A stretch of DNA of 43,158 bases, taken from IMG/VR virus record IMGVR_UViG_3300024040_000024, positions 1-43,158 of that record; one strand, 5' to 3'. Position 1 is the stretch's first letter. Each line of letters begins with the position of its first letter. This document shows, in pieces, positions 1-43,158 of the stretch. The notes under the pieces were generated by a model. It was not told where the DNA came from and ran no database searches. It was given only the letters and a program-made list of their open reading frames with translations. This stretch comes from a virus. Lineage: Duplodnaviria > Caudoviricetes. The position numbers were made by a program, and so were the translations under genes.

Positions 1-258
1 ATGAACGTCTTCACAATTCCTGATGCGCTGGCGCACCATTACAAGGGCGTCGGCATCGCTCTGGCAACAACCGACGCGGCACAAGTAACCAGTTTGGTCT
101 ATCTCCGCGACCTTGATACGGCATTCGATGACCAGATTTCATCGGTGCCACGGGCTATTGAAAATCCGAAGATCGGGCATGTTGCCCGCGCGCTCGAAAA
201 GGATTTCGGCTATGTGCGCATCGGCATGGTTTCCTGCTGGGAGTTCTGCGAATTATGA
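1..258 (+). CDS. hypothetical protein, probable IS passenger gene
   Basis: 85-aa ORF whose stop overlaps the transposase start (ATGA); no recognised motif. Confidence 0.5.
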   Translation: MNVFTIPDALAHHYKGVGIALATTDAAQVTSLVYLRDLDTAFDDQISSVPRAIENPKIGHVARALEKDFGYVRIGMVSCWEFCEL

Positions 259-860
259 GCAATTCGACAATCTCAACATTCGATCTTTTCACCATGTTCC
301 CCGACTCTGAAAGCGCACGGGTCTATATGGAGACGAAGCGCTGGCCCTCCGGGGCCGTCTGCCCGGCCTGTGATGAAGCGAAGCGCATCGGCAAGCGTCC
401 GGCGGGGTTCTACCGCTGCGGGGCGTGCAAAACGGATTTCACAGTTCGCACCGCCACCATTTTTGAGCGGTCGAAAATACCGCTGAACAAATGGCTGTAC
501 GCCATGTACCTATTGGTCACGGCCCGAAAGGGCATCTCTTCCATGCAGCTTGCGAAGCAAATCGGCGTGACGCAGAAGTCGGCTTGGTTCATGCTGCAAC
601 GCCTCCGGGAGGCGTGTGGGAATGACCCGACGAAGCTGGCTGGCATTGTCGAAATTGACGAAACTTTCGTCGGCGGCAAGGAAGGCAACAAACACGATCA
701 CAAGAAACTCAACGCGGGCCGAGGCGCAGTCGGAAAGCACGCGGCCATCGGGATGCGCGAGAAGGATGGCCGGGTGAAGCGTCACACGCTTGATCGCCTA
801 GCCAGCCTCTTGCACGCCGCCATAGGGCAGCGCCTGACCTACAAGGATTTGATCGCATGA
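255..860 (+). pseudogene. IS1595-family (ISXO2-like) transposase, internally deleted in frame
   Basis: Zn ribbon CPAC..CGAC, HTH (GISSMQLAKQIGVTQKSAWFMLQRLRE), VEIDETFVGG motif and C-terminal RLTYKDLI; the region carrying the remaining DDE residues is missing between GRVK and RHTLDRL. Confidence 0.85.
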
Positions 861-1003
861 GCGAAACCCCGCCAGAACTCGACGCCATCACAACGCATGT
901 GCTGAACTATCGGCCACTCGAAAAAGGGCAAGCGGTTTCAACCGCAAAAGAAAAGATCAAAAAGGCGGACAAGGCAAAGAAGAAAAGGGAGTCATCTATA
1001 TAA
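857..1003 (+). CDS. small basic IS1595-associated ORF (48 aa, MSETPPELDAITTHVLNYRP...)
   Basis: ATGA-coupled to the transposase and ends inside the terminal repeat; hand-translated, below the ORF-track cutoff. Confidence 0.5.
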   Translation: MSETPPELDAITTHVLNYRPLEKGQAVSTAKEKIKKADKAKKKRESSI

Positions 1004-1008
1004 TTCCC
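987..1008. repeat. right terminal inverted repeat of the IS1595-family element
   Basis: GGGAGTCATCTATATAATTCCC followed by a T-run (AT-rich target); partner IR lies left of the window. Confidence 0.65.
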
Positions 1009-1086
1009 TTTTTTTTGAAGGCGAGGAAATCAGCCTGTAACATTTACAATATCAGGCATTGAGAATGATGACGAACCAGATGGAAA

Positions 1087-1389
1087 TCAGGTCTTGTCCT
1101 GCTTGTGATCAAGTTTATCGAACACTTTGTCGAATTTGGCACTAATACTGATACCAAGCGCATCGATCTTTGCATCGGTATGTCGTCGCCATTCTTCAAC
1201 CTGCGCCTGGGTTGTCTCCGCGCCCTGCGTCAGGCCTTTCGTGGTGGTCCTGAGCTTGTCATCAAGGTTAACTATCTGCGAATTGGCAAGATTGATGCGG
1301 CCTTCCTGCCGCACGGCCCATACCACCGCGCCGCCAAGCGTGACGATCCAGGTAAACAGCATGGCGAATGTGGTTTGGTCGATTTGCAC
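1087..1389 (-). CDS. membrane-anchored coiled-coil lysis-associated protein
   Basis: one N-terminal TM segment plus coiled coil, directly downstream of the endolysin. Confidence 0.6.
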   Translation of the reverse strand: MQIDQTTFAMLFTWIVTLGGAVVWAVRQEGRINLANSQIVNLDDKLRTTTKGLTQGAETTQAQVEEWRRHTDAKIDALGISISAKFDKVFDKLDHKQDKT

Positions 1390-2085
1390 TTAAGAATACC
1401 TCCTGATCGCCGCCGCGAGTTTGATGTGATAATTATTGGCTTCATAGGCCGTGCCGTTATATCCTTTGCAGAATGGACGACACGTTTCAGGATCTGTGGT
1501 GCAGGCCATCAGCTTCGCGCGCAGACCTGTGAAGACAAGGAATGTCTCGAAGGCCATCAACTGGTGGACCTCATCCCGCGCCATGCCTTCCGCGAAGGCG
1601 GCGGGGGTCGAATAGCCGCATGAGGCGCAATTCTCACCCATGATCTGGAACCGGCCGTAGGAGACGCTGGCAAAGCCCGCGTCCACGTCCAGGCGGATCA
1701 TGCGCAGCAGCACGTCATAGCGGGCGTCCTGGGTCGCCGGATAGGCCCGCATGCCCCACCTGGGATAGGACACGGCGGGGTCGGTCGCATCGAAGCGGCC
1801 CTTTGTGGCTTTCGAGAAGCGGTGCGGCTCAGGCAGGATCAACGGACGCCCGGCGAAGAAACCGGCCCCGCTCGATTCCACAGCCGTCACGGCCTTGACC
1901 TGTGCGAAAGTCAGACCCTGCCTTTTGGCGGCATTGCGAAGATCCTCGTCGGCCAGGGCGGTGTCCGGCCCGTCGGTGAGCATCAGAAGGACGGCCGCCT
2001 CGGTCAAGCGGCCCCACAGGCCATCGATGGCGCCGGAATAGCGCCCCGTCGCCTTCAGGTGGGTTTGCAGATCGCGCAGGGTCAT
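1390..2085 (-). CDS. endolysin, N-acetylmuramidase (DUF3380-like) with N-terminal peptidoglycan-binding motif
   Basis: YSGAIDGLWGRLT PG-binding motif; AVTAVESSG, ILPEPHRF, SYGRFQIMGEN and YNG motifs. Confidence 0.9.
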   Translation of the reverse strand: MTLRDLQTHLKATGRYSGAIDGLWGRLTEAAVLLMLTDGPDTALADEDLRNAAKRQGLTFAQVKAVTAVESSGAGFFAGRPLILPEPHRFSKATKGRFDATDPAVSYPRWGMRAYPATQDARYDVLLRMIRLDVDAGFASVSYGRFQIMGENCASCGYSTPAAFAEGMARDEVHQLMAFETFLVFTGLRAKLMACTTDPETCRPFCKGYNGTAYEANNYHIKLAAAIRRYS

Positions 2086-2417
2086 TTCAGCGCTTTCTTG
2101 ATGGCGTCCGCGACCTGATCCGCCACGTAGTCCTTGCCCTTCTCGATCACGGCGGCCTTGACCGTGCTGGCGATATCATTCGCGGCGGTATTGGTCGGGG
2201 CGGGCACCTCGACCTTGGGCGTGCCTTGGGTGACGAACTTGCCGAAAAAGCCGGCGGCGGCCACCACGGCGGTGATGATGGCCATTTCCTTCGCCGGAAT
2301 GAGCACTTTCAGTTCATCCGGCACGCTTGCCCACGTGGCCGGAATAGCGGCCGCGACTCCGAGCGCCAGGGTCGAGTAGTGACCCAGCGCGGCTTTCCAG
2401 TTGGGGATGAGTTTCAT
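2082..2417 (-). CDS. putative holin
   Basis: MKLIPNWK start, two hydrophobic segments, basic C-terminus, ATGA-coupled to the endolysin. Confidence 0.75.
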   Translation of the reverse strand: MKLIPNWKAALGHYSTLALGVAAAIPATWASVPDELKVLIPAKEMAIITAVVAAAGFFGKFVTQGTPKVEVPAPTNTAANDIASTVKAAVIEKGKDYVADQVADAIKKALK

Positions 2418-2435
2418 GTTTTACCTTTCGGGCAT

Positions 2436-2455
2436 AAAAAACCGCCCGGAGGCGG
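2436..2455 (-). terminator. intrinsic terminator between tail genes and lysis cassette
   Basis: minus strand CCGCC-TCCG-GGCGG-TTTTTT. Confidence 0.65.
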
Positions 2456-2477
2456 CCTTGCGGTTGAAGAGAAAAAA

Positions 2478-2897
2478 TCAGCCCCCCACCAGCGCCTTGG
2501 TGATCGTCCAGGCCTCGATCTCGATCGGCTCGCCGGCGGCGACGGCCGGGTCGCGCATCTCGATATCGGCGCCGGAACCGACGGCGCCGACCGATCCCTG
2601 GTCGAAAGCCTCACCTTCGGCGTCGAGCACACGGTAATAGCCGATGGTGGCGCTGCTATCGGCTCCGTCATCGCGCGTCACCGCATTGACGGTCGCCACG
2701 ACATCCGCCCCGTCCGCCGCCGCATTGAGCGAAAATGCCGGATCGGCAAAGGTCAGGGTGCCGACCAGGGTACCGGTCGGCGCGGTTTCGGTATTGGTGG
2801 GGGCGGCGCCGGTATAGAATTTCAGCGACCCGCCGTCGAACAGGGCGAGTTTCGCCGACAGGATCGTCCGGGCGGCGGCATTGGTAAGCTTGGTCAT
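2478..2897 (-). CDS. virion structural protein (fibre-associated, beta-rich)
   Basis: 139 aa with AAAGGA RBS; Gly/Thr/Ala-rich; position in the fibre cluster. Confidence 0.65.
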   Translation of the reverse strand: MTKLTNAAARTILSAKLALFDGGSLKFYTGAAPTNTETAPTGTLVGTLTFADPAFSLNAAADGADVVATVNAVTRDDGADSSATIGYYRVLDAEGEAFDQGSVGAVGSGADIEMRDPAVAAGEPIEIEAWTITKALVGG

Positions 2898-2908
2898 ATC
2901 TCTTTCCT

Positions 2909-4459
2909 TTAAAAGACAGTGGGAGGGTCGGTTTCGTAGGGGTGGCCGGATGGCAGGACGGTCCCGAAGCGATGCGCGGCCCAGCCTTCGTATTTTTCGA
3001 TGTCGCCGGATGACGGATCTCCGTCGACCAGTTCGGCATAGGCCAGGCGTTCATTGAGGTTCTGCCCGCCGGTCGAGGTCCCGACGATCAGATTGCCGGT
3101 GATCGCCGGCATGGCATGAGCGGTGGCGTAATTCGGCGTCAGAGCCGCCCCGTCATGCCGCCAGAACTGATCCGTGCCGATCTTGGCGACGGTCAGATGA
3201 TAGGCCCCATCATCGGCCGGCGGCGTGACAAGGATATCCTTGTCGGTGTTGGTGGTACCGCTGGGCCAGCCATTCCAGCCCTTGTCGCCGGCGGCGAAAC
3301 TGTGTCCGTTCGAGAGGGTGCCGGAGGTATTGATCTGGTCGTACAAGGCCCAGCCCGGCGTCTGCGCCGATTGCGAGAGCAACGCCCCCAGACTGTTGGC
3401 CGGATTGCCGAGCCGCTTCGTCACATAGACGCAGACCTTGTTGCCTGCCGGCAGGGCGGCGGCGGCGATGCCGAAGGCGGCCGTGGCGGGCAGATTGACC
3501 GCATCGTGGCCATTGGCGTCACCAGCCGCCTTCGTGGGGGTGCCGAGCGCCGTGACGATCGCGCCGCCGATCGAGCCGCTGTTCGTGCCGCCGCTGAAAT
3601 TCGAGCCGGACCAGGTGAAGGTGGCCGGATCGAACACCGCCAGCCGCGTGGCGGCAGCATTGGCGGGCGTCCACAGGCGGTAGGGCTTGCCGGTGGCCGA
3701 TTGCGTGACGCCGGCCGCCGTCTGCGCCGCCAGACCTCTTGCCACGGGTGTGGCGGCCGCGGACTGAGACGTATATCCCGCCGCCTGATCGGCCGAACCC
3801 GCCGCGACTGACGTACCCGCCGCATCCTGCGTCACAGCCGCGATCGTCTGCGCCGCGCCGGCGATGCCGACCGCAGAGGCAGTTACGCCTTGCAACAGGA
3901 TCGCAAGGGACTGCCCGGCCGACGCGGAGGCTACAGGCGTCGCCTGAACGGCTTGAGCCATGACGGCGATGTCCTGCGCGCTCAGTGTGCGGTTCACCGC
4001 TGTGGCGGCGGCAGACTGCATCACAGTGTCAACCGCCTGGTCTGCCGAGGCCGTCGCCTTGTCGGATTGCCCGGCCGATTGAGCCACCGGCGCCACAGCC
4101 TGAGCCGCGAAGCCCGCCTTGACGGCGCTGGCGCTGGCCGATTGCACCGGCGGCGAAACGGACTGGCTTGCCAGCCCGTGAGCCACCGGCGTGACGGTTG
4201 CCGACTGCATGACGCCCGCCGCATCCTGCATGATCGCGGCCCGTCCCACGGGCGTTCCCAGCACCACCTTCATCAGATGCGCGATGGCCTGCGATGCCGT
4301 CCCGATCGCGCCACCTTCAGAAGGCAGCGGGTCACACAGAACCGACGTGATCACCGGATCAGGCGGGAGCCGCGTAACGACCGGTTCAGCGACAGGCCAG
4401 ACAGAGGCCAGCGTCATCGGAGGCCAGCGAACAGCCCAGCCGTCAGGGCAGGTGTTCAC
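2909..4459 (-). CDS. fibre protein with 21-aa repeat shaft and LamG/lectin-like C-terminal domain
   Basis: about ten 21-aa repeats with Q at positions 3 and 10; C-terminal domain from LWTP to EGWAAHRFG..LPSGHPY..PP. Confidence 0.65.
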   Translation of the reverse strand: MNTCPDGWAVRWPPMTLASVWPVAEPVVTRLPPDPVITSVLCDPLPSEGGAIGTASQAIAHLMKVVLGTPVGRAAIMQDAAGVMQSATVTPVAHGLASQSVSPPVQSASASAVKAGFAAQAVAPVAQSAGQSDKATASADQAVDTVMQSAAATAVNRTLSAQDIAVMAQAVQATPVASASAGQSLAILLQGVTASAVGIAGAAQTIAAVTQDAAGTSVAAGSADQAAGYTSQSAAATPVARGLAAQTAAGVTQSATGKPYRLWTPANAAATRLAVFDPATFTWSGSNFSGGTNSGSIGGAIVTALGTPTKAAGDANGHDAVNLPATAAFGIAAAALPAGNKVCVYVTKRLGNPANSLGALLSQSAQTPGWALYDQINTSGTLSNGHSFAAGDKGWNGWPSGTTNTDKDILVTPPADDGAYHLTVAKIGTDQFWRHDGAALTPNYATAHAMPAITGNLIVGTSTGGQNLNERLAYAELVDGDPSSGDIEKYEGWAAHRFGTVLPSGHPYETDPPTVF

Positions 4460-4836
4460 GGTTTCAGGTCCCGCTTCACGCGCACGGGGCCGTAGAACAG
4501 CGGGCGCGGATCGCCGGACTGCGGCTGCACATCCGCCTGCCAGATGCCCAGCGAAGCCGGTTCCGTCAGCGTGCCGCCGGCAAACAATGCGCCGGTCTGC
4601 CCGCCGTCGATATGCACGATATATTTCCCGGCCGCCGCGTCACTGATCTCGAATGTGCCCGACGCAACCGCTTCGGGGCTATTCCAGTATTTGCGGATCA
4701 CCCACGGAATCGTGCAATGCGTCAGATCGACCGGCGCGCCATCGGCATAGGTCAGCGCCGCCTCATACGGTCCCAGCGCGGCCCCTTGCCGGATCAGCAA
4801 CGGCCGCTCTTCACCGATATAGCCTAGCTGATCCAT
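4456..4836 (-). CDS. BppU-N-like tail/baseplate adaptor protein
   Basis: IRQGA..., GAPVDLT, G.WQADVQ...G.V.V pattern; GAAAGGAAAG RBS. Confidence 0.6.
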   Translation of the reverse strand: MDQLGYIGEERPLLIRQGAALGPYEAALTYADGAPVDLTHCTIPWVIRKYWNSPEAVASGTFEISDAAAGKYIVHIDGGQTGALFAGGTLTEPASLGIWQADVQPQSGDPRPLFYGPVRVKRDLKP

Positions 4837-4864
4837 GGGGCTTTCCTTTCAGGTGCGGGCCGCA

Positions 4865-7672
4865 TCAGCCGGCCTCATTGGCATGTATGGCGTCGATGTA
4901 ATAGGTCATCGGCGGGATCGACATATGATCCAGCAACAACAGAAGATGCGTCGCCCAGACGGGCGGGCGGATACCGGCCTGGGTGGCCGGATCCTGGCTG
5001 TCGTTTTCATAAAAGGTGCCGAAACTGCGGCCGATCCACGTATCCGAGCCTTCCAGAGGCACCGGGATATCCGTCTCGCCCTTGAACGACCAGCTTGGCC
5101 CGTATCTGGGGCGGCCCAGATCGTCCTGGCCGATGACCCGGACCCAGAAGACGCGGAAATAGATCGTGCCGGTTGAGGGCTGATCGTGGGGCATCAGGAT
5201 TTTGAAGCCGCCCAGCAGATTGCCGCCCGTCGTCGGGATCAGGATATGCAGAGAATCGTTGATGCTCGGATCGTCGCTATCGGCCTTGGTGATTTTCAGG
5301 CAGCGCGTGCCTTGCCAGGCAAAATCGGTTGTGACCGAAATCGTAGTGATATTGGTGTTCCAGCGGTCGATGCTGGTATGGCTTCCCGTCGGGAAAAGCC
5401 CGCCCTCCAGATGGATACCGTCCGGGGCGACCGGCACATAGGTGGTCATCGGCTCGAAAAAGCCCGCGCCGCCCAGCACATCCATGGCGGGCGTAGCGGA
5501 GAGCAGATAAGGCCCGATGTTCGGGTTGCCGTTATTCTGCATGTCGGTGATGCGCAGCCGGCCGGGGCCGCTGGCGGCGTAGCCGGTGGCCGACGACAGA
5601 TTATAGATGTCGCACATATGGAAGGTGCAGCTTGAAAGCGCGCTGTCCAGTTTGACAGGCGGCTCCGTCATGGTGCCGGGCGTGCCCGCCCCCAGAAAAC
5701 GCATCTGCGAACCGGTGACCTTGCCGCCCGGCAGGCAGTGGATGATCGGGCCGGGCGTCGAGGCGTCACACCATTGTTCGAGCCTGAGCAGGCTCATATT
5801 GATCGTGCCGGCGTTGTTGACGATGGCCTGACCGTTATAATCGATGGCCATGGTGACGATATTGATTTCAGCGCGACCGGTATTGTCGATGGCGATGACG
5901 TTATTGAAAATGCCGCCACCCACGAAGCGCATGTTTTCGCCGGCGTTCTCCGCGCCGGGCCTGTGCCGGTAGCCGATGCGGTTGCTGAAGATATTGCAGC
6001 TGATAATCTCGGTCAGATAGGCGCCGTCGCTGGTTTCCGCGCCGAACTCGAAGCCGGTGATATTGCATTTTTCCAGGGCCGCCACATTGCCGTCGGTGTT
6101 GGAGAACGATTTCCACAAGACGCCGGTGACGCCGTTCGCCACGGCCGGGCCTTCAATCCATATCCCGGCCAGCGGCTGCATGATCGGATAATGTTCGGGC
6201 GCGCCGTCCCGCGTCATCAGCACGGCGCAATTCAGCAGGGCGGGCTGGATATCGAGCTTGGTGACCCTGAAATTGCCATAGCCGCCCGCCGAAACCGTCA
6301 GCCATACCGACCCGCTGACCGGCACATTGATATCGAAACTTCCGCTCCTGGCATCGATCACGCCACCGGTTGGCGGAGACACGTTGAAATAGATCGTGCC
6401 CGAATCGCGCCCAACCAGATTAGGCCCCTCGCCGGGCGAGGTGGCGAAGAAGCCGATAACCATATAGGGGGGATTGAAGTTACCAAGGCCATAGCTATCG
6501 CCCAGCGTCGCCTCGGCCTCCCAGGTCACAGTGTAACGCCCCACCGGTATGTCGGAGAGCAGGCGGCCCCATTGATAAAAGGTGGCCTGCGTTCCCGGCT
6601 CGCCGATATCGGTCATCACCGCCGCACCGGTATCGAAGGTCGTGTCGATCAGCTCACCCGGCCCCCAGATGGAGGCATTCACCCAGCCCTCATCCGTGGC
6701 GAAATCGTAATTCTCGTAAAGGTGCTCCGTTGTTGTCTTCGGCGCCAGGGCATTGAACTTCCAGCGCGCGGCCGTGGCTTCCACCCAGGCGATGCCGGAG
6801 ACGTAGGTCAACTCTTTCTGGCTGGCCGGATCGGCATTGCACATAATATAGACGGCGGGCGGACTGCCGATCTTGCGTCCGGTGTTAATCGCCTTCTGCC
6901 AGCCCAGATAGTCCATTTCCATCGCCAGCGACGTGGCGAAGGGATAAACCGCCTGGCAGTCCGTCAGGGTATCGAAAACGCCTGAGGCCGGATGCGACAG
7001 GCCGTCGCCGATCGCGCCATAGCTCTGCGGCACATCGACCTTGTAATCATCGGCCCATTGCGCCGGACAGGCCAGCAGGGTCGAATGCCCGAACCCGTCA
7101 TAGATCGGATATCTGCCGTCATTGTACGGGCCGCCGCCCGCCACGCCGTTGGCCCAGGGTATCCAGCAGCCGATGGCGTTCTGGATATTCTCCATGGCGA
7201 AGACCTGGAGCTGCACCAGTTCATGGAACTCGTACGCGGTCATGTCCGAAAGCGGGCGCAGGAAGGCGAACACAGCGATTTCCGGCGTTGTGCCGCTGAC
7301 CTGTATCGACAGGCGCAGATAGCGCCAGATGGTGTTATCCAGCGGATCGAGCGTCGTAACGCCCCGGATATCCTGCTGGTCCTTCACCGACATCGACCAT
7401 TCATCCAGGCCGCGCACCTCGCCCGTGAAGTCGGCGCTGGCGCAGCCTTCGATCGTCAGCACATATTGTTCATCCCCCGAAGCGGTATCGAGCACGGAAG
7501 CCTGATAGGCGGCGACGAAAGACGACGGCACAAGGTCCGTGCCGGAATCGTAGACGCGCGGATCACCATCGACCATGCCTTTACGTGTGAAAGTGCCGCC
7601 GCCGGTGGGCGCAAAGGTGGACGCGCCGTCATCGAGGATGAGGGCGGGATTGGAGGGCGCTGAAATCGTCAT
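4865..7672 (-). CDS. spike/depolymerase-like protein (pectin-lyase-like beta-helix plus carbohydrate-binding-like domains)
   Basis: SYGAIGDG.SHP...YP....MD...QKAIN tailspike motif; Asn/Ile/Gly-rich beta-helix (GENMRFVGGGIFNN). Confidence 0.7.
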   Translation of the reverse strand: MTISAPSNPALILDDGASTFAPTGGGTFTRKGMVDGDPRVYDSGTDLVPSSFVAAYQASVLDTASGDEQYVLTIEGCASADFTGEVRGLDEWSMSVKDQQDIRGVTTLDPLDNTIWRYLRLSIQVSGTTPEIAVFAFLRPLSDMTAYEFHELVQLQVFAMENIQNAIGCWIPWANGVAGGGPYNDGRYPIYDGFGHSTLLACPAQWADDYKVDVPQSYGAIGDGLSHPASGVFDTLTDCQAVYPFATSLAMEMDYLGWQKAINTGRKIGSPPAVYIMCNADPASQKELTYVSGIAWVEATAARWKFNALAPKTTTEHLYENYDFATDEGWVNASIWGPGELIDTTFDTGAAVMTDIGEPGTQATFYQWGRLLSDIPVGRYTVTWEAEATLGDSYGLGNFNPPYMVIGFFATSPGEGPNLVGRDSGTIYFNVSPPTGGVIDARSGSFDINVPVSGSVWLTVSAGGYGNFRVTKLDIQPALLNCAVLMTRDGAPEHYPIMQPLAGIWIEGPAVANGVTGVLWKSFSNTDGNVAALEKCNITGFEFGAETSDGAYLTEIISCNIFSNRIGYRHRPGAENAGENMRFVGGGIFNNVIAIDNTGRAEINIVTMAIDYNGQAIVNNAGTINMSLLRLEQWCDASTPGPIIHCLPGGKVTGSQMRFLGAGTPGTMTEPPVKLDSALSSCTFHMCDIYNLSSATGYAASGPGRLRITDMQNNGNPNIGPYLLSATPAMDVLGGAGFFEPMTTYVPVAPDGIHLEGGLFPTGSHTSIDRWNTNITTISVTTDFAWQGTRCLKITKADSDDPSINDSLHILIPTTGGNLLGGFKILMPHDQPSTGTIYFRVFWVRVIGQDDLGRPRYGPSWSFKGETDIPVPLEGSDTWIGRSFGTFYENDSQDPATQAGIRPPVWATHLLLLLDHMSIPPMTYYIDAIHANEAG

Positions 7673-7674
7673 GA

Positions 7675-7860
7675 TCAGATTTTCGCCACCACCTGCCCGT
7701 CAACGACACGATAGGCCGTGCCGTAATCGTCACGCCATTCCGGCACTTCGACCACTGGCAGGGACAGTTTTTCGGGCGCGATGCGGGCGCAGCGCTGTAC
7801 CTGCACGATCGGGCCGCTGAGGCTACCCGGCGGCGTCGGCTGATAGGAGACGTAAATCAT
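7675..7860 (-). CDS. small tail-associated hypothetical protein
   Basis: 61 aa, ATGA-coupled to the tail tip gene; ends YRVVDGQVVAK. Confidence 0.6.
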   Translation of the reverse strand: MIYVSYQPTPPGSLSGPIVQVQRCARIAPEKLSLPVVEVPEWRDDYGTAYRVVDGQVVAKI

Positions 7861-10649
7861 GAGGTTTTTTCCAGTCCCTTGGCGAAGAGCACCCCGACGA
7901 CATTTTCAACCGTCGCGCCGCCCTTCCATTTGAGCGTCACGGTATAGGTGCCGGCGGGCTTGTATTTGATGGTGTCCATCCTCACCTGAACCTGCGTCCA
8001 GTCGCCCTGAATGTACGAGGTCGGCTCGTCGGCGACGCCATCGACATAGAGCCAGCAATTCCAGTTGGCGTCTCCCGACGGGAAGCCCTGGTAGACATTC
8101 GCCGCGCATTCCAGATAGCCCGCCGTATCCAGCGTGATCGTGGTTTCGCACAGCGTAAAGGTCGTGCTGCCGTCGCCGTGATAGTTGGAAGCCGTCTTGG
8201 CGTAGGCGGGCACGATGGCGAAGTTGACGGGCACGGCATTGATGGTCAGCGAGCCGTTGATGACCGCTGCCCCGTTGACCTTGACCGCCGAATTGAGGCT
8301 GATGATACCGCCGGCATAGGCGAAGACGATGGTATAGACATCAGGATCGGCGTTATCGAAGATGGCCAGTTCAGCCGCCGCGAAGCCGATATAGGACCCC
8401 TGCGGCCCGGCCCCGATCACGATGCCGCCCGTGCCGCCAGGCGCGGTGACGCTTAAGGACAGCTTGCCGGTGATGCCGTCGAGCGATTCCTGCTGGATGG
8501 CGACGGTCGTTTCCAGATCGCCCACCTTCGTGCTGACGGCGTTGACGTAGGCGGACCAGGTTTTGGTTACGCCATCGGCATCGACCACGCTGACCGTCGA
8601 GGCGTTGAGAATGAAGGCGCTGTGATCCACATTAAAGGCGCCGATGAAATTCATGGTGCTGACGGCGTTATCGGCCTTGTCGATGGCGCTCAGGGCCACG
8701 GTCTTGATCGATTTGCCGTTGCCGTCGTAGAAGGTCGCCTTGGTGAAGGCGTCCAGATTTTGCCGGCTGAGGATTTCCTTGGCCAGCCCCTCGATATTGG
8801 TATTCAGGCCATTGATGATCGTGGCGCCGTCGATGCCCGCCAGTTGATTGGCATTGACCCCGCCGGTCGTATAGGGGCCATAGACGCGCCGCGCGCCGCG
8901 CACCCCCAGCACCGAGATATAGGACACGGCGATTTCATAGGTCTGCCCGGAATCGAGGCCGGTGATGGTGAAGGCGGTCGTGGTCGCCGGGGCCGTCGCC
9001 CATTCGATCCAGTCCGCAGCGCCCACCACGCGGTATTCGATGACGATGTATTTAGCGAAGGGATTATCCCCCACGCCAGTGATCGAAATCGCCGGCAGGG
9101 CATTGGCTCCGCTGGTCAGGTAGCCGACACTGGCATGGAAAGCTTCCACGGCCGGGGCGATAATCGTCCCGTAGTCAGGCACGGTCAGGCCTGGCGTGGG
9201 CGGCGGCACGGCCGTCTGACCCAGGGCGAATTCGTGTTTGCCTTCCGTCTCGCTGATCAGCGTCATGGATACCGTGCCGGTCGCCAGATCGAGATCGCGG
9301 TTAAGGATGATCGCCTTCTGCGAAATCAGACCCATCTCCGGCAGGTTGAGATTGATGCAGTCGCCGGGCCGGTAGCCCATCCAGGCCGGTTTGGCTGTCA
9401 GGGTGATCGGATACATCTCGCGGGCATTGACCAGATCGTAGCCCGCCAGTTGCCCGGCCTGTTCATCGGCCTGGCAGAAGGGATATTCGATCTCCTTTTG
9501 CCGCAGGCCGCCGTCTTCGAGCTGATAGGCCTCCGCCGTGATCGGCGCGGCGGCCACCACCTGCCAGTCATGCGCCTCGGAGCGATAGCGCGGGATGATC
9601 GAATTCTTGCGCTCGCGGCGGGACCGCACACCCGGCACATTGACCTGACCCGCTATATCGGCTTCGCCAAGCGTGGCCAGGGCGGTGCGTGGCGCGTTGA
9701 TGCGGCAACTGACCTTCGCGCCGATCTTGAGCGGCTCGCCGCCCCCGGCCTGCAGCATATTGGTCAGTACCGACCACTTGCTGTCCGCCGATGTAAACTC
9801 GCCCCCCGATTTCCAGCCGTTCAGATCGGCCAGATTGGCCCCTTCGACGTAGGCCGGGAAATCGATCATGGCGGGCGCTAACCCGACACCGCCGACCTTG
9901 ACGCCATTTTCCCAATACCCAAGCAGGTATGTGATGGCTTGCAGGTAGTTGTTATCGTACCCGTCATAGCCCCAGCTCTCCGGATCATCGGCGCGCTGGT
10001 CACCGATGCCGCCGGGATAGGTTGAATCTAACCGCGGATCGTAGACCCGCATCCCCTGCCAAACGCTAATGGGCTGGGGCACACCGTTGGCATAAACCGT
10101 ACTGTTGAATTCCAGCGCCCAGCGGTGCGCCGCCAGGCCGGAAAGCTTGTGCGCCGCAGTCCATTCCGCCACTTCGCCATTGCCGATCAGGTCTGTGGGC
10201 GTGGCCAGGGCCGTGGCCGGTTGCAGACCCAGCGCCGCGATCAGCCACATCTTGCCGGCGAAACTGCCGCCGGAGGTGACCGCGCCCCCGGCATTGAAGT
10301 TCACCGGGGTCTTGTTCGCGCTGAACCCCTCGAAGGCTTTCAGCGGACCGAAGCGCGAAAACACCGTGAAGAAGTTGAGATACTTGTTCTTGTCGCCGCT
10401 GGGGTATGTAAAGACATTATACCCCCCGCTGCCCGTGCGCCCAACCAGAAAGGGCGAAGGGGCTTGCGGATCGGCCTTGAAAGAGGTTTGTATTCCGCTG
10501 GAGCCGATGCCTTTGGGCTTGGGAGTCAGCGCCTTGGTCACGACGGCAGTCGCGGCGATTTTGACAACCGTTGCGGCAATGGCGTGCTGCGCCGCCCACG
10601 CGCCATAGGCCTTGATGGCGGCAACGGCCCAGCTAATCGGGTCAGACAT
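7857..10649 (-). CDS. tail tip / host-specificity protein (lambda J-like, with FN3 domain)
   Basis: 930 aa; VYDPRLDST motif, FN3-like ITGLDSGQTYEIAV, DUF1983-like C-terminal region; follows the NlpC-like gene. Confidence 0.85.
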   Translation of the reverse strand: MSDPISWAVAAIKAYGAWAAQHAIAATVVKIAATAVVTKALTPKPKGIGSSGIQTSFKADPQAPSPFLVGRTGSGGYNVFTYPSGDKNKYLNFFTVFSRFGPLKAFEGFSANKTPVNFNAGGAVTSGGSFAGKMWLIAALGLQPATALATPTDLIGNGEVAEWTAAHKLSGLAAHRWALEFNSTVYANGVPQPISVWQGMRVYDPRLDSTYPGGIGDQRADDPESWGYDGYDNNYLQAITYLLGYWENGVKVGGVGLAPAMIDFPAYVEGANLADLNGWKSGGEFTSADSKWSVLTNMLQAGGGEPLKIGAKVSCRINAPRTALATLGEADIAGQVNVPGVRSRRERKNSIIPRYRSEAHDWQVVAAAPITAEAYQLEDGGLRQKEIEYPFCQADEQAGQLAGYDLVNAREMYPITLTAKPAWMGYRPGDCINLNLPEMGLISQKAIILNRDLDLATGTVSMTLISETEGKHEFALGQTAVPPPTPGLTVPDYGTIIAPAVEAFHASVGYLTSGANALPAISITGVGDNPFAKYIVIEYRVVGAADWIEWATAPATTTAFTITGLDSGQTYEIAVSYISVLGVRGARRVYGPYTTGGVNANQLAGIDGATIINGLNTNIEGLAKEILSRQNLDAFTKATFYDGNGKSIKTVALSAIDKADNAVSTMNFIGAFNVDHSAFILNASTVSVVDADGVTKTWSAYVNAVSTKVGDLETTVAIQQESLDGITGKLSLSVTAPGGTGGIVIGAGPQGSYIGFAAAELAIFDNADPDVYTIVFAYAGGIISLNSAVKVNGAAVINGSLTINAVPVNFAIVPAYAKTASNYHGDGSTTFTLCETTITLDTAGYLECAANVYQGFPSGDANWNCWLYVDGVADEPTSYIQGDWTQVQVRMDTIKYKPAGTYTVTLKWKGGATVENVVGVLFAKGLEKTS

Positions 10650-11073
10650 TTTTCAATTCCACCAAAAACGGCACACGCCAGGCAGCAACAAAAGCTTTCG
10701 GTTCGGATATCGCAAAACCGCCGTTCGACGTATGCAGCACCGCGTTATTGCTCAGACGTATGGCCAAGGCAGGTACCTCCCAGTCGCTTGGCAGAGCGAT
10801 GATATCGCCGGGCAGGGCCGCCGCCGGGGCGATGCGATCAAATCGGGCGTCCAGTGCCGCCTCCAGCGTATCGAAACCGGCGCGTTTCAGGGCCGCCCTG
10901 GCCCCTTGCAAAGACGAATATTCGCCCGCCTTGACCAGCGAAACCTTATGTCCCATGCGCCTGATGTGGCTGGCGCACATGCGCACACAGTCCTTTCGGC
11001 CCCACTGAAAGCGCGCGTTCTTGTACTGCGCCAGGGTTTCCGAAGCGCAGGCAATGCGGTGAATCATTTCCAT
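10642..11073 (-). CDS. NlpC/P60-like tail protein
   Basis: FQWGRKDC catalytic-Cys motif, PGDI and AAWRV. Confidence 0.75.
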   Translation of the reverse strand: MEMIHRIACASETLAQYKNARFQWGRKDCVRMCASHIRRMGHKVSLVKAGEYSSLQGARAALKRAGFDTLEAALDARFDRIAPAAALPGDIIALPSDWEVPALAIRLSNNAVLHTSNGGFAISEPKAFVAAWRVPFLVELKNV

Positions 11074-11077
11074 GGGG

Positions 11078-11686
11078 TCAGGCCGTGCCCGAATGGGTCA
11101 GGGGCGGCTTGGCGCCGGCAATCCCCCAGGGGATTTGATCGAGAACCATCGTCATATATTCCAGCCCCAGCTCGCCGGGCCAGACCGATTGATGATAGGT
11201 GTCATTAAGCCGATTGCCCTCGTCATTTTCAAAAAAGCGTTCGAAGCCCGAAACCGCCTCGATTTGCAGCGACGGCGCACCATCGGCGCCGCGATTCCAG
11301 TCGATCGTGTCGATCTCGCCATAAAAGCGCAGATCGGGTTGACCTATCACAAGCCCGGTCGCCGGATTGAAGGCGCCGACATAGACCGCCACCGGCGACC
11401 CTTGCGCTGTCGCTGAGGAAAGCGCCGGGCCGACCGTGATATCCGCCACATTGACCGCTATTTGCGCCGTCGGGGCCTCATTGCCCTGACCATCGGCGGA
11501 GATATCGATCGCCCCTAGTGAGCCGTAAGAATCGTCATGCCCCACAAAGGTATGACCGTTGAAAACAATCACCCCGGCGCCGGGCAGCAGGCGGATAGTG
11601 CCGACAGGATGCTGAATCTCAACCGCCACGAACAGGCCGATAACATCACCCTCAAGCCCCGCCTGCATATCCGGATCGAGGGCCAT
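11078..11686 (-). CDS. minor tail (hub) protein
   Basis: HQSVWPGELGLEY..IPWG C-terminal motif; position after the distal tail gene. Confidence 0.7.
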   Translation of the reverse strand: MALDPDMQAGLEGDVIGLFVAVEIQHPVGTIRLLPGAGVIVFNGHTFVGHDDSYGSLGAIDISADGQGNEAPTAQIAVNVADITVGPALSSATAQGSPVAVYVGAFNPATGLVIGQPDLRFYGEIDTIDWNRGADGAPSLQIEAVSGFERFFENDEGNRLNDTYHQSVWPGELGLEYMTMVLDQIPWGIAGAKPPLTHSGTA

Positions 11687-12279
11687 CAGCGTTGCTCCTC
11701 GATCGAGAAGGCCAGATTGACGATATGATCCACAGCGAGCGGCGCGCGCACATCGTCCGCCTGGATCAACCCTTCAATCTTCGGCGCCGCGAATTCGACA
11801 ACCGCATTGTCCGAGGGACTGACCCGCAGCATGGGCAGGAAGGAAACGGTGGCCTGTCCCGCGCCGCTGGCCGTCACATCGGCCGTAGCCATATGCAGGT
11901 AACGCCGGCCACCCTGGATCAGGCTGAAAAACTGGCCATCCTTGATCTGATAGCCAGCCGTGAAACCATCGATCACCAGCAATACCCCCGTCTGACCGGC
12001 GCCCTTGACCAATGGCGTGCCGGGATTACCAACGCCCGCATCCGGCAGAGGCCAGTCGAAGACGACGGTACTCCGCGCCCCCTGCATCAGTTTGGAAAAC
12101 CACTTGTCAGCCGTAGCCTTGGGCATCGGGGGCATGACGATATCGGCGGCGAACATATCCCCCAGGCGCAGGATGCGCTGCTTGATATTGCCGACCGGGC
12201 TTTTCAGGTCATTGCTCGAACTGATCAAGCGCGGCGTGCATGAAACGAAGGAGGGCGCGCCGGGCAGGATGATGCTCAT
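11686..12279 (-). CDS. distal tail protein
   Basis: follows the tape measure; GTPLVKGAGQTG, GQFFS and PMLR motifs. Confidence 0.7.
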   Translation of the reverse strand: MSIILPGAPSFVSCTPRLISSSNDLKSPVGNIKQRILRLGDMFAADIVMPPMPKATADKWFSKLMQGARSTVVFDWPLPDAGVGNPGTPLVKGAGQTGVLLVIDGFTAGYQIKDGQFFSLIQGGRRYLHMATADVTASGAGQATVSFLPMLRVSPSDNAVVEFAAPKIEGLIQADDVRAPLAVDHIVNLAFSIEEQR

Positions 12280-14204
12280 TCCATCCAGCTCCGTTGCCGG
12301 CGGGCCTGTTGCGTCTGCGCCAGCGCCGCGCCGCCCTGCGTACCGGTCGCCGCCGCCCGGCTGGCATAGTCAACCACCATCGGGCGCGAGGCCTCCTTGG
12401 CCCGCACATCGAACCAGGGCGAGGCTTCGACTTGCAGGGTCATGGCGCCGCCGCTGAAGTCCTCCGCCGATCCGATCCTGATGATTTCGTCCGGTGAAAC
12501 CCATGAACTGAACAGCCGTGAATCCACACCGCCGCCGCCTTTCAGGGCATAGGTGCCGCCATTGGCGTTTTTGGGCGAGTTGCCGAAGATCGAGGCAATG
12601 CCGCCGCCGATTCCTTTTAGCAGGCCGGAGATGCCGCCCGATGACGACGGTGATCCCATCCAGTCGAAGAGCCGCGCACCCAGTGCGTCCAGGTCTTCCG
12701 CCAGATGCCGTTGCCACCAGCGCGTGAAAAAACTGCCCAGATCACCATTGAGGGCCGCCATGACGCCATCGGTGAAGGTTTCAGCGAAATTCCGGCGATT
12801 CTCCTCTTTCGTTTGCTGCGCGGCATCCCGCATGGCCTTGACGTAATCATTGGCAAGGATTTTCGGATCATTGGTATTGATGTCCCGGTCGGACATCTTG
12901 CCCAACTCGAACGGCTTGACCTTGCCGTTATTACCCTCGGACCATTCCACATAACTTTTACGAAGGTCCTCAAAGGCCTTTTTGACCTTCCCGGTTTCGG
13001 TCGTGACCACCTTGGTCATGACCTGTGGCAGACGTTTGAAATTCGTCTCGACATGATCCACGGTATCTTTCGACGACGCGCTGACATCGGACGCCATCGC
13101 CCTGTAGGCCGGCCCCACGGGCATCACGATATTGATCAGGCCGTGGGTCACCTTGCGCAGCCAGTCGAATGCCTTGGTCATCTTGTCCACCGCATTGGCG
13201 ATAAACCGCCCCACGGCATCGACCACATTGAACAGCATCGTGAAGGCCTTGACAGTCAGATTGACGCCGACCACCACCACGGTGCCGAGCAATTGGCCGA
13301 TCTCGCGCAGAACCTCGATCAGCCACTGACCGGCGGGGCCACGGGCGAATTTCATGAAGGCCGCGCCCAATTCCTTGATGGAGGGCAACAGATAGGCCGC
13401 CACCTGCGACCAGAGCGTTTTCGTCTGTGCCCATAACGGCGCCAGTTCCTTGGCCATATCCACGATGGCGACAATCGCCTCGCCCGCCATGACCGTGGCC
13501 ATCTGACCAGCGGCCGCGCCGGTTTTTTCAAGCAGCCCCTTGGCGTCGGACAGCTTTTTGACCATCTCATCCGACATGATCCGCCCGGCATCCTGCGCGG
13601 CGTCACCATAGGCCACCAGGCCGTCCCGACCGACATCGACCAGTTTCAGCATATCAGGCCCGGCGGCCTTGCCGAAAAGCTGCATGGCGATCTGTGCTTT
13701 TAAGGACGGGTCCGGAATTCCCTCCATGGCCTGGACGGCGGCAAGAAAAGCCTGATCGGCGGTCTGTATCTGGCCACTGGTAATCTGCCCGGCGATACCA
13801 AGTTGTTTGAAAGCCGCCGCGCCCGGCCCGCCGCCGGTCTGAACAAAGGTGCCGATGACGCCGTTGAGATTGTCCATGGCGTCGAACAACCGCGCGGGCG
13901 TGCTTCCGGCATCGGTGGCGGCGGCGCCAAGCTTCTGAAGCGCCACCGCCCCTGTGCCGAGGCGCGCGGCGGTATCACTCACATTATCCGCCACGGACAA
14001 ACTCTCCGCGCCGAACTTGATGAAGGCCGCGCCAGCCGTCGCCGCCCCGGCGACAAGGCCGGCGAACGCCACGCCGCCGATGGTGGACATGACCTTGCCG
14101 AAAGCACTGGCCTTGCCTTCCGCTTCCTGCAATCCGGTAGTGAAAGCCGCCGTATCGATGCCGAGCGATACCAGCAGCGCGCCGATAATGCCGTTTCCCG
14201 CCAT
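12276..14204 (-). CDS. tail tape measure protein (642 aa)
   Basis: starts MAGNGIIGALLVSLGIDTAAF; long Ala/Gly-rich helical protein; start placed at ATG 14204 behind a GGAG RBS. Confidence 0.9.
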   Translation of the reverse strand: MAGNGIIGALLVSLGIDTAAFTTGLQEAEGKASAFGKVMSTIGGVAFAGLVAGAATAGAAFIKFGAESLSVADNVSDTAARLGTGAVALQKLGAAATDAGSTPARLFDAMDNLNGVIGTFVQTGGGPGAAAFKQLGIAGQITSGQIQTADQAFLAAVQAMEGIPDPSLKAQIAMQLFGKAAGPDMLKLVDVGRDGLVAYGDAAQDAGRIMSDEMVKKLSDAKGLLEKTGAAAGQMATVMAGEAIVAIVDMAKELAPLWAQTKTLWSQVAAYLLPSIKELGAAFMKFARGPAGQWLIEVLREIGQLLGTVVVVGVNLTVKAFTMLFNVVDAVGRFIANAVDKMTKAFDWLRKVTHGLINIVMPVGPAYRAMASDVSASSKDTVDHVETNFKRLPQVMTKVVTTETGKVKKAFEDLRKSYVEWSEGNNGKVKPFELGKMSDRDINTNDPKILANDYVKAMRDAAQQTKEENRRNFAETFTDGVMAALNGDLGSFFTRWWQRHLAEDLDALGARLFDWMGSPSSSGGISGLLKGIGGGIASIFGNSPKNANGGTYALKGGGGVDSRLFSSWVSPDEIIRIGSAEDFSGGAMTLQVEASPWFDVRAKEASRPMVVDYASRAAATGTQGGAALAQTQQARRQRSWME

Positions 14205-14205
14205 G

Positions 14206-14526
14206 TCAATTACTCCGGTTGGTACGCGCCACCAGCCCGCGCATGGCGGCCAGCAACGCGGCATTGGCTTGCGCCGGTTGGGACGATTTCGGTTGCGCCG
14301 ATAAAGACCTGAGCATCTTCTTCAGCGTTTTGTGCGGGTCCTTCACACGGCCGAAGACCGCCGTGGCATAGGCCTGCATCAGGCCTTGTTTATGAACCTG
14401 GCCGAGGTAGTCCCGGCGGCCTTTGACGATTTCCTCGATTTCCCAGTCTTCCGATGACCAGAAGAGGCCGGGATCGAGGCCAAGGCTGCACCATTGCCGG
14501 AATTGCGCGGCGATGGTGCTGCCTCT
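14206..14526 (-). CDS. tail assembly chaperone gpT-like extension, reached by -1 frameshift
   Basis: -1 frame after C CCT TTA reads RGSTIAAQFRQWCSLGLDPGLFWSS...TNRSN* and stops just before the TMP ATG. Confidence 0.75.
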   Translation of the reverse strand, partial: RGSTIAAQFRQWCSLGLDPGLFWSSEDWEIEEIVKGRRDYLGQVHKQGLMQAYATAVFGRVKDPHKTLKKMLRSLSAQPKSSQPAQANAALLAAMRGLVARTNRSN

Positions 14527-14807
14527 AAAGGGGCCGTCTGTCTCTCCGCCGAGATGGCCCGCACCAGCGCCTTCATGCCGGCATCATCCGCCGCCGCCAG
14601 CGCGTCAATCTCTTCTTCAGGCACGGCGCGGCCGTCAGGGTAGGTAAAGCCGCTGTAGAACAGCTGCTCCTGGATGGCCGTGGAACGGGCGATATTGGCG
14701 GCGATCCGATCCCACGGCATATCGAGCGCCAGCTCGGCCCGCAGCCGGGCGCGGCGGTCGTTCGACCAGATGACCGCCTGACCGCCGATAATCCTCTCGA
14801 TTTTCAC
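14379..14807 (-). CDS. tail assembly chaperone gpG-like
   Basis: between major tail and TMP; in-frame slippery heptamer CCCTTTA at 14532-14526. Confidence 0.8.
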   Translation of the reverse strand: MKIERIIGGQAVIWSNDRRARLRAELALDMPWDRIAANIARSTAIQEQLFYSGFTYPDGRAVPEEEIDALAAADDAGMKALVRAISAERQTAPLEAAPSPRNSGNGAALASIPASSGHRKTGKSRKSSKAAGTTSARFINKA

Positions 14808-14812
14808 GGTGA

Positions 14813-15250
14813 TCAGCTCCCGCTGCCGCTGGCCGCCGTTTCGGTGACCGCGCCCGATACGCGAATGGTCGCCGTGGCCTTCATCACGTCATCGACAGGA
14901 ATGTCCTTTGTGTACGATTTGACGAAGCCGGCCCCGGAGAATTTCCAGCCGCTGCCGCCATTGGGAATGGTGACCTCCCAGGGCCGGACATCGCCGGCGG
15001 CCTTGGCGGCAGTCAGCAGCAGGTCGGTGGCCGTGCCGGCGATGTAATTCATCTGGATTTCCAGTTCACCGCCATCGATCAGGCCGGAGATATACTCCTT
15101 GCGGCGGTCGGGGCTTTTGTAGTGGGTCACTTCCACCTCATCCGCCTGATCATCGGGCACGGTTACGCTGTCCACCTCCGCCAGTTCAATGAGGGTGGTG
15201 CCGTTATGCAGCTTGATCGTGGAAGACCAGCCGATATTTGCGTCAGACAT
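14813..15250 (-). CDS. major tail tube protein
   Basis: EVTHYKSPDRRKEYISGLIDGGE and ATIRVSG motifs. Confidence 0.9.
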   Translation of the reverse strand: MSDANIGWSSTIKLHNGTTLIELAEVDSVTVPDDQADEVEVTHYKSPDRRKEYISGLIDGGELEIQMNYIAGTATDLLLTAAKAAGDVRPWEVTIPNGGSGWKFSGAGFVKSYTKDIPVDDVMKATATIRVSGAVTETAASGSGS

Positions 15251-15256
15251 GTGTGT

Positions 15257-15655
15257 CTACTCCTTGAAAAGAATATTGAAATCGATACTCGGACGAAAGA
15301 TCGTGTCGGCATCCGTTGTGCCCCGGTCGGTCAGGTCGCGGGCATCGGCGGCGAAACAGCCCTGGAACTCGATACCGCCCTGCGTGAAGGCCCGGCTGTC
15401 CAGCGCCGTGACAACCGCGCGCTCCAGACCGCGCGCCGACGCGTTGGAAACCCCATAACAATCGAACTGCACACGGGCGCGGGACAGCCGAACACGGTCT
15501 TTATAGGTATGGTTCACCGGCAGGCTGATACGGTTGAGGACGAGTGCCGGCAGGGGCGTGCCCTGAGGGCGGATATTCCAGAACACGCGATTGCCGATAA
15601 GATCGGTTATGCCTGCTTGCGCCAGCAGATAGGCCCTGAGCGCTTCTTCCATCAC
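15257..15655 (-). CDS. tail terminator (DUF3168/gp17-like)
   Basis: RVFWNIRPQGTPLPALVL and RVQFDCYG motifs. Confidence 0.85.
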   Translation of the reverse strand: MMEEALRAYLLAQAGITDLIGNRVFWNIRPQGTPLPALVLNRISLPVNHTYKDRVRLSRARVQFDCYGVSNASARGLERAVVTALDSRAFTQGGIEFQGCFAADARDLTDRGTTDADTIFRPSIDFNILFKE

Positions 15656-16173
15656 CGGCCCTTCAAAGCTTTCCTGGCCAGGCGCGCCGCCGACTTATCG
15701 ATTTCCTTGTCCAGTTCCTCGATAATGATCTCCAGGCAACGATCCTGTGTCCTGTCCCACGCCGGCCGCATAAAAGGATTGGGCGCGGAATGCACCGTGC
15801 CGTATTCGACAAAGCTGGCATAAAAGCGCTTGTGCGACGGCCCGATGAATATTTCCGAAAACGTATTCGGGTTCTCTTTTCGGGCCTGCCGCATCGCTGT
15901 GACCGCCGCCGCCTTGTCGCCGCCATTCCGAAGCACCTGACTATAGGCGATCTTGCCCTTGTCATAATTGACCGGCTTTTTCGTGCTGGCGGAGATCGAC
16001 AGTTTCATTCCGCCCGTAAGTACCGGCGCCCAATTCTTGGCAGCAGTCACCATCGGCACGGCCGCCAGCTTCAACGTGCGTTGCGTCACCCCCTTCGCGG
16101 CCGCCTTGGTCAGTTTGGCGAGATTCTGCTCCAGCTCCTTGAGGCCCTTTACCGTTACGACGCGCCGGGCCAT
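15652..16173 (-). CDS. HK97 gp10-like tail component
   Basis: VKGLKEL, APVLTG and VEYGT..APNPFMRPAW; start placed at ATG 16173. Confidence 0.85.
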   Translation of the reverse strand: MARRVVTVKGLKELEQNLAKLTKAAAKGVTQRTLKLAAVPMVTAAKNWAPVLTGGMKLSISASTKKPVNYDKGKIAYSQVLRNGGDKAAAVTAMRQARKENPNTFSEIFIGPSHKRFYASFVEYGTVHSAPNPFMRPAWDRTQDRCLEIIIEELDKEIDKSAARLARKALKGR

Positions 16174-16175
16174 GA

Positions 16176-16532
16176 TCAGACCGCCGTATCCGCGCGCGCC
16201 GTGGCGCTGAATTCCAGACCCTCCCGCCGGCCGATCTCTTTCGGCGGCGCAATAATCGCATAGGTTCGCCCCTCGAAAACGATCTGCGCCATGGCATCGA
16301 CCGCCGCCACCTGGCAGGAATAGCGGACCTGGAAGCGGTGGGTGAGGGTGGCGCCCGCCTGCGCTGCCCGCATCTGCTCCCCGTCGCTGACCGGAATCAC
16401 CGCCGCCCATACTGGGCCGACAGTCCGATCCACTGTTTGCATATCGCCGAAGCTGTCCGGTCCCACCTGTACCTTCATGATAAAGGTGATCCGGCGGTCG
16501 AGTTTTCCAGCCCGCATCACGATTGAATCCAT
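16176..16532 (-). CDS. head-tail adaptor / head closure protein
   Basis: MRAGKLDRRITF, VWAAV and THRFQVRY motifs. Confidence 0.85.
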   Translation of the reverse strand: MDSIVMRAGKLDRRITFIMKVQVGPDSFGDMQTVDRTVGPVWAAVIPVSDGEQMRAAQAGATLTHRFQVRYSCQVAAVDAMAQIVFEGRTYAIIAPPKEIGRREGLEFSATARADTAV

Positions 16533-17047
16533 CTGCGCGATGGCGCGCCGAATAGCGTCCTTGTCCAGCCCGACATGGAGCGGATATTGGCACCCTCTGC
16601 CCTGGCTTGTTCAAAACCGGCCCGATATTTGTCCGGATCTGTCCAGTCTCCTGGCCAATGGATATGCTGCGCCGCCGATTCCATCGGCACGCCACACAGG
16701 ACCGCCGCGCCACACCCCAGAACACGAAGGGCAATCTGCGCCGCATAGAGGCCAGACGATCCATTCCATATCTGGGATATGACTTCACCGGGGCTATTGC
16801 AGCGCCGGGACTGTCCGAAGACACGGTAATCGCTGTTTCCGCCGCGTGCCGCCCGTTCAGCCATCCACGGCCGCATCCGCTCCGGATGCAAACTCACCCA
16901 GGCGTCAAGATGTCCGTCATACTGTATGCCGGCATAATTGCAGGCCACCATGATATGCCGGGCGTCACCGATCAGCGCCCGCGCGCGCGCCAGATCGTCC
17001 CAGACGCACAGCGCGCCGCCGAGGCAAAGGGCAATCGGTTTAGACAC
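16517..17047 (-). CDS. hypothetical protein with Rossmann-like, Maf/MptE or glycosyltransferase-like motifs
   Basis: LCLGG, VACN, DAWVSLHPE, GSSGLYA..IAL and VLCGVPM motifs; inserted among neck genes. Confidence 0.55.
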   Translation of the reverse strand: MSKPIALCLGGALCVWDDLARARALIGDARHIMVACNYAGIQYDGHLDAWVSLHPERMRPWMAERAARGGNSDYRVFGQSRRCNSPGEVISQIWNGSSGLYAAQIALRVLGCGAAVLCGVPMESAAQHIHWPGDWTDPDKYRAGFEQARAEGANIRSMSGWTRTLFGAPSRRWIQS

Positions 17048-17351
17048 GGATCAGCCTATAGGGGCCAAGCAGCATTTCGGCGGTGGGCGAAAGCCCGAAT
17101 GACTGACCCGCCACCACGCTTTCGCGGTTGGCGTAAAAATCGCCAAGGGTGAGGAGAGCGGCGGCGCGAAACACCGCCTCGGCGTCCTGAGGCACCAGTT
17201 CGCGGTCAGTATTTTTGAGGCACGAACGTACCGCGGCATCGGCATAGGTTTCGATGAGAGCATCCTCATCATCGCCGTCAACCCGCAAATGCGCCTTGGC
17301 CTGGTCGAGCGTCACCAAGGGACCGGTCGTCAGGACCACGGCATTGATCAT
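17040..17351 (-). CDS. head-tail connector (HK97 gp6-like)
   Basis: VTLDQAKAHLRVD..DEDALI, YANRE and LLGPYR motifs. Confidence 0.9.
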   Translation of the reverse strand: MINAVVLTTGPLVTLDQAKAHLRVDGDDEDALIETYADAAVRSCLKNTDRELVPQDAEAVFRAAALLTLGDFYANRESVVAGQSFGLSPTAEMLLGPYRLIRV

Positions 17352-17545
17352 ACCGGCGCCGCCTTGTTCATCGCAGGCTTTTCAGCCTTGTTCGCGGGCT
17401 TCGGATCGGTCTTGGCCCGGTCCGGCTCAAGCACGCCCTTCTCAACCAGATGCGCCACCTCCGAAGCCACAGCCTCGCGTGTGTCGCCCGGCATATACAT
17501 CCGGTCGCCGAGGTGCTGGCGCAGGACCCTGAATTTCGTAGTCAT
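17348..17545 (-). CDS. small virion-associated hypothetical protein
   Basis: GAGGGAG RBS before ATG 17545; PANKAE..MNKA C-terminus; follows the capsid gene. Confidence 0.65.
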   Translation of the reverse strand: MTTKFRVLRQHLGDRMYMPGDTREAVASEVAHLVEKGVLEPDRAKTDPKPANKAEKPAMNKAAPV

Positions 17546-17558
17546 AAAATACTCCCTC

Positions 17559-17587
17559 AAAAAGCAGCGGGGCCGAAGCCCCGCCGC
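17559..17587 (-). terminator. intrinsic terminator after the major capsid gene
   Basis: GCGGCGGGGC-TTCG-GCCCCGCTGC-TTTTT on the minus strand. Confidence 0.8.
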
Positions 17588-17593
17588 CGCCGT

Positions 17594-18913
17594 TTAGGAT
17601 ACGCGGCCGAAGTCGCCGTAGATGAACGCCTCCGGGCGGTAGACCGCCAGGGCCAACCGCTCTTCCGCCAGAATGGTGACCAGGTTCTTGATGAAGTCAT
17701 CATTCACATACCCGGTTTCCACACGCGCATCCCAGCGGTCGAAGACCTGCGCCCCCAGCTTGAAGGCGCCTGTCAGGAACTTGTCGATGGTCATCGCCTG
17801 CGTCTGAACCACCGGCAGCGACCACAGGGTAGGCGTGATCGATCCCTGCGGATTGCCGATGATATACCGCCCGGTCGTATCTTTCAGCGTTTCGATCCAG
17901 GTCCAGTCCGCCGGGTGCATGACATGGCCGGTCGCCGGATATTCCGCCAGCGCCGCCTGCAGCATGGCCAGGCGGATGCGGTCGATGCTGGTGGGAGACG
18001 AAAGCGCGATCGGCGCCGAATAGGCGGTTGCCTGTGGAATGATGCCGTTTAGGTTCTGCCCGGTCCCGTCGCCGTTCAGCAACTGGTTTTCTTCCACGTA
18101 AGCCAGGCCATACAGCAGGCGCTGATCGATGACCGATTGCAGTTGCGATACATCGCTGAGGATCTGCTTCGAGGCCTTCATCCAGTGGGCGATGACCTTG
18201 GCCGAAGTCGTCACCAAATCGAACTTCAGGTCCGACCCCGGCTTGGACGCGCCTTCCGCCACCGGCGCCGCGCTGTTGGTGAAGCCGGTTTCCTTCACAT
18301 ATTCCAGCGAGTTGCCGTCCATGCGGCCCGGCGTCAGCAGGTCGCGCACGGTCATGCGGCGTTGCGGCAGGGGCAGGATGCCAGGCAGGCGGGTGGTTTG
18401 CACAGCGTCACCCACCGAGCCGGCGGCGTCGGTCGTGGCCGAGGTCAGGGTGGCCTTGATCTGCAGATCGGCGCCACGGGCGGACTTCGAGAAACCGGAG
18501 GCCGCGAACGACTTGAAGCCTTCGCTTTCCACGAACTGCTCGCCAATGGATTTCTGGTGGTCGTCGTCCGATCCGCCGGAGCGGGCCATCTTCTGCTCAA
18601 GCTCGTCAAGGCGCGCCTTCGCCTCGTTCATGCCGGTCAGGGCGCCGTCGATGATTTCCTTCTGGGAAGCCGTCTGGTCGATGCCCTTCTGGGCTTCCGC
18701 CACGGCCTTTTCCGCCAGGCCTTTGACCTCATCGAACTTCTTCTCGAAGTCCTTCTTGATCTCAGCCGCCATTTCGGCGGGCGTCGGACCACTGTGACCA
18801 TCAGGATCACGCAGGAAGCGGCCCATGCGGCGCTCATTCGCCGACATACGGAAACCAAGGGCAGACATAACGGCAAGCGAGGCCGCCGCCGCAATAGTGA
18901 AACGGTTTTTCAT
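17594..18913 (-). CDS. major capsid protein, HK97 fold
   Basis: coiled-coil delta domain; EENQLLNGDGTG, GRYIIGNP and LAEERLAL.VYRPEAF motifs. Confidence 0.95.
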   Translation of the reverse strand: MKNRFTIAAAASLAVMSALGFRMSANERRMGRFLRDPDGHSGPTPAEMAAEIKKDFEKKFDEVKGLAEKAVAEAQKGIDQTASQKEIIDGALTGMNEAKARLDELEQKMARSGGSDDDHQKSIGEQFVESEGFKSFAASGFSKSARGADLQIKATLTSATTDAAGSVGDAVQTTRLPGILPLPQRRMTVRDLLTPGRMDGNSLEYVKETGFTNSAAPVAEGASKPGSDLKFDLVTTSAKVIAHWMKASKQILSDVSQLQSVIDQRLLYGLAYVEENQLLNGDGTGQNLNGIIPQATAYSAPIALSSPTSIDRIRLAMLQAALAEYPATGHVMHPADWTWIETLKDTTGRYIIGNPQGSITPTLWSLPVVQTQAMTIDKFLTGAFKLGAQVFDRWDARVETGYVNDDFIKNLVTILAEERLALAVYRPEAFIYGDFGRVS

Positions 18914-18955
18914 AAGATTTTCCTTTGAGGAGTGAGATTGCCGATAGGGCAGGGT

Positions 18956-19612
18956 TCAGCCGCGCAGGGCTTTCAAAAAGTCCATCACATCATCTGCCTG
19001 CGCTCCGGGTTCCCCCCGAAGGTGCGGCGCGGCCTTGGCGGCGATGGTGGTCGCCAGGGCCTTTGAGAAGCCTGAATCCCTCAGGTACGCCTCGAATTGC
19101 CGGACGGTCGGCAGGTCGCCGTCGTCCAGAATGGATTTGATGCTGTCGATCCGCGCCGCCACACCCAGCGCCCCGAAGGTCACGATACTGACCTCGCGCA
19201 GGTTCAGTTGTTTCAGGAGCAATACGCCGGGCCGGGACGGGTCTTTCTTGGTTTCGATCTCGCGGTAACCGATGGATAGCTCATCCAGCGCGCCGGCCTT
19301 CATCAGGGCGAAGGTTTCCGCCGCCAGCGCCGTATCATCCTTCAGGATGCGCCCGGCGACCCTCAGGCCCTTTTCGTCCTCCGCCAGGTCTTCCCAGACG
19401 CCGATGACCGATGATGTGTCATGCTGGCGCAGCATCTTGATACTGCGGCCCTCACGGCGCGAGGCCGCCAGCGATTGCTTGAAAGCGCCGCGCACCACGG
19501 CCTCGTTACAGCTGTCCACAACGTTCCACACCGAGGCGTAACCCTCGATGCGGCCGTCGCCGCCGATCGACTTGAGGTCGAGCGTCAGACCCGAATTCTT
19601 AGTTTTCATCAT
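18956..19612 (-). CDS. HK97-family prohead protease
   Basis: IEGYASVW, MLRQH, LSIGY and LREVSIVT motifs. Confidence 0.93.
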   Translation of the reverse strand: MMKTKNSGLTLDLKSIGGDGRIEGYASVWNVVDSCNEAVVRGAFKQSLAASRREGRSIKMLRQHDTSSVIGVWEDLAEDEKGLRVAGRILKDDTALAAETFALMKAGALDELSIGYREIETKKDPSRPGVLLLKQLNLREVSIVTFGALGVAARIDSIKSILDDGDLPTVRQFEAYLRDSGFSKALATTIAAKAAPHLRGEPGAQADDVMDFLKALRG

Positions 19613-20888
19613 TCCCTCCGGCGACCAGTGCGGGCGGATTGCTCATATTGATCGGGATATTCTGCGACTGCATCCGGGGCACATCGCCACCGGCCACGGG
19701 CGGCAGGTTTTCCAGTGCCCGAACCTCGTTGATCGTCATGGCGCCGATGGATGTCATCGACCTGTAAAATTCCGACCGTCCGGCGCCATCGCCCCGCAGC
19801 AGGCCCTCAAGATTGAACTCGACAACAATCCCCGCAGCCTGATCTTCGGGTGTAAGCAATTGTTTCTGAATCGCCTGTTCGATCCGTTTAAGGCGGCGGC
19901 GCAGGGTATATTTTATGAAGCCGAGCGTCACTTCCTGCACGCCGGTGCCCCAGCTACTGGTCTTCTCACCATGCCCGATCATGATCGGCGGCACGCCGAA
20001 CAGGCGGCAGATTTCCTCGACGCTGAAGCCCCGCGACTCCAGCATCTGCGCGTCTTCCGGCGAAAACGACAGGTTTGAAGGCTTAAGTCCGGCCTCCAGT
20101 ATCAGCGGGCGCCCGGCATTCATCGCGCCCTCATGCTTTTCCATCAGGGCCTTTTCGATCAGATTGCGCTGATCTCCCAGAAACCTGTCCGTCGTCAGCG
20201 CGATCGACGGCCTGACACCGTTGACGAAGGTCTTGGCGGCGGCGGTATTGACGGCGGATGACAGGCCAAAGACCTGCCTGCCATAACTGAGCGTCGAAAG
20301 CCCGCCCAAAGGGCCGCCGCCGAACCCGCGCACATGAAAAACCTGTTCCTGCGGCAGGTCGTAATACTTGCTGTCCTCGCTCCAGCGATACCGTAACGAT
20401 CCGTCGGTTTGACGCCGGACGGCCGGGCAATGGATCGGATACAGCGCCACCAGACGGCGGCCGCTGTATACCTTGCGCGCGTGCATGTTTCCGCGCAGCT
20501 CCAGGGCTGCCGTGCCGCCCTCCCAGAAATCCATGGCCGTCTGGTCGTAGTTCGGGGATTCCCGCAACAGGCGGTACAGCGGATGATCCGTGGCAACGGT
20601 ACGGACACCCTGCGCATCGGTGCGGTAAATCACCAGCGGCAGGGAGGCGATGGTGCCGGAAAGCAGGTTAACACAGGCCCAGGCCGCCGAAAGCCCCAGA
20701 ACCGACGACTCATTGACCGCCACGCCGGCGACCGAAGCCCCACCATCCCAATGGCTGGGATTGGTCAGTGACAAGCTGACCACCGTATCGGCGGCCTTGG
20801 TGCTCAAAACCTGGCCTTCGGTCAGGACATGCGCGTGATATCCGCCGCCTTCCTTCACGCCCGGAAGCCAGTTTTTGAACATATTCAA
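19599..20888 (-). CDS. HK97-family portal protein
   Basis: ACVNLLSGTIASLP, EICRLFGVPP and MTINEVRALENLPP motifs. Confidence 0.95.
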   Translation of the reverse strand: MNMFKNWLPGVKEGGGYHAHVLTEGQVLSTKAADTVVSLSLTNPSHWDGGASVAGVAVNESSVLGLSAAWACVNLLSGTIASLPLVIYRTDAQGVRTVATDHPLYRLLRESPNYDQTAMDFWEGGTAALELRGNMHARKVYSGRRLVALYPIHCPAVRRQTDGSLRYRWSEDSKYYDLPQEQVFHVRGFGGGPLGGLSTLSYGRQVFGLSSAVNTAAAKTFVNGVRPSIALTTDRFLGDQRNLIEKALMEKHEGAMNAGRPLILEAGLKPSNLSFSPEDAQMLESRGFSVEEICRLFGVPPIMIGHGEKTSSWGTGVQEVTLGFIKYTLRRRLKRIEQAIQKQLLTPEDQAAGIVVEFNLEGLLRGDGAGRSEFYRSMTSIGAMTINEVRALENLPPVAGGDVPRMQSQNIPINMSNPPALVAGGNDEN

Positions 20889-22579
20889 GCCACTACTCCC
20901 AAGCTTTCAAGATAGTTGTTCCACTCATTCGCCAGCGCCTCCGGATTGCGGGCCATCAGCATGACCGCATTGAACATGGCGACGAGCGGATCGATCTTCG
21001 CCCGACCGGCTGTCTCCTTCGTGATCAGGATGGCCGAACCGCGCACCTCGGCGGCGGCATTGCCGACGCACCAGTTCATCAGCCGCGAACCGCCATGCCG
21101 CAACGACAGGTTCTTCAACTTGATCTCCGATCCCCATGAGGCCGGTGACAAGGCGCTGCCCTGCCGGATGGCTGACAAAAGCTCCCCGTCGATACCCCGC
21201 ATGGCCAGCTCGTCCACCAGTCCGGCGATACAATAAGGGTCCAGCCCCACGCCATGCTTCTCCGGCAACAGATCGCGGGCCTTGATGCTGGCCACGATAT
21301 CGGCCACATCCCGGTTCGGCTGTTCCGGATCGTCACAGATCACCAGATCGCCGTCGCTCTCGAACTCAAGCAACTGGGTGGCGATATCCTGCCGCAGGTG
21401 CAGAACGTCGCTGTGCGCCCACGCCCTGGCCCATACCATCCACCGCCGCGTTTCACGCTCGCGGCCGATGACCGACAATCCCACCAGATCGTCCAGTCCG
21501 CCGCCGTCTATGCCGACGGTGACCACTTCCGACCGGTCGAGTATGTCCTCCAGGGTCCGCAGCGCCGGATCGGCGGCGGCCTCCCAGTAATCGACGCCGC
21601 GCCAGCGGTTGGCGGAGAGACGCAAGCCGATTTCCACGTTCAGATGCTTGGCCAGAAACGATTGCTTCTTGCCGCCCTTCGCCACCGGGCTGAAGGCCTT
21701 GGCCTTCTCCTGCATCAGGTAATCGATATCGACCGACCGGCCCAGGTTCGGATTTGTCACATACCAGTTGTCCGGATCGAGATAGGCTTCCACCTCGATC
21801 ATCGCCTCCGGATATTCATACAGCGTCGGCAAGCTGTGCGGATCGTTGATCTCGCCGTCGCGCACCCCCCGATGATAGGCCAGCTTTTCGGCAAAGACCC
21901 CGGCCGGTTGTTTGTCCGACTGGGTGGAAGCGTAGATGACGAAGCCCTCCGACCGCGACGCCAGGCCGCCGGTGGCCTCGGTGAGCATGTTTTCCGCATC
22001 ATGCCGGGAGCCGAATTCCCACAACTCATCGACAAAGACGAAACCGGCCTTATTGCCCGCCACCGTGCCGGAATCGGCGGCGATGACCTTCAGTTCCGCC
22101 TTCGTCTTCAGATGAGTGATCGTCCGCACACTCTCCTGAATGTGCAGCAACGTACTCAGATCAGAATCGGCGCGGATCATGGCCACGGCGGGCTTCCACG
22201 CGTTTCTCGCCACCTCGATCGTTGGCGCCAGCAGGATCAGTTCGGCGGCCATCCGCCAGTTGCGGATCAGCGCCGTCACCATTACGCCGGCGGCGATCGT
22301 AGATTTGGAATTTTTCTTGCTGATCAACAGAAAGAATTCCTTGATCAGACGCTTGTTACGCGCCTTGTCATAGGCCCCGAAGATCGCGGCCACCCACTCG
22401 AAGACCCAAGGTTCGCAGGCCTCGCCAAAGGTCGGGCTACCCGCCGCATCAACTATCCGAAGTCCCTTGAACACATCCAGCGCCGCCTGAGCTTCGTCAG
22501 GAAACAAGGGCGCAGGAATCAGCGACTGCCTGGCGACAATCCGTTCGCGCCAGTCAGGGCAGGCCGTAGACCAGTTCAT
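20885..22579 (-). CDS. terL: terminase large subunit
   Basis: Walker A SKKNSKST, Walker B FVFVDE, nuclease GIDGGGLDDL and KIDPLVA. Confidence 0.95.
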   Translation of the reverse strand: MNWSTACPDWRERIVARQSLIPAPLFPDEAQAALDVFKGLRIVDAAGSPTFGEACEPWVFEWVAAIFGAYDKARNKRLIKEFFLLISKKNSKSTIAAGVMVTALIRNWRMAAELILLAPTIEVARNAWKPAVAMIRADSDLSTLLHIQESVRTITHLKTKAELKVIAADSGTVAGNKAGFVFVDELWEFGSRHDAENMLTEATGGLASRSEGFVIYASTQSDKQPAGVFAEKLAYHRGVRDGEINDPHSLPTLYEYPEAMIEVEAYLDPDNWYVTNPNLGRSVDIDYLMQEKAKAFSPVAKGGKKQSFLAKHLNVEIGLRLSANRWRGVDYWEAAADPALRTLEDILDRSEVVTVGIDGGGLDDLVGLSVIGRERETRRWMVWARAWAHSDVLHLRQDIATQLLEFESDGDLVICDDPEQPNRDVADIVASIKARDLLPEKHGVGLDPYCIAGLVDELAMRGIDGELLSAIRQGSALSPASWGSEIKLKNLSLRHGGSRLMNWCVGNAAAEVRGSAILITKETAGRAKIDPLVAMFNAVMLMARNPEALANEWNNYLESLGVVA

Positions 22580-22583
22580 CCGA

Positions 22584-23072
22584 TCAGTTCAGGCGCGGTG
22601 GTTCCGGTGTGGCGTATCGTCCGCCCACCTGATCGGCGGCTTCCTGCCGAAGCGCCTTCTTGCCCATCGCCGCCTCTTTCACAGGCGTCACGGGCGTAGC
22701 GATCCGCTCAATCTGGCCCTTCTCGAACTCCTCGCGCAAGTAGCGTGCGGCCCCGACAACGCCAGCCTTCGCCTTTTCCCACATGGACTCGTTAAGTACA
22801 GCCTGAGCCAGGGCCGCCCCATTCTGAAGCTCCCGAAAATAATACTGGCGAAGCGTCGGCTCACTCAGCCCCACCCGCAAGGCGATATCCACCGTTGCAA
22901 TACCCGAAGCCTTCAAAACCGCAACCTTTTCAGCCACTTCCGGCGAACGCTTATGACGCTTCCGCCCGCGCGGGTCTTTAAGCTCCGTCCACGGGTCGCC
23001 CAAAAGATCAAGATGGGCCGCTTTTTTCGGCTCAGACAAAAAAAATCTCCGAATGAGGGGGCCGCGGGTCAA
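22584..23072 (-). CDS. terS: terminase small subunit (start uncertain)
   Basis: HTH (IALRVGLSEPTLRQYYFREL) directly upstream of terL. Confidence 0.75.
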   Translation of the reverse strand: MTRGPLIRRFFLSEPKKAAHLDLLGDPWTELKDPRGRKRHKRSPEVAEKVAVLKASGIATVDIALRVGLSEPTLRQYYFRELQNGAALAQAVLNESMWEKAKAGVVGAARYLREEFEKGQIERIATPVTPVKEAAMGKKALRQEAADQVGGRYATPEPPRLN

Positions 23073-23110
23073 CTGATGACCGGCGCGCCAGAGTTTTGAC
23101 CGCCCCCCTC
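23040..23110. other. probable cos/packaging region
   Basis: G/C-run-rich segment (GGGGGGCGGTCAAAACTCTGG...CCCCCTC on minus) between HNH and terS, the usual cos location in HK97-like phages. Confidence 0.4.
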
Positions 23111-23160
23111 CTGTTGCAAATTTGCACTGTCAAGTGCGAACGGATTGCAATTCTCTCTTT

Positions 23161-23547
23161 TCAATCCCAAACGCCGCGATGGTGAAGGCTCGCCTGTTCC
23201 TCCTGCTGTTTCACCTTGTCATGGCAAGGCAGCTTGCAGAGGGTTTGCAGGTTATCGAGATCGAAGAACAGCGCGCGATCACCTCTATGCGCGCGCCTGT
23301 GGTCCGCCACCGGACTGTCATCCGCCGGATACTTCCCGCCGCATATCCGCCCGCACATCTGGCAGGTGTAGTTATCCCGCACATGGCATGCGATCTTAAG
23401 CGACCGCCATTCCTGCGTCTTGTACCAGCCGCGCCACGCCGCATCCTCTCGGTGCCGCTGTATCGGCGCACGGTCAGGATCGGCGGGTCTGGCCAGTTTC
23501 GGCGGCAACGCACTGATGCGGGAGGGCAGGGCCGTCAGCTTCCCCAT
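23161..23547 (-). CDS. HNH endonuclease (terminase accessory)
   Basis: RDNYTCQMCG, ADH..H.GD and NLQTLC..CH motifs. Confidence 0.9.
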   Translation of the reverse strand: MGKLTALPSRISALPPKLARPADPDRAPIQRHREDAAWRGWYKTQEWRSLKIACHVRDNYTCQMCGRICGGKYPADDSPVADHRRAHRGDRALFFDLDNLQTLCKLPCHDKVKQQEEQASLHHRGVWD

Positions 23548-23671
23548 ATCCATCCCTCCAGACGCAGCGAAGGCGGCACCTGCTCCCGCTGATACCGCCT
23601 TCTGATGATGCCCGGATAACTCCGGACGCAATTCTGTTTCATGTTCACGGGACCGCATTTTGCGCCCAGGT

Positions 23672-24373
23672 TCAAGCCCTTTTTTGTGCTTTTAGAGCCT
23701 GATCGGCCCTGTGATCGAGGTCTTCATAAAAGAAAACCAGTTTTTCCAAAGCCTTATGCAGAAGTAACTTTCCTGTGAATTGGTGCATTTTTTTTTCAGG
23801 CGACACCGCACGGGCCACATAATGCCCGACATCGGCCATGCTGATATCCATCAGCACATATCCATACAGCACCACGCGCTCATCCTGCGTAAGCGGGCAG
23901 GATACCGGGCCGTGACTGGCCGCCGCCAGTTCACGCATGAGGCCTACAAACCGCTCCTGATCGCCCGCCTTATTGCCGCCGCCGGCCACGTCATAACAGG
24001 CCGTCAGATTGCCTATGCGCGCCCGCTCGAAGGCCTTGTTGAACCGCAACGCCACGGCGATCAGGTCATCGCACAGGCCAAGCCGCGCCAGCCGATAGTG
24101 CAGCCCCTTCGACCGGACCACCTTCACCAGCCCGCTACCCGCACCGGCGTGCAGATCGACAATCTGGAGATCGCCGCCCATCACGCGCTCGATCGTCGGC
24201 AGCACGATGGCCGATATCGCCTCATCCCCCACCCGGCAGGCCGCATCCGCAATCACCTCTCGCGCTGTGGCCCGCCGCGCCGCCATGGCCTCGGCCGCCG
24301 CCTGGCGTTCCGCCGGATCGGTCAGGCGGCAATGCGCGAACACCGCCTCTTTTTCTGTCTTGGCCTTGGCCAT
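23672..24373 (-). CDS. putative late transcription regulator
   Basis: last gene before the packaging module; C-terminal HTH-like segment; function inferred from position. Confidence 0.45.
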   Translation of the reverse strand: MAKAKTEKEAVFAHCRLTDPAERQAAAEAMAARRATAREVIADAACRVGDEAISAIVLPTIERVMGGDLQIVDLHAGAGSGLVKVVRSKGLHYRLARLGLCDDLIAVALRFNKAFERARIGNLTACYDVAGGGNKAGDQERFVGLMRELAAASHGPVSCPLTQDERVVLYGYVLMDISMADVGHYVARAVSPEKKMHQFTGKLLLHKALEKLVFFYEDLDHRADQALKAQKRA

Positions 24374-24422
24374 TTTTTCTTACTCCAACCTGAAAGATTA
24401 AAAACACAACGGCAGACAGACG

Positions 24423-24636
24423 ACGGAGGATCACACGTTCACACCTCGCGTCACGCCCGCGTTCATGGCGCACAGGCGATAATCCTCCGTATCCTCCGTA
24501 TAGTCCGTTTCATTAATTTATTCAGTCTGTTACGCGACGGACCATGAGCGCGTGACGGACCTTCCATTCTCCGTTTTCGAGGTGCCGCGCCAGATAAACA
24601 CCAGCCACGATCCTCCGTTCCTCCGTCATCCTCCGT
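24423..24636. other. putative replication origin (iterons plus AT-rich core)
   Basis: (A)TCCTCCGT at 24482, 24491, 24610, 24619 and 24628, inverted copy at 24423, degenerate copies, and AT-rich TTTCATTAATTTATT near 24508-24522. Confidence 0.7.
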
Positions 24637-24638
24637 CA

Positions 24639-26243
24639 TTAGCCGAACGGACCGTCCTCCATCGAAAGCGGATCATCGCCGATACCCCTGAGGGTCGCCG
24701 ACGCCGAACCGGTCTGATCCCCGCTGTCAGGGTTTTCGGCGGCATAATCCTGAGCCAGTTCCTCTTCCGTTTTCAAACGGATCGGCCCGCGATACTGAAT
24801 GCCCTTGCGGTCCTTGCCGGCGGGGCGGATCTGCCGCTGTGACAGGGCCGTGCCGAAGGCCTTGACGCCCATTATCTGCTTGGCGTCCTGCCCCTGGTCC
24901 TCGCACCACGCCTTGTAATCGGCGTGCAGGTCCTTGCTGAGTGTGCGATGCCCCTCGGCGGCCTTGCCAAAAACGCACCGCGTCATCAGCCAGTCCCCAA
25001 ACGGCGACGATTCCTTGCGGTAGTCCTCCAGCACGCGCCTGATCGCCTTCGGCGGCGCGAGACCCTGCGCCAGCCAGTCGCCGACGCCCTCCAGTACCCA
25101 GTTGAGGATGCCGGGGAATTCCGCCCTGAGCTTCTGCGGCAACTGTTTATCGACCTGCTCGACCGGCACCTGGTTCTCGAACGGGATGACATTCGCCCGC
25201 CGCCAGATGCCGTCATCATCGCCGCGCACGACCGGCAACGCGTTACATTCCACGATCAGTTTGCCCTTCGGCCGGAAATCGATCGGCGCCTCACGCAGTT
25301 GCCGCGCCGTGATCGGCGATCCCGATGTCCAGGCTTTCAGCCGGCCCTCATTGAATTTCGCCCCGCGCGGCGGCTCGGAAAGCACGACGAAGCGCACATC
25401 GCCCGCCAGCTTGATCAGGTCGGGCGAGGCCCCCGATCCGCCGGTGTTCGCTGTCTCCAGAAAGGTGTTGATATCCCCCACGCCGCCATAGCCGCCCGCC
25501 ATTTCACGCACGGCGTCGAGCAGGGTCGATTTGCCGTCCCGGCCCTTGCCCTGGCAGATGGCGAAGGCCTGTTCATAGACATGGCCGGTCAGGGCATAGC
25601 CGTTGAAGCGCTGAAAGAACGCCGCCACCTCGGCATCGGGCAGGCTGTCCCGCCATACCCGGCGAAATTGCGGCGCGGCCGCCGTCTTGTCGTAGGCTAC
25701 ACCGAGCATCCGCGTGATCCGGTCCGCCGGACTGTGCGGCCGCAGCTCGATCTGCAGCTTGCCGGCCTTGTCCAGTTTCAGTTTCAGCGTGCCGTTTTCG
25801 CAATTCAACCGCATCGGATCGCCGTCGAAGGCGTCGATCTCGACCGTCAGATAGGATTCCGCCTGTTTCAGCATGGCGGAGGTGGCCCCGGCCTGTCCCA
25901 GGCCATCGAGATATTTGCGCAGTTCGGGATAGGTCAGGCCATACTTTTTGAGCATCTCTTCCCTGACCTCCGGCGCGCGCATCTTCTGCCCCGCGCTGTG
26001 GGCCATGCGGCGCGAAAGCACCTCGCCGAACTTGCCGTCCCAGTAGCGGCCGTTGAAACCGATCCAGCCCATGCCGATCACATAGAGCAGCCGCACATGG
26101 TCGATATTGACGCCATCGTCCGTCAGCGCCCCGCCCGCCAGGCGGATCAGGCGCATGGCGTTGCCGTAATCGCTCAGGTCATAGCCCGCCAGCTCCTTCG
26201 CGGTCGGCGCATCCGGAAAGGCGTTGTCATCCATCAAACTCAT
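24639..26243 (-). CDS. P4-family/D5-like primase-helicase (SF3)
   Basis: DYGNAMRL, Walker A GKGRDGKST, DDGIWRR..VIPF and C-terminal winged helix. Confidence 0.92.
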   Translation of the reverse strand: MSLMDDNAFPDAPTAKELAGYDLSDYGNAMRLIRLAGGALTDDGVNIDHVRLLYVIGMGWIGFNGRYWDGKFGEVLSRRMAHSAGQKMRAPEVREEMLKKYGLTYPELRKYLDGLGQAGATSAMLKQAESYLTVEIDAFDGDPMRLNCENGTLKLKLDKAGKLQIELRPHSPADRITRMLGVAYDKTAAAPQFRRVWRDSLPDAEVAAFFQRFNGYALTGHVYEQAFAICQGKGRDGKSTLLDAVREMAGGYGGVGDINTFLETANTGGSGASPDLIKLAGDVRFVVLSEPPRGAKFNEGRLKAWTSGSPITARQLREAPIDFRPKGKLIVECNALPVVRGDDDGIWRRANVIPFENQVPVEQVDKQLPQKLRAEFPGILNWVLEGVGDWLAQGLAPPKAIRRVLEDYRKESSPFGDWLMTRCVFGKAAEGHRTLSKDLHADYKAWCEDQGQDAKQIMGVKAFGTALSQRQIRPAGKDRKGIQYRGPIRLKTEEELAQDYAAENPDSGDQTGSASATLRGIGDDPLSMEDGPFG

Positions 26244-27430
26244 ATCGCCCCCTGAACCGCCTGGCGGCGTAACCTGTCATTGAAATCCTCCCCGATATCG
26301 GGCGCCAGCGTGCTGACCTGTTTCCAGCCTGCCGCCTCCCAGCTCGCGCGCGCCAGCGTGGCGCAAAGCCGCGCGCGCGCGGTCGCTCCCAATATGCGCT
26401 CGCCCGTGCCGCCGTGCGGCTTCCTGACCCTGACGCGGATCGGCGACATATCGTGGTCTATGCCGATGATGACGCGATCCTCGCCGGTGACGGGCCAGGT
26501 AAAGCCCCGCCGCTCCGGATCGGGCTTCGGCATGTCCGGATCGAACCGACCATAGGCATCCCTGAGATAACCGCCCTGCAGCCGCCCCAGCGAACACGCC
26601 GCCACCGCCCGGCACGGGCCATCGAAAAGCACCGCCATGGAAAGCGCCGTCTCGATCCCCTCCGCCACCAGCAAAGGCCCTTCGCCGTCGGTATCGCTCA
26701 ACCACAGCCCGCCGGGGCCACCGGCAACATGTTGCGGCCCCCACATCTTCTTGGCCTTCTCGCCCTCAGGCACATGTGCCTTGCCTGATCCGTCGCGCGC
26801 CAGATAGGTGACGTGTATGCCGCCGGTCCATACCCTCTCGCCGCCAGGGCCGGGCGCAGTCACCTGACCGATCATGGCGGGCATGACCAGCGCCGACTGA
26901 CGCGGCCCCGAATGATAGACATGGGCGTGAAAGCGCAGCCGGCGGCAGGCATTGGTCAGCACCCGGCCGTATATCCCGCGCGAAAGCAGATAGCGCTGCA
27001 CCAGCGTGCCCGCCGCCGGGCGCGACTCCTGCCAGATCTGCGCCGCGAAACGCTCCGAGAAGGTCGGTCCCTCCGGCACGTGAACCACGGGCGGGCGCGG
27101 CGCACGGGTATCCTGCGCCATCGGCCGGTCGCCGGGAAAGGCCTCGGCCGCCAGCCGCTTGGCCGCGTCCACGATCGTTTCGCCGCCCCGGCTGTGCATC
27201 AGGTGCTCCAGATCGATGACCGATCCGCCCCGCTCATCGCAGCAATAGGCCCTCCACGTCTTTTTTCGCACATCAACTTCGAAGGCGAAGCCGCTCTGTT
27301 TCTTGTCGCCATGCCGGCACAGCGGGCAGATGCCGCGCCGCTTCGGGCCACGGCCGATCAGCTTGCCGCCATAGACGGCAACGATATCGGCCTTGTCCTT
27401 GGCGCGGTTGAAGAGGTCACGGTCTGTCAT
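26240..27430 (-). CDS. DNA primase (zinc finger plus Toprim)
   Basis: CPLC..H, YLLSRGI, VAEGIETALS, IGIDHD and DFND motifs. Confidence 0.85.
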   Translation of the reverse strand: MTDRDLFNRAKDKADIVAVYGGKLIGRGPKRRGICPLCRHGDKKQSGFAFEVDVRKKTWRAYCCDERGGSVIDLEHLMHSRGGETIVDAAKRLAAEAFPGDRPMAQDTRAPRPPVVHVPEGPTFSERFAAQIWQESRPAAGTLVQRYLLSRGIYGRVLTNACRRLRFHAHVYHSGPRQSALVMPAMIGQVTAPGPGGERVWTGGIHVTYLARDGSGKAHVPEGEKAKKMWGPQHVAGGPGGLWLSDTDGEGPLLVAEGIETALSMAVLFDGPCRAVAACSLGRLQGGYLRDAYGRFDPDMPKPDPERRGFTWPVTGEDRVIIGIDHDMSPIRVRVRKPHGGTGERILGATARARLCATLARASWEAAGWKQVSTLAPDIGEDFNDRLRRQAVQGAI

Positions 27431-28110
27431 GCGACCACCTCGAACAAGTCACCCTGGATGAATGGATCGGCCTCCAGGACACGCCCCCACTGTTCGGCCA
27501 TAGCATCCGCTACGCCTGGGAATGACCGGCTGCGATCCTTCCATCGATCTGCAACCCACCCCGAACTACGGTGTACGCGTGACCACGCCTTCCACTCGTC
27601 CGTACCGCGAGGCGGTGGGATTAAACGATTGGTGGGAATCAATGGCGGGAGGCCATCGAGAAACAAGCCCAGGCCCTTAAATTCAGGATCGCCAAACCAC
27701 CACGGCTGAACAACCTGCGCGGGCGGTCGATAGTTTTTGATCCGCGACTGCGCCATCTTGTGCATTTGGGGGTTTTCAAGACACTTGCGCTTAATAGGAG
27801 CATTCCAACACGCGGAAAATAACGCCGCAGCCTCATCCAGTTCCGCGTACATTTCCGCAAGGGTCCGGCCTGGCGGAGGGACATGAAGCCACCTCAAACC
27901 TGATTTGCACAGGCGCGTACAAGGTGGGTGCATCAGCGCAAGAAGGTCCCAGCCGTCATTGAGCAGATCACGGACATCACAGATGATGTGCCGGTTACTT
28001 CCGTCTTCCGCAGGCAACAAGTCACACGACCAGACATCGTGTCCGCGAGCCGCAAAAGCGCGACGCGTGATGCCCGAATATTCGCATGCTATGAGAACGC
28101 GTCCCATCAC
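27427..28110 (-). CDS. phage C5-cytosine DNA methyltransferase-like protein
   Basis: VLIACEYSG, SCDLLP, HPPCT (catalytic PC), LENP and RSRSFPGVADAMAEQW. Confidence 0.75.
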   Translation of the reverse strand: MMGRVLIACEYSGITRRAFAARGHDVWSCDLLPAEDGSNRHIICDVRDLLNDGWDLLALMHPPCTRLCKSGLRWLHVPPPGRTLAEMYAELDEAAALFSACWNAPIKRKCLENPQMHKMAQSRIKNYRPPAQVVQPWWFGDPEFKGLGLFLDGLPPLIPTNRLIPPPRGTDEWKAWSRVHRSSGWVADRWKDRSRSFPGVADAMAEQWGRVLEADPFIQGDLFEVVA

Positions 28111-28171
28111 GCACCGCCCATCTTAGGCGGCCTTGGCAATATCCCTTTGCGCAGCTTGGTCTTGTGGAAGG

Positions 28172-28282
28172 TCATCGGGCCAGCCCCCCCCCAGGCGGGT
28201 CCAGGGGCATCACCCAAAACCACGGGTCCTGCGCGGCGATCATGCGGTAATGGTTCTGGCCATCGTTCAGTATCTGGCTCAT
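28172..28282 (-). CDS. small ORF (36 aa) spanning a G9 tract; may be the 5' half of a split gene continuing to 28107
   Basis: ATGA-coupled to the upstream MTase; hand-translated MSQILNDGQNHYRMIAAQDPWFWV... Confidence 0.4.
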   Translation of the reverse strand: MSQILNDGQNHYRMIAAQDPWFWVMPLDPPGGGLAR

Positions 28283-29256
28283 GCCACCCCCAGTTCCAGC
28301 ATGGCGCTGTTTTCCGAGGCATTGACCAGATGCTTGATCGCCTGTTTGTAATAGGGCGGGTTCAGTTCCGTGCCGATGAATTTCCGCCCGGCCTTCAGCG
28401 CCGCATAGCCTTCCGAGCCGATACCGGTGAATGGCGAAAACACCACATCATCGGCATTCGACCACATGCGCACGGCCCGGTCGGTCAGATCGATCGGCAT
28501 TGGGCAAAGATGGCGTTCGGCCTCCGGATCTGTCTGGCCCGAATTCAGCACCTTCATCGGATTGGTATCCATCCACACCGGCGATGCCCAGTTCTGCCAG
28601 ATATCCAGCGCCTCGAAATATTCTTTCTCGAACCGGCCCTGCGCCTGATGGCCGCGCTGCACGAACTGCGCCCCTTCACCGGCCCATTCCCGCCATTTGA
28701 GATAGTCGTGCATCACTGGATCGGCCTGCTGGGCCTCGTCATCCCACTTGCGGAAGACGATCAGATATTCCGGCATCCCCACGCGGACACGCCCGGCATC
28801 GGCGCGGAAATTCTTGTAGAGCAGCCCGTCCGGCTTGGTCTTCTTCTGCTCCTTCACCGGGCAGCGCCAGATAGTCACCCGGCAATGCAGCGTCCACCCC
28901 GCCTCGATATGTGTGCGAATGCAATCGTCACTGAATGGATAAACGCCCCGATCGCCTTTCTCCGAGGCATTGGAATAATAGACGGTATCCTTGACATGGA
29001 TCGCCGTCAGCCGCCCCGGCCGGGTGATGCGCAGCTTCTCGCGCACCAGATGACGGTACATCGCCTGAAATTCGGCGTGATCCGACACATTGCCCATATC
29101 GCGCTCGGATTCGGAGTAGATATAGAGATTGGCGAAGGGCGGCGAATAGACGCTGAAATCGATGCTGTTATCCGGCAGTCCGGCGGCGAATTCCACGCAG
29201 TCGGCATTATACAGGCTGAACTGATCGGTGACATGCTGGTTCAGAACATGAAGCAT
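28279..29256 (-). CDS. N6-adenine/N4-cytosine DNA methyltransferase
   Basis: SPPF catalytic motif, HLCPMP, FSPFTGIGS SAM-binding motif and GRKFIGTEL. Confidence 0.9.
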   Translation of the reverse strand: MLHVLNQHVTDQFSLYNADCVEFAAGLPDNSIDFSVYSPPFANLYIYSESERDMGNVSDHAEFQAMYRHLVREKLRITRPGRLTAIHVKDTVYYSNASEKGDRGVYPFSDDCIRTHIEAGWTLHCRVTIWRCPVKEQKKTKPDGLLYKNFRADAGRVRVGMPEYLIVFRKWDDEAQQADPVMHDYLKWREWAGEGAQFVQRGHQAQGRFEKEYFEALDIWQNWASPVWMDTNPMKVLNSGQTDPEAERHLCPMPIDLTDRAVRMWSNADDVVFSPFTGIGSEGYAALKAGRKFIGTELNPPYYKQAIKHLVNASENSAMLELGVA

Positions 29257-30677
29257 CAGGCGCTCCTCCTCAGAAAATCGGGCAACCGCGCCGGCAGATC
29301 GGGCAGGTAATCCATGCGGGTTTGCTTGGTGACGGCGGCGCGCTTCATCGCCTCGGCCATCGCCGCATTCATGCGGTCGTGGCCCTGGGCCTTGCGCGTC
29401 ATCACCGCGTATTGGTTGGCCTCGGCTTCAGAGCCGAAGATATGGGCATCGACCGGCCGCGCCTGGCCGAACCGCCAGAAACGCCGCAGCGCCTGGTAGT
29501 ACATCTCGTATTTATAGGTGTAGCCGCAGAAGGCGGTGCGGGCGCAGTGCTGCCAGTTCATGCCGAAACCGGCGATCTCCGGCTTGGTGACGATCTGGCG
29601 CGCCTGCCCCGTCGAGAAGGCTTCCAGCTTCTCTTCTTTTTCATCGGCCGGCATATCGCCGCGCACCTCCACGGCGCCGGGCAGCATCGCCATCAGCGCA
29701 TCGGCCTCGTAATTGGTATCGCACCAGATGCCCCAGGCCTCGTCCGGCTCGGCACAGACCCGTCCCGCCAGCGCCTCGGCCCGCGCCATGACCGACCGCC
29801 GCTTTTCGCCGTGGATCGAGGTGGCGGACGTATCGGGCAGGCGGAACATGCGCATCTGTCCGTCGCGCTCCGCACCGGCGTCGAGCGTCAGGTCCGAACC
29901 GACCACATGGCGATGCACGGTCAGGTCCGGCAGAATATAGCCGTCATCGGAATAGCCGAGATCGGACGGCGTGCGGGCGCAGCGCGCCCAACTGGCCACC
30001 CAGTCCCAGAAGGCGTTATAGGCCCCGCGCTTGATCTTGTAGCGGCCCATGTTCTTCTGATCGGCCACGAACCAGCGCGTCAGCATCTCATTCGATGACA
30101 TCACGCCCAAAAACGCCGAGTGCTGCCCCAGTTCCATATAGTCGTTCGGCGCCGGCGTGGCGGTCGCCGCCAGGCGGAATTTCAGCCCGGCAAAGCGCTT
30201 GATCAAAGCCTTCGAGGTCGCGCCGGTAAAGGATTTGAGGATCGAGCTTTCATCCAGCGCCACGCCGCCGAAATCGATATCGGCGAAGAGATGCAGCCGG
30301 TCATAGTTGATGATGTAGATGCGCGGCCCGCTGATCTCGGCAGGCTGACGGATCACCCTGGCGTCGATCCCCCATTTGGCGGCTTCGCGCTCATGCTGTT
30401 TCGTCACCCCCAGCGGCGCGGGCAGTAGAAAAGGCTTGTTGGTGTGCTCGACCACGACCCGGCCATATTCCAGTTCACAGAAAGATTTCCCCAGGCCGGT
30501 ATCGAGAAACAGCCCGGCCCGCCCGCGCTCCAGGGCGAAGGCGGTCGAATGCTGCTGATGCCCGTTCAGCTTCGGGTGCAGCGCCGGCACGGATTTCAGG
30601 CCCGCCGGCTGGAATTCGGTTTTCTTGCCGGCAATCAGCGCGCGGTAATCGTGCAGGGGATGGTTCATACGATCCAC
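29256..30677 (-). CDS. SNF2-like helicase
   Basis: DTGLGKS, LDESS, TATPAPND, GFGMNWQ and RRFWRFGQ motifs. Confidence 0.9.
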   Translation of the reverse strand: MDRMNHPLHDYRALIAGKKTEFQPAGLKSVPALHPKLNGHQQHSTAFALERGRAGLFLDTGLGKSFCELEYGRVVVEHTNKPFLLPAPLGVTKQHEREAAKWGIDARVIRQPAEISGPRIYIINYDRLHLFADIDFGGVALDESSILKSFTGATSKALIKRFAGLKFRLAATATPAPNDYMELGQHSAFLGVMSSNEMLTRWFVADQKNMGRYKIKRGAYNAFWDWVASWARCARTPSDLGYSDDGYILPDLTVHRHVVGSDLTLDAGAERDGQMRMFRLPDTSATSIHGEKRRSVMARAEALAGRVCAEPDEAWGIWCDTNYEADALMAMLPGAVEVRGDMPADEKEEKLEAFSTGQARQIVTKPEIAGFGMNWQHCARTAFCGYTYKYEMYYQALRRFWRFGQARPVDAHIFGSEAEANQYAVMTRKAQGHDRMNAAMAEAMKRAAVTKQTRMDYLPDLPARLPDFLRRSA

Positions 30678-30898
30678 CCCAGTTCAAAAAGCTGCGCCCG
30701 TCTCCGGCGGCCGAATTCCATGCGCACGCCGTCATCCAGCCAGCCGGCATGACGGCGCGCCCCGGCCATGCCGCGCAGATCGAAGGCATCGCACAGCGCC
30801 TGAATATCCATTTCCTCGCGCATCCGGCCAAGATCGCGCGCCATGCCGGCGGCGGCGGGCGTCAGGTGCAGGGGCGCGGCGACCGTCAGACTATCCAC
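30665..30898 (-). CDS. hypothetical protein
   Basis: 77 aa, tightly packed in the operon. Confidence 0.55.
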   Translation of the reverse strand: MDSLTVAAPLHLTPAAAGMARDLGRMREEMDIQALCDAFDLRGMAGARRHAGWLDDGVRMEFGRRRRAQLFELGWIV

Positions 30899-31229
30899 GG
30901 CTGACCTCCCCGGCGCGGACCACGGCCCAGCCGTCGCAGCGCTTGCCGACCTCGCCCGCCAGGCGGTGCAGATCGGGAAAATAGGCCGCGCGCCGCGGAC
31001 TGTCGCAGGCCAGCAGCGCCACCTCGATCAGCCGCACACAGACATTGCCCGCCCCCAGTGGCCCGAAGACGGTCAGCTTGCGCGCCGCCTCGGCCTTGTC
31101 TTTCAGGCTGGCCATATCGTGGCTCTGGCCGGTGGCCACCCGCCCGGCATGATCCGCCAGCGCCCGCCAGCCGATAACCTCGGCGCTGACCGGCTGATAG
31201 GATTTGGTGGCGTTGGCGCTATAGCCCAT
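30891..31229 (-). CDS. hypothetical protein
   Basis: 112 aa with GGAGG RBS, tightly packed. Confidence 0.6.
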   Translation of the reverse strand: MGYSANATKSYQPVSAEVIGWRALADHAGRVATGQSHDMASLKDKAEAARKLTVFGPLGAGNVCVRLIEVALLACDSPRRAAYFPDLHRLAGEVGKRCDGWAVVRAGEVSRG

Positions 31230-31863
31230 TATACCGCCTCCCGATCTGATCGAGCGAAGGCCGGCGCTGTTTCACCGCCGCCGGCCTCATGCCCCTGGTG
31301 TTCATCTTCGGTGTTGGCGCGGCCGCCACTACCTTGTGCTCTGCGCACCACGCGTCAAACCGCCCGCGCGGCCCACGGGCGCACGGACAACCACAAAACA
31401 GCGGCGCCGGTGCATTGGCGGCGCTGACCACCATACGGCATTGCCCGGCCCGCAGGTCGAGCAGCCCCACCGGCGGCCGATCCGCCACGGCCGGAACCTG
31501 CAAATCGTTGCCGTCCGGCCCGCTGACACGCGGCTCCATCCGCCCACGCGAACTGAGCGCCTGATAGGGCGTCTGCGGTGTATGGATCAGCCGTGGCTTC
31601 ATCCCCAGCCCCATGCCGGCCGTGCGGGGTTTCGGCTTGGGCGTCACCGCCTTTACACGCGCCGAAACCTGCCAGCCCTTGCGATGGATGACACTGATCA
31701 CGGCATTGCGCGTCTTCATGATGCCCAGATCGGCGCGCAGCCTGTTGGCAATCTGCGCCGCCGATAAATTGGCCGCCTCGCGCCGGACCAGTTCGAGCGC
31801 GTCCGGCGTCCAGGTCGATGTACCGTTATTCGACCGGCCATCCGGTCCCGTGTTTCCCGTCAT
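31219..31863 (-). CDS. gcrA: GcrA-family cell-cycle regulator homologue
   Basis: WT.....SAAQIA..L...TRNAVI..HR N-terminus; LLDL..GQCR...FCG.P...WCAEH C-terminus; start placed at ATG 31863. Confidence 0.85.
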   Translation of the reverse strand: MTGNTGPDGRSNNGTSTWTPDALELVRREAANLSAAQIANRLRADLGIMKTRNAVISVIHRKGWQVSARVKAVTPKPKPRTAGMGLGMKPRLIHTPQTPYQALSSRGRMEPRVSGPDGNDLQVPAVADRPPVGLLDLRAGQCRMVVSAANAPAPLFCGCPCARGPRGRFDAWCAEHKVVAAAPTPKMNTRGMRPAAVKQRRPSLDQIGRRYNGL

Positions 31864-32330
31864 CAGGCCCCTCCGGCGTGATTCAGTTTGACCAGCAGCG
31901 CCTGAAACGCGCCGATGGCGTCGATGATTTCCCGGCTGGCCAGGGCGCGTTCGTTCGGCGTCATCGCGCCGTCCGCCAGCCCCGCCATGATCGCGGTCAC
32001 GGCCTCGCCGGTTTCGCGCAGGGCGTTCCCCACCTGCGCCTGCACGTCCGGCTCCGGCGCCGAGGCCGCGCGCGCCACGGGCACCAGTTGCAGACCGAGC
32101 ATCGCCGCCAGATCGTCGGCGAAGACGCGCACCCCCGAATGAGTCAGGGCGCGCACCGTCTTGTAAGAGGTATCGACGGCATGGCGGCCTTCCAGATAAG
32201 GATTGGTCGAATCGCGCAGCCGCTTTTCCGGCAGGCCGGTGATAATGGCCGCGTCCGCCAGCCCGCCCGCCTGCGCGATGGCCCGCTCGACCACCCCATG
32301 CAGACTCATCGGATCGCGCAGGATCGTCAT
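31863..32330 (-). CDS. CII-family phage regulatory protein
   Basis: HTH-like N-terminus and ETGEA....LADG.MTP.ER...EI pattern; position downstream of cro. Confidence 0.65.
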   Translation of the reverse strand: MTILRDPMSLHGVVERAIAQAGGLADAAIITGLPEKRLRDSTNPYLEGRHAVDTSYKTVRALTHSGVRVFADDLAAMLGLQLVPVARAASAPEPDVQAQVGNALRETGEAVTAIMAGLADGAMTPNERALASREIIDAIGAFQALLVKLNHAGGA

Positions 32331-32977
32331 CGCGCGCCTCCATCGGATGAATGGCCCGTGCCGGCGTCAGGCCCACCGGCACGGGTTGCTTCTCCTTCAC
32401 AACCCGGAGTAGGGTTGCGGTTCTGACACACAGGAGAATGGGAATGGATATCGTTACGATCGGCGGGGCGCTGAGTAGCGCCAACACGGCCTTCAACATA
32501 ATCAGGACAGCCGTTGGCGCGACCGCCAAAGCCGAAACAACCGCCGCTGTAACCAGCCTGAATGACGCCTTGCTTCGCGCCTCCCAGGCCGCGCTGATTC
32601 TGCAGGAAAAGATCGTAGCGCTCGAGAGCGAGAAAGCGCAGCTTGAAAAGGAAATTGCACGCCTCAAACGTACACATCACCATTTCGAAGATTATCGGCT
32701 TCGCGATGTCGAAACCGGGGCGTTTGTGTATGCGTACGAGCCAGCCGTGAAAGGCGACAGGGCCGACGCACAGCCACCGAAGCCACCGCACTGGCTCTGC
32801 GTGCCATGCTTTGAGGACGGTTACACGAGCATCCTGCAACTTTCGGAAGGCAAGACGGATATATTCCGGCACGTCTTCTATCGATGCCCGAAGTGTCACA
32901 AAGCGATTTCCGTGGACATCGAAACAACACCTGCCGGCATAAAACCGCTTCGGGAATTTTAATTCGCCGCGGCTCAT
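32327..32977 (-). CDS. carrier ORF (216 aa) linking cro to cII across an antisense gene
   Basis: starts ATGAGCCGCG overlapping the cro stop, ends ATGA-overlapping cII, no stop across the + strand gene. Confidence 0.4.
   Translation of the reverse strand: MSRGELKFPKRFYAGRCCFDVHGNRFVTLRASIEDVPEYIRLAFRKLQDARVTVLKAWHAEPVRWLRWLCVGPVAFHGWLVRIHKRPGFDIAKPIIFEMVMCTFEACNFLFKLRFLALERYDLFLQNQRGLGGAKQGVIQAGYSGGCFGFGGRANGCPDYVEGRVGATQRPADRNDIHSHSPVCQNRNPTPGCEGEATRAGGPDAGTGHSSDGGAR
32355..32449 (+). promoter_or_regulatory. hairpin plus sigma70-like promoter plus RBS module, copy A
   Basis: CCCGTGCCGG..CCGGCACGGG stem, TTGCTT-18-TAGGGT, AGGAGA, ATG; 80/95 identical to the reverse complement of 36677-36771. 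Confidence 0.75.
32444..32962 (+). CDS. antisense accessory (moron) protein: coiled coil plus Zn ribbon
   Basis: own RBS; coiled coil; HWLCVPCF...SILQ...CPKC. Confidence 0.8.
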   Translation: MDIVTIGGALSSANTAFNIIRTAVGATAKAETTAAVTSLNDALLRASQAALILQEKIVALESEKAQLEKEIARLKRTHHHFEDYRLRDVETGAFVYAYEPAVKGDRADAQPPKPPHWLCVPCFEDGYTSILQLSEGKTDIFRHVFYRCPKCHKAISVDIETTPAGIKPLREF

Positions 32978-33270
32978 CTCCCACCGCCAATCGGCTCGCC
33001 CGCCGGTTGCCCGACAAGTGCCGCCGATTTGTCGGTAGGATCGCACCCGCCAATGGGCGAAGATGCGGGGATGAGATCAGAAGGCAACTCTATGAGACTA
33101 AGTTCTTCAACCGCGCGAGAAAAACGACGCGTCGCAACGTCAGCTCCCGCATGAAGCTGATCAAGCCGCGTACCGCTGCCGAAGAGGCGCTTTGATATGG
33201 TGGATCGCGTCCAACCTTTCATTGCCGCAACGGCATCTGCACGGTGCAAAAATTCGTCCATGGTCATCAT
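32974..33270 (-). CDS. cro: Cro-like repressor
   Basis: small HTH (STISKRLFGSGTRL) divergent from cI; ATG 33270 is near the predicted TSS, so possibly leaderless. Confidence 0.7.
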   Translation of the reverse strand: MMTMDEFLHRADAVAAMKGWTRSTISKRLFGSGTRLDQLHAGADVATRRFSRAVEELSLIELPSDLIPASSPIGGCDPTDKSAALVGQPAGEPIGGGR

Positions 33271-33277
33271 GCAATGG

Positions 33278-33356
33278 AGCATAATTGTGAAACTTCACAC
33301 TTGTCAATGTGAAACTTCTCAGGTGCCGTTACCATTGTGCGGTGTTAAGTTTCACA
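33278..33356. promoter_or_regulatory. OR operator region with pR
   Basis: TGTGAAACTTCACA 33286-33299, TGTGAAACTTCTCA 33308-33321 and TGTTAAGTTTCACA 33343-33356; minus strand TTGACA-18-TATGCT. Confidence 0.85.
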
Positions 33357-33358
33357 CA

Positions 33359-34036
33359 ATGAACTTTGGCGAACGCTTAAACACCCTGATGACAGTACGC
33401 GGCTTCAATCAGAATTCGCTCGCAAAGGCTTGCGGTTTTGGCGAAACAGCAATTCGGGATTTGATTAAGGGCACGGCAAAAGAGCCGCTTGGGAGCCGTT
33501 TGTATAAAATTGCATCAGTGCTGGACGTGAGAATGGAAGACATTCTTGGCGAGCCTCGACTTGTTGCCGATATGGACGGAACCGAATATAATGAGGAACC
33601 TGTAGAAGAGACGTCCCGTGATATTGTGTTAATTCCGGAATATGACGTTCAATTGGCTGCGGGGGCGGGGACATATGCCAATGGCGATGTAATTAAGGAC
33701 ACTTGGCCGTTTTCACGACGCTTTCTTAATTCTGCAATACGAGGAAATGTTGATCAATTGTCGGTCGTAGAAGTGGTCGGCGACAGCATGACACCAATTC
33801 TGCAACCGCAAGACCGTATTATTGTAAATCATTCTGATACAAACCCGTCACCGCCCGGCATATTTGCACTTTGGGATGGCTATGGCCTCGTGGTGAAAAA
33901 AGTACAGCGTATTCACAAATCAGATCCTGAAAAAATTATGTTGATTTCGGAAAACTCTTCCTACCCTGCGTATGAAGTATTGGTTGACGAAGTAACGATA
34001 ATTGGTCGTGTCGTCTGGTTTTCAAGAAAAATGTAA
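33359..34036 (+). CDS. cI: CI-like repressor (XRE HTH plus S24 peptidase)
   Basis: NQNSLAKACG HTH, AAGAG cleavage site, GDSM and VVKK catalytic motifs, IIGRVVW. Confidence 0.92.
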   Translation: MNFGERLNTLMTVRGFNQNSLAKACGFGETAIRDLIKGTAKEPLGSRLYKIASVLDVRMEDILGEPRLVADMDGTEYNEEPVEETSRDIVLIPEYDVQLAAGAGTYANGDVIKDTWPFSRRFLNSAIRGNVDQLSVVEVVGDSMTPILQPQDRIIVNHSDTNPSPPGIFALWDGYGLVVKKVQRIHKSDPEKIMLISENSSYPAYEVLVDEVTIIGRVVWFSRKM

Positions 34037-34064
34037 TGTTTTTCTTTTAGAGGGGGAGAATCTT

Positions 34065-34451
34065 ATGCAATTTAGATATGTTTTTGCGTCTATTATTTTT
34101 ATAGGCACTTCGTCCTGCGCCGTGACGCCTCAAACCTCTTTGTCTACTTTGAATACATCTGACCCCAAGTATGCCTCAGAGGAATGCTTGCAAGGTCGAA
34201 ATATAGCCATGAAATATGATAACAAAACCCTAGTGAGGGGTAGCCTCGATATCGCAACATTTCTTGCGGGTCCGATCGCCACGGGTGCTTATAGTCTTAC
34301 AGATGCTGGCCACGTCAAGGATCGTCAAGCAATCATCGAGGAGGTGAAGCGTAGGTGCATAACAAATTACGGTACACCTGATTATAATGCTACCAAGGAT
34401 AGCCGTAGGTGCGAAGAAAAAGACGGGAAAGTTCAATGCGAAGCGCTTTAA
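34065..34451 (+). CDS. putative lipoprotein (accessory)
   Basis: GGGGGAG RBS, signal peptide ending TSSC, low GC. Confidence 0.65.
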   Translation: MQFRYVFASIIFIGTSSCAVTPQTSLSTLNTSDPKYASEECLQGRNIAMKYDNKTLVRGSLDIATFLAGPIATGAYSLTDAGHVKDRQAIIEEVKRRCITNYGTPDYNATKDSRRCEEKDGKVQCEAL

Positions 34452-34834
34452 TTGCGATCTTGCTTCTCGCGGTCACATCCACAACTTCTCAAGCTGAAAC
34501 CCATTCAATGTTTTCGTATAATGGGGGGCGGTTTCCTGTGATTGTTGACGGCTTAAAGTTCATAGTGGTGCCTCACAAAAAATACGACACTCTTATGATG
34601 CAGGCCGCTTTAAGTTCACCAGCTGGTGCGGATACGCCCATCGAAACCTGGCGGCGCGTTGCAGAGGCTTTTGTCCAGCCTGTAGGCTGCGGCATTTCCA
34701 GTGTAGAGGCCATAACTAAAATGGGCGCGACATGGGAAGCAACCTATATTTGTCCGGCCGGTGTGGATTTACATGGCCTTATAAAGGCTCAAAAAGTTAG
34801 CCTAAAGAATGGCTTACCGCTTACCTCTCATTAA
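34436..34834 (+). CDS. putative secreted/periplasmic accessory protein
   Basis: signal peptide MRSALIAILLLAVTSTTSQA; two Cys. Confidence 0.65.
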   Translation: MRSALIAILLLAVTSTTSQAETHSMFSYNGGRFPVIVDGLKFIVVPHKKYDTLMMQAALSSPAGADTPIETWRRVAEAFVQPVGCGISSVEAITKMGATWEATYICPAGVDLHGLIKAQKVSLKNGLPLTSH

Positions 34835-34887
34835 ACCATGGTGATGGCACAACCGTCTGCCAATTCCGTAAATTGTTGGAGCGTAGT

Positions 34888-35322
34888 ATGGGCTTATTGT
34901 CGTTATTGTTTGGGCGAAGACGCAACTCTAATAAAGGGTCTTTATTGATTCGCGGCGAGGGAGATTTTCTTTTCGAGATCGTTGGCGAACGAAATTATCA
35001 AGAAATCCTAGATGCTGTTTGCGGCGGCAAATGCACAGACGGTCATGAAAAACTTATTGCGGTGACGCTTATACCTGAGCCAACAAACCCACACGACCGC
35101 AATGCCGTCAAAGTCGATATGGCGGGCCATACAGTGGGTTACCTATCACGCGCCGATGCGAGAGATTATCTGGCAGAATTGACTGCTGCTGGATATGCGG
35201 GATTTGAAGCACAATGTCGCGCGCATATCGTAGGTGGCTGGAAAGACGCACGAAGCGAAGGCCATTATGGCGTTAAACTCGATATAGAAATGCCACCGGA
35301 CTTTGTTTTTGCACCTGATTAA
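34888..35322 (+). CDS. HIRAN-domain-like protein
   Basis: IVGERNYQ, LIPEPTNPHDRNAVKV and VGYLSR motifs. Confidence 0.8.
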   Translation: MGLLSLLFGRRRNSNKGSLLIRGEGDFLFEIVGERNYQEILDAVCGGKCTDGHEKLIAVTLIPEPTNPHDRNAVKVDMAGHTVGYLSRADARDYLAELTAAGYAGFEAQCRAHIVGGWKDARSEGHYGVKLDIEMPPDFVFAPD

Positions 35323-35332
35323 ATAGCGCGAT

Positions 35333-35382
35333 TGTGAAATTTCACATTTTATATTGACTATTGTGAAAGTTCACAATAGCTT
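35333..35382 (+). promoter_or_regulatory. OL operators with pL
   Basis: perfect palindrome TGTGAAATTTCACA 35333-35346 and TGTGAAAGTTCACA 35362-35375; TTGACT-17-TAGCTT. Confidence 0.85.
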
Positions 35383-35415
35383 TCTCCCCACACACCCACC
35401 AACGGGAGTTTGGGG

Positions 35416-35931
35416 ATGCCCTTCGAAACCGCCTTACAGACTGATATCTCGCCGTTTCAGCGCTGGCTGGATAGCTGCACCCACCATGGCGATGGTGCGG
35501 TCGGGCATAGCGTAGCGACCGTCGATCTCTACCTCAGCTACAAATCCTTCATGGTCGGGGCCGGTCATCGGGACTGGATGAGTTTCAAGGTCTTCGGCCT
35601 CGCCCTCTCACAGCATCAGGTTCGCCACGCCGGACTGCAACCCGAAACCGGCCTCCATTTGCGCGGCCCGATCAGATTTCTTTTTAGTGAAGCAAGGCGC
35701 CCGCGCGATATATCACCGTCAACGTACCGTCTGCCGATCGACGAGCGTCGGCAGATAAGTGAGCGGTTAAGGCAGCGTGAACGGCAGGAGGGGCTTTATC
35801 TGACAGCCGATACGAAAGTATCACGGGCATTGATTGACCTCATTTGTGAAGTGGTGGAAACGAACCTTCTCCATGTCGCCAGACGGCAACAAGCCACGCC
35901 CGCCGCAAAAACGGAAGGCGGTGCGCAATGA
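35416..35931 (+). CDS. stand-alone primase-C-terminal-like winged-helix protein
   Basis: N-terminal ~85 aa align by eye with the C-terminus of the 24639-26243 product (SPF..WL, DL...YK, K.FG.ALSQ.Q.R.AG, RGPIR). Confidence 0.75.
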   Translation: MPFETALQTDISPFQRWLDSCTHHGDGAVGHSVATVDLYLSYKSFMVGAGHRDWMSFKVFGLALSQHQVRHAGLQPETGLHLRGPIRFLFSEARRPRDISPSTYRLPIDERRQISERLRQRERQEGLYLTADTKVSRALIDLICEVVETNLLHVARRQQATPAAKTEGGAQ

Positions 35932-35938
35932 GCCGCGT
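35895..35938 (+). repeat. 44-bp gene-junction direct repeat, copy 1
   Basis: CACGCCCGCCGC-N5-CGGAAGGCGGTGCGCAATGAGCCGCGT; 39/44 identical to 36350-36393. Confidence 0.9.
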
Positions 35939-36386
35939 GCGGCCCAATATGGCGTCCGTCAGCAAGCTGGCCTCAGATACCGGCCTGAGCATTGAAGACG
36001 CCGGCTTTCTCCTGTCGCGCGCCATCAACGCGCGCGGCGATGCGCGTGAATTCGATGTCTGGACGATGCGGCCTGTCGAGGCTATCGCCGAGGGTGCAAC
36101 AGTTGAAGAATCTGCTTCACATCAACCAGTGAATCGTAAGCCCGGTCAGGCACGTCCGGATGATTATTCAACTCCAGGTACATCAGATCTAGCACTGAAT
36201 TCGCCTGCTCAAGTGCTTCTGGTGTTACGCGCTGCGCAACAATTTCTCGCAATTCATGAAGCGCGTCTTCTGGAAGGCGCAACGGCGGCTGAACTTTGCG
36301 CATATGTCGATATCCTTTTGGCGGCCAACAATTTGGCCACGAACGCTATCACGCCCGCCGCCCCGGCGGAAGGCGGTGCGCAATGA
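35928..36386 (+). CDS. hypothetical/carrier ORF enclosing an antisense gene
   Basis: starts ATGAGCCGCG; ATGA-coupled at both ends. Confidence 0.55.
   Translation: MSRVRPNMASVSKLASDTGLSIEDAGFLLSRAINARGDAREFDVWTMRPVEAIAEGATVEESASHQPVNRKPGQARPDDYSTPGTSDLALNSPAQVLLVLRAAQQFLAIHEARLLEGATAAELCAYVDILLAANNLATNAITPAAPAEGGAQ
36082..36303 (-). CDS. nested antisense small helical protein (73 aa)
   Basis: AAAGGA RBS; possible extended -10 TGaTAGCGT upstream; amphipathic helical composition. Confidence 0.55.
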   Translation of the reverse strand: MRKVQPPLRLPEDALHELREIVAQRVTPEALEQANSVLDLMYLELNNHPDVPDRAYDSLVDVKQILQLLHPRR

Positions 36387-36393
36387 GCCGCGT
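36350..36393 (+). repeat. 44-bp gene-junction direct repeat, copy 2
   Basis: see copy 1; a partial third copy GAAGGCGGTGCG..ATGA lies at 36773-36790. Confidence 0.9.
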
Positions 36394-36790
36394 CCTGAAA
36401 CCTGCCGACCTGCATCGGGCCTATAAGGATTGGGCCGCGTTACCCCGCGTCCCTGTCACGCGCCTCTGCCCGTGCCGCTTCCTCGATCCAGGTCAGATGT
36501 CGCTCCATAATCGCAAGGCCCTCCGAATCGAAAGGCGCTTTGCTTTCGACGCGATGGCGAATGTACTCCGCCATGCCTTCAGGATTGTCTGTAAGGCTTA
36601 CGACCGCGCACGCCAGATGATTGAACATATGTTCCATCACGAATACGCGCCGGATCAAATCGTTGATAACCGTCTCATCCATTCGGTTTCTCCTATGTGT
36701 GGTAACCGCAACTCTAATCAGGGTTGTGAAGGAGATGCAACCCGTGCCGGCGGTCATGCCGCCGGCACGGGTGAAGGCGGTGCGGCATGA
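36383..36790 (+). CDS. carrier ORF enclosing an antisense gene and its promoter
   Basis: starts ATGAGCCGCG; ATGA-coupled at both ends; C-terminus is the translated promoter module. Confidence 0.4.
   Translation: MSRVLKPADLHRAYKDWAALPRVPVTRLCPCRFLDPGQMSLHNRKALRIERRFAFDAMANVLRHAFRIVCKAYDRARQMIEHMFHHEYAPDQIVDNRLIHSVSPMCGNRNSNQGCEGDATRAGGHAAGTGEGGAA
36440..36682 (-). CDS. antisense accessory (moron) protein, 80 aa
   Basis: AGGAGA RBS and promoter module copy B; starts MDETVINDLIRR. Confidence 0.7.
   Translation of the reverse strand: MDETVINDLIRRVFVMEHMFNHLACAVVSLTDNPEGMAEYIRHRVESKAPFDSEGLAIMERHLTWIEEAARAEARDRDAG
36677..36771 (-). promoter_or_regulatory. hairpin plus sigma70-like promoter plus RBS module, copy B
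   Basis: perfect 13-bp stem 36741-36771, TTGCAT-18-TAGAGT, AGGAGA, ATG. Confidence 0.75.
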
Positions 36791-36960
36791 AGCAGATCCT
36801 CACCGACCTGACCGCGTTGGCCGCCGTGGTGCTGACCATGGCCGTTATCATCGGCTGGATCATCGTCCTGACGCCGATGGCCGAATCAATGGATGCCGAT
36901 GGCGGCTACGCACCGGACCCGGCGCCGCTGACCGCCCTGATCGAGGGAGGCCGCGTATGA
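36787..36960 (+). CDS. small membrane protein (57 aa)
   Basis: hand-translated MKQILTDLTALAAVVLTMAVIIGWIIVL...; ATGA-coupled at both ends. Confidence 0.6.
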   Translation: MKQILTDLTALAAVVLTMAVIIGWIIVLTPMAESMDADGGYAPDPAPLTALIEGGRV

Positions 36961-37262
36961 CCGTCCGCCCCGAAAAGCCGCATTATATCCTGCTGCGCTG
37001 CGTCGAGCCGGGCGGGCCGTTCGTCCTCAATCAGAGCTACTACGCCCTGAAAGCCCACCGCGCCGGGCCGCACGAAACCTTTTTCGACGTCTGGGTCGAG
37101 GGCGAAATCCGCGTCGAACGCGATACCCGCTTCACGCCGCTCAACCGCAATAACTGGTGGCTGTTCAGCATCCAGCAGCGCGAACGTTTCCATGTGCCGC
37201 CGCCCTGGTCGCGTGTCTGGAACCGCCCCCAGAACTGGCCCCAAAACCGGAGGGCCGCATGA
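36957..37262 (+). CDS. hypothetical protein
   Basis: GGAGG RBS; starts MTVRPEKPHY; coupled to neighbours. Confidence 0.6.
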   Translation: MTVRPEKPHYILLRCVEPGGPFVLNQSYYALKAHRAGPHETFFDVWVEGEIRVERDTRFTPLNRNNWWLFSIQQRERFHVPPPWSRVWNRPQNWPQNRRAA

Positions 37263-37441
37263 CGGATCATCCTGTCGAGGATCACGAACAGCCGCTCTAT
37301 GCGCCGCCCTATCCGGAGCCTGACGTGCCCGTCGATCACCGCTACCGGGCGCAGGTCCTGGGCCTGCTGACCGCCGGATGCCTGTTCTTTTTCGCCGGCG
37401 TGGCCTGGCTCGCCTCGCTGCTGTGGATCGCCTTCACCTGA
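37259..37441 (+). CDS. small membrane protein (60 aa)
   Basis: GGAGGG RBS; C-terminal TM segment. Confidence 0.6.
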   Translation: MTDHPVEDHEQPLYAPPYPEPDVPVDHRYRAQVLGLLTAGCLFFFAGVAWLASLLWIAFT

Positions 37442-37488
37442 CCGCCTCCGCGCGCCGGGCCTGCCCCCTGAGCCGGCGCGCGTCACCG

Positions 37489-37531
37489 GAGCGGCGGAAA
37501 TCCCACCCCCCCTGATTTTCGCCGCTCTTTT
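37489..37531 (+). terminator. intrinsic terminator-like hairpin
   Basis: GAGCGGCGGAAATC...GATTTTCGCCGCTC followed by TTTT. Confidence 0.55.
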
Positions 37532-37556
37532 CCCCTCCACCCACCGGAGACTCCAA

Positions 37557-38492
37557 ATGGACACCGAAACCACCACACCCCAGGATATCACACCGAAGTC
37601 ATGGGCGATGAATATCCGCGCCATGGCCGGCGAAGGCACGCTGCGTCAAAAAGTCTGGAACAAAGACGGCGAAGGCAAGCACATCGCCTGTATCCTCGGC
37701 GCCGCCCGCAGCGATATCATGTCCGTCGATCAGGTGCCTTGCGCCGCCCTGTGTATGCCGCCATGGCTGGCCCGCATCACGCCCGACATGTTCGACGCGC
37801 TGCCCGCCGCGGAAGCCGTCGATTACGCCCTGCGCTATGCCGATGTCATCGAAGGCTGGTGCGTCCTGACCCCGCGCGCCTGGCGGCGCATCGATATCCG
37901 CTTCCGCGCCTTCTGCACCCGTCAGGCGCTCGACGCCGCCCGCCTGCGCCATGCCCAGGCCCCGCGTTCGGAAAAGGAATACTGGCTCAAGGTCAGGGCT
38001 GTTTGTGAGGCCACGGCCACCATGCTCGAAGAGCAGGCCGGAGAGGTTCATGGGCCAGGCGAAGCGGCCCATGCATCCGATGCGGCCTATGCGGCCCGTG
38101 CTGCGGCCTATGCGGCCCGTGCTGCGGCCTATGCGGCCGATGCGGCCGATGCGGCCGATGCGGCCCGTGCTGCGGCCTATGCGGCCGATGCGGCCGATGC
38201 GGCCCGTGCGGCCTATGCGGCCTATGCGGCGGCCTATGCGGCGGCCTATGCGGCCCGTGCTGCGGCCTATGCGGCCGATGCGGCCTATGCGGCCGATGCG
38301 GCCTATGCGGCCGATGCGGCCGATGCGGCCTATGCGGCCCGTGCGGCCTATGCGGCCCGTGCGGCCCGTGCGGCCGATGCGGCCTATGCGGCCTATGCGG
38401 CCCGTGCGGCCCGAAAAGATCAGTTCGATCAGATCATCACCCTGATCGCCGGTGAAATTGCCGAAGCCGCGACATATCCGGGTGGTTCGTGA
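37557..38492 (+). CDS. Ala-rich repeat protein
   Basis: GGAGA RBS; globular N-terminus, then about 115 aa of AA(Y/D/R) repeats. Confidence 0.8.
   Translation: MDTETTTPQDITPKSWAMNIRAMAGEGTLRQKVWNKDGEGKHIACILGAARSDIMSVDQVPCAALCMPPWLARITPDMFDALPAAEAVDYALRYADVIEGWCVLTPRAWRRIDIRFRAFCTRQALDAARLRHAQAPRSEKEYWLKVRAVCEATATMLEEQAGEVHGPGEAAHASDAAYAARAAAYAARAAAYAADAADAADAARAAAYAADAADAARAAYAAYAAAYAAAYAARAAAYAADAAYAADAAYAADAADAAYAARAAYAARAARAADAAYAAYAARAARKDQFDQIITLIAGEIAEAATYPGGS
38064..38414 (+). repeat. tandem 9-bp repeat GCGGCC(TAT/GAT/CGT)
   Basis: roughly 35 units with occasional extra Ala codons. Confidence 0.95.
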
Positions 38493-38526
38493 ACAAACGC
38501 CCGCCCACCAGCCCCATCGACACCCC

Positions 38527-38559
38527 CCGTTCCGGCTAAATCGCCGGAACGGTTCTCTT
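38527..38559 (+). terminator. hairpin terminator
   Basis: CCGTTCCGGC-TAAATC-GCCGGAACGG followed by TTCTCTT. Confidence 0.55.
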
Positions 38560-38597
38560 AACCCACCCAAACCGGCCCCAGCCTTTCAGGTGAAACC

Positions 38598-39239
38598 ATG
38601 TCCCTCGCTGTCGCACTGGATCAACCCACCGAATACGATCGCGCCGTCGCATATACCCGGCACAAGCCGTCCGTCACGGCGAAGCTGATGGCCCGTGATC
38701 TCGGCATCGCGCCCACGGTTGCCAAGGGTTTCATGGCGCGCATGGCGCAGGAAAAGATCATCGCGCCGCCGAACGATCTCGGCCGGGCGCTGGTCATCGC
38801 CGCGCCCCGGTCCTATGAGGAACTGTCAGCCCGCAGCGGCGAACTGGCCAGTCTCGCCATGGCGGTCAGTGAAACGACAGGCATCCCGCCGACGCGGCTG
38901 GTTGGCGCCGCCATATCCGGCGATCTTCAGGATATTCATGACGCCAGTCTGGCGGCGGATGAATCGGCCATTCCCGATAACACACCGATGGCCGATAACG
39001 TGATGTCCGGCGCCGCCCAAACCCGTCTGCGCACCATCGTCGAGCGCATCGAGCGGCTGGAGGAAGACAAGGCCGGCATCATGGCCGACATCAGCGAAGT
39101 CTATACCGAGGCTAAGGGCGAGGGCTTCGATGTTAAAATCCTGCGCAAGGTCATACGCCTCCGCAAGATGGATAAGACCAAGCGTGATGAGGAAGAAACC
39201 ATACTCGATCTGTACATGACCGCGATAGGGGATAGGTGA
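38598..39239 (+). CDS. gapR: GapR (DUF2312) protein with N-terminal FtsK-gamma-like winged helix
   Basis: C-terminal RLRTIVERIERLEEDKA..I.EVY.EAKGEGFDVKILRKVIRLRK; N-terminal YDRAV...MARDLGI...A..M..M....II. Confidence 0.85.
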   Translation: MSLAVALDQPTEYDRAVAYTRHKPSVTAKLMARDLGIAPTVAKGFMARMAQEKIIAPPNDLGRALVIAAPRSYEELSARSGELASLAMAVSETTGIPPTRLVGAAISGDLQDIHDASLAADESAIPDNTPMADNVMSGAAQTRLRTIVERIERLEEDKAGIMADISEVYTEAKGEGFDVKILRKVIRLRKMDKTKRDEEETILDLYMTAIGDR

Positions 39240-39559
39240 TGGCTGTATCCCATATTCGGGCCATCCTTCTAGCGCGTGCCAACCGACTGGCTCATCACAC
39301 CTCATTCCTGACTGATCAAGAACTACTGGTCTATGCAGTTGAGCAGGCCACCGGTCGCAAGCGAGTTACTGTATGGCAAGCTGTCGAGTTCGCCGAAGGC
39401 GTCTTCTTTGCAGAAAGTGCGAAAAATTCAACTTGTGCAAATAATGCACAAGTTGGAGGGACATGCTGTACATGCCCCAAACGACCGAACAAGCCGCCCG
39501 CTACAGGATACTGGAAGTGCCGTGATTGCGCCGCTCAATGGTCTTGGGAGGGCGAATAG
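39236..39559 (+). CDS. hypothetical Cys-rich protein
   Basis: C-terminal CTCP...WKCRDC Zn ribbon; lower GC. Confidence 0.55.
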   Translation: MMAVSHIRAILLARANRLAHHTSFLTDQELLVYAVEQATGRKRVTVWQAVEFAEGVFFAESAKNSTCANNAQVGGTCCTCPKRPNKPPATGYWKCRDCAAQWSWEGE

Positions 39560-39888
39560 TGCCTGAAATCCTGATCAGCTATTTCGATTGGTCGCCATCG
39601 CCAGTCCCATGGGAAGCGCTGTTGATTGCGCCGCTGGCGGCGCTGAAAACCGTCCTGACACGGATCGAACGCGCGCCGCACCAGATCGCCTTTCGCCCGT
39701 TCGCGCCGGCCTTCGCCATTTATGCCCGCCTGCCGGACATGACGGACGATGACGGCAAGCCGCTCGCCGTGCCCTTCGCGGTCATCCATTCGGGCATGAC
39801 CCAGGCCGAAGCCGAAACCCTCAAAAATCAACTCAAGGCGGAACGCTGGACACCCGCCGCCGCAGATATCTTCAAGGAGGCCGCATGA
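39559..39888 (+). CDS. hypothetical protein
   Basis: GGAGGG RBS before GTG 39559; coupled to neighbours. Confidence 0.6.
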   Translation: MPEILISYFDWSPSPVPWEALLIAPLAALKTVLTRIERAPHQIAFRPFAPAFAIYARLPDMTDDDGKPLAVPFAVIHSGMTQAEAETLKNQLKAERWTPAAADIFKEAA

Positions 39889-40736
39889 ATACCTATACCA
39901 CCCTCCGCCAGGCCAATGCCGCGCGGCAATCCCGCTGGGACGCCGGCAACCGGATCACCCTGGCCTATCGCGCCAATGAAATGGCGGGTGAGGTCGGCGA
40001 GGCCTGCAATATCGTCAAGAAACTCGAACGTGAGCGTCTGGGGCTGAAAGGCAGCCGCGCCAGTCTTGACGATCTGGCGCTTGAACTGGCCGATGTCGTG
40101 ATCACCGCCGATCTGGTGGCGATGTCGGAAGGCATCGATCTTGATCGCGCTGTCGCCGCCAAGTTCAACCTGACCTCCGAGAAGGTCGGCTTCCCCGAAC
40201 GTATCGCATGGCCAGGCGTCTCCATGCCAGCACTGACCGCCGGTCTGCAAACCTATGCCAGCGCCGAAGATATGCGCGCCTGGGCCAGGGCGATCATGCA
40301 AAGGCCGCCGGATTTCATCATCGGCGACAACTATCTGCGCCGCTGGTGGATTGTGCCGCGCAACGAGCAGCAGAATGTCTATCTGCACGAAATCCTGCGT
40401 AGCGACGATGACCGCGCTCTGCATGACCACCCGTGGCCGAATACTTCCGTCGTCATCGAAGGCGAATACATCGAGCACACGCCGCACGGCAGCTTTGTCC
40501 GCCAGGCTGGCGCTATCGTCTCGCGCCAGGCCACCGATGCTCACCGCCTCGAAATCCCCGAAGGCGGCCGGGCCGTCTCCCTGTTCTTCACCGGCCCAAA
40601 GGTCCGCGACTGGGGCTTCTATTGTCCGCAAGGCTGGCGGCCGTGGCAGGAATTTTGTTCACCGACAGACAGCAGCAAGGCAGGCATCGGCTGCGGTGAA
40701 CACGCGCCACTCACTCCTGAACAGAGGGCGGATTGA
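39885..40736 (+). CDS. MazG-like nucleotide pyrophosphohydrolase fused to a cupin-like domain
   Basis: [20 protein letters not shown] followed by [28 protein letters not shown]. Confidence 0.8.
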
Positions 40737-41210
40737 TGGCCGGTGTCAACAAAGTCATCCTGGTCGGCAATCTGGGCAAAGACCCGGAAATCCGCACGTC
40801 AAACAGCGGCGACAAGATCGCCAACCTGACCGTGGCCACCTCCGAAACGTGGCGCGATAAGCAGACCGGTGAGCGTAAGGAAAAGACCGAATGGCATCGC
40901 GTCGTCATCTTCAATGACGGCCTGGCCAAGGTCGCCGAAGAGTATCTGCGCAAGGGATCGACGGTCTATCTCGAAGGCCAGCTCGCCACCCGCAAATGGA
41001 CCGACCAGCAGGGCAATGACCGCTATTCCACGGAGGTCGTGCTGCAACGCTATGGCGGCAACCTGACCCTGATCGGCGGCCGCCGTGACGGCGCCGGCCG
41101 ATGGCCCCGATGACTATGACCAGACACGCACGCGCGGGATCAGCAATGGCGAAGCTCATCGCGCCGCGCCCGGCGAACAATTCCCGCTTGATGATGAAAT
41201 CCCGTTCTAG
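40736..41210 (+). CDS. ssb: single-stranded DNA-binding protein; frame 0 stops at 41113, acidic tail in +1 frame to 41210
   Basis: [15 protein letters not shown] and [11 protein letters not shown] fold; LDDEIPF* in the +1 frame. Confidence 0.9.
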
Positions 41211-41219
41211 GAGGGCGAT

Positions 41220-41729
41220 ATGAGCGACGGTAATTTCAAATGGTGGTTCACCCTCTATGAAGATGGCGAGTATTGGGATGGTCCCTATGACACGCGAGAC
41301 AGCGCGATCATTGCCGGGCATGACGTCTATGGGGAAGCCGAACCGTTTTACATCTGTGAGGCCGATAAAGCGCTATATTCCTTCACCGGCTTGTTTGACG
41401 GTGATTATGATGACGATCTGGCGCCGGCACTGATGGTAATCGATGCCGACTACGTTCTTGAGCGATGGGCGGAGACTGACCAAGCGATCAATAAGGATGG
41501 TTGGGAAGAGGGTGATTTCACGGCCGATGATTTGGAGGCCCTGACAAACGCCCTGCACGCCGCCCAACTGACGCCCTCACCGAACCCCGATTCAAGCCGC
41601 CCGCGCGCAGACGCCCTTTCCATGGCGTTTCAAAACTGGGCGGAACCCCGGCGCGTCAAATTTGGCGCCGTCTTTGTGTTCGGCAAGGTTCGTAACCATG
41701 AAAAGGTCGAGGGGCAAGTCACCCCATGA
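41220..41729 (+). CDS. acidic hypothetical protein
   Basis: GGAGGG RBS; GPYDTRDSAI motif. Confidence 0.7.
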   Translation: MSDGNFKWWFTLYEDGEYWDGPYDTRDSAIIAGHDVYGEAEPFYICEADKALYSFTGLFDGDYDDDLAPALMVIDADYVLERWAETDQAINKDGWEEGDFTADDLEALTNALHAAQLTPSPNPDSSRPRADALSMAFQNWAEPRRVKFGAVFVFGKVRNHEKVEGQVTP

Positions 41730-42088
41730 CCCCAGCTGACCAACTCCCCATCCTGATGAAGGAAGCCCGCGCCGCCGCCGAACTGGGCATATCGATCGAT
41801 ACGCTGCAGCGCATCCGCCTGCGCGGTGAAATCGCCTATCGCCGGCTGGGCCGGCGCATGATCCGCTACACCCCCAAAGACCTGCTCGAATACCTGGAGA
41901 ATCAGAAGACATGCCAACCGAAGACCGAATCAGTGAAATCGGCGGTTTCTGGCTCTCGAAGCGGGAGCGGTCGCCGTTCTGGCATATCACCTGGTTCGAC
42001 GCCGGCCGCCGCCAGACCCGACGCCTCAGCACTGGCGAGCGCGATCTTCGCCCCGCAGAAATCGTCCTCGCGCAGCACGTCGCACTGA
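41726..42088 (+). CDS. xis: excisionase-like HTH protein
   Basis: AAAELGISIDTL..G.I.Y..LG.R.IRY...DL.EYL; overlaps the int 5' end. Confidence 0.75.
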   Translation: MTPADQLPILMKEARAAAELGISIDTLQRIRLRGEIAYRRLGRRMIRYTPKDLLEYLENQKTCQPKTESVKSAVSGSRSGSGRRSGISPGSTPAAARPDASALASAIFAPQKSSSRSTSH

Positions 42089-43158
42089 ATTCCGCGCCGC
42101 GCGATGAAAAGCCGGCGGACGCCCTAATCGCCGATGTGCTGATGCGCTACTGGCTGCACCACGCCCGCCATAAGCCCAGCCACGAACAGGCCCGCGTCGC
42201 GCTGGCCCTGTGGAACGAATACTGGGGCAACAAGACCGTCTCGGATATCACGCCCCACGAACAGATCCGCTTCGTCGCCTGGCTGCGCGAATACCGTCAG
42301 AACAATCCCCGCAAGGGCCGCACCGACGCGCCGATGACCACCGGCTATATCAACCGTGTCCTGACTGTCGGCCGGGCGGCGCTCAACCGGGCGCAGAAGC
42401 TTCAGGAACTGGCGGCTGCGCCGTTCATTTTCCCCGCCGAAGGCAAGGGCGATAAGCGCAAACACATCAAACTGAGCAAGGATCAGTTAAAGGCGCTGAT
42501 CATGGCCGCGCTCGACTACCAGCCGCATATGGTGCTGTTTATCCTGATATCGCTGAATACCCTGGCCCGGCCGGAAGCGGTGCTGGAACTGGCGCCGCAA
42601 CAGACCGACCACAACGCCCGCCTGATCGACCTGAATCCGCCGGGGCGGGCGCGCACCAAAAAAGGCCGGCCCATCGTGCCGATGACGGATACCATCTTTC
42701 CATTCCTGACCAGCGAGACACCGGAAGACGAAACCGAAGAAGAATACCAGGGCCGCATGGAACGGCCGTTCATCTTGTGGCACGGCAAGCCGGTCAAAAG
42801 CATCAAGCGCGCCTTCGCCAAACTGGTGAAGACCGCCAACCTGCCCGAAGGCACCACGCCCTACAGCCTGCGCCACACCATGGCCAGGGAACTGCGCACG
42901 CGCGGCGTGCCGTGGGAAGAAATTCAGGGGATGCTTGGCCACAAGATCAGATTGGACGATTCATCCAGCGCCACCGAGGCCTATGCCGAATACGACCCCA
43001 ACTATCTCAGCCTGGGCCGCAAGGCTATCGATGCGCTTTTTAAAGAACTCTGCGTGCCACTTGCGTTGCACTCCGGGAAGATGGACCTCACCAAACCCTT
43101 AAAGGGAATGGTGGGCGCTACAGGGATTGAACCTGTGACCCCTACCATGTCAAGGTAG
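41911..43158 (+). CDS. int: tyrosine recombinase (integrase)
   Basis: LARPEAV (R), RTKK (K), YSLRH, MLGH and AYAEY catalytic motifs. Confidence 0.93.
   Translation: MPTEDRISEIGGFWLSKRERSPFWHITWFDAGRRQTRRLSTGERDLRPAEIVLAQHVALNSAPRDEKPADALIADVLMRYWLHHARHKPSHEQARVALALWNEYWGNKTVSDITPHEQIRFVAWLREYRQNNPRKGRTDAPMTTGYINRVLTVGRAALNRAQKLQELAAAPFIFPAEGKGDKRKHIKLSKDQLKALIMAALDYQPHMVLFILISLNTLARPEAVLELAPQQTDHNARLIDLNPPGRARTKKGRPIVPMTDTIFPFLTSETPEDETEEEYQGRMERPFILWHGKPVKSIKRAFAKLVKTANLPEGTTPYSLRHTMARELRTRGVPWEEIQGMLGHKIRLDDSSSATEAYAEYDPNYLSLGRKAIDALFKELCVPLALHSGKMDLTKPLKGMVGATGIEPVTPTMSR
43109..43158 (-). tRNA. 3' half of tRNA-Val(GAC), the att site (truncated by the window edge)
   Basis: reverse complement CTACC-TTGACAT-GGTAG GGGTC ACAGG-TTCAATC-CCTGT AGCGCCC ACCA gives anticodon arm, T arm and CCA. 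Confidence 0.92.

Follow-up and report, generated by a model that had tools for sequence, protein, structure and literature searches.

Why should a prophage place genes backward inside tightly coupled lytic operons, and why does the opposite strand stay open across them? This question is raised by a 43,158-nt stretch of a tailed virus genome (Caudoviricetes; IMG/VR record IMGVR_UViG_3300024040_000024), here called the window. The initial annotation saw in it a standard cassette format, by which lysogen-expressed accessory genes are added to lytic operons without polarity and are silenced by lytic transcription, and this interpretation is partly supported. The layout as first described is confirmed: three backward ORFs (cargos 1-3) lie fully inside three lytic-strand carrier ORFs (bridges 1-3), none of which has an internal stop and each of which shares an ATGA overlap with both the upstream stop and the downstream start (Table 1). 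Judging from sequence, our preferred reading, with a probability of roughly 0.6, is that the bridge frames are under selection to remain translatable, so that the lytic mRNA does not lose its ribosomes over the inserts, the peptides themselves being likely by-products.

Table 1. Features of the two operons that carry the cassettes (positions in the window)
Feature	Position	Strand	Remarks
cII-like gene	31863..32330	-	Pfam Phage_CP76 E 1.4e-8; phrog_101; downstream of bridge 1, ATGA overlap
Bridge ORF 1	32327..32977	-	216 codons; codon-aligned antisense to rip1 homologue
Cassette leader 1	32344..32446		GC hairpin (inverted repeat I1), promoter-like element, RBS AGGAG
Cargo 1, Rip1 homologue	32444..32962	+	172 aa; phrog_1244 E 1.5e-28
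cro-position gene	32974..33282	-	phrog_7669 (function unknown) E 1.1e-8; stop overlaps bridge 1 start
cI-like repressor	33359..34036	+	HTH + S24 peptidase
First gene of pL-like operon	35416..35931	+	stop overlaps bridge 2 start
Junction repeat copy 1	35895..35938	+	RBS + ATGAGCCGCG; family D8, 44 nt, 89%
Bridge ORF 2	35928..36386	+	152 codons; offset frame; first 51 codons free of overlap
Cargo 2	36082..36303	-	73-aa ORF; no family match; weak RBS (AGGA)
Junction repeat copy 2	36350..36393	+	family D8, 44 nt, 89%
Bridge ORF 3	36383..36790	+	135 codons; codon-aligned antisense to cargo 3
Cargo 3	36440..36682	-	80-aa protein; no family assigned; strong RBS; Atlas model pLDDT 0.83, feature hits <0.9
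Cassette leader 2	36680..36782		same element as leader 1; TTGCAT-N18-TAGAGT on minus strand; serves cargo 3
Gene downstream of bridge 3	36787..36960	+	ATGA overlap with bridge 3

The three bridges begin, as was noticed at first, with the identical ATGAGCCGCG, whose three exact copies in the window lie at 32977 (-), 35928 (+) and 36383 (+). At least three exact copies occurred in 2 of 300 shuffles of the sequence (mean 0.31), but two of the three lie inside one 44-nt direct repeat, so that the copies are not independent. This start had been taken as part of the general format, and it is a lineage-specific junction repeat instead. A GGA-x codon run at the end of each carrier was thought to serve as the next RBS; bridge 1 has a literal GGAGG, whereas bridges 2 and 3 end in GAAGGCGGTGCG..ATGA. 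The claim of an own RBS for every enclosed gene is weakest for cargo 2. The name cro, used here for the gene upstream of bridge 1, is inferred from its position opposite cI.

Cassettes 1 and 3 share a 95-nt leader, 84% identical and missed by the initial annotation, which contains a hairpin, a promoter-like element and an RBS. The hairpin is supported by an inverted repeat and by RNA folds. The promoter-like element, TTGCWT-N18-TAGRGT, is repeated ahead of cargos 1 and 3 (on the plus strand of leader 1, TTGCTT at 32386-32391 and TAGGGT at 32410-32415); it was read by eye and is absent from the consensus-scan list. A stress-sigma (RpoE2-type) promoter was considered for the leader and rejected, no GGAAC box being seen by eye. 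Cargo 2 is without the common leader and has no clear promoter of its own. By its model matches the leader is lineage-restricted: over 75 sources the strong matches were the five training copies only, and among 151 genomes there was a strong match in one and six further weak ones (27-32 bits). P4/P1-type antisense RNAs (C4, IsrK) gave no Rfam match at E up to 5 in region 30000-43158. No close relative of the window was found by blastn against phages, nor by searches of viral contigs for the leader pattern and for cII, and a metagenome scan matched only the window's own contig; a word-indexed protein search with cII returned one relative (71%).

Defence-type cargo had been suspected, and cargo 1 bears this out. 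It is a homologue of Rip1, an anti-phage pore protein from prophages that is triggered by small terminase or portal rings (PMC13434031, PMC12908700). Cargo 1 matches the Rip1 structure (PDB 9OOX) with E 9e-35 by profile and 4.5e-7 by single sequence, and tblastn finds genes of HK446 and D3112-like phages; a word-indexed protein search returned the query alone. The predicted model (pLDDT 87) has a Foldseek probability of 1.0 to 9OOX, and two 9OOX chains are the only hits under E 0.001 (TM 0.43-0.55 by query). Its Rip1-type fold consists of long N-terminal helices, with a helix predicted at residues 3-25, and a C-terminal beta domain with cysteine pairs, of which C119 and C122 are invariant in the homologue alignment and C148 and C151 are present in at least 90%. 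In Rip1 an amphipathic helix at the N-terminus makes the pore. Cargo 1 is predicted to act like Rip1, opening a pore in response to the ring-forming proteins of an incoming phage; the prophage's own small terminase gene, so named from its position, lies at 22584-23039. Cargo 3 probably represents a real gene; the same is likely of cargo 2, with less certainty. PADLOC returned nothing for the cargos. The small cargos and the JBD24 protein in the Tab position give the impression of a shared small helical type; kinship among them was rejected, with no BLAST alignment and identities of 12-19%.

Could the open frames be accidental? The frame that is antisense to a gene and codon-aligned with it is stop-poor at this GC, with 87 stops in 10199 codons (0.85% per codon) over 34 window genes, against 3.1% and 4.0% of codons in the other two antisense frames. 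Bridges 1 and 3 use this naturally stop-poor frame, and the junction repeats account for the identical starts; the bridges may then be shadow frames whose coupled ends are recombination scars carried by RBS-ATGA repeats, with no selection on the frame. We regard this explanation as very unlikely. The cargos are GC3-poor (0.51-0.64), bridge 2 stays open in an offset, stop-rich frame, and the non-coding parts under the bridges are likewise open and in phase. The simulated probability of an open frame is 0.031 for bridge 1, 0.005 for bridge 2 and 0.079 for bridge 3 (3000 runs each), values that are post hoc, since the window was chosen for showing the layout. For bridge 3 the cargo by itself accounts for little (P 0.39), which counts against the preferred reading.

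The excess over chance, which the initial annotation had asserted for the longest carrier, extends to the Rip1 family (53 homologues, including that of the window). Nineteen of these have no TTA, CTA or TCA codon, where 3.3 are expected, and the three codons total 85 against 188 expected. Their fractions are reduced (TCA 0.142 vs 0.195; CTA 0.048 vs 0.098; TTA among TTR 11/125 vs 141/626), and other A-ending codons show no reduction. Nineteen zero-stop homologues were reached in 0 of 200000 simulations, and when stop-codon rates were halved, 10.9 were expected (P 0.004). Openness is linked to coupling at the junctions, scored by one uniform rule over all Rip1 loci: a coupled in-register start is present in 11/19 zero-stop loci and 3/34 others (p 2e-4; in L064, which is among the 11, the frame closes ahead of the gene), a coupled end in 13/19 and 9/34, and both in 9/19 and 0/34 (p 2e-5). 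The other two frames have no such link. The nine doubly bridged proteins are 24-47% identical and do not cluster on a quick, poorly resolved tree. The zero counts of the simulations and the confinement of double coupling to zero-stop loci argue against shadow frames. On the other side, a bridge is missing from many of the nested Rip1 genes, and the depletion extends to co-oriented homologues (22 codons vs 50 expected; 2/12 with none), so that part of the signal is family-wide. Stops in the carrier frame of homologous loci had been named beforehand as evidence against the format, and they occur in 12 of the 21 loci of the nested class, the classes coming from a crude purpose-made gene caller that missed the window's own cro. 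These loci count against the preferred reading as well, as does the fact that the downstream genes have their own RBS; further Rip1 loci beyond the main set carry stops in 3 of 4 cases. Bridges 1 and 3 and the Rip1 family fit an ambigrammatic avoidance of TTA, CTA and TCA; bridge 2, being offset, does not.

Related prophages indicate what happens when the insert changes. Among eight relatives, the cro-cII slot is empty and directly coupled in two, and in three it holds a clear backward cargo, which is bridged in 3/3. When filled, related slots have unrelated backward genes under similar bridges, and in one locus (L103) four backward ORFs lie under a chain of three bridges. In the pL-like operon, L092 is an empty allele: its leader runs into the homologue of the gene at 36787 (49% identity over 43 residues between the product and the first pL gene of L092), and the 35416..35931 gene was not found there. 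The format thus persists with varying cargo, as a standard cassette would, and it is not universal. In Pseudomonas phages, four Casadabanvirus records without an insert are annotated with a 4-nt overlap of terS and terL. In all five rip1 alleles examined between these genes, the frame runs open from the stop of terS until shortly after the start of terL. Against the preferred reading, a coupled ATG or GTG is missing in DMS3 and D3112, where reading by eye gave only CTG at -4 or TTG at -20. Loci of JBD24, VW-6B, HK446 and Xfas53, which also speak against it, are unbridged, and the rip1 locus of HK446, a single example, lies next to N and has two in-register stops.

If the bridges are translated, their products might be what is selected. 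The lytic-strand ORFs could be counter-defence proteins that neutralise the phage's own cargo in lytic growth, as anti-Tab does against Tab; we think this improbable overall, and it is most plausible for bridge 2, whose free N-terminal part overlaps nothing and whose composition score is protein-like (0.10; bridges 1 and 3 score 0.00-0.03). Long free N-termini are seen in the L096 and L103 bridges as well. There are precedents: anti-Tab is a required ORF that runs opposite to tab and shares a single base with the terS stop (PMC10884400), Ith is antisense to the tha operon and overlaps it (PMC11087260), and the overlapping Fc02 gene 10 and olg1 each exclude phages (PMC9936078). However, bridge 1 has only five codons free of cargo overlap, Atlas models bridge 2 poorly (pLDDT 0.45), and none of the three bridges has a match in profile and family searches. 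Shorter forms of bridge 2 had no match in the word-indexed protein search, and nine related loci contain no relatives of the window's own bridges. A complex prediction for cargo 2 with bridge 2 scored 0.02 and was weighed neither way. In the five Pseudomonas alleles the residues of the bridges drift while substitutions track the cargo code (between LPB1 and DMS3, 41 are cargo-silent and bridge-changing, and 7 the reverse). The JBD24 locus of the Tab type stops short of terL, which argues that counter-defence needs no full bridge.

For selection on translation itself, we infer every step of expression and mechanism as follows. A putative promoter of its own would drive each cargo in the lysogen. 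Once the prophage is induced, opposing transcription from pR and pL would dampen the cargo. Rho polarity acts on untranslated mRNA (PMC12360218); translation of the bridge would prevent it on the lytic mRNA, and would hand ribosomes on to cII and the downstream pL genes. The repeated RBS-ATGA junctions are the likely sites of recombination by which cassettes are gained and lost. Translation of the bridge might instead serve the fate of the RNA, shielding the lytic mRNA from decay or from a duplex with cargo mRNA, or helping to push opposing polymerases off the cargo promoter. The bridges cross the putative cargo promoter and the conserved hairpin, 6/19 open frames end without a coupled start, bridge 1 (C181/G193) has no Rut-type C>G skew, a point that also weighs against the preferred reading, and a required reverse ORF in narnaviruses possibly protects RNA with ribosomes (PMC8316113). 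This alternative is nevertheless unlikely, since the precise stop-to-start coupling, in the Rip1 loci and in 3/3 window bridges, better fits ribosome hand-on.

A broader proposal, whose chances we consider even, is that temperate phages without N-type antitermination tolerate backward defence genes in lytic operons solely when the operon strand stays translatable. Such pass-through ORFs would be a general class, indifferent to protein, coupled at both ends and banning three codons from the defence gene, and would form a swappable cassette together with a promoter-hairpin leader and junction repeats. If true, it would mean that in DNA phages translation can be selected while the protein is not, and would explain how defence hotspots can lie inside tightly coupled lytic operons. 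A backward gene without TTA, CTA or TCA under a doubly coupled reverse frame would then be a signature for new defence genes. It would also account for an annotation error in phage Forsyth, where the annotated gene is the bridge and not rip1.

How much of this belongs to named systems? The architecture had not been recognised as a named system. Morons placed backward, and silenced when lytic transcription crosses them, are already known, the antisense switch being described for noncontiguous operons, P22 sieB/sas and Tab. A literature search, with the original Rip1 paper outside it, yielded no description of the stop-free coupled bridge. The sieB gene of P22 lies backward in the pL operon. In sieB/sas, as is proposed here, a prophage exclusion gene is under antisense RNA control (PMC7067206, PMC12197685), but lambdoid phages of that type use N antitermination. 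With Rip1 itself, cargo 1 shares sequence, fold, cysteine pairs and prophage location, and homologues are backward in lytic operons of HK446 and D3112-like phages too; cargo 1 differs in being about 25-30% identical, and in sitting in the cro-cII slot of an alphaproteobacterial prophage, and its trigger and activity are predicted ones. The window cassettes have the nested antisense gene within an operon that characterizes the noncontiguous operons of S. aureus prophages. Operons of that kind are further marked by a separate promoter for the antisense gene, a single transcript over the insert and mutually exclusive expression. In Tha/Ith, however, it is the lysogenic operon that holds the defence gene, with its inhibitor encoded antisense, and the parts of that report drawn on here mention no coupled, stop-free frame running over the insert (PMC11087260). 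Tab/anti-Tab of Pseudomonas phage JBD26 is similar in its backward defence gene with an own promoter in a lytic operon and in an ORF on the lytic strand that is joined to the stop before it (PMC10884400), the latter a trait of the window too. Anti-Tab is a functional protein (PMC10884400). The window bridges take in the whole cargo with its putative promoter and finish at the next start, whereas the JBD24 ORF in the anti-Tab position covers the backward gene only in part and ends 235 nt before terL. Finally, in ambigrammatic narnaviruses too, a real gene is overlain by a long reverse ORF that has no homologues, and its translation itself is possibly selected (PMC8316113). There, a whole segment of a eukaryotic RNA virus is involved, whereas here short DNA cassettes in bacterial operons are coupled at both ends.

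The coupled open-frame layout in the window is real. The three long ORFs described in the initial annotation (bridges 1–3, each lying opposite a backward ORF, cargos 1–3) are all present without an internal stop, and their shared start ATGAGCCGCG and the ATGA overlap with both neighbours were confirmed. The identical starts are accounted for by a junction repeat, of which two copies have 44 nt in common (89%) and the third has 21 nt (86%). Since the cII gene of a relative, L094, also begins with ATGAGCCGCG, this group of phages uses the motif as an ordinary start at junctions. Cassettes 1 and 3 have a 95-nt leader in common (84% identity), which cargo 2 lacks. Cassette leader folding beats shuffles (z −2.2 to −4.4), and the leader carries AGGAG and TTGCWT-N18-TAGRGT oriented toward the cargo, the latter a putative promoter judged by eye and absent from the list of the consensus promoter scan. 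In the distal leader hairpin, three pairs are changed on both sides among five copies that represent two lineages only. Identical RBS-start junctions at both ends of the cassette, like those of the window, were also seen around rip1 homologues in L024 and L031.

Cargo 1 was assigned to phrog_1244, and its family search returned 1339 clusters with E no higher than 0.001. Its 106-member profile matches Rip1, an anti-phage pore protein (PDB 9OOX), at E 9e-35, and its single sequence does so at E 4.5e-7; 9OOX is also the sole match of the predicted structure under E 0.001. According to a review, Rip1 is a product of prophages whose gene is flanked by those for terminase, and it assembles into a pore around rings of the small terminase (PMC13434031). 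Cargo 3 gave a confident predicted model without a family, and the sole gene-like trait of cargo 2 is its base pattern.

In the comparison of related prophages across cro-cII that the initial annotation had proposed, the cargo differs and some slots are empty. Searching with cII gave matches in 8 of 401 genomes, and 8 of the 9 matching places were fetched. The slot is empty and directly coupled in L091 and L092, holds sense genes in L098 and is a 168-nt gap in L097. Backward ORFs in L093, L095 and L096 are all bridged (by 129, by 321 and by 193 plus 196 codons), and in L094 a 69-codon coupled ORF runs across a doubtful backward ORF. The window-type leader also stands ahead of unrelated cargos in L096 and in the viral locus L103, where three bridges of 286, 148 and 215 codons are chained. 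In L092 the pL leader continues directly into the homologue of gene 36787 (downstream of bridge 3 in the window), and thus the pL units of the window are inserts relative to L092. Two backward calls were inspected in pL operons of relatives; one faces a 208-codon bridge (L094), and the other merely shadows a genuine lytic gene (L095).

Stops are rare in the codon-aligned antisense frame (0.85% per codon), so the open frames had to be weighed against chance. With cargo codons resampled from GC3-matched neighbour genes and the remainder shuffled, the post hoc probabilities of an open frame were 0.031, 0.005 and 0.079 for bridges 1, 2 and 3, and 0.079, 0.041 and 0.389, also post hoc, for the cargo part alone. 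The Rip1 family was sampled as 66 sequences (44 genome loci, 14 viral, 5 phage records, 2 source-contig copies and the window), from which 13 were removed, as 2 gave no match, 5 lacked a start call, 2 were duplicates and 4 were shorter than 100 residues. No TTA, CTA or TCA at all occurs in 19 of the remaining 53 homologues, vs. 3.3 expected from 237 neighbour genes, and the shortage is confined to these codons, other A-ending codons not being short. Under one uniform rule, both-end coupling was found at 9/19 codon-free loci vs. 0/34 others (8/18 codon-free loci with the window left out). The nine doubly coupled homologues show 24–47% identity and are dispersed on a quick, mostly unresolved tree. 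As counter-evidence, the shortage is also seen at loci with co-oriented neighbours (22 vs. 50 expected), and stops occur in 12/21 nested loci, the neighbour classes resting on a crude gene caller of our own, and in 3/4 loci examined later. That the bridges are neutral shadow frames is quite improbable.

Rho termination and polarity can act on mRNA without translation (PMC12360218). A backward insert of 400–650 nt would be an untranslated stretch exposed to Rho and would also break the ATGA coupling between operon genes; an open frame coupled at both ends would repair both. Judging from sequence, the bridges are probably (roughly 60%) kept open to counter Rho polarity and restore ATGA coupling. 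HK446, the sole N-antiterminated example, has no bridge, a single case that fits the polarity reading. RNA protection as the role of the bridges seems unlikely.

The terS-terL locus of Casadabanvirus phages offers a model for testing. Where its slot is empty, the two genes share four bases. One lytic-strand frame runs uninterrupted from the stop codon of terS to 11 nt beyond the terL start in 5/5 rip1 alleles examined, with a coupled ATG in three (DMS3 and D3112 are without it), but these are not five independent trials because their 5′ half is shared. Substitutions among them fall mostly at cargo third positions and alter bridge residues, and therefore the bridge protein looks unconstrained here. 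JBD24 is a counterexample to bridging, in that its coupled ORF stops short of terL. Likened by description only, its backward gene resembles a homologue of Tab, and its coupled ORF resembles anti-Tab, which is reported as a real inhibitor (PMC10884400). JBD24 is therefore also a warning. The reading of the bridges as counter-defence proteins, which concerns mainly bridge 2, is doubtful.

Family and domain searches found an integrase, a cI-like repressor, a cII-like gene and GcrA and GapR domains in the window, a single virus record whose gene layout is of the temperate phage type. These domains, with relatives found in a Caulobacteraceae sample, suggest that the host is an alphaproteobacterium. 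The names cro, pR and pL were assigned by position.

Features of the window and of compared loci
Sequence	Position	Strand	Feature
Window	32444..32962	+	Cargo 1
Window	36082..36303	-	Cargo 2
Window	36440..36682	-	Cargo 3
Window	32327..32977	-	Bridge 1
Window	35928..36386	+	Bridge 2
Window	36383..36790	+	Bridge 3
Window	255-860		Transposase-like ORF (by eye), end opposite integrase
Window	33284-33324, 35331-35378		Four copies of 19-nt ATTGTGAAA.TTCACA at both early promoters; likely repressor operators
Window	34065-34834		Pair of small genes following cI, 54% identical to same-position genes of L092
Window			HIRAN gene, next after these two; weak PADLOC PDC-M03B matches
Window	38022-38410		AAY/AAD/AAR repeats of a 311-aa gene, encoded by a long array of 9- and 12-nt units
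Window	38515-38602		Weak leader-model match (about 18 bits), in gap upstream of GapR-domain gene
Window	43112-43158		3′ part of tRNA at integrase end; likely attachment site
L057	2958-3042		Weak leader-model match (about 18 bits)
L068 (phage Forsyth)	747-1268		GenBank gene is the bridge frame; opposite-strand rip1 homologue unannotated
L094	12993		Start of cII
L103	463-717		84-aa sense gene, strong RBS, between two backward ORFs, within 286-codon bridge in another frame; candidate counter-defence gene

Searches of the open-access literature turned up no publication on stop-free, coupled frames that span phage inserts; subscription papers, the Rip1 paper and supplements may bear on this. Backward morons in lytic operons, switched by opposing transcription, have already been published (PMC11087260, PMC10884400, PMC7067206, PMC12197685, PMC9936078), and selection on a reverse frame has been reported for narnaviruses (PMC8316113). 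To these the window adds a named defence-type cargo, a reusable leader, empty alleles and a locus for laboratory tests.
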